A stretch of 58,976 nucleotides of DNA from Candidatus Bipolaricaulota bacterium (GCA_938084765.1 CALKFO010000065.1:1-58976), one strand, 5' to 3'. Positions 1-58,976 are shown, numbered from the stretch's first letter. Notes: generated by a model from the letters alone, not told the origin. Numbers and translations are program-made.

Positions 1-796
1 CCAGGAACGGGTCCCCAGGTTTGGGGGTCTCCGGGACGCCGCCCTCTGCGCCCGCCAAGAGGTGGGCGCGCACCCGCTGGGGAACGGATTCCCAAACGCC
101 TTTGGCTTTCAATACCGCCACGGCCTGGGCAAAGGTGGTGGAGTCCGGCGCGGTGGGACCGGAGGCAATGGTGGCCAGGTCGTCACCGGGCACATCGGAA
201 AGCACAAGGCCCAGGACGTGCGCGGGCTGGGCAGCCTGGGCCAACCTTCCGCCCTTCGCCGCGGAAAGATGTTTGCGCACAGCGTTGATCTCGTGAATCG
301 TGGCGCCCGCCCGTAGAAGAAGGTCCGTGGTGGCTGCAAGATCCGCAAGCTCCAGCCCAGGCGCAGGGAGCTCAAACAGAGCCGATCCTCCCCCGGAGAT
401 GAGCACAACCACGAGATCCCTTTTCTGCGCCCTGTTCACCAAGTCCCAGACCCTCCGGCTGGCCGCCAGGGTGCGTTCATCGGGCAAGGGGTGACCGGCC
501 TCCGCCACCTCCACCCTCCGAGTGGGGACAGCATAGCCCTCCGCCGTGATCACCAGCCCTTCAGCAATGGCGTCCCCGCAGAGCTCCTCGAGGGCGCGGG
601 CCATGCGCGCCGCTGCCTTGCCGAACCCCACCACAAGGAGACGCCGAAAACGCCGAAGATCGTAGAGATAAGGCCCGACCCGCATCGTTGTCCCCTCAAG
701 GCGCACCGCCCTGGCCAGGCATCGCTCCGGGGAGAGCTCCGCCAGCACGCGCTCCGCAATCCCCAGGAGGACCTCCCGCAACCCTCCCTTGCCCAA
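1..796 (-). CDS. glycerate 2-kinase / hydroxypyruvate reductase family (DUF4147-MOFRL type); 3' end runs off the window
   Basis: Absent from the ORF track because the frame leaves the window. My minus-strand translation gives ...VVGFGKAAARMARALEE...EAGHPLPDE...VVLISGGGSALFELP...INAVRKHLSAAKGGRLA...LVLSDVPGDDLATIASGPTAPD, the hallmark motifs of this kinase family. Start proposed at TTG 796, 5 nt after GGGAGGAGGG (802-811). The in-frame ATG at 685 is an alternative. Confidence 0.75.
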   Translation of the reverse strand, partial: MGKGGLREVLLGIAERVLAELSPERCLARAVRLEGTTMRVGPYLYDLRRFRRLLVVGFGKAAARMARALEELCGDAIAEGLVITAEGYAVPTRRVEVAEAGHPLPDERTLAASRRVWDLVNRAQKRDLVVVLISGGGSALFELPAPGLELADLAATTDLLLRAGATIHEINAVRKHLSAAKGGRLAQAAQPAHVLGLVLSDVPGDDLATIASGPTAPDSTTFAQAVAVLKAKGVWESVPQRVRAHLLAGAEGGVPETPKPGDPFL

Positions 797-825
797 CGCT
801 TCCCTCCTCCCTATTCTCAGGGCCT

Positions 826-1476
826 GTGGCCGCTCGGTTCCTGGCGGAAATCGATCGACGCCTGCGCGTAGCCTTCGGTGATCCACCCAGGCCCCGTTAT
901 GACCCGGTGGAGCTGCTTGTGCGCACCATTCTTTCCCAGAACACCTCCGATCGCAATCGCGACAGGGCTTACGCCCGTTTGCGCGCGCGCTTCCCCCGGC
1001 TGGAGGATGTCCTTTCCGCTCCTCTGGAGGAGGTGGCGGCGGCCATCCGGCCGGCGGGGATGCACCGACAGCGCGCTGCGCGCATTCAGGAGGTGTTGCG
1101 CCGCCTTCAAGACGAGCGGGGCCAGCTCTCCTTGGCGTTCCTCGAAGATCTTCCTCCGGAGGAGGCGGAACGGTGGCTTCTTTCCCTGCCGGGTGTGGGG
1201 AAGAAGACGGCGTACATCGTGCTGCTTTTTGGGTTTGGCCACGAGAGGTTTCCGGTGGACACGCACATCGCGCGGGTCACCCGTCGGCTGGGCCTCTGGG
1301 ACGGCCGGGGTGACCCCCACGAGGCTTTGGCTCCCTTGGTGCCGCGCGGTCGGGCCTATCCCTTGCATTTGAACTTGATTCGATTAGGGCGGGAGTATTG
1401 TCGGCCACGACGCCCGCGGTGCCCCCAATGTCCACTCCTCGACCTTTGCCCATCCGCACAAAAGGAGGACAGATGA
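826..1476 (+). CDS. nth: endonuclease III-like HhH-GPD DNA glycosylase with C-terminal 4Fe-4S cluster
   Basis: Track ORF 688..1476. It shows LLVRTILSQNTSD, a helix-hairpin-helix LPGVGKKTA, the catalytic-region VDTHI, and C-x6-C-x2-C-x5-C (CRPRRPRCPQCPLLDLC). The first ~46 codons of the ORF are Pro/Ala-rich and antisense to the glycerate kinase start. GTG 826 gives a typical ~216 aa protein, but the start is uncertain. Confidence 0.8.
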   Translation: MAARFLAEIDRRLRVAFGDPPRPRYDPVELLVRTILSQNTSDRNRDRAYARLRARFPRLEDVLSAPLEEVAAAIRPAGMHRQRAARIQEVLRRLQDERGQLSLAFLEDLPPEEAERWLLSLPGVGKKTAYIVLLFGFGHERFPVDTHIARVTRRLGLWDGRGDPHEALAPLVPRGRAYPLHLNLIRLGREYCRPRRPRCPQCPLLDLCPSAQKEDR

Positions 1477-2018
1477 CGCGTGCGGAAGCGTGGAAGCTGG
1501 TGACGGAGAAGGTTCATACGAAGAACCTGGTGAAGCACATGTTGGCGGTGGAGGCAGGGATGCGGGCCCTGGCGGAGAGGCTCGGTGAGGATCCGGAGCG
1601 CTGGGCCCTGGCCGGACTGCTCCACGACTTGGATTACGAGGAGACGAAGGACCGGCCGGACATTCACGGGAAACGCACGGTGGAGCTCCTCCGCGACCGG
1701 GGTTTTGTCGACGAGGAGGTCCTGCAGGCCATCCTGGCCCACGCGGGGCACAAGGAGCCGGAAAAGCCCATGGAGATCGCCCTCACCGCCGTGGACCCCC
1801 TGAGTGGGCTGATCGTGGCCGCAGCCTTGGTTCATCCGGCGCGCCTAGCCGGCCTGAGCACCCAGAACGTCCTCAACCGCTACAAAGAGAAGGGCTTTGC
1901 CCGCTCCGCCTCCCGGGAGGACATCGCCCTGGGCCAAAAGCTGGGCTTAGAGCTCCCCGTGTTCGTAGAGATCGTGCTCTCCGCGATGAAGGGAATCGCC
2001 CAGGAGCTCGGGCTTTAG
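1473..2018 (+). CDS. HD-domain metal-dependent phosphohydrolase
   Basis: Track ORF 1398..2018. An internal ATG at 1473 is preceded by AAAGGAGG (1461-1468) and overlaps the nth stop as ATGA. HD signature ...[12 protein letters not shown]..., with a later His (ILAHAGH). Confidence 0.75.
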
Positions 2019-3190
2019 ATGACTCCGAGCTTGCGGCCCACCTTGGCGAACTTGTCCAGTGCGAAATCCAGGTCCTCCTGGGAATGGATGGCGGAGACCA
2101 TGACCCGGATGCGCGCCTTGCCCTTGGGCACAGTAGGATAGGTGATGGCCTGGGCGAAGACCCCCTCTTCGAAGAGCATTTTGGAGAAATCCCAGGCGGT
2201 TTGGGCCTCGCCCAGCATGACCGGGGTAATAGGGGTCTGGGACTGGCCGATGTCGAAGCCGAGCTCCACCATTTTGCTCTTGAAGTACCGGGCGTTCTCC
2301 CAGAGCTTTTGGATGCGAGCATCCGAGCGCATGAGGATGTCCACCGCGGCAATGCAGGCGGCCACATCCGCTGGGGTGGCGGCGCTGGAGAACAAAAATG
2401 GCCGTCCCCGCTGCCGCAGAAACTCCACGATCTCGTGCTTGCCGGCCACGTAGCCGCCCATGACCCCAAACGCTTTGGACAGGGTGCCGACCTCGATGTC
2501 CACTCGGCCATGGAGGCCGAAGTGGTCCACAATGCCCCGGCCGTGCGAGCCCAACACACCTTCGCCATGCGCGTCGTCCACCATGACCAGGGCATCATAG
2601 CGCTCGGCCAGCTCCACGATCTCCGGAAGAGGAGCAAGGTCACCGTCCATGGAGAAAACACCATCCGTGACGATGAGCTTCACCGGCGCGCTCTTCTTCT
2701 CTTCGAGGGCCTTGGCCAGGGCATCCACGTCCCGATGGGGATAGATGACGCGCTCGGCTTTGGTGAGACGGCAACCGTCGATGATGGAGGCGTGGTTGAG
2801 CTCATCGGTGAAGATCACGGCACCCGGCCCGGCGATGAGGGGAATGGTGGCCAGATTGGCACAAAATCCGGACTGAAAGGTGACAGCGTCTTCACATCCC
2901 TTGAATTCCGCAAGCTTGCGCTCCAACTCCCGGTGTAAGGCCATGGTGCCGGCGATGGAACGCACCGCGGCTGGCCCCACCCCGTACTCCTCAATCGCGC
3001 GAATGGCCGCAGCTTTGAGTTCCGGATCGTTGGCGAAGCCGAGGTAGTTGTTGGAGCACATGTTGAGGACACGCTTTCCATCCACTACGGTCCAGGCACC
3101 CACAGGGCTTTCAATGGTGCGGATGATGTTGTACATCCCCTGTGCCTTGAGCGACTCCAGCTCCGCCAGGATGAAATCGTACTTGCCCAT
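2015..3190 (-). CDS. kbl: glycine C-acetyltransferase (2-amino-3-ketobutyrate CoA ligase), PLP-dependent
   Basis: Protein [21 protein letters not shown]...NNYLGF...[11 protein letters not shown]...DDAHGEG...GTLSKAFG (PLP lysine). ATG at 3190 is preceded by AGGAGGGAGG. The track ORF extends 17 codons further upstream. Confidence 0.85.
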
Positions 3191-3553
3191 CCTCCCTCCT
3201 CGAAATGCAAGAGTAACCGGAGATGCAATTTTGTGCAACATTTAGCTCGTGATGTCTCAAAAGTCGTGATCAGGGAGATCCTTAGCTCTAGCTCTCCCGT
3301 GTTCTTTTTGAATCCCCGCTCTAATCCCTGAGTCCGCGGTCTCTTAAACCTTCCTCTGCTCGCCTCAGATTTCCTGCCCAGTCGCGCTTCTTGTACACGT
3401 TGCTCTTCCGCCCTTCCCAACGAGTTCCGCCACTCCTTTGCTCGCTCCCGTGCACCCACGCGGGGCATCGGTTTATCCAGCAAACTTCGGTAAGAGCCCT
3501 AACGAGGTAACACGGGTTCTTGACACCAACCGTTTTTTTTCGTAGGTAAATAG

Positions 3554-4132
3554 TTGAGGATGAAGCTTGTAAGCGTAGGTCTCGGGCTGCTCACGGGGTT
3601 AGGGATGCTCGTCCAAAGTGGAGGAGCTCTTCTTCTCCCTTGGGCTGAAGAGTTCCTCGCTTTAGCGGATTTGGAGCAAGGCCGCTGGGCCTTAGCGTTC
3701 GCAATGGTGCCGAGCTGCCCAGCATGCGAACAGGTGGTCTCCCGCTTAGGCCCTGCAGCCGAGGCTTTTCCTGAGATCCAGTTTGGTGCTCGGTTGAAGG
3801 ACGAACAGGCCCCCACCCAGATTCTTGGGTGCCTCTTGGAGAGCGTCACTACACAGTGCGTGGAGTTCAAGCGTCTCATTAACATATGGTACGAACGTTG
3901 CGAATATAAGTGCCGCTGTGTGCCAAGAGGTTATCCACTTGGATATGACGTGGTATACGAATATCAGTACGAGCTTTGGTGCCAACTATGGCTGTATCTT
4001 TGCGGGAAGATACGTGTCACTCCTTTAGGGAAGCCTTGGTTAGCGAAGAGTTGGAAGGAGTATGACTGGTACACAGGATGCGGGTGTACAGCAGAGGAGC
4101 CAGTTCCGCTGCAATGCGAGGGGGAGAGGTGA
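3554..4132 (+). CDS. exported thioredoxin-like protein (SCPAC motif) with a Cys/Trp/Tyr-rich C-terminal module; function unknown
   Basis: Hydrophobic N-terminal signal-like segment (KLVSVGLGLLTGLGMLV). CxxC at 3716-3727 sits in a WALAFAMVPSCPACEQ context. The C-terminal ~95 aa carry 10 further Cys and many W/Y. Start is TTG 3554 or ATG 3560. Local G+C is clearly lower than the flanks. Confidence 0.6.
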   Translation: MRMKLVSVGLGLLTGLGMLVQSGGALLLPWAEEFLALADLEQGRWALAFAMVPSCPACEQVVSRLGPAAEAFPEIQFGARLKDEQAPTQILGCLLESVTTQCVEFKRLINIWYERCEYKCRCVPRGYPLGYDVVYEYQYELWCQLWLYLCGKIRVTPLGKPWLAKSWKEYDWYTGCGCTAEEPVPLQCEGER

Positions 4133-4138
4133 TGCGGC

Positions 4139-4771
4139 ATGGGACTCATTGCTGTGGGGTTGTTGGTGCTGACACTAGGGGCTTTCGGTTCTACAGGATG
4201 TTTGGAAGCCATTGCAGCTGCAATTCCCCAAGCGACTTACCTAGGCGTGGATATCCAAGGCAATGTCATCGACCTTAACCTGCTTTCAGGTCAGGTGGTG
4301 GTCGTATATTTCGACATTTGGCTACCATCTTGGGTAAAGCGATCGGAGTTGGCCGAACTCTGTATTGACCCCGCGCAGAATTATCGACGCAAATTCGTGG
4401 CCTTTCTACAAGCATTGCATGATACATTCCACGAGATCACCGTGATTGGAGTATGGTTTAGGGAAACCAAGGAGAGTTTAAGCGAACTCGTAACAGAGCT
4501 TAGGATCACTTTCCCGGCCATTCCTGACCCCGACGGGGAGATCGCCGACCGTTTTGCGGTCAGCACATGGCCAACTCTTCTACTGTTCGACCGCGCGGGG
4601 AAATTGCGTAGCATTGGTACCCCTGGTTATTTCGATATTTGGGATCTTTTCTTTTATCTGATGTGGCAGATACGACTGTCCGATTTACTGCAACCCATGG
4701 TGACCGGAGAGGGTAGCTGTGAGAACAGAGGCCAAGACATCGTGGGTGACCCAAGCCCATCACAACTTTAA
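4139..4771 (+). CDS. exported TlpA/redoxin-fold protein lacking the catalytic CxxC (possible lipoprotein)
   Basis: Signal-like N-terminus ending GSTGC. It aligns by eye to the TlpA/ResA pattern: GQVVVVYF-DIWLPSW where FWA-WCxxC is expected, then ITVIGVW...ITFPAIPDPDGEIADRFAVSTWPTLLLFDRAGKL. GGGGAGAGG lies 6 nt upstream, and there is a 6-nt gap after the preceding stop. Confidence 0.65.
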   Translation: MGLIAVGLLVLTLGAFGSTGCLEAIAAAIPQATYLGVDIQGNVIDLNLLSGQVVVVYFDIWLPSWVKRSELAELCIDPAQNYRRKFVAFLQALHDTFHEITVIGVWFRETKESLSELVTELRITFPAIPDPDGEIADRFAVSTWPTLLLFDRAGKLRSIGTPGYFDIWDLFFYLMWQIRLSDLLQPMVTGEGSCENRGQDIVGDPSPSQL

Positions 4772-5085
4772 GAGCATGGGGGCTCCCTTAAGGGGGCACT
4801 TCTATCCAACTCCAGTCCCTACCTGAGCCAAGCACCGGCGGCCTACCGATGCTTGTCCTGAGGGTCAACATCCATGTGCACACGGTATCCCAAAGATATG
4901 TGGTTTTTCTAGATCTTCGCAAGCCCATAAGGGCAAATCAGTTCTAACCGCAGGGAGACCCTTGCCGCGTGGGAAGGGTAAAGTCGCTCGCGAGAGAACA
5001 TTCTGTACGAGGTGAGAACTCCGCAGACTGTCTCAGAGCATGGTGGAAGGGCGGTGCCTTGCCTGAGCACCTACACCCTTAACGT

Positions 5086-5114
5086 TTGCCTTCGCGCGAA
5101 GCGTGGACTAGGAT
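5086..5114 (+). promoter_or_regulatory. candidate sigma-70-type promoter of tdh with a 12-bp palindrome in the spacer
   Basis: TTGCCT (5086-5091), 17 nt, then TAGGAT (5109-5114). The perfect palindrome CTTCGCGCGAAG at 5090-5101 lies ~30 nt upstream of the ATG. Confidence 0.3.
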
Positions 5115-5130
5115 ATTGAACGGTGAGGTT

Positions 5131-6087
5131 ATGACGAAAATTTTGGTCACAGGAGCGGCGGGGCAGATCGGGTCTGAGCTGACTTTGGCGTTACGCAAAA
5201 TATACGGTCAAGAAAACGTGATCGCTGCAGACCATAAGAAATCCCCACATCCTCGCCTCATGGAGGGGCCTTTCATCACCGTAGATGTGACGGATCGCAC
5301 ACAACTAGAAAAAGCTGTGCACGAATACAAAATCACGGAAATTTATCATCTAGCAGCCATCCTCTCCGCCCGCGGCGAACAAAACCCAGAACTGGCCTGG
5401 CGGGTGAACGTGGAAGGCCTATACAACGTGCTGGAAGTGGCAAGGCTTACGGGTATCCAAAAAATATTCTGGCCCAGTTCCATTGCTGTCTTTGGCCCTA
5501 AAACCCCACGAGAAAACACGCCCCAGGACACGATCCTCTCGCCCACCACCATGTATGGGATCACGAAAGTGACCGGAGAGCTTCTCTGCGAATACTACCA
5601 CCGACGTTATGGCCTGGACATCCGAGGCCTGCGGTTCCCAGGCATCATCTCCAGCGAGACCCCGCCGGGAGGGGGCACCACCGACTACGCCGTGGAGATC
5701 TTCTATGCTGCTGTGCGGGGTGAGCCCTACACCTGCTTCGTGCGAGCGGATACGGTCCTCCCCATGATGTACATGCCCGATTGCCTCAAGGCCACGCTCA
5801 CACTGATGCAGGCGGATTCTTCACGTCTTAGGTATCGAATCTACAACGTGACGGCCCTCAGTTTCTCCGCTGAGGAATTGGCACGGGAGATTCAAAAGCG
5901 GGTTCCCGGCTTCCGCGTGGAGTACAAACCCGATTTTCGGCAATGCATCGCGGACAGCTGGCCCCGCACGATCGACGATTCCCCCGCCCGGGAGGATTGG
6001 GGATGGAAACCGGACTACGACCTACCCAAAATGGTGGACGCGATGCTCACAGCGTTGCGCAAGCGAAAGGAGCGGGGCGAGCTCTAG
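5131..6087 (+). CDS. tdh: L-threonine 3-dehydrogenase, short-chain (NAD-dependent epimerase/dehydratase) type
   Basis: MTKILVTGAAGQIGSEL Rossmann motif, catalytic YGITK, and PGGGTTDYAVEIF typical of SDR-type TDH. ATG 5131 follows GGTGAGG. It is divergent from kbl. Confidence 0.75.
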   Translation: MTKILVTGAAGQIGSELTLALRKIYGQENVIAADHKKSPHPRLMEGPFITVDVTDRTQLEKAVHEYKITEIYHLAAILSARGEQNPELAWRVNVEGLYNVLEVARLTGIQKIFWPSSIAVFGPKTPRENTPQDTILSPTTMYGITKVTGELLCEYYHRRYGLDIRGLRFPGIISSETPPGGGTTDYAVEIFYAAVRGEPYTCFVRADTVLPMMYMPDCLKATLTLMQADSSRLRYRIYNVTALSFSAEELAREIQKRVPGFRVEYKPDFRQCIADSWPRTIDDSPAREDWGWKPDYDLPKMVDAMLTALRKRKERGEL

Positions 6088-6092
6088 ATTCT

Positions 6093-6479
6093 TCAGCGCC
6101 CACCCAAATAGGCCACGGCCTCGATCTCGATGCGGGCGCCCTTGGGCAGGGCGGAGACGGCCACGCAGGCCCGCGCCGGCGGTTCGAGGTCGAAATACGC
6201 GGCATACGCGCGATTCACGGCCTCGAAATCCTTTATGTCCGCGAGGTAAATGGTGACCTTGATCAGGTCCGCGAGGCTGGCGCCGGCTGCGGCCAGAATT
6301 TCCTTGATCTGCTCTAAGCACCTCTGAGTCTGGGCCTCAATGCCGCCCTGAAGGAGGGCGCCGCTTTGCGGGTCCAAGGGGATCTGGCCGGAGATGAAAA
6401 GAAAATCTCCGGCGCGCACTGCCGGGGAATAAGGGCCAACCGTATGGATCCCTGAAGGAACAACGGCGCGGCGGGTCAT
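6093..6479 (-). CDS. ridA: RidA/YjgF family reactive-intermediate deaminase
   Basis: ...GPYSPAVRAGDFLFISGQIPLDP...IKVTIYLADIKDF...ARACVAVSALPKGARIEIEAVA. Its start overlaps the rplQ stop by 4 nt. Confidence 0.85.
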   Translation of the reverse strand: MTRRAVVPSGIHTVGPYSPAVRAGDFLFISGQIPLDPQSGALLQGGIEAQTQRCLEQIKEILAAAGASLADLIKVTIYLADIKDFEAVNRAYAAYFDLEPPARACVAVSALPKGARIEIEAVAYLGGR

Positions 6480-6826
6480 GCCCAGGTGAGGCGGGCCATT
6501 TCCGCCCCATCGCCCAACCGCGGGCCCAGCTTCAACACCCGGGTATACCCGCCGTCCCGCTCCTTGTACTTGGGGCCGATCTCCGCGAACAGCTTTTCCG
6601 TGGCCTCCTTGTCCCGAAGAACGGCGAAGGCCATGCGGCGATGGGCCTGGGTGTCCTCCTTAGCCCAGGTCACGAGCCGCTCCACCAAGCGCTGGGTGGC
6701 CTTGGCCCGCGCCGGGGTGGTGTCGATCTTGCCATGGAGGATCAGGTCACGGGCCTGACCGGCCAACACCAACCTCCGCCGGTCGGCCTTCATCGAAAGC
6801 TTCGGGACTTTCTTGCGGTGCCGCAT
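6476..6826 (-). CDS. rplQ: 50S ribosomal protein L17
   Basis: MRHRKKVPKLSMKADRRRLVL...GGYTRVLKLGPRLGDGAEMA. ATGA overlap with the rpoA stop. Confidence 0.95.
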   Translation of the reverse strand: MRHRKKVPKLSMKADRRRLVLAGQARDLILHGKIDTTPARAKATQRLVERLVTWAKEDTQAHRRMAFAVLRDKEATEKLFAEIGPKYKERDGGYTRVLKLGPRLGDGAEMARLTWA

Positions 6827-7749
6827 CAGCCCTCCTTCTCCGAGCGCAAGCGATACCCTAGCTCCGCCAAACGCTGCTCCAGTTTGGCCAGGGTCTTCTC
6901 CCCCAGGCCATGGATATCGGCGATCTCCTCCCGGGTGCGGGAGAGGAGATCCCCCAGGGTGACGATCCCTGCCTCCTTGAGGAGATTGCAGGCGCGGATT
7001 TCAAACCCTAACTCGGTCAAGGGCTGGTCGTACTCGCTGGGCGCGGGGGGTGGAGCCCCGGTGGGCGCCCCAACCTCCTCCAGCAGGGCGAAATGGCGCT
7101 GCAGGATGCGCACCGCTTGTTGCACAGCCTCTTTGGGTTGGATGGCCCCATTGGTCCACACGTCCAGGATCAGCCGCTCATAGCCGGAGCGGCCGCCCAC
7201 CCGGGTCTCCTCCACCAGGAAGTTCACCTTCTCCACAGGGGAGAAGTCCGCGTCCACTGGGATGAGGCCCAAGGGCGCATCCTCGCGCTTGTTCTCCTCC
7301 GCGGGCCGGAACCCCCGCCCCACCTCCACCTCCATCTCGATCTCCAGACGGCCCCCCTCCTCCACCGTGGCGATGTAATGCTCGGGGTTGACGATGGTGA
7401 GGCCCGCGGGAACCTGGATGTCCGCGGCCACCACCTCTTTGGGGCCGGTCACGTTGAGGTACATGCGGTGAAGCTCGGCGTCCGCGGCACGGATGCTCAA
7501 CCCCTTGAGGTTCAAGATGATGTTGAGGATGTCCTCCCTCACGCCCTCGATGACGTCGTATTCGTGGTACTTGCCGGGGATGTAGATGCGCACCACCGCC
7601 GCCCCCGGAATGGAGGAGAGCAGAACCCGCCGCAGGGCGTTGCCCAGGGTGGTGGCATACCCACGCTCCAACGGAGCCACCACCAATCGGCCGTACCGTT
7701 CGGTGTGCTCCACCCAATTCGCCGTCTCCGGAAACAAAAACTCAGCCAT
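6826..7749 (-). CDS. rpoA: DNA-directed RNA polymerase subunit alpha
   Basis: ...ERGYATTLGNALRRVLLSSIPGAAV..., with a C-terminal domain showing ELGFEIRACNLLKEAGI...LLSRT. Confidence 0.95.
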   Translation of the reverse strand: MAEFLFPETANWVEHTERYGRLVVAPLERGYATTLGNALRRVLLSSIPGAAVVRIYIPGKYHEYDVIEGVREDILNIILNLKGLSIRAADAELHRMYLNVTGPKEVVAADIQVPAGLTIVNPEHYIATVEEGGRLEIEMEVEVGRGFRPAEENKREDAPLGLIPVDADFSPVEKVNFLVEETRVGGRSGYERLILDVWTNGAIQPKEAVQQAVRILQRHFALLEEVGAPTGAPPPAPSEYDQPLTELGFEIRACNLLKEAGIVTLGDLLSRTREEIADIHGLGEKTLAKLEQRLAELGYRLRSEKEG

Positions 7750-7751
7750 CG

Positions 7752-8375
7752 CTAGCGGGAGTAGTATTCTACGATCAGGCTCGTGTCCACGGCGTGCTCG
7801 AGCTCGTCCAAGGTGGGCTCAGCGTTCACCTGGACCCGCAAGCCCTCCAGATCCCGCGTGAGCCAGCTGGGCACCGGCCGGCGCTGGGCCATGTCCCGCA
7901 GCAGCGGCTTCAGCTTTTCCCGGGACTGGGGCTTGACCTCGATGATGTCCCCTTCCTCCACGAGGTAGGAGGGGATGTTGGTCACGCGGCCGTTCACGAG
8001 GAAATGGCCATGGGACACGAGCTGACGGGCCTGGGCGCGGGACACGGCAAAGCCCGCACGGTACACGACGTTGTCCAACCGCCGCTCCAGGAACTTCAAG
8101 AGGGCTTCCCCGGTCACGCCCTTGAACTCCTTGGCCCAATCCACGTACCGACGGAACTGCTCCTCGCGCACCCCGTAGATCCTCTTGAGCTTCTGCTTTT
8201 CCCGCAGGCGCAGGGCGTACAGGGTCATGCGCCGGCGAAACCGCCCGTGCTGGCCAGGGAGGGACGGGCGGCGTTGGAGCGCACACTTTGGGGAATAGCA
8301 CCGATCCCCACGCAAAAAGAGCTTCACCCCTTCGCGTCGACAAAGTCTGCACTTCGGTCCGATGTACTTGCCCAT
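7752..8375 (-). CDS. rpsD: 30S ribosomal protein S4 (zinc-binding form)
   Basis: Internal ATG 8375 after [40 protein letters not shown]...[12 protein letters not shown]. The 462-aa track ORF is a read-through artefact. Confidence 0.95.
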
Positions 8376-8383
8376 CGCTCCTC

Positions 8384-8740
8384 CTAACTGTGGGGGGTGG
8401 GGGTGACGTTCTTCACCTCTTCCACCTGGATGCCCGCGGCCCGCAGGGTCTGGATCACCGGCTGCCGCCCCGGCCCGGAACCGTTCACCGTCACGATCAC
8501 CGAGCGGATTCCCATCTCCTTCATCTGACGAATCAGCGCCTGGCAAGCCAGCTGAGCTGCGTAGGGCGTGCCCTTGCGGGAGCCCGAGAAGCCCGCCGTG
8601 CCCCCGGATTGCCAGGCCAGGGTGTTGCCCTCGAGGTCCGTGAGGGTGAGGATGGTGTTGTTGAAGGTGGAGTGGATGTGGACGCGGGCGCGCTCCAAGC
8701 GAATGTTTTTCTTTTTGCGCGTCTGGGTCTGGGGGCTCAT
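8384..8740 (-). CDS. rpsK: 30S ribosomal protein S11 (short C-terminus)
   Basis: ...[19 protein letters not shown]...[14 protein letters not shown]...[11 protein letters not shown]...VTPTPHS then TAG. Confidence 0.93.
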
Positions 8741-8743
8741 CCC

Positions 8744-9133
8744 TCACTCCTTGGCCTTTTCCTTCTTGCGGCTGCGCCGGCCGGCCTTGTCGGGCCGTGG
8801 CCCTTTCCAGGTGCGGGCGTTGGTACGGGTGCGCTGGCCCCGCACGGGAAGCCCCACCTTGTGACGAAGGCCGCGGTAACAGCCGATGTCGATGAGCCGC
8901 TGGATGTTCGCCCGGATCTGGCGCCGCAAATCGCCCTCCACCGGATAGGACTCCACCTCCTGCCGGAGGGCCGCCACCTGCTCCTCGGTGAGGTCCATGA
9001 CCTTCGTCGCCGGATCGATCCCGGTCTTCTGCAGGATCTTCTTGGCTAACGACGGCCCAATCCCGTAGATGTAGGTCAGGGCTACATCGATCCTCTTTTT
9101 CGCCGGAAGGTTGACGCCTGCGATCCTCGCCAT
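8744..9133 (-). CDS. rpsM: 30S ribosomal protein S13
   Basis: [26 protein letters not shown]...[25 protein letters not shown]. Confidence 0.95.
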
Positions 9134-9136
9134 GGC

Positions 9137-9250
9137 TCACCCCTGCCGCTGCTTATGTTTGGGGTTGCGGCAGATCACCCACAGCCGGCCCTTTCGCCGC
9201 AGGACCTGGCATTTCTCGCAGATCTTTTTCACGGAGCTGCGCACCTTCAT
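9137..9250 (-). CDS. rpmJ: 50S ribosomal protein L36 (zinc type)
   Basis: Too short for the ORF track. My translation is [37 protein letters not shown] with a TGA stop at 9137-9139. Confidence 0.9.
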
Positions 9251-9259
9251 GATCCCCTC

Positions 9260-9478
9260 CTAGCTCTCCCGGTACACGATTCGGCCACGGGTGAGGTCGT
9301 AGGGGGAGAACTCGCAAATCACCTTATCCCCCACCACCACGCGGATGAAGTTCTTTCGCATCTTTCCCGAGGTCACACAGATCGCAGTGTGCCCGGTTTC
9401 CAGCCGGACGCGGTACATGCAGTCCGGCAGGACCTCGATCACCTCACCCCGTGCCCGAATCAGCTCCTTTTTGCCCAA
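9260..9478 (-). CDS. infA: translation initiation factor IF-1
   Basis: (M)GKKELIRARGEVIEVLPDCMYRVRLETGHTAICVTSGKMRKNFIRVVVGDKVICEFSPYDLTRGRIVYR. TTG start at 9478 gives the canonical 72 aa. An upstream GTG is also possible. It overlaps the map 3' end. Confidence 0.88.
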   Translation of the reverse strand: MGKKELIRARGEVIEVLPDCMYRVRLETGHTAICVTSGKMRKNFIRVVVGDKVICEFSPYDLTRGRIVYRES

Positions 9479-10239
9479 ATCTCCTCCCCGATCCACTGGG
9501 TGAGCACCCACGGCCCGGCGGGGGTCAGGGCCACCATCTCCTCGAAATGCGCGGAGAGGGCCCCGCTCCCCGTGACCGCCGTCCACCCATCCGGAAGAAT
9601 CCTCACGGGAAGATCATCCCCTTTGATCATGGGCTCGGGACAGAGCACCATGCCCTCCTGCAGGACCGGCCCAAACCCCGGAGGTCCAAAATTCGGGATC
9701 TGAGGGTCCTCGTGGAGGGCCCGGCCGATCCCGTGCCCCACGAATTCCTTCACCGGATAAAAGCCGAACCTGCGCGCCGTGGCCTCAATGGCGTGAGACA
9801 GGTCCGAGACGTGCGCGCCGATTCTAGCGGCCTCCACGGCCGCCCGCAAGGACGCCAGCGTGGCCCGCACCAGGGCCTCCGCTTCCGCCGCGATCCGCCC
9901 CACCCCCACTGTCACCGCGGCATCCGCGTAGTACCCCGCCCGCCGCAGCCCCAGATCCAAAGAGAGAAGATCACCCTCCCGCAGGACGCGCCGAAACGAG
10001 GGGATCCCGTGCACCACTTCCGCGTTGACGGAGGCGCACAGGGTGGCGGGGTATCCTTGATACCCTTTGAAAGCCGGGGCGGCCCCGGCCGCGCGAATCC
10101 AGCGCTCGGCCAGGCGATCCAGCTCGCCCGTGGTGACCCCTGGCTCCACCCGCGCCGCCAAGGCCAGGAGGATCTCCCGCAAAAGCTGGGCGTTCTCCGC
10201 CACCACTTCCAGCTCCCGCTCCGTCTTGAGGGCGATCAT
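9460..10239 (-). CDS. map: type I methionine aminopeptidase
   Basis: ...VVHGIPS...GDLLSLDLG...YYADAA.T..VG...FVGHGIG..LHE.P.I.N...EGMVL..EP...HFEEMVALT. Confidence 0.92.
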   Translation of the reverse strand: MIALKTERELEVVAENAQLLREILLALAARVEPGVTTGELDRLAERWIRAAGAAPAFKGYQGYPATLCASVNAEVVHGIPSFRRVLREGDLLSLDLGLRRAGYYADAAVTVGVGRIAAEAEALVRATLASLRAAVEAARIGAHVSDLSHAIEATARRFGFYPVKEFVGHGIGRALHEDPQIPNFGPPGFGPVLQEGMVLCPEPMIKGDDLPVRILPDGWTAVTGSGALSAHFEEMVALTPAGPWVLTQWIGEEIWAKRS

Positions 10240-10856
10240 CGTAGGACCTCCGCCACGGCGCGGAAAACCTCCTCTGGAGCGCGGTCCGCCCGCACCCGCC
10301 GCAGAAGTCCACGCCCCTCATAGTAGGCCACCAAGGGGGCAGAATCCCGCATGTACACCTCGAACCGACGGGCCACCACCTCGGGTTTGTCGTCCTCCCG
10401 CTGGAGGAGGGCCCCGCCGCAGCGGTCGCATTTTCCGGGCTCTTTGGGGGGCTGGGTCACGAGATTATAGACTGCACCACACTTTTCGCAGATACGCCGG
10501 CTGGAGAGGCGCCGCACCACCTCCTCCCGGTCCACCTCCAGGAACACCACCACGTCCACGGTGGTGAAGCGCTCCAAACCCTCGGCCTGAGCCACCGTGC
10601 GGGGGAAACCGTCGAACAACACCCCTTTTTGGGCGTCCACCCGCTGCTGGACGAGGGAAAGGATGACCTCGTCGGGGACGAGCTCGCCGCGGGCCATGTA
10701 GCCCCGGGCCAGTTCGCCCAGCGGGGTGCCCTTGGCCACCTCCTCCCGCAGCATATCGCCGGTGGACACGTGGAGGAACCCGAAGGCCTGCACGAGGCGG
10801 CTGGCCACGGTGCCCTTTCCCGCGCCCGGCGGCCCAAGAAGCACCACGTTCTTCAT
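10236..10856 (-). CDS. adk: adenylate kinase with zinc-binding lid
   Basis: LLGPPGAGKGT P-loop. Lid shows RRICEKCGAVY...CDRCGGALLQREDD. Confidence 0.93.
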   Translation of the reverse strand: MKNVVLLGPPGAGKGTVASRLVQAFGFLHVSTGDMLREEVAKGTPLGELARGYMARGELVPDEVILSLVQQRVDAQKGVLFDGFPRTVAQAEGLERFTTVDVVVFLEVDREEVVRRLSSRRICEKCGAVYNLVTQPPKEPGKCDRCGGALLQREDDKPEVVARRFEVYMRDSAPLVAYYEGRGLLRRVRADRAPEEVFRAVAEVLR

Positions 10857-12142
10857 CCCCGCCTCCCCAAGAAACGCGCCCCCTTGATGAGGGATTCGTA
10901 CTGGCGCATCACAAGATGCGCCTCCATCTGCATGATCGTGTCAATGCCCACACCCACAAGGATGAGAAGGGAGGTACCGCCGAGCCAGAACCCGCGGATC
11001 CCGGAGGCTGCGCGGAAGATGTAGGGCAAAATGGCGATCCCCGCGAGGAAGAGGGCGCCCACCAGGTTCAGACGGCCCATGATCTCCTGGAGATACTGGG
11101 CGGTGGACGCGCCCGGCCGCACCCCCGGCACGAACCCCCCAGCTTCCCGCAGATTCTTGGCGATCTCCTGAGGGTCGAACACGAGCGAGGAGTAGAAGTA
11201 GGTGAAGAAGATGGTGAGGACCACGTAGGCCAGAAGATACGCGAGGCTCCCCGGCTCCACGTAGGTTTGGAGCCAACGTAGCTGAGGCACCCAGGCCGCG
11301 ATGGAGCTGGGGAGGCTGAGGATGGCGGAGGCGAAGATGATGGGAATGACGCCGCCCAGGTTCACCCGCAGGGGCAGGTACGTGGAATGCCCGCCGTACA
11401 CGCGCCTTCCTGTGGTGCGCTTGGCATACTGCACGAGGATCTTGCGTTGGCCCTGCTGCATGATCACGGTGAGGGCCACCACAGCCACGAACACCACCAC
11501 CAGCCCCACCGCCCAAAGCGGGTGCACCGTGCCGGTGGAGATCTCGATGTAGGTGGCCTGGATCTCCGCAGGGAGGCGAGCGACGATCCCCGCCATGATC
11601 AGCATGGAAATCCCGTTGCCGATGCCGTTTTCGGTGATGCGCTCGCCGATCCACATGAGGAAGATGCTCCCCGTGGTGAGGGCGATGATGGAGGTGATGA
11701 AAAACTGGAACGTGGGATCGGCAAGCCCATAGGAGATGGCCATGTAGCTCATGGCGTAGGACTGGAGGAGGGCCATGAACACCGTGCCCCAACGCGTGTA
11801 CTGGGTGAGCTTCTTTCGCCCCTCCCGTCCCTCCTCCTGCAACTTCTTCAGGGCCGGCACCACGGGGATGAGGAGGGAGAGGATGATGGACACGTTGATG
11901 TAGGGGATGACGCCCAAGGCGAAGAGGGAGAAGTTTTGCAGGGCGCCGCCGGTGAAGAGGTTCAAAAACTGCAGAAGCCCGGTGCCAAAGGCCTGGGCCA
12001 GGATCTGACCCAAGGCCTCCGTCTTGATCCCGGGCACGGGGATGTGCACCCCGATCCGGTAGACCAAAAGCATCCCCAGCGTGTAGAGGATGCGCTTGCG
12101 CAGCTCCTCCACCACGAAGACCTGTTGCAGGCGGCTAAGCAC
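10853..12142 (-). CDS. secY: preprotein translocase subunit SecY
   Basis: 429 aa polytopic protein with ...[21 protein letters not shown]...[20 protein letters not shown]... Confidence 0.95.
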
Positions 12143-12596
12143 TGGGGACCTCCTCCGCCCGGCCGCCGGCAGCCTCGATCTTGGCCTTGGCCGCGCGGCT
12201 GAACTTGTGGGCCCGCACCACCAGGGGTTTGGTGAGCTCGCCCTCGCCCAGGATCTTGAGCCCGTCCTTGGGGTCCTTCACCAGCCCCTTGGCCATGAGC
12301 TTGTCCAAGGTGACCTCCTCGCCCGGGGCGAAGTGTTTCTCCAACGCACCGATATTCACGATCGCGTACTCCTTGGCCAAGGGGTTGTGGAAGCCCCGCT
12401 TGGGGAAACGCATCCACAGCGGGGTCTGCCCGCCCTCAAACCCCGGGCGCATCCGGACGCCGGAGCGGGCGCCCTGCCCCTTCGTCCCTCGGCCGGACTC
12501 GTGCCCGCCGTGCCCGGAGCTGTAGCCCCGTCCCACCCGCTTGGGCCGAGGCTTGGCCCCCGGGTTGGGCCGCAGATCATCCAGATCCAGCACCAT
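12135..12596 (-). CDS. rplO: 50S ribosomal protein L15
   Basis: ATG 12596 after [49 protein letters not shown]. Confidence 0.93.
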
Positions 12597-13095
12597 GTTC
12601 ACCCTCCACAATCTCGTTCACGGACTTGCCCCGGCGCTTGGCCACGGCTTCCGGGCTCTCCAGCTGGGAAAGGGCCACCAGGGTGGCCCGGGCCAGGTTC
12701 AAGGGGTTGGTGGAGCGCAAGGCCTTGGTGAGCACGTCCTTGATCCCGGCCATGCGGCACACCGCGCCCACGGTGCGTCCGGCGATGATCCCCGTGCCCG
12801 GATAGGCCGGACGCAAAAGCACCTTGGCCGCGCCGTGCTCGCCCATCACCTCATGGGGGATGGTCCCGTTCACGATGGGCACCTCGATCATGTGCTTCAA
12901 GGCATCCCGGATGGCCTGCTGCACGGCCTGGGGGATCTCGATGGACTTGCCCATGCCCACGCCCACCTTGCCCGCGCCGTTGCCCACCACCACGACCACC
13001 CGGAACCGCATGCGTTTGCCGCCCTTGGTGACGCGGCCCACGCGGCGAATTTCGATGACCTCGTTCTGCAGCTGTTCAGGAACCTGGGCGATCAA
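12577..13095 (-). CDS. rpsE: 30S ribosomal protein S5
   Basis: ...[37 protein letters not shown]...GTGIIAG... Confidence 0.95.
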
Positions 13096-13469
13096 AACTC
13101 CAGCCCTCCCTCCCGGGCCGCCTCCGCCAGGGCCCGGACCTTCCCATGGTACGGGTAACCCCCTCGATCGAACACCGCGGTCCTGATGCCCTTCTCCAGG
13201 GCGCGCCGGGCCAACAGCTGCCCCACCAGCCGCGCCGCCTCCACGTTGTCGGACTTGATCTTGTCCCGGATCTCAGGGTCCAAGGTGGAGGCGGCCACGA
13301 GCGTGCGGCTCCCCTCCCGCGGAGTGTCGTCGATGAGCTGAGCATAGATGTGCCGCAGGCTCTTGTACACGCAGAGCCTGGGGCGCTCGGGTGTGCCCAT
13401 GATCTTGCGCCGAATGCGCATGTGCCGCTTGATCCGTCGTGCGTTACGCGAAAGCCTCGCCATAGCCAT
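13092..13469 (-). CDS. rplR: 50S ribosomal protein L18
   Basis: ...[34 protein letters not shown]...[26 protein letters not shown]. The ATG at 13469 overlaps the rplF stop (ATGA). Confidence 0.93.
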
Positions 13470-14014
13470 CACGCCTTCGCTCCGAGTTTCCCGACCTTCT
13501 TCACGATCTCCTCGCCCTTGTAGCGGATGCCCGTGCCGCGGTAGGGCTCAGGCGGCTTGATCTTCCGGATGTTGGCGGCCACCTGCCCCACCCAGTATTT
13601 GTCGATGCCGCGGACGATGATGCGCGTGGGCTCAGGCACCTCCACCTCCACCCCTGCAGGGATGGGGAAGCGCACGGGATGGGAAAACCCCAACTCCAGG
13701 ACGAGGGTTTTCCCCTCCAACTTGGCGCGGTAGCCGAGGCCGTGGATCTCCAGCTCCTTTTCCCACTTTTTCGTGACGCCCTGGACCATGTTGGCGATGA
13801 GGGCTCGGTAGAGGCCATGTCGGGCGCGGAACGGCGCCCGGTCCCCTTTGCGCTCCACGCGCACAGCCCCGTCCTCCACCCGGATCGTCACGTACCTCGG
13901 ATCGTAGGCACAGCGCAAGGTGCCCAAGGGCCCCTGCACCACCACCTCCTGGGGCAGGACCTCCACCTTGACCCCTGGCGGCAACGGTATCGGCCTTTTG
14001 CCGATCTTGGACAT
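13469..14014 (-). CDS. rplF: 50S ribosomal protein L6
   Basis: [19 protein letters not shown]....V.V.GP.G...GLGYRA...[14 protein letters not shown]. Confidence 0.95.
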
Positions 14015-14023
14015 GATCCCACC

Positions 14024-14434
<411 letters not shown>

Positions 14435-14444
14435 CCTGCCCTCC

Positions 14445-14630
14445 TCACCATGCGGCCTTCTTCACCCCGGGGATCTGACCATCCAGGGCCAATTTGCGGA
14501 AGCACATGCGGCAGAGGCCAAAATCCCGGATGTAGCCGCGGGGCCGGCCGCACAGGCTGCACCGATTGCGCTGCCGCACCCGGAACTTCGGCGGCTGCTT
14601 CATCTTCTCGATCTTGCACTTGCGCGCCAT
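14445..14630 (-). CDS. rpsN: 30S ribosomal protein S14, type Z (zinc)
   Basis: ATG 14630 after [70 protein letters not shown] (61 aa, CxxC...CxxC). Confidence 0.93.
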
Positions 14631-14638
14631 CTTCCCCC

Positions 14639-15175
14639 CTAATTCTCTCGGAACGGGCAACCCAGGGCCCGCAGGAGGTGATAGGCCTCCCGGTCGGTTC
14701 GGGCCGTGGTCACGATGACCACGTCCATGCCTTGCGGCCGCACCACGTCGTCATAGCTCACCTCGGGGAAGGCCATCTGGTCCGGGATCCCCAGGGAGAG
14801 GTTCCCGCGGCCGTCAAAGGCGTCCGGATCTACGCCCTTGAAGTCGCGAATCCCCGGGAGGACCACGCGAAAAAGCTTGTTCAGGAATTCGTAGGCCCGC
14901 ACGCCCCGCAGGGTGACCATGCACCCGATGGGGTCGCCCTTCTTGATCTTGAAGTCGGAGATGGCCTTCTTGGCCCGGGTCACCACCGGCTTCTGCCCGG
15001 TGATCTGGGCGAGGTTCTTCACGGCCCCCTCCAACACCTTGGGGTCATCGTGCTTGCCCACGCCCATGTTGATCACGACCTTCTCGATCTTGGGCACCTG
15101 CATCACGTTCGTGTAGCCCAGCTCCTGCATGAGCTTGGGCACGATCTCCTTTTTGTAGCGTTCGTAGAGAAGCAT
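14639..15175 (-). CDS. rplE: 50S ribosomal protein L5
   Basis: Internal ATG 15175. [40 protein letters not shown]... Confidence 0.95.
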
Positions 15176-15179
15176 AGCC

Positions 15180-15491
15180 TCAATCGAACGTGGCTCCGCA
15201 CTGCTTGCAGCGGCGGAGCTTCCTTCCCTCAACCCACGCGAACCCGATGCGCGTGGGGACCCCGCACTCCGGGCAGATGACCTTCACGTTGGAGATGTGG
15301 ATGGGCGCTTCTTTTTTGATGATGCCAGGTTCGCGCACGGTGGCCGTGGGGCGCTGATGCTTGGTGACGATGTTCACGCCCTCCACGACCACCCGGTTCT
15401 CGTCGGGGAGGACGCGGAGGACCTTGCCGATCTTGCCCCGGTCGTCCCCAGCGATCACCTTGACCCGGTCGCCCTTCTTGACCTTGGCCAT
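15180..15491 (-). CDS. rplX: 50S ribosomal protein L24 with C-terminal zinc ribbon
   Basis: [27 protein letters not shown]...[24 protein letters not shown]...[11 protein letters not shown]. Confidence 0.93.
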
Positions 15492-15499
15492 CCTTCCTC

Positions 15500-15865
15500 C
15501 TAGACCACCTCCGGGGCCAGGGAGATGATGCGCATCATCCCCTTTTCCCGGAGCTCCCGGGCCACCGGCCCGAACACCCTGGTCCCGATGGGCTGAAGGT
15601 TCTTGTCCACGAGGACCACCGCGTTGTCATCGAAGCGGATGGTGCTGCCGTCCGCGCGGCGGTAGGCCTGGCGGGTCCGCACCACCACGCCCCGCACGAT
15701 GTCCCCTTTGTCGAACTCCGAGGTGGGCAGCCGCTTTTTCACCGAGGCCACGATGATATCGCCGATCTCCGCCTTGCGCTTCTTCCCCAGCACGTTGATG
15801 CACTCCACCTCTTTGACCCCGGTGTTATCGGCCACCACCAGTCGGGTACGCAGCTGCACGGCCAT
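15500..15865 (-). CDS. rplN: 50S ribosomal protein L14
   Basis: ...[20 protein letters not shown]...GDIIVASVK...[11 protein letters not shown]...[28 protein letters not shown]. Confidence 0.95.
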
Positions 15866-15867
15866 GG

Positions 15868-16116
15868 CTATTGGGCGCGGCGAACGATTTCCACCAGCCG
15901 CCAGCGCTTGAGTTTGGAAAGCGGCCGGGTCTCCTCGATCCGCACCAAGTCCCCAACCCGCGCCTGTTGGTGCTCGTCGTGCACGTAATACTTGGTGCGG
16001 CGCCGAACGTGCTTGTGGTAAAGAGGATGCTCCACAAGCCGCTCCTCCATCACCACGATGGTCTTCTGCATCTTGTCGCTCACCACAACCCCGACGCGTT
16101 GCTTGCGCCTACCCAT
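15868..16116 (-). CDS. rpsQ: 30S ribosomal protein S17
   Basis: ...[34 protein letters not shown]....[20 protein letters not shown]. Confidence 0.95.
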
Positions 16117-16306
16117 AGCGCACCCCCCTCTCCCGCAGCACGGTGAGGGCCCGGGCGATGTCCTTCTTCGTCTTCTTGATCTCCGCGGTGTTGGTGAGCT
16201 GCCCTGAGGCCAACTGGAACCGCAGGTTCAGGAGCTTGCGCTTCCACTCCTGAACCCTTTGCATGAGCTCATCGTTGGAGAGCTCGCGCAGATCCCGGGC
16301 CTTCAT
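16109..16306 (-). CDS. rpmC: 50S ribosomal protein L29
   Basis: [59 protein letters not shown]. Confidence 0.93.
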
Positions 16307-16734
16307 GGCGCACCCCCCAGTTGGATCCGCCGGGCGAGCTTGGTGGGGATGGGAAGTTTAGCCGAAACCTTGCGATGGATCTCCTTGGCCTCCTCTTCGT
16401 CCACGCCGGAGAACTCGAACAGGATGCGGCCAGGCTTCACCACCGCCACCCAGCCCACCACATCGCCCTTCCCCTTGCCCATGCGGGACTCCGCGGGCTT
16501 GCGGGTGTAGGGCTTGTCCGGAAAGATCCGCACCCACACCTTGCCCTTGGGGATGGAGCGCGCGAGCACGGTGCGGGCGGCCTCGATCTGTTGGGCCGTG
16601 ATCCAGGAGGGCGCCAGGGCCTGGACGCCGTAGTCCCCGAAGGCCACGGTGTTGCCCCGGGTGGCCTTGCCCTTGATGTGCCGGCCCTTTTGTTGTTTGC
16701 GGTATTTCGTGCGTTTGGGCGCCAAAAGGGACAT
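16303..16734 (-). CDS. rplP: 50S ribosomal protein L16
   Basis: [33 protein letters not shown]...WIT..QIEAAR...R......[24 protein letters not shown]. Confidence 0.95.
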
Positions 16735-16735
16735 G

Positions 16736-17395
16736 TCAGCTCACCTCCGCCCGCTTCTCCTTCAGGGTCCAGATCTCCCCTCGGAACACCCAGGCCTTGA
16801 CCCCAATCACCCCGTACTTGGTCCAGGCGATGGTGCAGGCGTAATCCACGTCCGCGCGGAGGGTCTGCAGGGGGACCCGCCCGTCCTTGATCTCCACGGA
16901 GTGCGCAAGCTCCGCCCCTCCCAGGCGCCCGGAGACCCGGATCTTCACGCCCTGGGCGCCGGCGGCCATCACCCGCCGCACCGCCTCCTTCATGGCTCGG
17001 TAGGGGTTCACCCGGTTCTCGATCTGGAAGGCCACGTCTTGGGCGACGATGGCGGCCTCCAGCTCGGGTTTGTCCACCTCCATCACGTGGACCACGATCT
17101 CCCGGCCCGTCATCTTGGAGAGGCGCTCCTGCAGGGCCGTGATCTCCGCGCCGCCCCGGCCGATGATGATCCCCGGCCGCACGGCCCGGATGATGACCTT
17201 GGCCCGCGCGTCCGTGGCCCGCTCGATGAGGACCTCGGCGATCCCTGCCCCCCGGTACGTCCTCTCGATGTGGTCCCGGATGCGCCGGTCCTCCGCCACA
17301 TAGAGGGGCACCTTCCCTTTGGGGGCAAACCAGGTGGAGCGCCACTTGCGGAGGATCCCCAGGCGAAAGCCCACCGGATGCGTCTTTTGGCCCAT
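16736..17395 (-). CDS. rpsC: 30S ribosomal protein S3
   Basis: Internal ATG 17395 forms an ATGA overlap with the rplV stop. [24 protein letters not shown]... Confidence 0.95.
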
Positions 17396-17742
17396 CAACC
17401 CTCCTTTTCCCCTACGGCGATGGTGATGTGGGAAAGCCGCCGTTGCAGGATGTCCGCCCGGCCGAAGGCCCGGGGGTTCAGGCGTTTGAGCCGTGGACCC
17501 TCGTCCACGTAGGCCCGGACCACCCACAACCTTTCCTCGTCCATGTCGAAGTTATGCACGGCGTTGGCCACCGCCGAGTCCAGCACCTTCCGGATGATGC
17601 GCGCCGCCTTTTTCGGGGAGAGGGCCAAAAGCCGGCGCGCCTCGGCCACGGGCTTGCCCCGGATCTCGTTGATCACGAGCCGGGCCTTGAGGGGCGAGAC
17701 CCGCACGAACCGCGCGCGTGCCACCGCCTCGCGCATGCCCAC
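17395..17742 (-). CDS. rplV: 50S ribosomal protein L22
   Basis: ...ARFVRVSPLKARLVINEIRGKPVAEA..LL..SPKKAA..I.KVL.SAVANA... Confidence 0.95.
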   Translation of the reverse strand: MGMREAVARARFVRVSPLKARLVINEIRGKPVAEARRLLALSPKKAARIIRKVLDSAVANAVHNFDMDEERLWVVRAYVDEGPRLKRLNPRAFGRADILQRRLSHITIAVGEKEG

Positions 17743-17746
17743 CCCC

Positions 17747-18031
17747 TCACTTCGGCGCCGGCGGGGCCTTCTTCTTCACCCCACCGTGGGCCCGGAACGT
17801 CCGCGTGGGCGCGAACTCCCCCAGCCGATGCCCAACCATGGCCTCGGTGATGCGCACCGGCACATGGGTCCGGCCGTTGTGCACGTAAATCGTGAGCCCC
17901 ACCATGTCCGGCACGATCACCGAAGCCCTCGACCAGGTCTTGATCTCGCTGATGAGCCCCCGCTTGAACTTCTCGATCTTCTCGATCAGGGTGGGATCGA
18001 CGAACGGCCCTTTCTTCTTGGACCTGGCCAT
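17747..18031 (-). CDS. rpsS: 30S ribosomal protein S19
   Basis: Internal ATG 18031 forms an ATGA overlap with the rplB stop. [21 protein letters not shown]...[46 protein letters not shown]. Confidence 0.95.
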
Positions 18032-18861
18032 CACTTCCTCCTCTTGCGAGGCTGGATGATCCATTTATCGCTGGGCTTCTTCTTGCGGGTGGGGACGCCG
18101 CGGGCGGGCTTGCCCCAGGGCGTCTTGGGCGGGTGCCCCTCGCCGGTGCGGCCCTCGCCGCCGCCGTGGGGGTGATCGTCCGCGCCCATGGCCGTGCCCC
18201 GCACCGTCGGCCGCCAGCCCTTGTTCCGCCGGCGCCCAGCCTTCCCGTACCTCACGTTCTTGTGGTCCACATTGGAGACCTGGCCCACCGTGGCCATGCA
18301 ATCGGGGTGGAAGGCGCGGATCTCCCCGGAGGGCAGACGCAGGATCACCCGCTCCTCCTCCTTTCCCAGCACCTGGGCCGCCGTCCCCGCCGCCCGGGCG
18401 ATCTTCCCGCCCGAACCCGGATAGAACTCCACGTTGTGCACCAGCGTCCCGTCCGGGATCTTCCGAAGGGGAAGGGCGTTCCCCGGCCGAGGCTCCGCGT
18501 TCTCCCCGGCCTCCACCACGTCCCCCACCTTGAGCTCCACCGGGGTGATGATGTACCGCTTCTCCCCGTCGGCGTAATGAAGGAGGCTGATCCAGGCGGA
18601 GCGGTTGGGGTCGTACTCGACGGACACGACCTTGGCGGGGATGCCTTGTTTGTCGCGGTAGAAATCGATCAGGCGGTATAGGCGTTTGTGGCCGCCGCCC
18701 CGGTGGCGCACGGTGATCCGCCCTTGGTTGTTGCGCCCCGCATGGGGTTTGAGCCACACCACCAGGCTCTTCTCCGGCTCATCCGTGGTGAGCTCGGAGA
18801 AGTCCGGGAGCACGGCGTGCCGCTGCCCCGGCGTGACCGGCTTCAGTTTCTTGAGTCCCAT
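18031..18861 (-). CDS. rplB: 50S ribosomal protein L2
   Basis: [15 protein letters not shown]......[24 protein letters not shown]...[19 protein letters not shown]. Confidence 0.96.
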
Positions 18862-18868
18862 GCGCGCA

Positions 18869-19162
18869 TCACCCCACGATCTCGATCTTGTGCCCCGGCG
18901 CGAGCTTCACGATCGCGCGCTTCTCGCTTTTGGTGCGACCATGGCGCCGGTCCAGCCGCGTCCGCCGCGGCTTCCCCCTCCGGTACATCGTCCACACCTT
19001 CTCCACCTTCACCTTGAACAGCTCCTCCACCGCCTGCCGGATCTCCGGCTTCGTCGCATCCGGGTGCACCTCGAACGTGTACTTCCCCTGCTCCATCTCC
19101 CGCCAGCTCTTCTCCGAGAGGATGGGGCGCAGGATGATGTCCTCAGGCGCCAACCGGGGCAT
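18869..19162 (-). CDS. rplW: 50S ribosomal protein L23
   Basis: ...[11 protein letters not shown].......[31 protein letters not shown]....GK. Confidence 0.93.
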
Positions 19163-19796
19163 GGCTCAACCTCCTCAGCAGGGCCTCCAATCCCTTCTCG
19201 GTGATGAGCAGGCCCTCATGCTCCAGCACATGGTAAGCCGTGAGAAGATCGGCTCGATGGCATCCCACGCCCGGGATGTTGGAGAAGGATTTGTACACGG
19301 GGACTTGGTACTCCTCGGGGGCCACCACGACCAGCGTCTTTTCCGGAAGGCCCAGCCGGGACAGAAGAACGAGGGCCTCCTTGGTCTTGGGCCGGGCGAA
19401 GCCCAAGCGGTCGATGAGCCAAACGCGCTCCTCTTGGGCCCGGGCAGAGAGGGCGGAGATCAGGGCCTTGCGGCGCATCGTCTTGGGGAGCTCCACATCC
19501 CAATCCTTGGGCTTGGGGCCGAAGGTCACGCCGCCGTGGCGCCAAATGGGCGAGCGGATGGAGCCGTGCCGGGCCCGGCCCGTGTGCTTCTGGGGCCAGG
19601 GTTTGCGGCCCCCGCCCCGCACCTCGCCCCGGGTCTTGGTGGAGGCCGTGCCCTGCCTCTGGTTCAACAGATAAGTCCGCACCGCCCGCCACAGGAGGTC
19701 CTCCGACACCTCCGCCCCGAACACCTCGGGCGGAAGCTCCACCTCCACGGGCTCCTTCTCCGGGTCGTCGAAACGATAGAGCTTGGCCTTAGGCAT
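19143..19796 (-). CDS. rplD: 50S ribosomal protein L4
   Basis: ...RQGTASTKTRGEVRGGGRKPWPQKHTGRARHGSIRSPIWRHGGVTFGPKP. Confidence 0.95.
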   Translation of the reverse strand: MPKAKLYRFDDPEKEPVEVELPPEVFGAEVSEDLLWRAVRTYLLNQRQGTASTKTRGEVRGGGRKPWPQKHTGRARHGSIRSPIWRHGGVTFGPKPKDWDVELPKTMRRKALISALSARAQEERVWLIDRLGFARPKTKEALVLLSRLGLPEKTLVVVAPEEYQVPVYKSFSNIPGVGCHRADLLTAYHVLEHEGLLITEKGLEALLRRLSHAPVGA

Positions 19797-20412
19797 CGTG
19801 CTTCCTTATCCTGAGGATCCCTGCGCGCGGACCGGGCACCGAGCCTTTGAGGACCAGGAGATTATGCTCCTTGTCCACCTTGAGGACCTGGAGGTTGCGC
19901 ACGGTGACACGATCCGCGCCGAAGTGACCGGGATAGCGTTTCCCCTTGACCACCTTGCGCAGGCCCATGGGGCCGGCAGTGCCGGGCCGCCGGATCCATT
20001 TGTGGCCGTGCGACCCCGGCCGGGTGTGGAACCCCCAGCGTTTGATGGTCCCCGCAAACCCCCGGCCTTTGGAGACCCCGGTCACGTCCACCCGCTCCCC
20101 TTCCGCGAAGACCTCCACACCGAACGCTTGCCCCACCTGGTAGCGCGTGGGATCGGGCACCTTCACCTCGAAAAGAAAGCGCTTGGGCGAAACCCCAGCC
20201 TTCTTGAAATGTCCCACAAGGGGCTTGGTGAGCTTGCGCTCCTCCACGTCGCCTGCCCCCAGCTGGAGGGCGCTATAGCCGTCCCGCTCAGGGGTCTTGA
20301 TCTGGACGACCACCGCCGGCTCCACCTGGACCACGGTGGCCGCGAAGGCCCGCCCTTCCCCGTCGAACCATTGCGTCATCCCCACTTTCCGCCCCAACAT
20401 CACCCAGGCCAT
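19789..20412 (-). CDS. rplC: 50S ribosomal protein L3
   Basis: MAWVMLGRKVGMTQWFD..G...ATVV......VVQIKT.E.DGYSALQLG...FAGTIKRWGF. The ATG at 20412 is preferred. GTG 20424, which overlaps the rpsJ stop, is the track start. Confidence 0.93.
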   Translation of the reverse strand: MAWVMLGRKVGMTQWFDGEGRAFAATVVQVEPAVVVQIKTPERDGYSALQLGAGDVEERKLTKPLVGHFKKAGVSPKRFLFEVKVPDPTRYQVGQAFGVEVFAEGERVDVTGVSKGRGFAGTIKRWGFHTRPGSHGHKWIRRPGTAGPMGLRKVVKGKRYPGHFGADRVTVRNLQVLKVDKEHNLLVLKGSVPGPRAGILRIRKHDA

Positions 20413-20420
20413 GGCATCCC

Positions 20421-20729
20421 TCACAGCTTGATCTCCACGTCGATCCCGGCGGGCAGCTCCACATCCATGAGGGCGTTGATGGTGGCCGCCGTGGGCTCCT
20501 TGATGTCCAAAAGCCTCTTGTGGATCTTGAGCTCAAAGTGCTCCATGGAGCGCTTGTCCACGTGCGGCGAGCGCAAGACCGTGTACAGGTGCCGCTCGGT
20601 GGGGAGCGGGACCGGCCCGCTGATCTTGGCGCGGGTGGGCTTCACCGCCTCCACAATCCGGCGCACCGCCTCGTCCACCAATTCGTGGTCATAGCCCTTG
20701 ATGCGAATCCTGATCTTCTCCCTAGCCAT
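20421..20729 (-). CDS. rpsJ: 30S ribosomal protein S10
   Basis: [42 protein letters not shown]...[15 protein letters not shown]...HKRL.DI. Its start overlaps the fusA stop by 8 nt. Confidence 0.95.
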
Positions 20730-22806
20730 AACCTCGGCTCCTCAGCACCTCCCGAGCCAGGTCCTCCGGGACCACCTCATAGCGCGCCACCCGCAGGGTA
20801 TGAACAGCACGCCCCTGGGTCAGGGAACGCAGCTGTGTTGCGTACCCAAAAGTTTCGACCACGGGGAGGCTACAGCGGATGATGTCCACCGTTCCCCGGG
20901 TCTGGATGGCTCGGATCTCGCCCCTGCGGCGGCCTAGATCCGAAACGACCTCGCCCAGGTACTCGCTAGGCGTGATTATATCACCCTCGGCCACCGGTTC
21001 CAGGAGGAGCACACCGCCCTCCTCCAGGGCGCGCCTTAACGCCTGGGTCCCTGCCGCTTCAAACGCCACCTCCGTTGACTCCAGGGGATGAAATTTCCCC
21101 TCGAGGAGCACGGCCCGCACATCGGTGACGGGGAAGCCGCCCACGGGGCTGGCAGCCAGCGCCCCCTCCATCCCCCGCCGCACCGCCTCCACGAAGACCT
21201 TGGGCAGGACCTCTTCCGGCACTTCCGCGCGAAACTCAAAGCCTTCCCCGCGCGCCAGCGGCTCAAACCGCACCCGGATCCAGGCGTACTGGGGCCTTCC
21301 GCCCACCTGCCTTTTGAACTCCTCCACGATCTCCACCGGCCGGGCCAGGGTCTCCTTGTACACCACGATGGGCTTCCCCACCCGATGAGGGACCTTGAAC
21401 TCCTCCCGCACCCGGCGCAAAAGCACCTCGAGGTGCAGCTCGCCCATCCCGCCCACGAGGATTTGACCGGTGGTCTCGTCGTCCTGCACCCGGAAGGTGG
21501 GGTCCTCCTGGGCCAGTTTATTCAGGGCCTCGCGCAGCGCCGGCTCCTCCTTCTCCGAGCGGGGCTCCACCGCCAAGAACACCACCGGCTCCGGAAAGGC
21601 GATGGGCTCATACAGGATGGGATGGGCCGGGTCACACAGGGTGTTCCCCGTGTACGCCGGCGCGGACAGGATCAGCCCCACCACGTCCCCGGCCAGGGCC
21701 TCGCTCAACGGCTCGCGCTTGTTGGCGTGAAGCCGAAAGATGCGGGTGACGCGGGCCCGCGTGCCCAAGGTGGCGTTGAGCACCACCTGGCCCTCGGTCA
21801 GGGTCCCCGAGTACACACGGGTGTACAGCAACCGGTCCGCATAGGGATCGGTGAACACCTTGAACACCAGGGCGGAGAAGGGCTCGTCCGGAAGAGGCCG
21901 CCGCACCTCCTCCGTTTTCCCGTCCAAGGCCGTGCCCCGGGCAGGAGGGATGTCCAAAGGTGAAGGCAGGAAGTCCACCACGGCATCGAGCACCGGCTGG
22001 ACCCCGATCTTCGCGTAGGCGGAGCCGCCCAGGACCGGGACCCAAAGGCGGGTCAAGGTCACTTCCCGCAGCACCCGCAAGGCGAGGTCCAGCGGGACCT
22101 CTTGCCCCTCCAGGTAATGGGCGGCAATGGCGTCGGAAGCCTCGCTCAGGGTCTCCCACAGCTTGTCCCGCCAGGCCCGCGCCTCCTCCTCCATGGCTTT
22201 GGGCACGGGCAGGTATTCGTAGTGACGGCCCAGGGTCTCCGGGTCCCAGCGAATGGCCACAAAGCGCAGGAGGTCGATCATCCCCAGGAGATCCCCTTCG
22301 CTATCCCGCCAGGGATAGACAAGGGGCAGGGCCACCGCGCCCAGCTTGGCGCCGATGTCCTGGAAGGCGCGGGCGAAATCGGCCTCTTCGCGGTCGAGCT
22401 TGTTGATGAAGGCAAGACGGGGGATACGGTAACGGTCAGCCTGGCGCCAGACGGTCTCCGATTGGGACTCCACCCCTTCCACGCCGGAGAAGATCACGAC
22501 CGCGCCGTCGAGGACGCGGAGGCTACGCTCCACCTCCACCGTGAAGTCCACATGGCCGGGGGTGTCCACGATGTTGATCTGGTGGCCCCGCCAAAACACG
22601 GTGGTGGCCGCCGCGGTGATGGTGATGCCCCGCTCCCGCTCCTGGTCCATCCAGTCCATCTCCGTGGTGCCCTCATGGACCTCCCCCATCTTGTGGATCT
22701 TGCCGGTGTAAAAAAGGATGCGCTCCGTGAGGGTGGTCTTACCCGCGTCGATATGAGCGATGATCCCGATGTTGCGGACTCGCCGTATGTCGTAGGGGTC
22801 GGCCAT
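20722..22806 (-). CDS. fusA: elongation factor G (divergent copy occupying the str-operon position)
   Basis: G1 [10 protein letters not shown]2 RGITI, G3 DTPGHVDF, G4 NKLD, and [16 protein letters not shown]. It has the five-domain length (694 aa). Several normally invariant stretches differ, as described in the findings. Confidence 0.85.
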
Positions 22807-22818
22807 GGGCCGGGAGGG

Positions 22819-23292
22819 TCACCAGCGGTAGTGGGCGAAGGCGCGGTTGGCCTCGGCCATGCGGTGGGCCTCCTCTTTGCGGGCCACGGCGCCGCCCTCC
22901 CCTTTGGCCGCGGCGATGATCTCCGCCGCCAACCGTTCGACCATGGTCTTCTCCGGCCGCGCCCGGGCCGCATCCCGGATCCACCGCAGGGCCAACATCG
23001 TCTGGCGATGGGGCGGGACCTCAAAGGGGACCTGGTAGGTGGCGCCACCCACCCGGCGCGAGCGCACCTCCAGCTTGGGCATACAGTTCTGTACGGCCTT
23101 GAGGAACGTCTCCAGGGCCGGACCCTCCCCGCGCTTCTCGATGAGGTCGAATGCCTCGTACACGATCCGCCGTGCTAAGGACTTCTTGCCATCCCACATG
23201 ATGTAGTTGATGAACTTCTCCACGAGCTTGGAGCCGTAGCGGATGTCCGGAGGAACGTCGCGACCGGGGATGACGATGTCGTAGGTGGCCAT
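22819..23292 (-). CDS. rpsG: 30S ribosomal protein S7
   Basis: ...[27 protein letters not shown]...[18 protein letters not shown]...R...LA.RW. Confidence 0.95.
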
Positions 23293-23670
23293 TTATCCCT
23301 CCTTGGGCTTGCGCACGCCGTAGCGGGAGCGGCTCTGGCGACGGCCCTCCACGCCCGCCGCATCCAACGCACCCCGCACGATGTGGTACTTCACGCCCGG
23401 CAGGTCCTTCACGCGTCCGCCGCGGACAAGCACGATGGAGTGCTCCTGGAGGTTGTGCCCCTCACCCGGGATGTACGCCGTGACCTCCCGGCCATTGGAG
23501 AGGCGCACCCGCGCCACCTTGCGCAGGGCGGAGTTCGGCTTTTTCGGGGTGCGGGTGAACACGCGCAGGCACACCCCCCGCTTCTGGGGGCATCCCTCCA
23601 GCGCCACCGACTTGCTCTTCCACGGGTTCGGCTTCCTTCCGTGCTTCACCAGCTGATTGAACGTGGGCAT
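23293..23670 (-). CDS. rpsL: 30S ribosomal protein S12
   Basis: Internal ATG 23670 after [20 protein letters not shown].....KS...[71 protein letters not shown]. Confidence 0.96.
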
Positions 23671-23686
23671 GGTTCTCCCCTCAAGT

Positions 23687-26600
23687 TTAGTTTTGCCCAG
23701 AGCCTTTCTCAAGTTGATCCGGCCGGCGGAAACCTGTGCCCACCGGGATCTTCTTCCCCACCATGAGGCAGGGCTTGAGGCTGTCCAGGTGATCCTCCTC
23801 ACCGCGCAGGGCCGCGTCCGCCAGGACCTTGGTGGTGCGCTCAAAGGAGGCCGCCGCCAGCCAGGACTTGCGCACCAGGGCCACGCGGGAGATGCGCAGA
23901 AGCTCGCGCTCCCCTTGCGGAAGCCGGTACTCGGCGATCCGCACGGTGCGGGGCTCGCCGTGCACCTCCACCCGCACCTGCCGCACCCCCAAGGCCACGG
24001 CCCGCTCCAAAAGCTCCCGGGTCAGGGTCTCCCCGGCCTCCGCCAGGAGCGTGCCCCCCCGGGTGATGGGGGCCAGGAGCTTCGCCCCCACGATCTCCTC
24101 CCGGGCCCGCCGGATCTTTTCGTTCTCCTGGGCCAGGCGCTGCACCTCCAGCTCGAAGATCTCCAGCGGGACGATGTCGTTGAGCAAAAAGTCGGACTCG
24201 CCCGGATCGATGATGCGCACGTTGTTGAGGACCTGGCGCAGCACAACCTCGAAGTGCTTGTCGTTGATGTCCACGCCCTGGGTCTTGTACACGCGCTGGA
24301 GCTCCTCCAGGAGGTACTCGAAGGCCTTGCGGACGCCGGCCACCTCCATGAGGTATTGCGGGGGAACGACGCCTTTGGAGATGGGGTCACCCCGCTCGAC
24401 CTTATCGCCCTCGCGGACGGTGGCGGCCTCCGTGCACTCCACGCGGGCCCGGAACCGAAACCGCACGGTACAGAGCTGCCCATCCCTTTGGATCTCCTCC
24501 ACCACGACCGTCTCCGAAAGGGGAGGCAGGCTCAGGCGCAGGATCTCCTGGCCTTCCCGCACCGGGGAGCCGTGCTCCACCTGGGGCTCGAGCCCGGCCG
24601 GCAAGGGGAGGATCACCCCCCGGCTCCCTTGGGCCAGGATGGCCACGGAGCGGTCGGCCACGAGCACGGTCCCCGCCACCTCCGCGGTGAGCGTGAGGGG
24701 ACGGGACCGCGTGGTGAGCTTCTTGCCCTCCTCCACCTGCGCGCCGTTCGGCACGAGGATCTGGGCCCCATAGGGCACCTCATACGAACGGGTGCGGCCG
24801 TCCTGGCCGTGGAGCACGATGTACCGGTGCTTCTTGTCCTCGACGATCTCCACCTTGCCCGCGACCTCGGCCACCACCGCCTCCACGTGGAACTCCTCCG
24901 TGAGGGGGGCACCCTCCTCCACCTCCTGGCGGTGACGCACCGCGGGTTTCACGCCCTCGGGCAGGGTGTACACTCGGTCCAGATCCTCATCGAGGAGGGC
25001 CAAGTACCTCTGGCCGTTTTCGCTGAAGAAGAAGGCCCGCCCGGCCACAGGGCTCCGAAGCGAAAAGAGGCGGGAGCTGTCCACCTCCTCGCCCTCGGCC
25101 ACCTGCAGGAGGGCAGCGGGCACAACGACCGTGCGGGGGTCGGACTCGATCTCCACAAGATCGTGGCCGGCACGCGTGGTCTCGACCCTCAACACCCGGC
25201 CGGAGATGGGCGCCACCGCGGCGTGCGGCGCCTTCGTGGTCTTACGGGCCTCAAACAGCTCCTCTGCCCGCGGAAGCCCCTGGGTGATGTCCACTCCGGC
25301 CACGCCGCCGGTGTGGAAGGTCCGCATGGTGAGCTGGGTCCCCGGCTCGCCGATGGACTGGGCCGCGATGATCCCCACCGCGGTGCCCTGCTCCACCAAC
25401 CGATGGAAAGCGAGGTCCATGCCGTAGCAGAGCTGACAAACCCCGCCGGGCGTCTGGCAGGTCACAGGCGAGCGCACGATGAACCGCGGCCGCACCCGGA
25501 TCTTCTCGATCCCCGCGGCCCGAAGCTCCCGCACCAATTCGGGGGTGAGGGCCTCGTTTTCCCGCACCAACACGGCCAGGGTCTCCGGATGGAGGACGTC
25601 CCGGGTGGACTTGGCCAGGTGCGCCCGTTCCTCCACGCCAGGAGCGGTGAGATCGAGCTCGACCTCCAGGCGTCCGACCTTCTCCGCGGTGGCCCGGTCG
25701 ATCAGCACCCCGGCAGGGATGAGGACCTCACCGGTCACCGGATGGTGCACGGGCTCCGCCGTGACCCGGCCGTAGATGCGCTCAGGGATGTCCTCCATGA
25801 GCTCGCCTTTGGGGGCGAAGTAAAGGGGGTCGATTTCCACGCCTTGCTTCGTGCCGCAGTCGTACTCCTTGACGATCACGTCCACACAGGCGTCCACCAG
25901 GCGGCGGGTGAGGTAGCCCGCGGTGGCGGTGCGCAGGGCGGTGTCCGCGGTGCCCTTGCGGGCGCCATGGGTGGAGATGAAGTACTCAAAGATGGAGAGG
26001 CCCTCCCGGAAGTTGGAGATCACCGGCCACTCGATGACCCGGCCCTGGGGGTCCGCCATGGGCCCGCGCATCCCCGCCAGCTGCTTCACCTGTCCCGACG
26101 AACCCCGGGCGCCGGAGGCCACAATTCCGTACACGGGGTTGAAGGGGTTTTGGGACAGGTTGCGCATGGTGGCCTTTTCCACCAAGTCCACGGTCTGCCG
26201 CCACACCTGGGTCACGGCCTGATAGCGTTGCTCCGCGGTGCATAGACCCCGCAGGTACATCTTTTGGATGCGATCCACCTTCTCCTGGGCTTCCTGGACG
26301 ATCTCCCACTTCTCCGGCGGGATCTCGCAGTCCGGGATGGAGATGGTGAGTCCGGACAGGGTGGCGAAGCGAAAGCCGATCTCCTTCAGTTGATCCAGGA
26401 CCTCCGCGGTCTTCTCCCAACCGTGACGGAGGTAGCACTCGCCGATCAAGCGCCGCACGCGCCGGGAATCGAACACCGCCTGGTAGTCCCGAAGATCCGG
26501 GGGGAGGATCTGGTTGAGAAGCGCGCGCCCCAAGGTGGTCTCGATGATCTTCCCCTCAATGCGGATCTTCACCCGCGCATGGAGGTCCAGATGCCCCAAT

Positions 26601-28615
26601 TCCCAGGCCTTGAGGGCCTCCTCGAGGGAGCGAAAGCTCTTCCCTTTGCCCTTGCCCTGGGGATTTTCGATGGTGAGGTAGTAGAAGCCGTACACCTGGT
26701 CCTGGGTGGGGATGGCCAGGGGGCGGCCATGGGCCGGGGACAGGATGTTCTTCGCGGAGAGCATGATCTCCTTGGCCTCCCACACCGACTCCTTGGAGAG
26801 AGGGAGGTGCACGGCCATTTGGTCCCCGTCGAAATCGGCGTTGTAGGGCGGGCACACGTGGGGATGGATTTGGATGGCGTCGCCGTCCACGAGGATCGGC
26901 TCAAACGCCTGGATGGAGAGCCGATGGAGGGTGGGCGCACGGTTGAGGAGCACCGGGTACTCTTTGACCAGTTGCTCCAGCGCGTCCCACACCTCAGGGA
27001 GCTCGCCCGCGAGGGCCCGGTTTTTCACCTCATCGTAGTCCGCATAGGGGAGGCCCTCCACCTTGGCGAGGATGAAGGGTTTGAAAAGCTCGAGGGCCAT
27101 CTTCTTGGGGATGCCGCACTGATGCAATTTGAGCTTGGGGTTGACGACGATCACCGCGCGGCCGGAATAGTCCACGCGCCGGCCCAACAGGTGCCGCCGC
27201 AGCCGGCCCTGCTTCCCCTGGATCCGCTCGGAAAGGCTTTTGAGGGGCCGGCCATCTCGACCCTTGATGGGGTTGTCCTTCTTCTCGTTGTGAATGAGGG
27301 CGTCCACCGCCTCCTGGAGCATCCTGCGCTCGTTGCGCAGGATGATCTCCGGCGCGCCCATCTCCATGAGCTTTTTCAGGCGGTTGTTACGGTTGATGAT
27401 GCGCCGGTAAAGGTCGTTGAGGTCGGTGGTCGCGAATTTGCCGCCCTCGAGTTGGATCATGGGCCGCAGGGCCGGGGGCAGGACCGGGATGACCTCCAGC
27501 ACCATGTCCTGAGGCCGGTTCCCCGAGCGGCGGAGCTGTTCCACCACCTCCAGGCGGTGAAGAATGCGGCGGCGGTCGGTCTGGCCCACGGTGCGGTCCA
27601 ATTCCTCCCACAGCTCCTCGGCCAGTCGATCCAAGTCCAAGGAAGCGAGGAGCTTTTTGATGCCCTCCGCACCGGTGGCCGCCTCAAACCCCCCGGGGTA
27701 CGCCCGTTCATAGGCCCGCACCTCCAGGGTGGACAGCATCTGCCCCACCTTGAGCGGCACGTTCTCCCCCACGCGCACCACAAGGTGGGTGAGGTTGTCC
27801 ACCACTTCCGTGACCGGATGGCCGTCCACGCCATCATAACGGGCCCTGAACATGTCGAACATGGTCTGGGAGCAGATCTCCCTTGCAGGTCGTTCGCAGA
27901 GGAGCTCGCCCTCGGCCACCTCATCCCCATCCTCCACGAAGAGTTCGGCGTCGAGGGTCACCGGGTACTCGTGGTGGCCCACCACCAGCACCCGGAAGGT
28001 CTCGCCGTTTTGAAGCTTGCGTTCCTCGAAGCGCACGCGGCCCGCCTCTTCGGCGACGATGCGCGGGCTGGCCGTGAGAAGGTAAGCCCGTTCAGCCTGG
28101 AACGTGAACACCCCTTGGAGGATGCGCAATTCCGTCCCGTAAAGGGTTTCACCAGGGCGAATCTTTGGGGAAGCCGACTGAGTGACAACGTATAGCTCTT
28201 CCCTTGCGGTCTCCGTCTCGTAATACGCGATGCGCCGCAGATCCCGGCGCTTGATGCCCAGAAGGCGGGAGAGGGGGCTGGCCACGCCCTTGAGGTACCA
28301 GAAGTGCACCACCGGGCTGGCCAGGCGGATGTGCCCCATGTTCACCCGGCGCACGGAGGAGTCCGTGACCAGGACCCCGCACTTGTCGCACGTGATGCCC
28401 TCGTAGCGCTTGCCCCGGTACTTGCCGCAGGAGCACTCGTAGTCGTTCTCGGGCCCGAAGATCTCCTCGGCGTAGAGGCCGCCGCGCTCGGGTTTGTGGG
28501 TGCGGTAGTTGATGGTCTCGGAGTTCGTCACCTCCCCCTTGGACCAGGAAAGGATCTCCTCGGGGGAGGCCAATCCGATCCTGATTTTCACGATATCGTC
28601 ACCGGAAATCGGCAC
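23687..28615 (-). CDS. rpoC: DNA-directed RNA polymerase subunit beta' (1642 aa, with lineage-specific expansions)
   Basis: N-terminal zinc motif CSCGKY...CDKCGV. Also VLPPALRPM, catalytic [12 protein letters not shown], trigger-loop [11 protein letters not shown]...[15 protein letters not shown], and C-terminal [15 protein letters not shown]. There is a 16-nt gap to rpsL. Confidence 0.97.
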
Positions 28616-28626
28616 CGCTTACCACC

Positions 28627-28842
28627 TCAGCTTTTTTCGCTCTTTTTCTCACCGTCGCTGGATTTGCGGCGGTAGTCCGTGGTGTAAAAACCGCTGCCCT
28701 TGTAGATCACCCCGAAACGGGACAGGAGACGGGTCACCTCGTCGGCGCCGCAGCCCGGACAGCGCACCCGGGGGTTCCCGTCCATCACCAGCTCCCGAAA
28801 CTCCGTCCCGCAATGGTCGCAGCGGAAACGGTAGATGGGCAT
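28627..28842 (-). CDS. FmdB-family zinc-ribbon protein (putative regulatory protein)
   Basis: MPIYRFRCDHCGTEFE...RVRCPGCGADEV.RL.S....YKGSGFY.TDY with a lysine/serine-rich tail. Its stop lies 11 nt before the rpoC ATG. Confidence 0.85.
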   Translation of the reverse strand: MPIYRFRCDHCGTEFRELVMDGNPRVRCPGCGADEVTRLLSRFGVIYKGSGFYTTDYRRKSSDGEKKSEKS

Positions 28843-28902
28843 CGCCCACCTCCTTTCATCAGCACTACAGGGAATGGAGCGCGCAAAAAGGAACCAAAAA
28901 CC

Positions 28903-29874
28903 TTAGTTTACCACAGAAAACCCCTCCTGCAAGGAGGTGAGGCGCAAACGCGAGGTCTCCTCCGCCTGCTCGGTACGGAAGCACACTGTACAAGCTAGCC
29001 CGGGCTCGAACCCCCCAAGGACGAGGAGCTTTCGCGCCGCCAGGTGCAGCACGTGCTCCCGGGCCTCCGGGGAAAGCTTCGTCCACGGCCCGCGCAGAAG
29101 GCCTAGGGGTGAGCCGGGCAGGGCCAAATAGAGCCGCACATCCTCCGGAAGGAAGAGATCCTGCAGGCGCACCTGCTCCGCGGGCGTTGTGGCCACAACG
29201 AGCACGGATCCGTAGGGCAATCGAAACAGGTGAGGAAATTCCAGAAGCTGAAGAAGATTGGCGGTGAACCGGAGGTCGCCCTCCCTCCCTAACTCCTGAC
29301 AACGTTGGGCAAACACAGGATCGGCCAGGAGACAATGGCGTTCGGAGACCCCCTGGGATATGCCGAGATCCTGGGCAAGCTGCGCAAGCCGCGCCTCCAG
29401 GGCGTCCCCCGCGCGCAGGTCCAAGAAGCGTTCCCGGTCCACCCGGCCTTCCCGCTCCGCCGAGGTGGGGGGAAGAAGCTTGGCCGAAAGAGGCCGCAAC
29501 ACGCGCCCGGCCAGGCCCACCGCCTCGTCCAGCCGGGCCAAGGCCTCCGCCGAAAGCCCTCCTTTCTCCAGCACCTCGCCGGTGATCACGAGGTCGAACT
29601 TGTGCCGGCGCACAATCCGGGCGGCCCTCTCCAGCAGAACCCTGCGGCAGGAACCGCAGGGAAAAACCTCCCCATCGACAGCGGGCAGCCGGAGGAACTC
29701 CCGCTTCAGGGTGACCGAACGCAGCGGCAACTTCAGGGCTCGCGCCGTGCGGGCCACCCCCTCCTCGTTGCGGAAAAACGGGGAACGAAAGAAAAGAAGA
29801 TTTAGGTCACGCAACCCGACGCGCTGGGCCAGGTGCACGGCCACCACCGAGGCCAGGCTTCCGGAAAAAAGCAC
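28903..29874 (-). CDS. PP-loop (ThiI/MnmA-like adenine-nucleotide alpha-hydrolase) family protein with a degenerate PP-loop
   Basis: FPCGSCRRVLLERAARIVRRHKFDLVITGEVL and RVLRPLSAKLLPPTSAEREG match the small ThiI-like ATP-pyrophosphatase family as I remember it. The N-terminal motif reads SGSLAS instead of SGGxDS. A GTG start lies directly at the motif, and an in-frame stop 5 codons upstream prevents extension. Confidence 0.55.
   Translation of the reverse strand: MLFSGSLASVVAVHLAQRVGLRDLNLLFFRSPFFRNEEGVARTARALKLPLRSVTLKREFLRLPAVDGEVFPCGSCRRVLLERAARIVRRHKFDLVITGEVLEKGGLSAEALARLDEAVGLAGRVLRPLSAKLLPPTSAEREGRVDRERFLDLRAGDALEARLAQLAQDLGISQGVSERHCLLADPVFAQRCQELGREGDLRFTANLLQLLEFPHLFRLPYGSVLVVATTPAEQVRLQDLFLPEDVRLYLALPGSPLGLLRGPWTKLSPEAREHVLHLAARKLLVLGGFEPGLACTVCFRTEQAEETSRLRLTSLQEGFSVVN
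28904..28931 (-). promoter_or_regulatory. candidate promoter for the fmdB-rpoC transcript
   Basis: On the minus strand: TTGCAG (28926-28931), 16 nt, then TGgTAAACT (extended -10; TAAACT = 28904-28909), followed by AAAGGAGGTG and the ATG at 28842. Confidence 0.35.
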
Positions 29875-29896
29875 AAGCCCCCGCGTACTTCACCCC

Positions 29897-30409
29897 CTAA
29901 GGCCGCGGTCGAATGAGCCCGTAGCGCCCGTCCTTCTTCTTGAACAGCACCGCCGGAGCCTCTTCTTCGGCCTCGAAGAACACGAGGAAGTCCCGGCCGC
30001 TGGCCTCCAGGTACTCCACGGCCTCCTCCACCGTGAGCGGCTTGCGCACGTAATCCTCCACTTCCTCCACCTTGGGCTTGGGCGAAGCGCGGGCCGTGGC
30101 CTCCCCCGCCCCGGATTTCCGCACCACCCGCAGCTTCTCCTTGAACTCCACGAGCTGCCGCTGCATTTTGTCCACGGCTTGGTCCACCGAGGCCAAGATA
30201 TCCGGGCTTTCGCCCAAGGCCTTCACCACCTTTTTGTTCACCAGGTGGGCGATGATCTGGGCGCGATGCACAGAACCCTCGGTTTCCAAGACCACGTCCA
30301 TCCGGTTGATCCGGTCAAAATACCGGGCAAGGACGCTCACCTTTTTCTCCACGTACTCCCGCACCGCGGAAGAGGGGATTGCATGCCGTTCCACGATGTG
30401 CAGCTCCAT
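29897..30409 (-). CDS. hpf: ribosome hibernation promoting factor, long form
   Basis: N-terminal sigma-54-modulation/RaiA domain (MELHIVERH....VREYVEKK...L.RYFDRI....VVL). A linker follows, then a C-terminal dimerisation domain (RKPLTVEEAVEYLEASGRDFLVFF....E.PAVLFKKKDGRYGLI). Confidence 0.9.
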   Translation of the reverse strand: MELHIVERHAIPSSAVREYVEKKVSVLARYFDRINRMDVVLETEGSVHRAQIIAHLVNKKVVKALGESPDILASVDQAVDKMQRQLVEFKEKLRVVRKSGAGEATARASPKPKVEEVEDYVRKPLTVEEAVEYLEASGRDFLVFFEAEEEAPAVLFKKKDGRYGLIRPRP

Positions 30410-30426
30410 TTATGCCCTCCTTTTCC

Positions 30427-30454
30427 ATTATACGCGCTTTTCCCCTTTTGTCAA
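30427..30454 (-). promoter_or_regulatory. near-consensus sigma-70 promoter of hpf
   Basis: On the minus strand: TTGACA (30449-30454), 16 nt, then TATAAT (30427-30432), followed by GGAAAAGGAGGGCATAA and the ATG at 30409. The cca stop codon (30451-30453) lies inside the -35 hexamer. Confidence 0.6.
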
Positions 30455-31890
30455 GGGGGTTGATTTTTTTCACCCATCAAGCGCACCGCCTCAGCCAACG
30501 CTTCCTCCCGGGTGGTGATCTCCCCTGCCAGGATTTTCTCGTGCACGACCGTCAAAATCCGGCCAAGGCGGGGACCAGGCGGCTCGCCCAAGGCCCGGAG
30601 ATCGTGGCCCGAAAGGAGCTCCCGGGCCCGTCGCAGCCCCTGCACCCGCCGCAGGTGCAGCACAAGCTGAACCGTCTGAGAAAGAACAGGAAGCCAAGCA
30701 CGGCTTCTGTGGGCGGTGGCCTCCGCATCACAGATCACAGCCTTCAGGAGGTCCGCAAACGCTGGGAACCTTTGGGAAAACGAGGAAAGGGGGGCCTCCT
30801 CATCTTCCCCGGTGCACAGAAGCTGCACCTGTTTTCCCAGCCCCATCTCCGGGAGCCGCGCCACCCGCATATGCTCAGCCACAACAAACTTCACGCGTTC
30901 GATCTCTCGCCGCGAGAACCGCAGCCGACTCAGGATCTCCTCCACCATCTCCGCCCCGATCTGGCAATGCCCGGCCATGTTCTCCCCGCCGGAGCGGGCC
31001 AGCGCCCGAGGCTTCCCCACATCGTGGAGAAGAAGCGCCATTTTCAGCATAGGATCATCCCAAATTCCATCGGCTTGCGCCACAGCGAGCCACGTGTGCG
31101 TCAGCACGTCCCCCTCGGGATGATAAAGGGGATCCTGAGGAACGCCTCGGAGGGCCGCCACCTCCGGCAGGATGTGCTCCAAAAGGCCGAGCTCCTGGAG
31201 AAGAGCCAAGCCTTGGGCGGCGCGGGGTGTGCCCAAGATCCGCACCAGCTCGTCACGAATGCGCTCCCAGGAGATGCGTAGAATCTGAGGAGCATGTTCA
31301 CGGATGGCCGCCGCCGTTTTCTCCTCAACACGAAAACCTAATTGGCAGGCAAAGCGCACGGCCCGCAGCATCCGGAGATGATCCTCGCAGAGGCGCTGAT
31401 GGGGGTCGCCAATGGTGCGAATGAGCCCAGCCTTGAGGTCGTCGATCCCGCCCACAAGATCCAGGACCTCCCCGTCCTTGCGGGCGGCCAGCCCGTTCAC
31501 CGTGAAATCCCGGCGGTGAAGGTCTTCGGCCAGGGAAGCCCAATGCACCCGGGCGGGCCGCCGGCCATCCGTGTACTCCCCTTCCGTGCGGAACGTGGCC
31601 ACCTCGTATTGACGGCCATCCGGTCCCACCACCACCACCACCCCGAAGGCCTCGCCCACGGTGAGGACCTTGTAGCGGGAGGCAAAGAGGCGGCGCACCT
31701 CCTCGGGCGGGGCAGACGTGGCGAGATCCAAATCTTTGGGGTGAAACGCCTGGCCGGAGAGTTCGGCCAGGAGGGCGTCGCGCACCACCCCGCCCACCAG
31801 GACCGCCATATGCCCAGCGGCCTCCAGCTCCTCCACGATGTGCTTGGCCACCGGGTGCTCCGCCCAAATCCGCTCGATGGGGATGCGCAC
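30451..31890 (-). CDS. cca: CCA-adding enzyme / poly(A) polymerase family tRNA nucleotidyltransferase with C-terminal HD domain
   Basis: ...VLVGGVVRDALL.....KDLDLAT...RRDFTVNGLA...GGIDDL..G.IRTIG.P..R..ED.LR.LRAVRFA..., then LLLHDVGKP of an HD domain. The track ORF start (32040) would overlap frr. GTG 31890 or 31926 is more likely. Confidence 0.85.
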   Translation of the reverse strand: MRIPIERIWAEHPVAKHIVEELEAAGHMAVLVGGVVRDALLAELSGQAFHPKDLDLATSAPPEEVRRLFASRYKVLTVGEAFGVVVVVGPDGRQYEVATFRTEGEYTDGRRPARVHWASLAEDLHRRDFTVNGLAARKDGEVLDLVGGIDDLKAGLIRTIGDPHQRLCEDHLRMLRAVRFACQLGFRVEEKTAAAIREHAPQILRISWERIRDELVRILGTPRAAQGLALLQELGLLEHILPEVAALRGVPQDPLYHPEGDVLTHTWLAVAQADGIWDDPMLKMALLLHDVGKPRALARSGGENMAGHCQIGAEMVEEILSRLRFSRREIERVKFVVAEHMRVARLPEMGLGKQVQLLCTGEDEEAPLSSFSQRFPAFADLLKAVICDAEATAHRSRAWLPVLSQTVQLVLHLRRVQGLRRARELLSGHDLRALGEPPGPRLGRILTVVHEKILAGEITTREEALAEAVRLMGEKNQPP

Positions 31891-31954
31891 GCGAGGATTA
31901 TCCCCTGGTTTGCGAGGAAAACCCACCAGGGCTAGGATTGCGTAGGAGGAGGAA

Positions 31955-32512
31955 ATGGAGCACCCTGCGGTGCAAGAGGCCCGAGACCGGATGGGGAAAA
32001 CCCTGGAGGTCCTGCGCCAAGAGATGGGAAAAGTCCACACCGGAAGGGCTAACCCTGCCTTGCTCGAGGATCTGCGTGTGGACTACTACGGAGTCCCCAC
32101 GCCGCTTAAGCATCTGGCCAACATCGTGGCCCCTGATCCTGACCTATTGGTGGTACGACCGTTCGATCGCTCCCAAATCGGGGCCATTGAGCGGGCCATT
32201 CGCGCGGCGGATTTGGGCCTCAACCCTCAAAACGACGGCCAGCTCATTCGCATCAAGGTTCCTCGCCTTTCCGAGGAACGCCGCAACGAGCTGGCGAAGC
32301 TCGTGGCCAAAAAGGCCGAGGACGCCAAGATCGCCCTGCGCAACATCCGCCGGGAGCTCCGGGAACGCCTGGAGCAGGAAAAGAAGGAAGGAAAGATTTC
32401 CGAGGACGACTTCTTCCGCCTGCAAAAGGAACTGGACCAGATCACCGCGGATTTCACCAAGAAGGTGGAGGAGCTGGCGGAGAAAAAGGCGGAAGAGATG
32501 CGAACTCTTTAG
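31955..32512 (+). CDS. frr: ribosome recycling factor
   Basis: ...GRANPALLEDLRVDYYGVPTPLKHLANI..PD...L.V.PFD.S....IE.AI...DLGLNP.NDG..IRI.VP.L.EERR.EL.K. RBS is GTAGGAGGAGG. Confidence 0.93.
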   Translation: MEHPAVQEARDRMGKTLEVLRQEMGKVHTGRANPALLEDLRVDYYGVPTPLKHLANIVAPDPDLLVVRPFDRSQIGAIERAIRAADLGLNPQNDGQLIRIKVPRLSEERRNELAKLVAKKAEDAKIALRNIRRELRERLEQEKKEGKISEDDFFRLQKELDQITADFTKKVEELAEKKAEEMRTL

Positions 32513-32515
32513 GGC

Positions 32516-32851
32516 ATGCCTGGCCTGAAGGTCGCCATCATGCTCGGGGCAGGGGTCATCCTGCCCTTGCTCTTTTTCCGTCCGGGCTTTGCGCTAGGCA
32601 CTCTTTGGGGGCTGGGCGCTGTGGCGCTCACACGTTTCATCTACACCAACCTTTTGGAGAGGGCGCTAGCGGAGGGTCGACCTCAGGCCCTGATCGCCGC
32701 CAGTTTGGGAAAATTCGGGGTCTTAGCGGCAGTGGCCCTTCTGGGGATCGGGTGGGGCGCAGACCCCTTGGGCGTGGCTACAGGCCTTTTCCTGTTCCCC
32801 TTGGGGCTTTGGCTCAGTTTGGGGTTCCATGTCCTCCGAGCTCGTCGGTAA
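32516..32851 (+). CDS. small membrane protein in the AtpI/AtpZ position of the ATP synthase operon
   Basis: 111 aa with about four hydrophobic segments. It lies immediately upstream of, and overlaps, atpB. The call rests on position only. Confidence 0.5.
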   Translation: MPGLKVAIMLGAGVILPLLFFRPGFALGTLWGLGAVALTRFIYTNLLERALAEGRPQALIAASLGKFGVLAAVALLGIGWGADPLGVATGLFLFPLGLWLSLGFHVLRARR

Positions 32852-33725
32852 AGATCTGGTTTGGCGTGTGCAGCTGGGGCCGATGGAGGTGGCCTTCAAC
32901 CCCCTGACCTTGGCCACCTCCTTGGGCCTGGCCCTCGTCCTGGGGGTGGTGGCCCTTTGGTTTCGCCGGGGCATCCCCAAGGACCCGGAGGCCGCGCCCT
33001 CCCGGCGGCTGGTGCTCCTCAGCGCCTTCTTGGAGTTCGTGGATGGACAGATCCTGGGCGCCATGGAGAAGGGGATCAAGCGGGCGCTTCTGCCCTTCGT
33101 GGCCACACTATTCCTCTTTGTTTGGGTCAGCAACCTTGCGCCCCTGTTGCCCATCCCTGGCCTTGTTGCCCCCACGCGGGACCTCAACGTGACCTTGGGT
33201 CTGGCCCTCTTGGTGTACGCCCTCTCCCACGTGTACGGAATCCGCGCAAAAGGCGTTCTGCGCCACGGAAAAAGCTATCTTGAGCCTTTTCCCGTCATGT
33301 TGCCCATGAACCTGGTGGGCGATTTTGGTCGCACCCTCTCCCACGCGTTCCGCCTCTTCGGCAACATCCTGGGAGGGGCCATCATGCTGGCCGTCATCTT
33401 TCCTGTTCTGGTGGACCTCGTCTCCCGGTTCCGCTGGGTTTTGGGAGGATTGCTCCTCCTCCTGGGGCTGGGGGTCCTGGGGGGGCTGGCCCGCCGGGGA
33501 AGGCGCAAAGCCTGTTATGCTTTCGGAGCCGCTTGGCTGGGAATCGCGGTCCTGTTCGTGCTGCAGGTGTGGTCACCTCTGGTTTGGGTGGCACCCTTGG
33601 CGTTCGTGGTGGGCACGGGAGCAGGGGTGGTGCTGAACTTTTTCTTCGGGATCTTCGCCGGAACGATCCAGGCGTTGGTGTTCACGCTCCTTGCGGCCGC
33701 CTACATCCAGATGGCCGCGGAGTGA
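32829..33725 (+). CDS. atpB: F0F1 ATP synthase subunit a (with an internal insertion)
   Basis: Essential-Arg motif SHAFRLFGNILGG and terminal IQALVFTLLAAAYI. It is 298 aa, longer than usual. Confidence 0.88.
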   Translation: MSSELVGKDLVWRVQLGPMEVAFNPLTLATSLGLALVLGVVALWFRRGIPKDPEAAPSRRLVLLSAFLEFVDGQILGAMEKGIKRALLPFVATLFLFVWVSNLAPLLPIPGLVAPTRDLNVTLGLALLVYALSHVYGIRAKGVLRHGKSYLEPFPVMLPMNLVGDFGRTLSHAFRLFGNILGGAIMLAVIFPVLVDLVSRFRWVLGGLLLLLGLGVLGGLARRGRRKACYAFGAAWLGIAVLFVLQVWSPLVWVAPLAFVVGTGAGVVLNFFFGIFAGTIQALVFTLLAAAYIQMAAE

Positions 33726-33739
33726 GAAGGAGGGAAGGG

Positions 33740-33988
33740 ATGCAAGTGACAGGTGCGGAGTTCGTACAGGCCCTGAAATACCTGGCCGCTGGGATTTGTA
33801 TGGGCATCGGGGCCATTGGCCCAGCGCTGGGAGAGGGACGCATCGGCGCCTCGGCCTTGGAGAGCATGGCCCGTCAGCCAGAGATGGCCAACACCCTTCT
33901 GCGCAACATGATCATCGCTGACGCCATCGCCGAGACCACCGGCATCTACTCCCTCATTGTGGCCATCATGATCCTGTTCGTGGTGTGA
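33740..33988 (+). CDS. atpE: F0F1 ATP synthase subunit c
   Basis: ATG 33740 after GAAGGAGGGAAGGG. The 82-aa hairpin shows GIGAIGPALGEG...RQPE...IADAIAETTGIYSLIVAIMILF (carboxylate Glu in AETTGIY). Confidence 0.92.
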   Translation: MQVTGAEFVQALKYLAAGICMGIGAIGPALGEGRIGASALESMARQPEMANTLLRNMIIADAIAETTGIYSLIVAIMILFVV

Positions 33989-33989
33989 C

Positions 33990-34505
33990 ATGACCCAGGG
34001 CTGGGAAACGATCATCAGGAGCCTGAACTGGACGCTCATTTTCAACATCGTCTCGTTCCTCATTTTGCTGGGGCTCCTACGTAAAATCCTCTTTGGGCCT
34101 GCCCTGCGCTGGCTGGAGGCCCGCAGAGCCGCAGAGGAAGGGCGCCTGAACAAAGCGAAGGCTTTGGAAAAAGAGGCCGAAGAGCTGCGGAAAAAGGCGG
34201 AGGAGGAGCTGGCGGAGGCCAACCGGATGGCTCGGGAGATCGTGGCCCGCGCCGAGGCAGAAGCCCGGGAGATCCTGAGAAAAGCTAGGGAGGAGGCCCG
34301 AGAGGAGGCACGTCGCCTCCTCCAGGACGCGGAACGGGCCATGTCCCGCCTGCAGGAGGAGGCCTGGGAGGGGCTGCGCAGGGCCTATGCCGACCTCGTG
34401 GTGCTGGCAGCCGCGCAGGTCCTGGGGCGGGAGGTCCGGCCCGAGGACCATGAGCGCCTTCTGCACGAGTTCCTCGCGCGGCTGGGCCCGAGGGTGCTCT
34501 CCTAG
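33990..34505 (+). CDS. atpF: F0F1 ATP synthase subunit b
   Basis: A single N-terminal TM helix followed by a long Ala/Glu/Arg-rich coiled coil. It occupies the operon position between c and delta. Confidence 0.88.
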   Translation: MTQGWETIIRSLNWTLIFNIVSFLILLGLLRKILFGPALRWLEARRAAEEGRLNKAKALEKEAEELRKKAEEELAEANRMAREIVARAEAEAREILRKAREEAREEARRLLQDAERAMSRLQEEAWEGLRRAYADLVVLAAAQVLGREVRPEDHERLLHEFLARLGPRVLS

Positions 34506-34510
34506 CGACC

Positions 34511-35044
34511 ATGCGAGAAGAGCCTCTTGCCGAGCGCTATGCCCAGGCCCTTCTTGCCGCAAGCCAGGAGGGCAAGGTCACGGACCGGGTGGCCCAGGAC
34601 CTCCTCCTCCTTCGCCAGATCCAGGAAGAGCTTCCGGAGTTCGTGCCCTTTCTTGCTCATCCGCGCATTGATCCTGCCCAAAAGGAGGAGGTATTGCTTT
34701 CCATGGATGCCGCCCTACACCCTTACACACGCAACCTTCTGCGGCTTTTGGTGCGCAGGGGGCGGGCCGGCCTCCTTCCCTCCCTGATCTCCGCTTACTT
34801 CAAGGCCTGGGAGGGCGTTGGGGGACCGGTGCACATCGTGGTTCGCTCCGCACGGCCTCTTTCCCCGGAGGCGCGGGCTAAACTTCAGGCCCGGCTGGAG
34901 GAGCTATTGAAGCGCGCGGTGGCCCTGGAGGAGGAAGTGGCGCCCGAGCTCTTGGCGGGGGTGGAGCTCGTGATCGGCGGGAAGAGGGTGGATGCGTCGC
35001 TGCGCGGGCGTCTGGCCCGACTGCGCCAGGTTCTAGGAGGGTGA
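34511..35044 (+). CDS. atpH: F0F1 ATP synthase subunit delta (OSCP)
   Basis: 177 aa. ...[10 protein letters not shown]........L..L........F..FL..P.I....K..., with a C-terminal GG....[13 protein letters not shown]. Confidence 0.85.
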
Positions 35045-35045
35045 A

Positions 35046-36551
35046 ATGCCCCGGTACGACGAGATCGCCGCCGTCCTAAAAAAGCAGATCCAGAGCTTGA
35101 GCGCGGATTTGGAGCTGGAAGAGGTGGGGGTGGTGGTGGAGGTGGGGGATGGCATCGCCCGCGTCTGGGGCCTCCGCTCTGCCATGGCCTCGGAGCTCCT
35201 CCTCTTTCCGGGCGACGTTTACGGGCTGGTTTTGGATCTCACCGAGGACTCCGTGGGCGTGGCCATCCTCGGCCCCGATGAGCACATCAAAGAGGGGGAT
35301 GAGGTACGCCGGACGGGGCGCGTCCTGGAGACCCCGGTGGGCCGGGGCTTCCTGGGGCGGGTGGTGGACCCCTTGGGCCGCCCCCTGGACGGCGGGCCGC
35401 CCATTGAGCCCGAAGGCTACCGCAAAACCGATGCCAAAGCCCCGGGCGTGATCATGCGCCAGCCCGTGAATACCCCCCTTCAGACGGGCATCAAGTGCAT
35501 CGATGCCCTCACCCCCATTGGTCGCGGACAACGGGAGCTCATCATCGGCGACCGCCGCACCGGAAAAACCGCGATCGCCCTGGACACCATCATCAACCAA
35601 AAGGGTCAGGGCGTCTATTGCATCTACGTGGCCATCGGCCAAAAATCTTCCACCATCGCCAAGGTGGTGGATGCCCTGCGCCGATACGGCGCCATGGACT
35701 ACACCATCGTGGTGGCCGCTTCCGCCGAGGACCCCGCACCGCTGCAATACATCGCCCCCTATGCAGGCTGCGCCATGGGCGAGTACTTCCGCGATCGCGG
35801 TGAAGATGCCCTCATCGTTTACGATGATCTTTCCAAACATGCTGTGGCCTACCGCCAAATCTCCCTGCTTCTGCGGCGGCCGCCCGGCCGCGAGGCCTAT
35901 CCCGGCGATATCTTCTACCTCCACTCGCGTCTCCTGGAGCGGGCTGCACGCCTGAGCGACGACTACGGCGGCGGATCCCTCACCGCCCTCCCCATCGTGG
36001 AGACCAAGGCCGGGGACATCACCGCCTACATCCCCACGAACCTCATCTCCATCACCGATGGCCAAATCTATCTGGAAGCTGATCTTTTCAACAAAGGGCA
36101 ACGGCCAGCCATGAACGTGGGGTTGTCCGTATCGCGCGTGGGCGGCGCGGCCCAGATCCCGGCCATGAAGGAGGTGGCCGGCCAGCTCCGCTTGGAGCTC
36201 GCCCAGTATCGGGATCTGGCGGCGTTCGCGGAGTTCGCTCAAGAATTGGACGAGGCCTCCCAGGCCCAGCTCGCTCGTGGCGCCCGGGTCATGGAGATCC
36301 TGAAGCAGGACCAGTTTGCGCCCATGCCCGTGGAGGAACAGGTGGCCTCCCTCTATGTTGCCGTGAACGGATACCTGGACGACGTCCCTCTAGAGGGGGT
36401 ACGGGCCTTTGAGCGAGAATTCCTCGCGTATTTGCGGGAGCACCATGGTGAGATTTTGGCGGAGCTCGGCCGGGAAAAGAGACTAACCGAGAGGGTGCGG
36501 GCTGGCTTGGACCAGGCCGTTTCCGAGTTCAAAAAGACGTTCCGCGCTTGA
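35046..36551 (+). CDS. atpA: F0F1 ATP synthase subunit alpha
   Basis: Walker [12 protein letters not shown], plus ...[43 protein letters not shown]. Confidence 0.97.
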
Positions 36552-36554
36552 AGC

Positions 36555-38800
<2,246 letters not shown>

Positions 38801-38827
38801 TCACAACCGTCTCTCGACTTGGAGAAC

Positions 38828-39901
38828 TTACAAAACCGTGTTTCTTTGGGCTTGAATGGCTACTGCGAGGCTAGCCAATGCATCCTCCGGTGTGACCAAC
38901 GGGGCCCTCCCTTCGAATATTGCTCCAACGAAATCCCTCATGAGGGCCTGGACAGCGCGTTTGTATTCATCCTGGCGTGCCGGACAGCTAACCTCCGCCT
39001 GAATTTGGACCCAAGAGCCATAGGTTCCGAGGACTTCTGGGGGCTTTCCTAGCATGTGTTGTAACAACGCCAATTGATTGGGGGCAACGAGACCAAACAG
39101 GATAAGCCGCACGGGGATCCATCCTTCCAGGATCATTTGCCCACGAGTTAGCCCTAAATGGACAGTGGTGCGTTCTGCACACCGTGGGCGATCGAAACTA
39201 TGGTAAAAGCTGGCGAAAACCTGGTCTCCATATTGCACCACCGCTGCTACACGATCAATGCGACCATGCGCTCCTGGAAATGCATAGCCTTGAACAAAGG
39301 TAGGCACACCTCCAGCCAATTGGTTGCACAAATCAAAAAAGTGTACTCCATGCTCTACATGGATGCCGCCGCTCTTCGCTAAGTCCCAAAACCAATGATG
39401 GGGATCCAGTCCATCTTGCGTGGCCAGGTTGATAAGCACAAAAAGTTGAAACTCCCCCAACACTTTTTCCTTGACTAGGCGCAGCACAAGCTGGTACAAA
39501 GGGTGAAAGCGTAGAACATAATCGACAGTGAGGAGGACCCCGCTTTGGGAGGCAGCCTCTATCAAGGTTTCGGCCTCCTTAAGGCTTATTGCTAGGGGTT
39601 TTTCCACAACTACATGTTTGCCGGCTTGAGCGGCCTGCACGGCCATGGTGGCATGGAGGTAGGGGGGCGTGGCAATGACTACCACAGCTACTTCGGGGTC
39701 CTCAAGCATATCCTCAAATTTCTCGTAGATTTTTGTGTTTTTCGAAGTGAAGGCACGGGCCCGGTGTTGGTCAGCATCGCATACGGCTGAAACCTTCACC
39801 TCTTTCATTTCCTCATACGCTGCTAACAAAAATTGGCCAAACCGTCCCAAACCGACAATTCCGATACCTAGTGGCTGCCGCTTATGCTGAATAGCGCACA
39901 T
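38828..39901 (-). CDS. Gfo/Idh/MocA family NAD(P)-dependent oxidoreductase
   Basis: N-terminal Rossmann [12 protein letters not shown], plus ...[31 protein letters not shown] (EKP motif). Confidence 0.8.
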
Positions 39902-40802
39902 AGTCTAGAAGCTCCTTTAAAGGCACGGTAGCTAAGCCGATAACATGATCCGCGCCACCATAAAACACGTAGACGATATCACCTACCAGAATATTTGCAC
40001 AGCTAAACACCACGTTGGGCACGTTCCCCTGAAGCTCCCAAATCGTAGCGGGCCAAAAGACGGGATCTCTGGGGCGAGCGATCACCCGGCTGGGATCATC
40101 TAAATCTAAAAGTGCTACACCAAAGCGATAAATGCGGTTTTCGTCATACGCATGGTAAAAGAGAAGCCAGCCGTATTCGGTCTCAATAGGAGCCCCGTTT
40201 GCCCCCACACAGACGTTATCCCACCAGTTATCCGGTCTTGGTCCTAAAAGCGGACGCATTTTTTCACGCGGCCAGTGAACCAGGTCCTCGGAGAAGGCCA
40301 ACCAGATCCAAGGACGTGGTCGATGCAGGGCAACATAGTGTCGGCTAATACGGCGCGGGAAAAGAACGTGATCCTTGTTATCTTCCCCTGTCACTATCGG
40401 GCCGAGGCGCTTCCATTTCACAAGGTTTTCGCTGCAAGCCAGCATGGGGGTGACCATTCCACCAGCTAAAACAGCTCCATTATCTGCTGGGCCGAAGGCA
40501 GTATAGGTCATGTAAAAGACGTCATCAATCATGACCACACGAGGATCCTCCACACCCCAGGCTTCCCAAGAGTTTTCTGGCACCAAAACCGGTGCTCGCA
40601 AGCGATTCCAGTGGATCCCATCCTCACTAACTGCGTAGCCGATGCGGCTTATAAAATCCAAACCTTGCGCACGGTAAAACATATGAAAAAGCCCCCGATG
40701 ATAGATGACACCAGGGTTGAAAACGTGCAGACATTCCCAGGCTGACAGAGGATCCGGGACCAGGATCGGCGTATCCTTTGCGCGTTTCAACATGCTTTCC
40801 AT
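39882..40802 (-). CDS. glycoside hydrolase family 130 protein (beta-mannoside phosphorylase/hydrolase fold, DUF377)
   Basis: ...[19 protein letters not shown].....[13 protein letters not shown]...PVL.P....[19 protein letters not shown].... and ...[13 protein letters not shown]. Strong RBS AAGGAGGGAG. Confidence 0.8.
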
Positions 40803-40819
40803 GTTCTCCCTCCTTCAGG

Positions 40820-41662
40820 CTATGTGGAGATCACAAGGGAAACCCCTTGCACAAACTTGCGGCTGAAAATGAGGAACACAAGGACGATGGGGAAGGTAAG
40901 AAGAACACCTGCGGCATATAAGGGGCCAGGGTAGCCACCATAGGGGCCAAACATTGTGGTCAAAAGCACGTTCAATGTTTGCTTGGCTGGATCACGCACC
41001 ACGATCATGTCCCACAGAAGTTCAATCCAGCGCTCCATAAACAAGAAGAGAAAGACAATGGTTGTCACGGGTCGAGCAATGGGGATCATAATGCGAAAGA
41101 TGATGCGCAGTTCTCCAGCACCATCTATGCGTGCTGCCTCCACTACTTCCTTTGGAACAGAACGGAAAAAGTTCGCGTACATGAAAATGGCCCAAGTGCT
41201 TACTAGGCCCGGCAGGATCATGGCCAGGTACGTGTTGTAAAGCCCCATGGCGCGAATGAGCAAGAAAGTGGGGACAAGAAGAATAATCCCAGGATAGAAC
41301 ATGTGGAACAAGATGAAATTATGAACGATGCGCCGACCGTGGAAAGAAAGCACCGCAAGGGCATAGCCGACGAAAGCACCAAAAATGACACGGCTGAAGG
41401 TGACAACACTTGCCACCAAGGCGCTGTTTCCCAACGCACGGAGCCAGGGACGGGGTAAGGTGGCAGCCCCACCAGCAAATAACCATTGGTAAGAACGAAA
41501 GCTCAAAGAGGTCGGGACAAAGACGCGATCCACCTCATGCCACGGAGCCAAGGATTGCAGCAACATGTAAAGGTATGGCGCAATCATTACCAAGAGCACA
41601 AGCGTGGCCAGAATGTAAAGCATCAGATTTTTGGTGTTTTTCCTGCTTTTCGTTAACCTCAT
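40820..41662 (-). CDS. carbohydrate ABC transporter permease (MalG-like)
   Basis: Six hydrophobic segments and the EAA loop EAARIDGAGELRIFFRIMIP. ATG 41662 follows GAGGAG, which is preferred to the track start at 41695. Confidence 0.85.
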   Translation of the reverse strand: MRLTKSRKNTKNLMLYILATLVLLVMIAPYLYMLLQSLAPWHEVDRVFVPTSLSFRSYQWLFAGGAATLPRPWLRALGNSALVASVVTFSRVIFGAFVGYALAVLSFHGRRIVHNFILFHMFYPGIILLVPTFLLIRAMGLYNTYLAMILPGLVSTWAIFMYANFFRSVPKEVVEAARIDGAGELRIIFRIMIPIARPVTTIVFLFLFMERWIELLWDMIVVRDPAKQTLNVLLTTMFGPYGGYPGPLYAAGVLLTFPIVLVFLIFSRKFVQGVSLVIST

Positions 41663-41672
41663 TGGTGGCTCC

Positions 41673-42551
41673 TCAACGAAATCCTTTCCGTACACCCCAA
41701 GACTCCACCAGTCGCCGAATAATGAGAACGCTTACAAACGTGGCCAGGGCATTCAAAACTGCCACCGTAGCTCCATACCCTGCGCGAAATCGCTCGAAAG
41801 CTTGGTAGTAAATCTCCAATTGCCAAGTATATGTCGCGAATCGAGGGCCTCCCCCAGTCAGCACATATGGTTCGGTGAAGATTCCAAAACAGAGTCCAAC
41901 CGCGAGGATTAACACCGTATAAAAAGCTGGATACAAAAGGGGAAGCGTTATTTTACCGAACTGAGTCAACGCTCCAGCCCCATCCAAAGCCGCAGCTTCG
42001 TAGAGCTCGCGCGGGATATTTTGGAGTCCGGCAAGGAAAATCAAGGCGTAATAACCGGAGAGCTTCCAGACAATCATGGCGCTTATCACGAGGGTGGCCC
42101 AAGCGGGCTCCCGTAACCACCGAGGAGCTGAGCCAAATGTAGCACGCAAAAATGCATTAAACGCGCTGTCATAAGAAAGAACCCCGCGCACAACCAAACT
42201 GATGGCTACCCCCGAGGCCAAATAGGGCAGGAAAAACCCCACAGCGTAAAACCACTTCAGACGCGGGAGATGATGGACGATCAACGCTAACCCCAAGGAG
42301 ACTACAACGACAGCGGGAACAATAGCGGCCATAAATTTATAGGTGTTCACAAACGCATGAAGTACGCGTGTACTACGCAAAGCCTCCTGAAAATTTCCAA
42401 GCCCCACATAGATCCGCACGGGAGCAATGAGATTCCAATCAAAGAGCACAAGCGAGAGACTCCAACCAAGCGGGATGAGGAAGAACAATACTGCAGTGAG
42501 AAGGTAGGGGCTGGCCAAAAGCCAGCCCCGGAGCTCTTTTTGGAGTTTCAC
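41673..42551 (-). CDS. carbohydrate ABC transporter permease (MalF-like)
   Basis: EAA loop YEAAALDGAGALTQFGKITLPLL, with a polytopic profile. Confidence 0.85.
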   Translation of the reverse strand: MKLQKELRGWLLASPYLLTAVLFFLIPLGWSLSLVLFDWNLIAPVRIYVGLGNFQEALRSTRVLHAFVNTYKFMAAIVPAVVVVSLGLALIVHHLPRLKWFYAVGFFLPYLASGVAISLVVRGVLSYDSAFNAFLRATFGSAPRWLREPAWATLVISAMIVWKLSGYYALIFLAGLQNIPRELYEAAALDGAGALTQFGKITLPLLYPAFYTVLILAVGLCFGIFTEPYVLTGGGPRFATYTWQLEIYYQAFERFRAGYGATVAVLNALATFVSVLIIRRLVESWGVRKGFR

Positions 42552-42557
42552 GGCCGA

Positions 42558-43838
42558 TTACTTCAAAACCGTCCTAACCGCGGCCTTCCACGCGGCCCAG
42601 CCTTCCTCGGGGGTCAAGTCCCCCACCAGCACTGGGTAGATGCACTCCAGCCCCATGAGTTCCTGGATTTGTACATACTGATAGTGAGCGATGGGGGGCA
42701 CAGCATAGGGGATGTTCGCGGCATATGCCAAAAGCGCTGGCTCCTTTTCCTGGATGTATGTAATGAAAAGAGGATTGGTACTCACATCATCACGTGCCGG
42801 CAACATCCCCGTGATCTGAACCCAAGCAAGATCGTGCTCGGTGTTAGACAAAACCCAGCGAATGAAGTCCCACATAGCCTGGCGTTGCTCTAGCGTGGCC
42901 TGAGCGTACATCACCACCCCCTTCGCATCGGCAAAGGTAAAAACAGGAGCATCCGCTGGATACCAGTCGGGCACAGGCGGTGGCGTCAAAACAAACGTCT
43001 TGCCGTATACCAGCTCAGGGTAATTCTCCTTCCACCACGGGAAGGTCCAGGGACCAAGCACTGTCATGATTGTTTTCCCGACCTCGAAGCCAGCGGCTAA
43101 CGGTTCCGTGATCAACAACTTTTTGTCCCGTAAGGTTTTGAAAAAGCGCAGCGCTTCCACGGCAGCTTTATCGTCCGCAACGATTTCCGCGCCAATGAGG
43201 AAAGGCTGCCCTCCGCTTGCTGCATAATAAAACACGAAGAAGTCAAACCAGCGCTGCCACCAGGTCGGCACCTCAAGCTCGCTTCTTAACCACAAGAATT
43301 TATCAGGGTGTACGGCTTTAAGGCGCTCTCCCACAGCCAGCACCTCGCTATAGGTGCGCGGAGGTTTGTCATAGCCCAGCTCCCGCAGGATGTCGATGCG
43401 CCAAGCGATAAGCATCGCGTTCACATACATCGGTATGATGTAATAGTTCCCATCTGCAAAGATCCAGCTCTTCATAGTCTCTTCCATGTTCCGTGCTTTC
43501 ACCAGATCTTCCCAGCCAGGAAAAGCGTTCCATGGCACAACAGCCTGAGAACGAACGAGTTCGTCGCCGAATCCGATGAAGATGTTCTCGGAAGCGGTGG
43601 GCGCCACCCCGCCAGCAATGGCTGCAAGGATTCCTGCTTCAGAGGTGGGCGTCTCCGGGATCGGACTGACAGTGATCTTCACTCCAGGATGCTCCGCCAT
43701 GTACCTCTCAGCCATGCGCCGCCAAAACACCTCCTGAGAGGGGTTGGGCGCGCTCCAAAACGTTATTTCAATTTGGGCCATCCCTACAAACCCGAGAACC
43801 AACAAACCAAAAGCCCATACTTTCCACACTTCTCGCAT
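42558..43838 (-). CDS. extracellular solute-binding protein of a carbohydrate ABC importer
   Basis: Signal-like N-terminus (VWAFGLLVLGFVGMAQ). It is 426 aa with a family-1 SBP-like pattern (ITFWSAPNP...VFW..MA..Y...PGVKI). RBS is GGGAGGTG. Confidence 0.8.
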   Translation of the reverse strand: MREVWKVWAFGLLVLGFVGMAQIEITFWSAPNPSQEVFWRRMAERYMAEHPGVKITVSPIPETPTSEAGILAAIAGGVAPTASENIFIGFGDELVRSQAVVPWNAFPGWEDLVKARNMEETMKSWIFADGNYYIIPMYVNAMLIAWRIDILRELGYDKPPRTYSEVLAVGERLKAVHPDKFLWLRSELEVPTWWQRWFDFFVFYYAASGGQPFLIGAEIVADDKAAVEALRFFKTLRDKKLLITEPLAAGFEVGKTIMTVLGPWTFPWWKENYPELVYGKTFVLTPPPVPDWYPADAPVFTFADAKGVVMYAQATLEQRQAMWDFIRWVLSNTEHDLAWVQITGMLPARDDVSTNPLFITYIQEKEPALLAYAANIPYAVPPIAHYQYVQIQELMGLECIYPVLVGDLTPEEGWAAWKAAVRTVLK

Positions 43839-43849
43839 AGGTCACCTCC

Positions 43850-45538
43850 CTACTGACCCCTGGCTTGCCAATCCACCACCACTCCACCCACCACGAGCTT
43901 TCCTTCCACGTATTTCGCTTCCTCCCCGGCGGGGATCACGACGAGCACTGTTGCGGAATCGGGGGGTAAAGCCAGCCGAACAATCCCACGGACATCCCGG
44001 AGAAGAAACTTCTTGGTCACTGTGTCGTATAGATCTTTAGGTGTTATTCCTAAGTCCAGCTCGATTTCCTTTGTTTCGCTGTACGGGTTATAAAAAAGGT
44101 AAGATGGATAAGCTGGACCGCGGAAATAGTCGGTGGCCAGAAGATCGACTTGCAAAATTCCTTCGACGTTGGTACGGTTCACCACAGCCCCAAATATCCC
44201 TGCGTGTGATCCAGAATAAAGAGCGAAATCGGTCTTAGCCCACTTGTTGCGCATCGCGTCACCGGTGGCGTAAGGACTGACCACGTCCCAACCCACCACA
44301 CCCCAGCGGCGCAAGCCTTCGTAAGGGATGACGCCCTGGGAGGCTTCCGCCCAGAACGCAGAGGATTGATGTTTAGGGGAATGATATGGCGCATAGAAAA
44401 GGCGCGCGTTTACAGATGCATGAAGGAGCCATTTCCCAATCGCCTGGGCAAACCGCGGGTCATAGCGAACCAACGGCACCAACGGCTCAGCCCACACAAA
44501 GGTGTTCATGGCGAACGCGTAACCCTCCTGATCGGTGAGGCTCCCAATTAACCCGTCCACACGCACGCCATCCCACTCCCCGGAGAGCACGCCCCAGCCT
44601 GGCCGAGTATCGGAAATTCCAAAACACCACCGCACGAAAACTTCTACAGAGTAATCCCTGCCTTGTTCAGCATTGAGCCTGGCTGCTATCAGCGCTCCGT
44701 AAGGAAGAAGAAGCTCATAAAGGGGGTTATGACCTTCTTCCACCAGGCGTTGCAGATATGCCAGTGCTCGTTCTGCGCCGCTCAAAAAGCGGGGCTCTTC
44801 AAACACCACATAAGCCATATACAACAGCCAAGCCACTCCTGCTGCGGCGTCAGGTTCTTTCCACCAGCGCAAGGTCGGGGTCATCCGTACAAAGTCAAAA
44901 GCTTGAAAAGAAAAATCAGGCACGCCACCTTTATCCGTGAGCACGTCCAGGGCCTCCAACCAACGCTCCGCCACGATGCGCGTGATCTCCAACATGCTCA
45001 AATCCTCGGGGCCTTTTTTCGCTTGAGCGAGCTCAGGATATTGGTAAGTCAAAATATAAAACAGGATGCTCGGGTATATTTCGTACCAAAAACTGTTGCC
45101 CGTGACAGTGTTAGGGTTGTTGAGCACAAGGTTCTGGCCGTTCGCTCGGTTGAAGAACTCCTTTTGCATGGTCACCAAATCGAAGCCGCGCCAGCAGCTC
45201 ATGTCCAAACCCACGAGCGTAGCGCTACGCACGGCGGCGATAACATTGATGGCCTCCTGAGCGCCGTCACGACCATATCGGTGGTCTCCGACGTACGCAG
45301 GAAGAGCTAAGTGATCTAAACCGAAGTTAACGCCGCGCCGATCCCACCAGCTCAAGGGAAACAGGTCCCCTTGAGCTGTCCAGTCAAACACCAGCGCAGT
45401 GTAATCCTGGGCCACCTTTTTCCAGTCTCGCAGTTCCAAAACAGCGGGAAGATTAGGGAAAGCCTCCACAACCGGAGGGAGAATCTGTTGTGCACACGCG
45501 TTCAGCGCCAACAACGCTACAACAACGTACTTGGACAT
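43850..45538 (-). CDS. lipoprotein of unknown family, possibly an (alpha/alpha)-barrel glycan-active enzyme
   Basis: ATG 45538 after AGGAG gives MSKYVVVALLALNAC (lipobox-like LNAC). The 562-aa product matches no motif I can assign. It is rich in W/Y/F and sits between the SBP and a small secreted protein in the glycan locus. Confidence 0.55.
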   Translation of the reverse strand: MSKYVVVALLALNACAQQILPPVVEAFPNLPAVLELRDWKKVAQDYTALVFDWTAQGDLFPLSWWDRRGVNFGLDHLALPAYVGDHRYGRDGAQEAINVIAAVRSATLVGLDMSCWRGFDLVTMQKEFFNRANGQNLVLNNPNTVTGNSFWYEIYPSILFYILTYQYPELAQAKKGPEDLSMLEITRIVAERWLEALDVLTDKGGVPDFSFQAFDFVRMTPTLRWWKEPDAAAGVAWLLYMAYVVFEEPRFLSGAERALAYLQRLVEEGHNPLYELLLPYGALIAARLNAEQGRDYSVEVFVRWCFGISDTRPGWGVLSGEWDGVRVDGLIGSLTDQEGYAFAMNTFVWAEPLVPLVRYDPRFAQAIGKWLLHASVNARLFYAPYHSPKHQSSAFWAEASQGVIPYEGLRRWGVVGWDVVSPYATGDAMRNKWAKTDFALYSGSHAGIFGAVVNRTNVEGILQVDLLATDYFRGPAYPSYLFYNPYSETKEIELDLGITPKDLYDTVTKKFLLRDVRGIVRLALPPDSATVLVVIPAGEEAKYVEGKLVVGGVVVDWQARGQ

Positions 45539-45564
45539 GTTCCACGGTCTCCTGAAGGTTAAAG

Positions 45565-45591
45565 GCGGGGGAGGAACGAAACCTCCCCCGC
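45565..45591 (-). other. intercistronic GC-rich stem-loop (10-bp stem, 7-nt loop)
   Basis: GCGGGGGAGG-aacgaaa-CCTCCCCCGC lies between the stop at 45603 and the ATG at 45538. No clear U-tract follows on the minus-strand transcript, so it could be an attenuator or processing/stability element rather than a full terminator. Confidence 0.45.
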
Positions 45592-45602
45592 GCGACTCCC
45601 CA

Positions 45603-46169
45603 TCATTGAGTGCGATAGACAATGCTGATGCCATCAACCGAAACGCTGCCGCCCACACCCCAGAACCAAAGCCTTATAGCGATGATAGGGGATTTGGGAA
45701 TGGCCCGGATGACCCCAATGGGAGCGAACTCACGCAGCGCGTCGGCCAGCACAATCTCCACATTGCCAGAGAGGTTGTTATCTCCGATGAGGTAAGTTCC
45801 CCAGCCTTCGACGGGTGTAAACACATCTGGTTTCAGACCGCGCAGATGCGCCTTGAGCGTCCATTTTTCTGTAGGTCGTACGTTGTGAAGAAGGATAACG
45901 GGGTTCTTGGACATATCTATAAGGAGCCATGGGCTGATGACGCCACCGCCCCAAGGTTCACCAAAAGTGATCCCCACCACGGCCTTTCCGTCGACCAGGC
46001 TCACCGAGCCCGCTCCCAGGAACTCGCCGCTTGCGGGGTCCAAGAAAGGCTGCCAAGCTGCGGCAATGGCTTGCGCAGGGAAGTTGTAAACCAGGAGATC
46101 CTCAGCCCAGACCACCCATGAACCGACCAAGACCAACGCCGACAAAATCAAACCAACCTTTTTCACCAT
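45603..46169 (-). CDS. small secreted protein of unknown function (beta-rich, possible carbohydrate-binding module)
   Basis: ATG 46169 after AGGGGGTGA. Signal peptide MVKKVGLILSALVLVGSWVVWA. It is the first gene downstream of the LacI-type operator. Confidence 0.55.
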   Translation of the reverse strand: MVKKVGLILSALVLVGSWVVWAEDLLVYNFPAQAIAAAWQPFLDPASGEFLGAGSVSLVDGKAVVGITFGEPWGGGVISPWLLIDMSKNPVILLHNVRPTEKWTLKAHLRGLKPDVFTPVEGWGTYLIGDNNLSGNVEIVLADALREFAPIGVIRAIPKSPIIAIRLWFWGVGGSVSVDGISIVYRTQ

Positions 46170-46235
46170 AAAGGTCACCCCCTATGAGTTTTTGCTGCGG
46201 CAGTGGAGAACTCCTGTTTCCAGCGCATCACCTCC

Positions 46236-46255
46236 TTGCGCAACCGGTTGCGCAA
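46236..46255. promoter_or_regulatory. perfect 20-bp palindrome, candidate LacI-family operator
   Basis: TTGCGCAACCGGTTGCGCAA is its own reverse complement. It sits directly downstream of the -10 hexamer and directly 3' of the lacI-family gene. Confidence 0.6.
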
Positions 46256-46284
46256 TTATAGAGAACCTCCTACCCCTTTGTCAA
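46255..46284 (-). promoter_or_regulatory. sigma-70-type promoter of the glycan-utilisation operon
   Basis: On the minus strand: TTGACA (46279-46284), 18 nt, then TATAAT (46255-46260), followed immediately by the palindrome. Confidence 0.55.
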
Positions 46285-46296
46285 GCGCTGCGCGCA

Positions 46297-47283
46297 CTAA
46301 CATCCACAAGAGGCGCGAATCGTCAACGTTATAGGCAAAACGGAAAGCACGGGGACGTCACCACCACGCAAAAGTCCGAGGAGGTTTTGTGCTGCTACTT
46401 TACCCATCTCCACGCGCGGCACCCGCACACTCGTCAGCGGCGGCTGGACAAGCGTGGCCAGCGCCCCGTCATCAAAACCCACCACAGCGATATCTTCCGG
46501 CACTTTAAGCCCAACCTGTGTTAAGGCGCGGATGGCCCCCACAGCCATGAAATCATTGGCTGCAAAGATTGCGGTGGGGAGGTCAGACAATTTGAGAAAC
46601 TTTTCCATTGCAATCCGATCAGAATCGGGCCGCCGCCCGCCTTCGATCACCCAGCTTTTCCGCACAGCAATTCCCCGCTCCTTGAGCGCACGTCGATAGC
46701 CGACAAACCGCTCGTGGAAACTAGGGTCCGCAAGGGTTTCAGCAATGAAGGCGATACGCTTGTGCCCGTGTTCGAGAAGATGCAAAGTGGCAAGTCTGCC
46801 CCCTCCTAGGTTGTCCCCCACCACAGAGACCACGTTAGGAAGATGATAGTCCACCAGCACCACTGGCAACAACCTTTTCACCTCTTCCACCAGTTTGGAC
46901 TGGATGTCAGTGCCTAGAAAAACCACACCATCCACACGGCTTTCTTTGATGCATTGAGGAAGCGCGTGATTTCGCAACGTTGCGAAAACCACGTGATACC
47001 CGTGTTTTGTCACCTCGGCCTCGATAGTTTCCAAAATCACCCCGTAAAAAGAGCGCTCGTCCAAAGGCAAATGGCGCTCGTGTATAACCACAGCGATCGC
47101 AAAAGTGGAACGCGTGGCTAGAGCCCGGGCCAAAACGTTGGGTTGATACCCTAGCTCCTCCACCGTTTTTCGAATACGTTCACGTGTGGCTTCGCTGATG
47201 CGGCCTTTCCCAGACAAAGCCCGGGACACTGTGGACGGAGAAACCCCAAGAAGGCGGGCGATGTCGTGAATAGTCAAACCCAT
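46297..47283 (-). CDS. LacI-family transcriptional regulator
   Basis: ATG 47283. N-terminal HTH MGLTIHDIARLLGVSPSTVSRALSG.G.IS..TR..I, followed by a periplasmic-binding-protein-like sugar-binding core. Confidence 0.9.
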   Translation of the reverse strand: MGLTIHDIARLLGVSPSTVSRALSGKGRISEATRERIRKTVEELGYQPNVLARALATRSTFAIAVVIHERHLPLDERSFYGVILETIEAEVTKHGYHVVFATLRNHALPQCIKESRVDGVVFLGTDIQSKLVEEVKRLLPVVLVDYHLPNVVSVVGDNLGGGRLATLHLLEHGHKRIAFIAETLADPSFHERFVGYRRALKERGIAVRKSWVIEGGRRPDSDRIAMEKFLKLSDLPTAIFAANDFMAVGAIRALTQVGLKVPEDIAVVGFDDGALATLVQPPLTSVRVPRVEMGKVAAQNLLGLLRGGDVPVLSVLPITLTIRASCGC

Positions 47284-47297
47284 GCCAACAATGCTAC

Positions 47298-48041
47298 CTA
47301 GCTTACACCCCGTGAACAACGACGGTGGGGCCTAAAGAAACAACGGGGTCGAACGCCCATCTGCCTCACAGCACGGGGCAATTGGGAAAGGTCACCAATG
47401 CATAGGTGAGCCGCATGATAGGGTGTGAGAGGCGTTTGCCACTGATAGGGCCCCAAAAGAACGCGCACCGTGTGCAAACCAAGAAGACGAGCAGGGAAAA
47501 CGTCGTGGTCCAAGCGGTCGCCCACCATCACCGCCTCTTGCGGTCGCACATCCAGAGCATCAAGAATGATGCGAAAGAAGAGGGGCAGAGGTTTGGCTAA
47601 ACCCATCGTCTCGGAAACCTCTCGCCAACGAAAATAGCGGAGCAATCCCGCGCTTTCCAAAAGGTCCAAGGCTTTGCGGGGCTGATTGGCCGCCAGAGCC
47701 AAGAGGTACCGCTCGGCAAGCTGCGGAATGACCTCCTTGGCCTCGGGCCGCACGAACACCCCGGGCAGCTCTCTTTGAAACTCTTCGTTTCGCGCGCGAA
47801 ACGCGGAGAGAACGACTTGAAACCGTGCAAAATCTGGACAGAGCAATCGCCAAGTAGCCGAAAGCCAGGGATTGGGCTCACAACGCGCGATCTCTTCTTT
47901 GACCAACCCCGCAAACTCATCCCGCCCAATGGGAACGCCCTGTGCGGAGAGACTACCCACCAAAAGCTCCGTCCATACCGCGTATTCTGCGTCCTCGTTG
48001 AAGACTGGACCGCCCAGGTCCAAGAGGATGGCGCGAATCAT
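47298..48041 (-). CDS. HAD-superfamily hydrolase-like protein (atypical motif I)
   Basis: ATG 48041 overlaps the upstream stop (ATGA). Motif I reads AILLDLGGPVF and motif IV reads VMVGDRLDHDV. Confidence 0.7.
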   Translation of the reverse strand: MIRAILLDLGGPVFNEDAEYAVWTELLVGSLSAQGVPIGRDEFAGLVKEEIARCEPNPWLSATWRLLCPDFARFQVVLSAFRARNEEFQRELPGVFVRPEAKEVIPQLAERYLLALAANQPRKALDLLESAGLLRYFRWREVSETMGLAKPLPLFFRIILDALDVRPQEAVMVGDRLDHDVFPARLLGLHTVRVLLGPYQWQTPLTPYHAAHLCIGDLSQLPRAVRQMGVRPRCFFRPHRRCSRGVS

Positions 48042-49192
48042 TTGATCCCCATCTTCTTCGTGGCGATCTTCTCCGGGAGCATACAGCGGATGGAATCCTC
48101 TGCGCTCACACCTCTGAGTGCGGCCAGGATGCACACCAGCGCATGGCCGATGGCCAAGTGCGCCGTCTGAACCCGCGTGCTTGATGGGCCCTCCGGTTTG
48201 GCATTGCTCTTGATCACCACGTGGGCATATTTCCCCAGCGGGGAATCCAAGTTCTCCGTGATCGCCACCGTGAGAGCACCCTTTTCTCGCGCCAACCGCA
48301 CGGCCTCGTAGACAAACCCTGTTCCACCAGAGGCCGAAACTCCTATAAGCACGTCCTTTTCTGAAACCTGCTGGACGATGAAACGAGCCAATCCGCCTTC
48401 TTCCTCACCGGTGCCCTTAGCGAAGGAGACGGGCAAGGCTTGCGCCATGTTGTTGGTGATGCACAAACAGGGCACACCCGTCTCATAGCATTGGCCAGCG
48501 ATCTCCTCGGCCACCAGGGCCGAAGCTCCCGCGCCCGTGGTCACGATCTTTCCCCCTTGGTCCAGGCGCTCCTTGATGAGCTCAAGGGCTCGCAAAAACC
48601 CAGTTTTCGCCGTGACCAGCGAGGAAAGAATCCCTTCGGCCTCCAGACGCAAGGCCCTTTCTAGCATCTCTCCGGGCGTGTTACAACCCGTGAAATCGTA
48701 TCCCACCATGAACGGACGATTTACATCGATGACCTGACCCACAGTATCGATGAGCACCCGGCCCTTCCATTCATGCTCTTCAAACTCCAACGTCGTGCCC
48801 GGGATATCGCCGATCCGCAAATCCTTCCCGGTCAACCGCGCAATAAGGCTCGTTTTACCGGAGTTAAAAATGCCCAACACCACAACGCGTGCACCCTCGG
48901 GAAAACGGCGTTCGATTTCCGCCACAACGTTGGGCACGTTCTCCCCCGTGAGAAGGGACATCACCGGAAAGTCCTGTCCCAGCTCGCGGTAAATGCTCTG
49001 AACCACAGCCCGGTCCACGAGATCCAGCTTGTTTCCCACCATCAAAAACGGAAGGCCAGCGCGATGAACAGCCTCGAGGAAGAGCTCAAGCGTGGCAATT
49101 TGCGGGTCATAAAGGTTCACAAGGAGGATAGCTCCTGTGGCTCCGCACACCTCAAAGGGGGTGACCAACTTCTTTGTCACGCGGGTGCTCAC
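48038..49192 (-). CDS. fusion protein: circularly permuted P-loop GTPase (G4-G5-G1-G2-G3) plus MurQ/GckR-like SIS phosphosugar-binding domain
   Basis: G4 NKLD (aa 54-57; nt 49022-49033) precedes G1 GIFNSGKTS (aa 107-115; nt 48848-48874), then G2 PGTT and G3 DTVG (aa 149-152). The C-terminal half shows GGKIVTTGAGASALVA...VLIGVSASGGTGFVYEAVRLAREKGALTVAITENLDSPLGKYAHVVI...GPSSTRVQTAHLAIGHAL, which resembles the etherase/SIS pattern. Confidence 0.7.
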   Translation of the reverse strand: MSTRVTKKLVTPFEVCGATGAILLVNLYDPQIATLELFLEAVHRAGLPFLMVGNKLDLVDRAVVQSIYRELGQDFPVMSLLTGENVPNVVAEIERRFPEGARVVVLGIFNSGKTSLIARLTGKDLRIGDIPGTTLEFEEHEWKGRVLIDTVGQVIDVNRPFMVGYDFTGCNTPGEMLERALRLEAEGILSSLVTAKTGFLRALELIKERLDQGGKIVTTGAGASALVAEEIAGQCYETGVPCLCITNNMAQALPVSFAKGTGEEEGGLARFIVQQVSEKDVLIGVSASGGTGFVYEAVRLAREKGALTVAITENLDSPLGKYAHVVIKSNAKPEGPSSTRVQTAHLAIGHALVCILAALRGVSAEDSIRCMLPEKIATKKMGIK

Positions 49193-49236
49193 AGTTCACC
49201 TTCCCCGCTTGGACATGCCCAGGCCAAGGGCCTGAC

Positions 49237-49722
49237 TCAGCCTAACTTGTACCCGAGTTTGCGAAGCAATTCTTTGCGTTCAGCCTGTTCTTTCTCACCT
49301 TCAACACCCTTGGTTTTGATCCCGTCGATCACCCCAAGGACGCCGCGGCCTTGGGAGGTCTCGGCCACGATCACCTCCACCGGGTTGGCTGTGGCACAAA
49401 AAATTCGACACACTTCCGGCACCGCTTTGATCGCATTCAACACGTTGATCGGATACATCCCGCGCATCAAGATCAAAAACACATGACCACATCCGAGGTG
49501 AAGGGCGTTCTTTTTGGCGAGCTCCACAAGCTCAGGATCTGTGCCCGACCACCGCACCAACGCTGGGCCGGACGATTCACAGAAGGCCAAGCCAAATCTC
49601 GCTCCGGGTACGCTGTTGACCATGGCCTCGTGCAGGTCCTCCACGGTCTTGATGAAATGGGCCTGGCCAAGGATAAGGTTCACCTCCGCGGGTTTCTCGA
49701 TCGGCACCACTTTGATCTCCAT
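49237..49722 (-). CDS. adenosine-specific-kinase-like protein family (Pfam 'Adenosine specific kinase' fold)
   Basis: ATG 49722 after AAGGAGG. MEIKVVPIEKPAEVNLILGQAHFIKTVEDLHEAMV.SVPG..FGLAFCE.SG..LVR..G.D.EL..LA..NAL..G.GH.F.I....YPINVLNAIK.VPEVC.I.CATANP.EVIVAE...GRGVLGV.DG matches the family as I remember it. Confidence 0.7.
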   Translation of the reverse strand: MEIKVVPIEKPAEVNLILGQAHFIKTVEDLHEAMVNSVPGARFGLAFCESSGPALVRWSGTDPELVELAKKNALHLGCGHVFLILMRGMYPINVLNAIKAVPEVCRIFCATANPVEVIVAETSQGRGVLGVIDGIKTKGVEGEKEQAERKELLRKLGYKLG

Positions 49723-49866
49723 GAGGACCTCCTTTCCCTGCGCAACATCATCGGCATGCCAGCAGCATTGTACGTCCTCTCGGACGCGGAGGGAAACGCC
49801 GTGCAGCGGAAACCTGGGGATGACGCACGGCAAGCGCCTCAAGCCCAAGCGTGCCCGGACCGATCT

Positions 49867-51315
49867 TTAGAGGACAAGGAAAGAAGCGCTGAGGGCCACC
49901 GCAACAAGAAGGGTCGCAAGAAGCGCATATTCCAGGGAAAGCTTTGGCAACGGCCAGGACTTTGTGCGCAGGAAAAGATCGACGAGAAAGCCCGCTCCCG
50001 CGGTCAAAGGCGCTTCGATCCACACTGGCCAAGCATACAGATCGCGGTTCCCCACGAAACCCCAAACCCCAAGGGCCAGGATTCCGCTAGACAAAAGCAG
50101 GACGCCCCCTAGCCTTCCATCCCCTGTTCCCCCGCGAAAAAGCGGCAGGAGCCGGGCCAAGTAAGCAGCGGTGCCCACGCCCAAGAGCAGGAGAAAAGCC
50201 TTCGCCCAAAGAGGCTGGTTGGCGCCGAGACAAGCTTTAGCAGTGAACCCAGCGAGCGGGGGGAGACCCACGAGGGCCCAGGCGCCCAGGGCCAAGCCCA
50301 GAACAGCTGGCCAGGGAACGCCTTTTGCAAGCTCCGAAATGGTCCGCGTTCCCCTTCGCTCCACCGCCTCGCCTGCGCTCAGAAACAAAAGGCCTTTGCC
50401 CAACCCGTGCGCCACCGCATAGATGAGGGCTCCGAATTCCGCTCCCAGACCGAGACCCAAAAGCATGAACCCTAGCTGCGAGACGGTGCTGTGCCCCAGC
50501 AAGATCTTGAGGTCGGTTTCCCTTAAGGCGTACAGCATCCCTCCCACGCCGCTGATCACTCCCAAGCTGAGCAAGGCCGGTCCCACCGGAAACGCCTCCG
50601 CCAGGCGGGCCAGGGTGAGCACGCCCAGTTTGACGACGAGCCCGGAAAGGAGAACGGAGACCTCTGTGGGGGCTTGGCCATGGGCTTGGGGGAGCCAAAG
50701 TCCGAGGAGAAACACCCCGGTCTTCACGGCCGCTCCCGCCAGGAGGAGGCCCGCTCCGACGCGCACCGCAGTGTCGAATACCCCGCCCCGCGCCAGGGCG
50801 CTCACCGCCAGAGCTCCGGTGCGCCCGTAGATCAGACCCAGCCCAAACAGGTACAAGGTCATCCCCACCCCAGCCAAGATGAGGTAGCGCAGGGCCGCCC
50901 AGAGCGCAGCGCTCCGGCCCTCTTTGGCCACAAGGATCACAGAAAGAAGCGAGGAAAACTCGAGAACCACGTACAAGTTGAAAAGATCGCGGGAGATGCT
51001 GCCAGCAAGGCATGTGCCCACAAGGAGGGTGATAAGGCTATGCCCCAGGGAATCGCGGGACCAGGCGTGGAGGAGAACGGTGGCATGAAGGAAAAGCGCC
51101 AGGCCCCAAATGCCCAGGGACCAACCATCCCCAGCGACGGCGATGCCCCAGGGCCAGTCGCCCACGAACCCCTCGGGGAACGCGGGCGCCCACAGGGCCA
51201 GGCTGATCGTGCCGGAAACGAGGGCCACCACCGCGGTCTCCCGGCCGCGGGCCAACACCAACCCCAGCATGCCCAGCGCAAAATAGGCCAACACCCCGAC
51301 GAGGGCAGCGCTCAT
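49867..51315 (-). CDS. mrpD: MrpD/MbhH-type antiporter-like subunit (NuoL/M/N family)
   Basis: Internal ATG 51315 after GGAGGAAAG forms an ATGA overlap with mrpC. The product is 482 aa and polytopic, with ...AAVKTGVFLLGLWLPQAHGQAPTEVSVLLSG..VKLG. Confidence 0.85.
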   Translation of the reverse strand: MSAALVGVLAYFALGMLGLVLARGRETAVVALVSGTISLALWAPAFPEGFVGDWPWGIAVAGDGWSLGIWGLALFLHATVLLHAWSRDSLGHSLITLLVGTCLAGSISRDLFNLYVVLEFSSLLSVILVAKEGRSAALWAALRYLILAGVGMTLYLFGLGLIYGRTGALAVSALARGGVFDTAVRVGAGLLLAGAAVKTGVFLLGLWLPQAHGQAPTEVSVLLSGLVVKLGVLTLARLAEAFPVGPALLSLGVISGVGGMLYALRETDLKILLGHSTVSQLGFMLLGLGLGAEFGALIYAVAHGLGKGLLFLSAGEAVERRGTRTISELAKGVPWPAVLGLALGAWALVGLPPLAGFTAKACLGANQPLWAKAFLLLLGVGTAAYLARLLPLFRGGTGDGRLGGVLLLSSGILALGVWGFVGNRDLYAWPVWIEAPLTAGAGFLVDLFLRTKSWPLPKLSLEYALLATLLVAVALSASFLVL

Positions 51316-51647
51316 CTTTCCTCCAACTTGCGGGAATCCTGGGTATGGCGGTGCTCGGTGAGCACGATCACCAAAGCCAGGGCCAGGGCCAAGGTGGCGA
51401 AGTGAATGACGATGGCAGTAAGAACGAGGGCTTGGGGGAGGGCATCGGCCGCAGGACCTGGGCCCAATCCCACAATGGGTGGCCGCGCTCCCGTTCGATG
51501 AGACAGGGCCACCAGGAACAAAATGCCGCCGCCGGAGGCCACGTTGAGGCCCAACAGCTTCCACACCAAGTTACGGCGCACAACCATCGCCCACATCCCA
51601 AGCGCAGCGGAGGCCACAGCTAGAGCCAGGGCGCTCAAGCTTTCCAC
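51312..51647 (-). CDS. mrpC: MrpC/MnhC (NuoK-like) subunit
   Basis: GTG 51647. 111 aa with three TM segments, ...RRNLVWKLLGLNVASGGGILFLVAL...ALVLTAIVI.FA..A. Confidence 0.8.
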   Translation of the reverse strand: MESLSALALAVASAALGMWAMVVRRNLVWKLLGLNVASGGGILFLVALSHRTGARPPIVGLGPGPAADALPQALVLTAIVIHFATLALALALVIVLTEHRHTQDSRKLEER

Positions 51648-51648
51648 G

Positions 51649-52287
51649 TCACACCTCTCCCCGGGCGGAGGAAAACCGGTGCAGTACAGCCCAGGCACCG
51701 ATGGCCACCTCAAGGGCGATGAGGAGGTTGGCCGTCACGAACGCCGCGGGCGTGCGCAGGCCAAGGATCAAGACCAGGGCGGCCAAGAACACCAGGAGCA
51801 CCACAGCCAAATATTCCAGGCTCTCCAGGCGAGGCTCGTAGAGCTCGGCGCTTACCCGCTCCATTCCTTTGGCCAGGGCCAGCAGGAGAAGGGCGGAGCC
51901 CAGGATGGCGCCGGCGGGGAAACCCCCGCCCGGCCCAAGGTGGCCGCTGGCCGCCACATACAGAGCAAAAACAAGGATGGGACCCAACAACAGGTCAGCA
52001 GAGCGCCGAAGAAGCGGGGTTTCTGAAACCGGAGGAAGTTCGCCTTTCCAATGCAAGCCGACCAGGAGAAAACGCACCCCCACCATGGCCACCACGTAAA
52101 CGAGCACCTCCAGGAGGGTATCCCAAAGCCGCAGGCCCAGGACGATGGCGGCCACGGCGTTGGTCACCCTCCATCCTCGGGCCACAGGGTCAGGATCGGG
52201 GAAATCCGCGCGTGGCCAAAGGCCCGCAATTCCCACGGCCAGAATCCCCACCAATCCTAAAATCCCCAAGGCCAAGAGGAGCTTCAT
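51649..52287 (-). CDS. mrpB: MnhB-domain subunit (MbhE/MbhF-like)
   Basis: ...TNAVAAIVLGLRLWDTLLEVLV (MnhB signature) with additional TM helices on both sides. Confidence 0.8.
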   Translation of the reverse strand: MKLLLALGILGLVGILAVGIAGLWPRADFPDPDPVARGWRVTNAVAAIVLGLRLWDTLLEVLVYVVAMVGVRFLLVGLHWKGELPPVSETPLLRRSADLLLGPILVFALYVAASGHLGPGGGFPAGAILGSALLLLALAKGMERVSAELYEPRLESLEYLAVVLLVFLAALVLILGLRTPAAFVTANLLIALEVAIGAWAVLHRFSSARGEV

Positions 52288-53099
52288 CCTAAGTGCCTCC
52301 GGATAAGCTCGGAAAGCTCGCCTCGTCGCTCCAATTCCCCCAAAAACTCCGCAAAGCTTTCGCGTAGCTCCTCATCCTCGGGGTTCAAGGCGAACGCAAA
52401 GCGATGTTCCCCGGGCAAAAGAGTCGCTTCGGCTCCAGAGAAGAGGTCCCGGGTTTCCCACTCCCGCCAGCGCAAGAGGTCCGTCACGGCCTCGCCCACC
52501 TCACCGCGGGAAAGAGCCCGAGCGAGCTCGTCGGCGTCCTCAAAGAGCTTGCCGTCGGAGCCGAGCCAAGAGGCACCGGGCTCCCCAACCACGGCCCCGA
52601 TGGGACCGCCTCCAAGGCGCACGCGCACAAGGCGGGTGGGCACAAGGCCCTGGGTGTAGACCACCCCGTCGTGGGGGTTGGGCAAAAAGCCGCCCGCTCC
52701 CACATGCGCCTCACCGCTCCGGACAAGGCGGAGGATCTCGGCCCTGGGCACCCAGATGAGCTCCAAATCCCGGTGACACCAGCGTGCGAAGCGCTCCAGT
52801 ATCTCCCATTCCAGGCCGGCAACGCGTTCGCCCTCCGCATAGAGCAAGGGGTAAAGGGGGGAGGCGGCCACCACGAGCTTCCCGGTGCGGCGCAAAGCCA
52901 AAAGATAGACGAAAGTCACAAGTCCAAAGCCGATGGCGGCCTCCGTGAGGGCCACATCAGGAGCGGCTAGGACAAGGTACAGGGCGGCAAGCACCAACGA
53001 GTGCACACCGACCCCGATCACCCCCCAAAGGAGGCGCTTGCGGGTGAGGGCAAAGACGGCCAGCCCGAAGGCCAAAGCGGAGAGGAGCACGGCCATCAT
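52284..53099 (-). CDS. MbhD/DUF4040-like membrane subunit fused to a family-3 solute-binding-protein-like domain
   Basis: ATG 53099. The N-terminal ~75 aa have three TM helices and the signature LAAPDVALTEAAIGFGL. The C-terminal ~195 aa resemble SBP_bac_3 (VVAASPLYPLLY..GERVAGLEWEILERFA....DLELIWVP...IL.LV.SGEAHVGAGG...FAFALNPEDEELRESF..FL.EL...GEL). Confidence 0.65.
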   Translation of the reverse strand: MMAVLLSALAFGLAVFALTRKRLLWGVIGVGVHSLVLAALYLVLAAPDVALTEAAIGFGLVTFVYLLALRRTGKLVVAASPLYPLLYAEGERVAGLEWEILERFARWCHRDLELIWVPRAEILRLVRSGEAHVGAGGFLPNPHDGVVYTQGLVPTRLVRVRLGGGPIGAVVGEPGASWLGSDGKLFEDADELARALSRGEVGEAVTDLLRWREWETRDLFSGAEATLLPGEHRFAFALNPEDEELRESFAEFLGELERRGELSELIRRHLG

Positions 53100-53100
53100 G

Positions 53101-53382
53101 TCAGTCGCGGATCCTGCGTACAAACGCGCCCTTGGCGATGGCATGGGTGGCCAGGGGGCCGGTGAAAAGCACAAAGAGCAAAAGCACGAGCGCAAGCCCA
53201 CCGGTGGCCAACCATCCCTCGCGAATCATGAGCCCGATGAGAAAAACACAGGATCCGCCTACATCAGCCACTCCCGCCACCTGGAGGCGCACATAGGGCG
53301 AGCGGAAGCGGACCATACCTATCCCCCCCACCCAGATCAGGGCCACCCCCAAGATGAGCAAGACTTCCCCCAGGATCCTCAC
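53101..53382 (-). CDS. mrpG: MrpG/MnhG subunit
   Basis: GTG 53382 forms a GTGA overlap with mrpF. VRILGEVLLILGVALIWVGGIGMVRFRSPYVRLQVAGVADVGG...TGPLATHAIAKGA. Confidence 0.8.
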   Translation of the reverse strand: MRILGEVLLILGVALIWVGGIGMVRFRSPYVRLQVAGVADVGGSCVFLIGLMIREGWLATGGLALVLLLFVLFTGPLATHAIAKGAFVRRIRD

Positions 53383-53630
53383 CGCTCCCCCCTTTCCCCA
53401 AAGCGGGCCACCAAAACGGTTCCAAGGAAACCCAGGATGGCGTAGGCCAACGCCACGTCCAGCAGGATCTCGTAGCCGAAGAGAGCCGCGTGGGCAGCAA
53501 GAATGAGCACCACCCGCGTGTTCAGCGAAGAGGCACCCGCCAGTCGATCCCAAAGCCTGGGCCCTCGCCAAAGGACCACCAAAGGCGGAAGAGCGCTAAG
53601 AAGGAGCAGGACCTCCACCGCCAATCTCAT
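53379..53630 (-). CDS. mrpF: MrpF/MnhF subunit
   Basis: 83 aa. ...LWRGPRLWDRLAGASSLNTRVVLILA......LDVALAYAILGFLGTVLVARF. Confidence 0.8.
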   Translation of the reverse strand: MRLAVEVLLLLSALPPLVVLWRGPRLWDRLAGASSLNTRVVLILAAHAALFGYEILLDVALAYAILGFLGTVLVARFGERGER

Positions 53631-54130
53631 CCCCAGATCCTTTGTACCAGACTTTGGAGACGCTCTACACCCTCAGGGTAGCCGCGGGGAGGGAGATGCA
53701 AACAGTGGATGTAGAGCGTTTCCCCTTCAACGAGAAGGGCGATGGTGCCCGGGGTCACCGTGATGGCCCAAAGGAGGAGAAGCTGGGCCATTTCCGAGCG
53801 CACGCGGAGAGGAACCGCCGCGATGCCTGGGCTGATCGAGCCAGTTACCGCAGCCCAAGCGGTTTGGGCTACAGCGATCGCCACCCGCAGCCCCACGGTG
53901 AGCCAAAACCCAAGCCATAGGTGCAGGCGAAAGAATGGGGGCGGGAGGGCCAACCGCACCCGGCCACTGCGCCGCAGGAGCCAAAGCCCAAGGGGAAACG
54001 CTGCCCCAGCCAAGATCACAGGCCAAGACGGTTCCCGCCAGAGGAGAACCCAGAGGCCCCAAAGCATGGCGCCCACCACGAACACCGCCAGCATGTCCTG
54101 GGAGTGTAGCGAGGGCCGGACTTGACGCAT
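53627..54130 (-). CDS. mrpE: MrpE/MnhE subunit
   Basis: Two N-terminal TM helices, then ...GIAAVPLRVRSEMAQLLLLWAITVTPGTIALLVEGETLYIHCL. The start is uncertain (54178, 54130 or 54094), and none has a good RBS. Confidence 0.75.
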   Translation of the reverse strand: MRQVRPSLHSQDMLAVFVVGAMLWGLWVLLWREPSWPVILAGAAFPLGLWLLRRSGRVRLALPPPFFRLHLWLGFWLTVGLRVAIAVAQTAWAAVTGSISPGIAAVPLRVRSEMAQLLLLWAITVTPGTIALLVEGETLYIHCLHLPPRGYPEGVERLQSLVQRIWG

Positions 54131-54176
54131 AGGACAGCTTGGGGGTAGGTTCAACCCCTGGATCAAGGAGGGAAGC

Positions 54177-54428
54177 ATGAGGCAATGGTGGCAGGATTTT
54201 CACAGGTTCCGGGTGGTGATCACCCCGCATGTCATGCCGTATGTGTTTTGGATCGGAGCAGCCATCGCCGTGATCATGGGCATCGTCACCGTGGTGGAAG
54301 GGGCGCTCACCCCCGGTCCCCAGAAGGCTCGCCTCATCGTCCTTGGGCTGGTGACCCTGTTCTTGGGGCCGCTTTTTGTGCGCATCCTGTGCGAGTTGGT
54401 GATGACCTTCTTCCGCGAAAAGCTTTAG
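54177..54428 (+). CDS. DUF4282-like small membrane protein
   Basis: 83 aa. F.RFRVVITPHVMPYVFWIGAAIAVIMGI....LFLGPLFVRILCELVMTFFR resembles the two-TM DUF4282 pattern. It is divergent from the mrp cluster. Confidence 0.6.
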   Translation: MRQWWQDFHRFRVVITPHVMPYVFWIGAAIAVIMGIVTVVEGALTPGPQKARLIVLGLVTLFLGPLFVRILCELVMTFFREKL

Positions 54429-54496
54429 CGCGGGCCAGGGACGTCCGCCCTGGATGCCCAGAGACCCAAGCCTCGGACGCCTTCGTCAGCCGGGAC

Positions 54497-55021
54497 TCAA
54501 AGCTCGTGGCCCAGGTTGAGAGCGGCGATGTTCTCTGGGGCAGCGCGGCCGGTGCCGGCCACACGCAGCAGGGGCGCAAGAGGAAAGAGGGAAAGCTTGG
54601 CCAAGAAGCCCAGGGCCGCCACGGGAGCAAGCCGGCCGGGGTCGCCGGGCCGGCCGCTGGACGTGCGAGCCACGAAAGGCCGGACCTCCACGCGCAATCC
54701 CTCGGGTACACGCCCTCCCGCAACGGTTGAATCCAGAACCAAAAGCCCATCTTTCGCCACAAGGGGGATGGCCTCGGGAAAGGCCTTGGGGTGCAAGATC
54801 ACCGCCACCTGGGCCTCCCGAAAATAGGGGGAAAGGATGGCCTCCTCGGCGATCACGAGTTCCGAGTGCACAGGCGTGCCCATGACCTCCGCGCCGTAGG
54901 CATAGCGCAGGGCCACTTCCTTGCCCTCCTCGGCCATGGCCTGGGCCAGAAGTCTTCCGGCGAACACAATCCCTTGGCCACCGATTCCGGAAATGCGAAG
55001 CCGCAGCTCAGCCATGGACAA
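54497..55021 (-). CDS. 2-oxoacid:ferredoxin oxidoreductase, gamma subunit
   Basis: ...LRISGIGGQGIVFAGRLLAQAMAEEGKEV.....YGAEV.G....SELVI. Confidence 0.85.
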   Translation of the reverse strand: MSMAELRLRISGIGGQGIVFAGRLLAQAMAEEGKEVALRYAYGAEVMGTPVHSELVIAEEAILSPYFREAQVAVILHPKAFPEAIPLVAKDGLLVLDSTVAGGRVPEGLRVEVRPFVARTSSGRPGDPGRLAPVAALGFLAKLSLFPLAPLLRVAGTGRAAPENIAALNLGHEL

Positions 55022-55793
55022 CCCTTTGCAGCGCGCGGAGGAGGCCAGGACGGGTGCGCTCCACGTATTCGCCCAGGGCGATCTCCTCTGGGCCAGCTTG
55101 GCCCAGGGGCTTGCTGTGGGCTTGCAGCCACTTCATCGCTTCCACCGGGGCCATGGCCAGCCGGCCGCCCACCCGCGCCGGGCATGGGCTCACCACCTCC
55201 ACGAACCGAAACCCCTCCTGGCCCAGGGCCTTGAGGAGGGACTGCTCCAGCGGCCCAAGATGGGCGGTGGTCCAGCGGGCCACGTAGTTGGCACCGGCCG
55301 CGGCCACCACCCCCGCCACGTCCAGGGGATACTCCGGGTTCCCATACGGCGTGGTGGAGGTGGGGAGGCCATGGGGCGTGGTGGGGCCCACTTGGCCCCC
55401 GGTCATGGCGTAGACAAGGTTGTTCACCATGATCACCAAAAGATCGGCGTTGCGCCGCGCGGCATGTAGAAGATGGTTCCCGCCGATTCCGGCGATATCG
55501 CCGTCGCCGCCCACCACGATCACCTGGAGCTCAGGGCGACGGAGCTTGATCCCCAAGGCGGTGGGAATGGCTCGCCCATGGGCCACGTGGAGGCTATCCG
55601 CCAGAAAATGGGGGCTGGGGATCCAGGCCGCGCAGCCGATCCCCGCCACGAACACGGCCTTTTTCAGGTCAACTTGGGCCCGCGCGAGGGCGCGCAGGAT
55701 CGCCCCGGCCACAAGGCCGTTGCCGCAGCCAGGGCAGAACACCGTGGGCAAGGCCTGCGGCCGCAAAAAGGCGTGCAGGGAATGAACGCTCAT
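55008..55793 (-). CDS. 2-oxoacid:ferredoxin oxidoreductase, beta (TPP-binding) subunit
   Basis: Internal ATG 55793 forms an ATGA overlap with alpha. ...FCPGCGNG......GIGCAAW......GGDGDIAGIGGNHLLHAARRN.DL.VIMVNN.VYAMTGGQ. Confidence 0.88.
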   Translation of the reverse strand: MSVHSLHAFLRPQALPTVFCPGCGNGLVAGAILRALARAQVDLKKAVFVAGIGCAAWIPSPHFLADSLHVAHGRAIPTALGIKLRRPELQVIVVGGDGDIAGIGGNHLLHAARRNADLLVIMVNNLVYAMTGGQVGPTTPHGLPTSTTPYGNPEYPLDVAGVVAAAGANYVARWTTAHLGPLEQSLLKALGQEGFRFVEVVSPCPARVGGRLAMAPVEAMKWLQAHSKPLGQAGPEEIALGEYVERTRPGLLRALQRVVHG

Positions 55794-56920
55794 CCTGCAA
55801 CCTCCCGCAGCTTTTCCGCCAGCTCCTCCGGATAGATGGGCAGGCCCCCGCCCACCTTGGAAAAATGCAGGACGGGACAGCGGCCAGCCACGATGCGCTC
55901 CACATCCCAAAGGAGCTGGCCCAAACTCAGCTCGGGCACGAGGATAGCCCTGGCCTGTTCCGCAAGCGCCACGATGGGCTCCTCGGGAAGAGGCCAGACC
56001 GTTTTCAGGACGACCACGCCCACCCGCACATTCCCGGCCAGGAGCTTACGGGCGGCGAGGGCGCTCCGTCCCACCGAACCGTAGGCCACGATCCCCACCT
56101 CCGCCTCCTCCACGCCCACCGCTTCGTAGCGAGAAAGCTCGGTGCGGTTGAGCCAGATCTTCTGCCAAAGCCGCTCCACAAGCGCGCGATGGGTCTGCGC
56201 ATCCGAGGTCTGACGCATGCCCCAGGGATCGTGGGTGGAGCCGGTCACCAGGAGGGCGTGGCCGTCGCCCAGGCGGGGCATGGGCGGCGGCAGCCGCGGC
56301 TCCGGCGAACCGAAGGGAGGCTCGTTTCCCTGAGGGCGGCGGCGCTCCACCCGCTCCACCTCCGCGGGGACCTGGACCGTCTCCCAGGTATGGGCCAAAA
56401 GCTCATCGGAAAGGAGCACCACCGGGGTGCGCAGCTTCTCCGCGGTGTTCACGGCCAACACGGTGAGTTCAAAACAGTCCTGTACGGAGGAGGGAGCGAA
56501 CACGGGGAGGATTTGGTCGCCGTGGCGTCCCCAGCGGGCCTGCATCAGGTCCCCTTGGGCCGCCTTGGAGGCCTGGCCCGTGCCCGGACCCACCCGCATC
56601 ACGTCCACCACCAAAAGCGGCGTCTCCGTCATCACCGCCATCCCCAGGCCCTCCTGCATGAGGGAAAAGCCCGGACCGCTCGTGGCCGTCATGGCCCGCG
56701 CGTCCGCCCAGGAGGCGCCGATGAGCATGAAGATCGCGGCGATCTCATCCTCGGCCTGGAGAAATACGCCACCCCGTTTGGGGAGCTCGCGGGCCATGTG
56801 CTCCATGATCTCCGAGGAAGGGGTGATGGGATAACCGGCGTAGAAGTCCACACCGGCGGCCAAGGCGCCCTCGGCCACCGCGATGTTCCCGGACCAAAAC
56901 CTGCGGACTTTAGAGCTCAT
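55790..56920 (-). CDS. 2-oxoacid:ferredoxin oxidoreductase, alpha subunit
   Basis: ...GN.AVAEGALAAGV.FYAGYPITPSSEI.E.....L.....VFLQAEDEIAA......GAS.A..RAMTATSGPGFSLM.E. The ATG at 56920 overlaps the upstream gene by 11 nt. Confidence 0.88.
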   Translation of the reverse strand: MSSKVRRFWSGNIAVAEGALAAGVDFYAGYPITPSSEIMEHMARELPKRGGVFLQAEDEIAAIFMLIGASWADARAMTATSGPGFSLMQEGLGMAVMTETPLLVVDVMRVGPGTGQASKAAQGDLMQARWGRHGDQILPVFAPSSVQDCFELTVLAVNTAEKLRTPVVLLSDELLAHTWETVQVPAEVERVERRRPQGNEPPFGSPEPRLPPPMPRLGDGHALLVTGSTHDPWGMRQTSDAQTHRALVERLWQKIWLNRTELSRYEAVGVEEAEVGIVAYGSVGRSALAARKLLAGNVRVGVVVLKTVWPLPEEPIVALAEQARAILVPELSLGQLLWDVERIVAGRCPVLHFSKVGGGLPIYPEELAEKLREVAG

Positions 56921-57626
56921 CGAACAGGCCACGCACCTGGCTCGCGCGCTCGTGAGGCTCCAGATGGATCGCGGGTGGGGAAAGCGCGCTCACGTTCTCC
57001 CGACAAAAGTCCACGAACGGGCAGTACTTGCACTGATCGAATTCCCAATCGGACTTATCGGGAAGGGGCGGAAGCTCGCCCCGTACGAAGATGAGCTCGC
57101 GTAAGGCCTCGAACTCGGAAAGGACCCGCCTCACCTCCGTGTGATCCAGCTCCACCACGAACTCCCGCAGCTCTTGGGTGGCCTTGTTCTCGGCGAGGAG
57201 GATGCCCTGGGGGATCTGGAAGTAATGGAGGTAAAGTTGGAGCTGGAGGTAGTGGTCGCGCCGGGGAACGAGGGCCATCTGGTCGAAGTTGTACGGGTGC
57301 ACGGTTTTGATCTCCACCACGTAATTCTTGCCGGAAAGGGAAACGATGGCATCGGCCCGGCCGTGGAACAGGGCGCCGGAGGGAAGGGGAACTTCGGCCG
57401 CCACCACGATCCCCAAACCGTAGAGGGCCTGAACGATGCGGCGGTGGGCATCTTCTCCCACGGCGAGCCGACGCGCGGTCTGGCCGTCGATGGGGGGCCG
57501 GGGAAAACCCTTCACCGTGTAGAAGATCTGGCGGGGGCACTTCCCCACCTCGGAAACATAGAAATAATCCCGCTCCCGGTGGGGCTCCTCCCGCTGAAAG
57601 TACTCCTCCAAAAGCTCCACAAGCAT
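56910..57626 (-). CDS. Cas4/RecB-like PD-(D/E)XK nuclease with 4Fe-4S cysteine set (no CRISPR context)
   Basis: Internal ATG 57626. YFYVSEVGKCPRQIFY (N-terminal Cys), GRADAIV (D), VVEIKT (ExK), LQLQLYLHY (QxxxY), and C-terminal CKYCPFVDFC. Confidence 0.75.
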   Translation of the reverse strand: MLVELLEEYFQREEPHRERDYFYVSEVGKCPRQIFYTVKGFPRPPIDGQTARRLAVGEDAHRRIVQALYGLGIVVAAEVPLPSGALFHGRADAIVSLSGKNYVVEIKTVHPYNFDQMALVPRRDHYLQLQLYLHYFQIPQGILLAENKATQELREFVVELDHTEVRRVLSEFEALRELIFVRGELPPLPDKSDWEFDQCKYCPFVDFCRENVSALSPPAIHLEPHERASQVRGLFDEL

Positions 57627-57637
57627 GGGGCAGGAGT

Positions 57638-58912
57638 CTAATCGGGCTGGTCGGGCGGCACAACACCCGCCTCGTCGAGGATCTCGAGGACGTCGAGCTC
57701 GGTGACCCACGCCGGCACGCCAAGAAGCCCAGCGAGGCTGGGCTGGGTGCCGCCCTGATCGCCGGAGACGAGCTCTTTCACGTAGAGGCCAGCCTCGCAG
57801 GTGATCTCCAGCTCCGCTTCGGTGGGGGAAAGCAGGCGGCCTTGGGCGGAGAAAACCCGGCGCCGCCGGACCAAATCGGCCCGGCGGTGCCGCACCCGCT
57901 CCGGCGTGCGCTGGCACACCTCGCCCACCAAACCCGCCACCGCACGGGCCCACCTCTCCTCGGAGACGGGAGCGGAAAAGGCGACCTTGGCCAAGTAACG
58001 CTTGGCGAACTTGCCCGCCTTCACCCTCTCCTCAAGTTCAGGCGTCGCGAGCTGGAGGTCGGAAAGCTCAAGCGCGCCAGCGCTGCGGCGGCGCACCTCC
58101 TCCGCCACCCAGGCCAGGTCGATCCTGCGGCGGCGCGGGTTCTCCACCTTCAGCAAAAATGGCCGGCCGCGGCCGAGCATGCGCGCGTCCGCGTCCTCGC
58201 GTCCCGCGCCGTGCAGGTTCCCGTCCGTGCCGCCGGTGGCCTCCAAAAACACGGGGAGCACGAGCTCCTCCACGGAGGTGGCCGCCAGCTTCCCCGTCCC
58301 CCCGCAAACCTCACAGCCCTTCCCGCGACAGCGCGGGCAGGTCCAGGCCGTTTGGGCGATGCCGCGCACAAGCTTCCGGTAGCGGCCGTAATACACGACG
58401 GGGTTCACCTGAAGCTGGACCTCGTCGTTCTCCACGTCCACGAGGAATTGCACGTCGGGGCGGGTGTAGTGGACGGCGGCGGGGCGGCCCTCGCGGCGCA
58501 AAAGCTCGGAAAAGGCCCGGGTTAAAGCGCGGTTCAAATGACGCCGCACAGGCTCGGCCCACGGCGAGGGGAACTTCTCGGCCAAAACCTCCTCGGTGGC
58601 CTCCAGGCGCGGGGAGAGGTGCACCCCAAAGAGAAAGGTCTCGAACTCATAGGGGCGGGAAAGATCCCAGGCTTTCTGGGCCCAGATGGGGACGCGGGAG
58701 AACGCGCCGCCGCAGACCCAGCACTCCTGGGGCGCACGGGTCCCCTGGCCCAGGGCGGCCCGCAGAAGGTGCCCCCGCTCCGCCGGGGCGAGTCGCCCCG
58801 GCAGAAGGGCGAACCGCCGACCCAGACACTCGTCGCAGATCGGGCCGGCCCGCAGGATCTTTTCCGCCAAGGAAAGCGGATCCACGCCGAAATTTTCCTC
58901 GTTGCGCGCCAT
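57638..58912 (-). CDS. pus10: tRNA pseudouridine synthase Pus10 (archaeal/eukaryotic type)
   Basis: N-terminal zinc motifs ICDECLGRRF and CWVCGG. Also GRYRKLVRGIAQT, CPRCRGKGCEVCGGTG, and the catalytic block AGREDADARMLGRGRPFLLKV (nt 58157-58204). The ATG at 58912 is preferred to the TTG at 58933, which would abut the tRNA. Confidence 0.82.
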   Translation of the reverse strand: MARNEENFGVDPLSLAEKILRAGPICDECLGRRFALLPGRLAPAERGHLLRAALGQGTRAPQECWVCGGAFSRVPIWAQKAWDLSRPYEFETFLFGVHLSPRLEATEEVLAEKFPSPWAEPVRRHLNRALTRAFSELLRREGRPAAVHYTRPDVQFLVDVENDEVQLQVNPVVYYGRYRKLVRGIAQTAWTCPRCRGKGCEVCGGTGKLAATSVEELVLPVFLEATGGTDGNLHGAGREDADARMLGRGRPFLLKVENPRRRRIDLAWVAEEVRRRSAGALELSDLQLATPELEERVKAGKFAKRYLAKVAFSAPVSEERWARAVAGLVGEVCQRTPERVRHRRADLVRRRRVFSAQGRLLSPTEAELEITCEAGLYVKELVSGDQGGTQPSLAGLLGVPAWVTELDVLEILDEAGVVPPDQPD

Positions 58913-58939
58913 TTGGGCAAAGCTATACTCCAAATGGGT

Positions 58940-58976
58940 CGGGGCGTGGCGCAGCCTGGAAGCGCACCTGCTTTGG
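58940..58976 (+). tRNA. tRNA-Pro (anticodon UGG), 5' 37 nt only; continues past the window end
   Basis: CGGGGCG (acceptor 5' arm), TG, GCGC-AGCCTGGAA-GCGC (D arm with GG), A, CCTGC (anticodon stem), then TT-TGG. U8, A14, G18G19 and U33 are all in place. It closely parallels the E. coli tRNA-Pro(UGG) 5' half as I remember it. Confidence 0.7.

Follow-up and report, generated by a model that had tools for sequence, protein, structure and literature searches.

The window analyzed here, the whole stretch of 58,976 nucleotides from a Candidatus Bipolaricaulota bacterium, carries on its minus strand a gene (48038..49192; GTG start, TGA stop) for a protein of 384 amino acids, in which Pfam domains place a GTPase domain before a SIS domain, hereafter GTPase-SIS. 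Its boundaries are exactly those proposed in an earlier sequence-only reading of the window. The GTG codon is preceded by the ribosome-binding site GGAAGGTGA, and the stop codon overlaps the ATG of the next gene as ATGA. This translationally coupled downstream gene encodes a HAD-superfamily phosphatase, subfamily IA-like (47298..48041, minus strand; Pfam Hydrolase, HAD_2, and Hydrolase_like), whose best NCBIfam match, TIGR02253, lies below cutoff. Upstream, the operon partner is a PF04008 ("adenosine-specific kinase" family) protein of 161 amino acids counted from an internal ATG (49237..49722, minus strand; Pfam 2.7e-75), and its gene stops 44 nt before the GTPase-SIS start. The HAD neighbor is kept in 9 of 10 Bipolaricaulota loci, the contig of the tenth ending too soon, and the PF04008 neighbor recurs in the loci with a recovered upstream flank; the trio is a conserved operon in the Bipolaricaulota loci sampled.

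Beyond the HAD gene, a LacI-family regulator (46297..47283, minus strand; Pfam LacI and Peripla_BP_3) heads a mannoside-utilization cluster with an SBP, two ABC permeases, a GH130 protein, and a GFO/IDH/MocA oxidoreductase. The regulator is missing beside the trio in one other locus (L001), and the cluster is not conserved with GTPase-SIS even within Bipolaricaulota, so we do not use it as functional evidence. A conserved sugar-catabolic operon was likewise rejected, as GTPase-SIS neighborhoods vary across phyla. The sequence-only reading had assigned the gene to a low-G+C accessory block. The composition is indeed low (G+C of 0.50-0.58 across 39-50 kb, compared to 0.62-0.68 in the rest of the window), but "accessory" is only partly right, because the trio is stable in the sampled Bipolaricaulota loci with recovered flanks and is not obviously a recent insertion.

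The N-terminal half of the protein (approximately residues 1-170; 48683..49192, minus strand) is a circularly permuted GTPase, as shown by motif order, HMM co-linearity, and predicted fold. The motifs, all on the minus strand, follow each other along the chain as G4-G5-G1-G2-G3, in the order in which they had first been quoted, and their joint presence is far beyond chance. The G4 motif N54-K-L-D57 (49022..49033) lies 5' of the P-loop, and in an alignment of 66 homologues its N54 and D57 are invariant while K55 is kept in at least 90%. A G5-like S79-L-L-T-G-E-N is followed by the G1/P-loop G107-I-F-N-S-G-K-T114 (48851..48874), part of a segment reading G107-I-F-N-S-G-K-T-S115, in which G107, F109, N110, G112, and K113 are invariant. 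All four residues of G2/switch I, P131-G-T-T134 (48791..48802), are invariant in the same alignment, as are D149, G152, and Q153 of G3/switch II, D149-T-V-G-Q153 (48734..48748).

Pfam MMR_HSR1 matches residues 102-154 (9e-11, 42.3 bits against a cutoff of 21.9), and RsgA_GTPase (PF03193) is co-linear with residues 21-132 at 1.1e-5 and 25.8 bits, under its cutoff of 30, which two relatives exceed (P0122, 34.7 bits; the L106 copy, 40.0 bits). The RsgA, YqeH, and YlqF models are all co-linear with the GTPase half, with equivalog scores far below cutoff for YqeH (30.8 against 297), YlqF (23.7 against 208), and Der (25.5 against 307). A domain-only AF2 model (pLDDT 78.6) has as its top 21 PDB fold matches chains of pre-60S and mitoribosome assembly particles, aligned over 153-195 columns, which we take to be the permuted GTPases Nog2/GNL2-type, Lsg1, and a mitoribosomal factor. 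The best matches to permuted GTPases (Nog2/GNL2-type, Lsg1, RsgA) reach a TMq of 0.57-0.62 over 153-177 columns, with RsgA at rank 26, whereas Ras and Rab align across only about 90 columns. Switch I has a pLDDT below 50, which fits a mobile switch.

The same motif order and fold are found in RbgA/YlqF, RsgA/YjeQ, YqeH, Nog2/GNL2, and Lsg1, and GTPase-SIS also shares the P-loop Asn typical of K+-stimulated permuted GTPases. In cation-dependent GTPases such as MnmE and FeoB, an Asn at the position of Asn110 coordinates K+. The K-loop of such GTPases would fall in the low-pLDDT switch I. The domain is probably of the K+ type and competent for hydrolysis. Two features set it apart. Permuted GTPases usually have a hydrophobic residue after the DxxG motif, whereas GTPase-SIS has a Ras-like Gln (Q153), and where the former carry an RNA anchor, GTPase-SIS carries a SIS domain. 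No RNA-binding anchor was found in the window protein by Pfam or fold search, the SIS domain being the only other domain and standing in the anchor position, as the sequence-only reading had recognized.

The SIS domain (residues 188-353; 48134..48631, minus strand) is supported by Pfam, PDB sequence search, and fold. SIS_2 matches residues 188-312 (1.3e-13) and SIS residues 272-353 (2e-13), so that a Pfam scan finds MMR_HSR1 and SIS/SIS_2 each in the half predicted for it; SIS-superfamily scores (PF01380/PF13580) are 50.7 and 51.6 bits against cutoffs of 25 and 27. The nearest PDB sequences are MurQ (4s12, 1.3e-10) and GmhA (1x94, 4.4e-9), and the fold matches comprise MurQ, MurR, a KpsF-like protein, and GmhA (E from 1e-11 to 1e-8), in line with the MurQ-type domain first proposed, MurQ being nearest in models, sequence, and fold. 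A segment G284-V-S-A-S-G-G-T-G-F-V-Y295 includes the predicted phosphate-binding loop S286-A-S-G-G-T291 (48320..48337, minus strand), which is invariant and aligns with "AASGRT" of MurQ and "STSGNS" of GmhA. The invariant pocket loop K332-P-E-G-P-S-S338 (48176..48199, minus strand) aligns with the MurQ signature "GPE..GSTR" and leads into the C-terminal SIS motif G335-P-S-S-T-R-V-Q-T-A-H345. In the C-terminal tail T378-K-K-M-G-I-K384 (48041..48061, minus strand), the residues T378, K379, K380, M381, G382, and K384 never vary in the alignment; comparison with the C-tail of GlmS suggests a possible lid over the SIS site. Neither an HTH domain of the RpiR/MurR type nor a second SIS or GKRP lid domain is present in the window protein by Pfam scan, and with RpiR/MurR and GKRP only the SIS fold is shared.

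Two relatives carry inteins, one between N110 and S111 of the P-loop (P0123) and the other between P336 and S337 of the KPEGP|SS loop (P0122), which marks both ligand sites as functionally critical. In the 66 homologues, the G1-G4 motifs and the SIS loop vary little or not at all, and in the SIS half the invariant residues comprise S286, S288, T291, E230, Q234, E237, K259, E263, K332-S338, Q342, H345, and H350. Judged from this alignment, constraint on both sites is extreme. On average, the SIS half is 72% identical to that of the window protein and the GTPase half 57%.

GTPase-SIS is thus not a one-off but a large, tightly conserved family. Database search returned hundreds of full-length homologues of about 384 amino acids with the same architecture, and in a search of 1.84 billion representatives the family, despite its distant phyla, falls into essentially one full-length cluster at 50% identity. 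Carriers include Bipolaricaulota, the lineage of the window, as well as Parcubacteria, Microgenomates, Chloroflexi-like and proteobacterial contigs, one viral contig, and probably one archaeon. This breadth was assembled from metagenome loci and a few named proteins, because a genome-contig scan with the single window protein and no alignment returned only close Bipolaricaulota relatives. The names given to homologues in databases are all generic, no dedicated curated model was found (the best NCBIfam matches are domain-level and far below cutoff), no PDB entry covers the two domains together, and a literature search on the architecture or its link to the glmS ribozyme gave nothing relevant. 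The architecture is real and very conserved, and it appears to be uncharacterized, as the sequence-only reading had supposed.

Gene context links the family to hexosamine metabolism in many lineages. A complete glmS ribozyme lies directly 5' of GTPase-SIS in 12 of 32 lineage groups, often without glmS nearby. Rfam (RF00234) identifies it at 11 representative loci with 37.7-68.9 bits against a cutoff of 37, in each case on the GTPase-SIS strand and 66-170 nt upstream, and a profile built from these validated ribozymes finds 22 loci with the conserved core segments intact. At least seven groups have nothing glmS-like within 6-10 kb, the downstream genes being convergent or unrelated, which indicates that the ribozyme controls GTPase-SIS alone there. 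According to a review (PMC6765202), this ribozyme is found exclusively ahead of glmS; older ribozyme surveys may record exceptions.

The gene glmS itself adjoins GTPase-SIS in 4 of the 32 groups. At two loci (L089 and L093) an authentic glmS begins 20-21 nt after GTPase-SIS, with a ribosome-binding site in the gap; to judge from the relatives of its GlmS, this operon clade presumably belongs to the Anaerolineae/Chloroflexi. GlmM or a GlmM-like mutase adjoins the gene in six groups: the adjacent GlmM exceeds the equivalog cutoff at three loci of a proteobacterial-type clade (560-596 bits against 447.55), and in another clade an archaeal-GlmM-like mutase lies 17 nt downstream. Altogether, at least one hexosamine link occurs in 19 of 32 lineage groups, scattered across the family tree. 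On the viral contig, GTPase-SIS sits between a TylF-like methyltransferase and GNAT-GT1-NTP_transferase, with overlapping stops and starts, in a nucleotide-sugar operon flanked by epimerase/dehydratases and with no glmS or glmM within 5 kb; here it occupies the position of a sugar-6-phosphate-forming enzyme.

Links to the ribozyme, glmS, or glmM are absent from the lineage of the window, from the Parcubacteria clade, and from two further clades. The window has no Rfam match at all, hence no glmS ribozyme, and the gap to the upstream cistron is 44 nt. Since its own lineage shows no such link, the hexosamine assignment reaches the window copy by homology, at 55-67% identity.

GTPase-SIS is probably an unrecognized player in supplying the amino-sugar building blocks of the cell wall, because in many other microbes the gene sits behind a glmS ribozyme or beside glmS or glmM. 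The two options of the sequence-only reading, a sugar-phosphate-gated regulator or a nucleotide-dependent sugar-phosphate enzyme, both remain live and are now tied to GlcN6P and hexosamine metabolism. We hypothesize, giving the reading as a whole an even chance, that the protein is a hexose/hexosamine-6-phosphate module gated by GTP and placed where UDP-GlcNAc synthesis begins. A long helix would connect the permuted GTPase domain with its one SIS domain, whose predicted pocket seems to have every feature of a sugar-6-phosphate site, and the family would act at the entry to amino-sugar metabolism, from GlcN6P to UDP-GlcNAc. The SIS domain would bind, and probably convert, a hexose or hexosamine 6-phosphate by chemistry of the aldose-ketose isomerase/aminase type, in a reaction that may supply or recover GlcN6P or the Fru6P from which it is made; candidate ligands are Fru6P, Man6P, GlcN6P, GlcNAc6P, and MurNAc6P. 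The GTPase domain would gate this activity by its nucleotide state, plausibly as SIS-mediated oligomerization draws G domains into contact. Since its mRNA in many lineages carries the self-cleaving, GlcN6P-activated glmS ribozyme, the protein would be needed there at low GlcN6P. In Bipolaricaulota, the same role would fall to the ribozyme-free middle cistron of an operon with PF04008 (a putative phosphotransferase) and the HAD phosphatase.

A functional comparison is offered by GlmS, which performs SIS chemistry on Fru6P and GlcN6P, whose gene is the canonical one behind the glmS ribozyme and often the next after GTPase-SIS. A Lys six residues from the C-terminus is common to both (Lys603 in GlmS). 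Nevertheless, GlmS combines a Cys1 Ntn glutaminase with two SIS subdomains, whereas GTPase-SIS has no glutaminase and joins a GTPase to one SIS domain, and its score against the GlmS model (30 bits, cutoff 418) reflects only generic SIS-level similarity. Where the gene shares its operon with a full glmS, simple redundancy of the two proteins is less likely. For the gating, a mechanistic precedent may be seen in MnmE (TrmE), a K+-dependent TRAFAC GTPase in which G-domain dimerization drives the attached or partner enzymatic activity. The analogy is with mechanism; MnmE differs in its tetrahydrofolate-binding domain, its tRNA substrate, and a GTPase that is not permuted. We know of no TRAFAC GTPase that gates a sugar-phosphate enzyme.

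The structural neighbors of the SIS domain raise the possibility of a MurQ-type MurNAc-6-phosphate etherase for peptidoglycan recycling with an incidental GTPase domain, which we consider very improbable. Residues ~190-343 are matched best, in sequence and fold, by MurQ (PDB 4s12, 4lzj, 1nri), and MurQ models and structures are the top SIS-level matches; the Ser/Thr phosphate loop, the equivalent of Glu114 (E263, aligned with "GAED"), and a GPE...S-S/T-R-like segment are shared, and salvage to GlcNAc-6-P would fit repression by GlcN6P. However, the MurQ models score 62.6, 62.2, and 49.5 bits against cutoffs of 168, 255, and 302, and no murP, anmK, or nagA neighbors were seen. Glu83 and Glu114 (E. 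coli numbering) are reportedly the catalytic pair of MurQ, according to Hadi et al. 2008. Glu83 ("ASEC") aligns with Gln234, and this invariant Gln at a catalytic position argues that GTPase-SIS is not a MurQ. Moreover, GTPase-SIS lacks the C-terminal helical domain of MurQ, has in addition an N-terminal permuted GTPase and the invariant TKKMGIK tail, and is closer in its C-terminal helix to GmhA, the sedoheptulose-7-phosphate isomerase (PDB 1x94, 2i22, 5lu5), which has a SIS core of equal size. In this helix Q342..H345....H350 aligns with RIQEVH....H of GmhA, whose catalytic/Zn tetrad His61, Glu65, Gln172, and His180 corresponds to E230, Q234, Q342, and H350, all invariant. Gln and His are thus kept, whereas His61 is replaced by Glu230 and Glu65 by Gln234; the GmhA equivalog score is 40.9 bits against a cutoff of 209, and the gene context is hexosamine rather than the heptose context expected of GmhA. 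Membership of both families was rejected on the scores and the catalytic Glu. As Gln234 occupies the catalytic-base position of both enzymes (MurQ Glu83, GmhA Glu65), catalysis would need another base, for example E230, E237, or E263.

The same substitution speaks for a non-catalytic sensor or activator, in which the SIS domain would sense an amino-sugar phosphate, as in MurR/RpiR or GKRP, and the GTPase would relay this to a partner such as GlmS or GlmM, so that hexosamine synthesis is stimulated at low GlcN6P. We regard this as possible, at clearly less than an even chance. The GTPase switch motifs are complete, an apparatus that regulators and assembly factors have more often than enzymes do, which also weighs against an enzyme; a full-length glmS or bona fide glmM in the operon or adjacent fits a partner better than a duplicate enzyme; and among the fold neighbors are SIS domains that sense ligands, those of MurR and NanR. 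By analogy, such a protein would be a one-polypeptide counterpart of the logic of RapZ/YvcJ with GlmR (YvcK), where a P-loop protein and a sugar-phosphate/UDP-sugar sensor tune GlcN6P synthesis: GlmS is stimulated by GlmR, YvcJ acts as a GTPase, and RapZ is a GlcN6P sensor (PMC6171935). RapZ, with a kinase-like P-loop domain and a PFK-like domain, is nevertheless unrelated in fold and acts through small RNAs, and no homology of RapZ, YvcJ, or GlmR to the GTPase-SIS family was detected. Against a sensor, the viral operon places GTPase-SIS in an enzyme-like slot without either supposed partner, invariant polar residues in the SIS pocket far outnumber those usually needed just for binding, an intein sits in the pocket loop, and regulators are rare in riboswitch regulons, whose usual members are enzymes or transporters of the ligand sensed. 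A third possibility, which seems unlikely to us, is a ribosome-biogenesis or translation GTPase similar to RbgA, RsgA, or YqeH, in which the SIS domain replaces the RNA anchor and couples assembly to sugar-phosphate or cell-wall-precursor status. All of the best structural neighbors of the N-terminal domain are ribosome-assembly GTPases, the gene is kept in tiny CPR genomes, and in Parcubacteria it lies between lepA/divIC/tRNAs and the L10 leader-rplJ-rplL. However, this ribosomal neighborhood occurs in one clade only, while hexosamine links recur in many; there is no RNA-binding domain, the YlqF, YqeH, and Der equivalogs score 23-31 bits against 208-307, and Methylobacter can dispense with its copy, which an IS element has split.

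Returning to the GTP-gated module, cells commit to making peptidoglycan, LPS, and other envelope glycans at the step of GlcN6P synthesis, and GlmS, together with its ribozyme, serves as a target for antibiotics. A second conserved family found repeatedly behind the glmS ribozyme or beside glmS or glmM implies that a component of hexosamine homeostasis has been overlooked, which matters especially in the uncultivated lineages Chloroflexi, CPR, and Bipolaricaulota, in which we know of no RapZ- or GlmR-type control. Our most far-reaching proposal, put forward tentatively, is that GTPase-SIS is the first non-glmS family under direct glmS-ribozyme control and a GTP-gated enzyme that, without needing the GlmS glutaminase, produces or salvages either GlcN6P or the hexose 6-phosphate from which it is fed. 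If true, this would provide a second entry into UDP-GlcNAc synthesis in Chloroflexi, CPR bacteria, Bipolaricaulota, some archaea, and even a virus, and the first TRAFAC GTPase domain gating a sugar-phosphate active site. To our knowledge, permuted GTPases have so far essentially been ribosome-assembly factors, and GTPase-SIS widens their supposed roles.

Two further assignments were discarded: a defence-system protein, as the sole PADLOC match is LeoA over residues 101-150 at 33 bits and at the P-loop level, and a phage gene, as the PHROGs matches are generic SIS families only. A search for split versions returned one GTPase half followed by a separate SIS open reading frame (L110), possibly a frameshift, and stand-alone SIS relatives sit in unrelated phage-like 7-deazaguanine clusters.

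The gene (48038..49192, minus strand) encodes 384 aa from a GTG start, preceded by a well-matching ribosome-binding site (GGAAGGTGA), to a TGA stop that shares the bases ATGA with the start codon of the following gene, which makes the two genes translationally coupled. In the N-terminal half, the GTPase motifs occur in the order G4 (NKLD, residues 54-57), a G5-like SLL (79-81), G1 (GIFNSGKT, 107-114), G2 (PGTT, 131-134), and G3 (DTVGQ, 149-153). Pfam detects MMR_HSR1 at residues 102-154 (42.3 bits, cutoff 21.9) and, co-linear, RsgA_GTPase at residues 21-132 (25.8 bits, just under the cutoff of 30), and the stretch from G4 to G3 aligns co-linearly with the cpGTPases YqeH, YlqF/RbgA, and RsgA/YjeQ in NCBIfam and PDB sequence searches. 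The top 21 PDB neighbours of an AlphaFold model of this domain alone (pLDDT 78.6) are chains of pre-60S and mitoribosome assembly particles (TMq 0.49-0.62 over 153-195 columns), which we take to be cpGTPases of the Nog2/GNL2 type, Lsg1, and a mitoribosomal factor; RsgA ranks 26th, and canonical Ras and Rab align over only about 90 columns. Since sequence order, profile co-linearity, and fold agree, the permuted motif order proposed in the sequence-only reading is confirmed exactly. Asn110 in GxxNxGKT, the hallmark of K+-stimulated TRAFAC GTPases, and the Ras-like Gln153 after DxxG, which is unusual among cpGTPases, make the domain look hydrolysis-competent.

The C-terminal half matches SIS_2 (residues 188-312) and SIS (272-353) in Pfam at about 51 bits, and its fold neighbours bear out the proposed SIS domain. 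In the full-length model (pLDDT 82, pTM 0.80), a helix of about 40 residues (173-211) runs into a Rossmann-like SIS core. The top fold matches, MurQ, MurR, a KpsF-like protein, and GmhA, cover the SIS half only (TMq ≤0.44), and the fold search with this model found no PDB entry spanning both halves.

The MurQ likeness also suggested by that reading stands for the phosphate loop and the GPE segment, but not as MurQ identity. In alignments to MurQ structures, Glu83 ('ASEC') and Glu114 ('GAED'), the catalytic pair of E. coli MurQ, lie opposite Gln234 and Glu263, both invariant in the family. The GmhA tetrad His61/Glu65/Gln172/His180 lies opposite Glu230/Gln234/Gln342/His350, all invariant as well, and the C-terminal helix has the same Q..H....H pattern as GmhA. 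Together, these alignments indicate a hybrid pocket, combining a GmhA-like helix with a phosphate loop and a GPE..SS(T/S)(R/K) segment of the MurQ type, in which the base common to MurQ and GmhA is Gln and a neighbouring position gains Glu. Membership in the MurQ family (50-63 bits, where the cutoffs are 168-302) and in the GmhA family (41 bits, cutoff 209) was rejected, the catalytic Glu being Gln in both comparisons. Judging from the residues present, catalysis would be compatible with Gln234, as the protein has invariant Glu, His, and Lys, residue types on which GlmS, GmhA, and MurQ rely. An invariant Lys six residues from the C-terminus has a counterpart in GlmS, where Lys603 holds the same position; this likeness is suggestive only. 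The residue-bearing loops 249-263 and 334-336 are flexible in the full-length model (pLDDT <50), and active-site lids are often flexible.

A search of 5.8 billion proteins gave 494 matches. The best 120 clusters of these all have the SIS architecture and nearly all the GTPase domain too, with at least 54% identity to the window protein throughout and a length of mostly about 384 aa, apart from a few truncated fragments. Homologues with a named source come from Ca. Bipolaricaulaceae (identity of at most 86%, the closest relatives overall reaching 88%), which places the window in this lineage, and from Microgenomates, Parcubacteria, and Methylobacter sp. YRD-M1. When all 1.84 billion 50%-identity representatives were screened with HMMER, no more than 13 proteins scored E ≤1e-30, just one of them an ordinary full-length representative, and the tier below, at about 1e-11, holds ordinary SIS proteins; the whole family, very distant phyla included, therefore amounts to about one 50% cluster. 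Homologues are named only 'SIS domain-containing protein' or, in a JGI composite, 'GutQ / EngB'. Both domains are known, yet their fusion, visible in databases, has no name or model of its own there and appears unstudied, in agreement with the sequence-only reading, which knew of no described architecture of this kind.

A 66-sequence alignment shows little or no variation in G1-G4, the phosphate loop S286-A-S-G-G-T291, E230, Q234, E237, K259, E263, K332-S338, Q342, H345, H350, and the C-terminal heptapeptide TKKMGIK. Homologues share on average 72% identity with the window protein in the SIS half versus 57% in the GTPase half. Two members, P0123 (772 aa) and P0122 (736 aa), carry canonical inteins (Cys1 ... 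His-Asn/Ser), one inserted in the P-loop between GVFN and SGKT, the other in the SIS loop between KPEGP and SS(S). As inteins typically home into the most constrained ligand-binding motifs, both sites are likely functional. The inserts are homing-endonuclease-like (LAGLIDADG, or NUMOD3/Phage_endo_I).

The gene of Methylobacter sp. YRD-M1 (L014, CP091424.1, 4217-6921) is interrupted near residue 60 by the insertion of a DDE transposase (IS), which makes it a pseudogene in that cultured strain; a bona fide glmM, divergently oriented, adjoins its N-terminal fragment. The closest out-group comprises stand-alone SIS proteins starting at the domain boundary (loci L107, 381-1097; L108, 3548-4228; L109, 474-1154), whose genes belong to phage-like clusters and immediately adjoin 7-deazaguanine genes (QueD/PTPS, QueC, radical SAM). 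Locus L110 (152-1175) encodes a divergent GTPase half (201 aa; G3 DSPGF, without Gln) and, overlapping it by 11 nt, a 142-aa SIS ORF; the gene is either split or a fusion broken by a frameshift.

Gene neighbourhoods vary widely between phyla, so there is no universal operon. Three hexosamine-related features nevertheless recur among the approximately 100 loci, which dereplicate at 85% identity to 32 lineage groups: the glmS ribozyme, glmS, and glmM. A complete ribozyme (Rfam RF00234; 37.7-68.9 bits, gathering threshold 37) ends 66-170 nt before the start codon on the same strand in 11 representative loci, its conserved core segments are intact, and a profile made from these matches extends it to 22 loci in 12 of the 32 groups. 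Authentic glmS (MCGIVGY...AKSVTVE; closest named relatives Anaerolineae/Chloroflexi, 78-79% identity) is adjacent in four groups, giving the unit ribozyme-[GTPase/SIS]-glmS at two loci (L089 and L093; gap 20-21 nt including the RBS) and lying directly upstream in the L097/L099 lineage. The phosphoglucosamine mutase gene glmM is adjacent in six groups; at three loci of a proteobacterial-type clade the mutase exceeds the GlmM equivalog cutoff (560-596 bits against 447.55), and in another clade an archaeal-GlmM-like mutase begins 17 nt downstream, within an epimerase/glycosyltransferase cluster. At least one of these links occurs in 19 of the 32 groups, scattered over the family tree; a random gene would neighbour glmS or glmM in well under 1% of genomes, and a genome normally holds a single copy of the glmS ribozyme.

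At least seven of the groups with a ribozyme lack both glmS and glmM within 6-10 kb, and the genes that follow are unrelated or run convergently, indicating that the ribozyme regulates the GTPase/SIS gene alone there. Loci with the ribozyme before this gene and no glmS within 6-10 kb are L081, L075/L104, L100, L088, L057, L087, and L084. They contradict a review confining the glmS ribozyme to glmS 5' UTRs (PMC6765202).

The L097/L099 lineage also shows tRNA matches 108-109 nt long (L097 7281-7389 and 2100-2207; L099 4877-4985). The one alignment examined, L097 7281-7389, has a 27-nt insertion in the D-loop region and a 16-nt one beside the anticodon loop, and ARAGORN in bacterial mode did not call it as a tRNA. 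These are probably intron-bearing archaeal tRNAs, and the glmS-adjacent copy may therefore be archaeal. Four Parcubacteria loci (L015, L020, L021, L046) have the fixed order murJ-lepA-divIC-(x)-tRNAs-[gene]-L10 leader-rplJ-rplL-mraZ-rsmH-ftsL-PBP, adjoining the dcw cell-wall cluster, without a glmS ribozyme.

The most divergent member (46% identity) is on the single IMG/VR contig that carries the family, an AT-rich viral contig of 116 kb (L106, IMGVR_UViG_3300028920_001945). Its co-directional operon (2643-10393) reads epimerase/dehydratase, unknown 297-aa ORF, TylF-like methyltransferase, GTPase/SIS, small GNAT, GT1, NTP_transferase, B12-radical-SAM, and epimerase/dehydratase, the GTPase/SIS gene being joined by overlapping stop/start codons. 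This cluster is a nucleotide-(amino)sugar pathway, in which the protein fills the slot of the sugar-6-phosphate-forming step.

The family has two constrained ligand sites in one two-domain protein and is associated throughout with the ribozyme that senses GlcN6P, with glmS and glmM, and with nucleotide-sugar genes; we consider it likely that it belongs to hexosamine/sugar-phosphate metabolism. The SIS domain would bind a hexose or hexosamine 6-phosphate via S286, S288, and T291. As the mRNA is destroyed at high GlcN6P, the protein would be needed when GlcN6P is low, and hence would supply or salvage GlcN6P or a precursor of it, or promote its synthesis. This activity would be gated by the GTPase, plausibly through nucleotide-dependent G-domain pairing across a SIS oligomer, by analogy with MnmE-type GTPases; we give this specific GTP-gated catalytic model an even chance.

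We lean towards a catalytic SIS domain because the gene holds an enzyme-like slot in the viral cluster and in epimerase/mutase clusters, because of what riboswitch regulons usually contain, because many polar residues of the pocket are invariant, and because an intein has entered the SIS loop. A serious rival is a non-catalytic sensor/activator, which would unite in one chain the logic of RapZ/YvcJ and GlmR, where GlcN6P is sensed by RapZ, YvcJ has GTPase activity, and GlmR stimulates GlmS (PMC6171935); this model accounts best for full-length glmS in the same operon and for Gln in place of Glu in the pocket. A role in ribosome assembly would draw just on the ancestry of the GTPase fold and the rplJL neighbourhood of one clade, and a plain MurQ role fails on the catalytic residues. 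The kinds involved (cpGTPase, SIS sugar-phosphate module, P-loop-based hexosamine control) are known and not categorically new. The link to the glmS ribozyme appears unreported, and a second gene family behind this ribozyme, like a permuted GTPase outside ribosome assembly, would surprise specialists in riboswitches or cell-envelope precursors.

The window gene is the middle of a trio, between a PF04008 gene ('adenosine-specific kinase' family, 2.7e-75) and a HAD phosphatase gene, with only 44 nt to the upstream cistron. The trio is present at 75-87% identity in every Bipolaricaulota locus with enough flank, and no Rfam match occurs anywhere in the window; the hexosamine assignment thus reaches this copy by homology, every key residue being identical to those of hexosamine-linked homologues (55-67% identity). 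The surrounding block is indeed low in G+C, as had been noted, but 'accessory' fits only in part, the trio being stable across the sampled Bipolaricaulota relatives. Downstream on the same strand come, in this order, genes for a LacI regulator, for two functionally uncharacterised proteins, for an ABC sugar transporter, for a GH130 mannoside phosphorylase, and for a GFO/IDH/MocA oxidoreductase. This low-G+C, co-directional sugar-utilisation cluster (38828-46178, minus strand), headed by the LacI regulator, is absent beside the trio in the related locus L001, and we therefore gave it no weight as functional evidence. Besides the oxidoreductase and the phosphorylase, it encodes two ABC permeases, a solute-binding protein, a 602-aa protein without a family match, and a 191-aa putative secreted protein. 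Large hydrophobic ORFs beside the operon (49867-53201, minus strand) look by eye like Mrp/Mnh-type cation antiporter subunits, and a V/A-type ATPase catalytic-family subunit (ATP-synt_ab and V/A C-terminal domain) is encoded at 37400-38800 on the plus strand.
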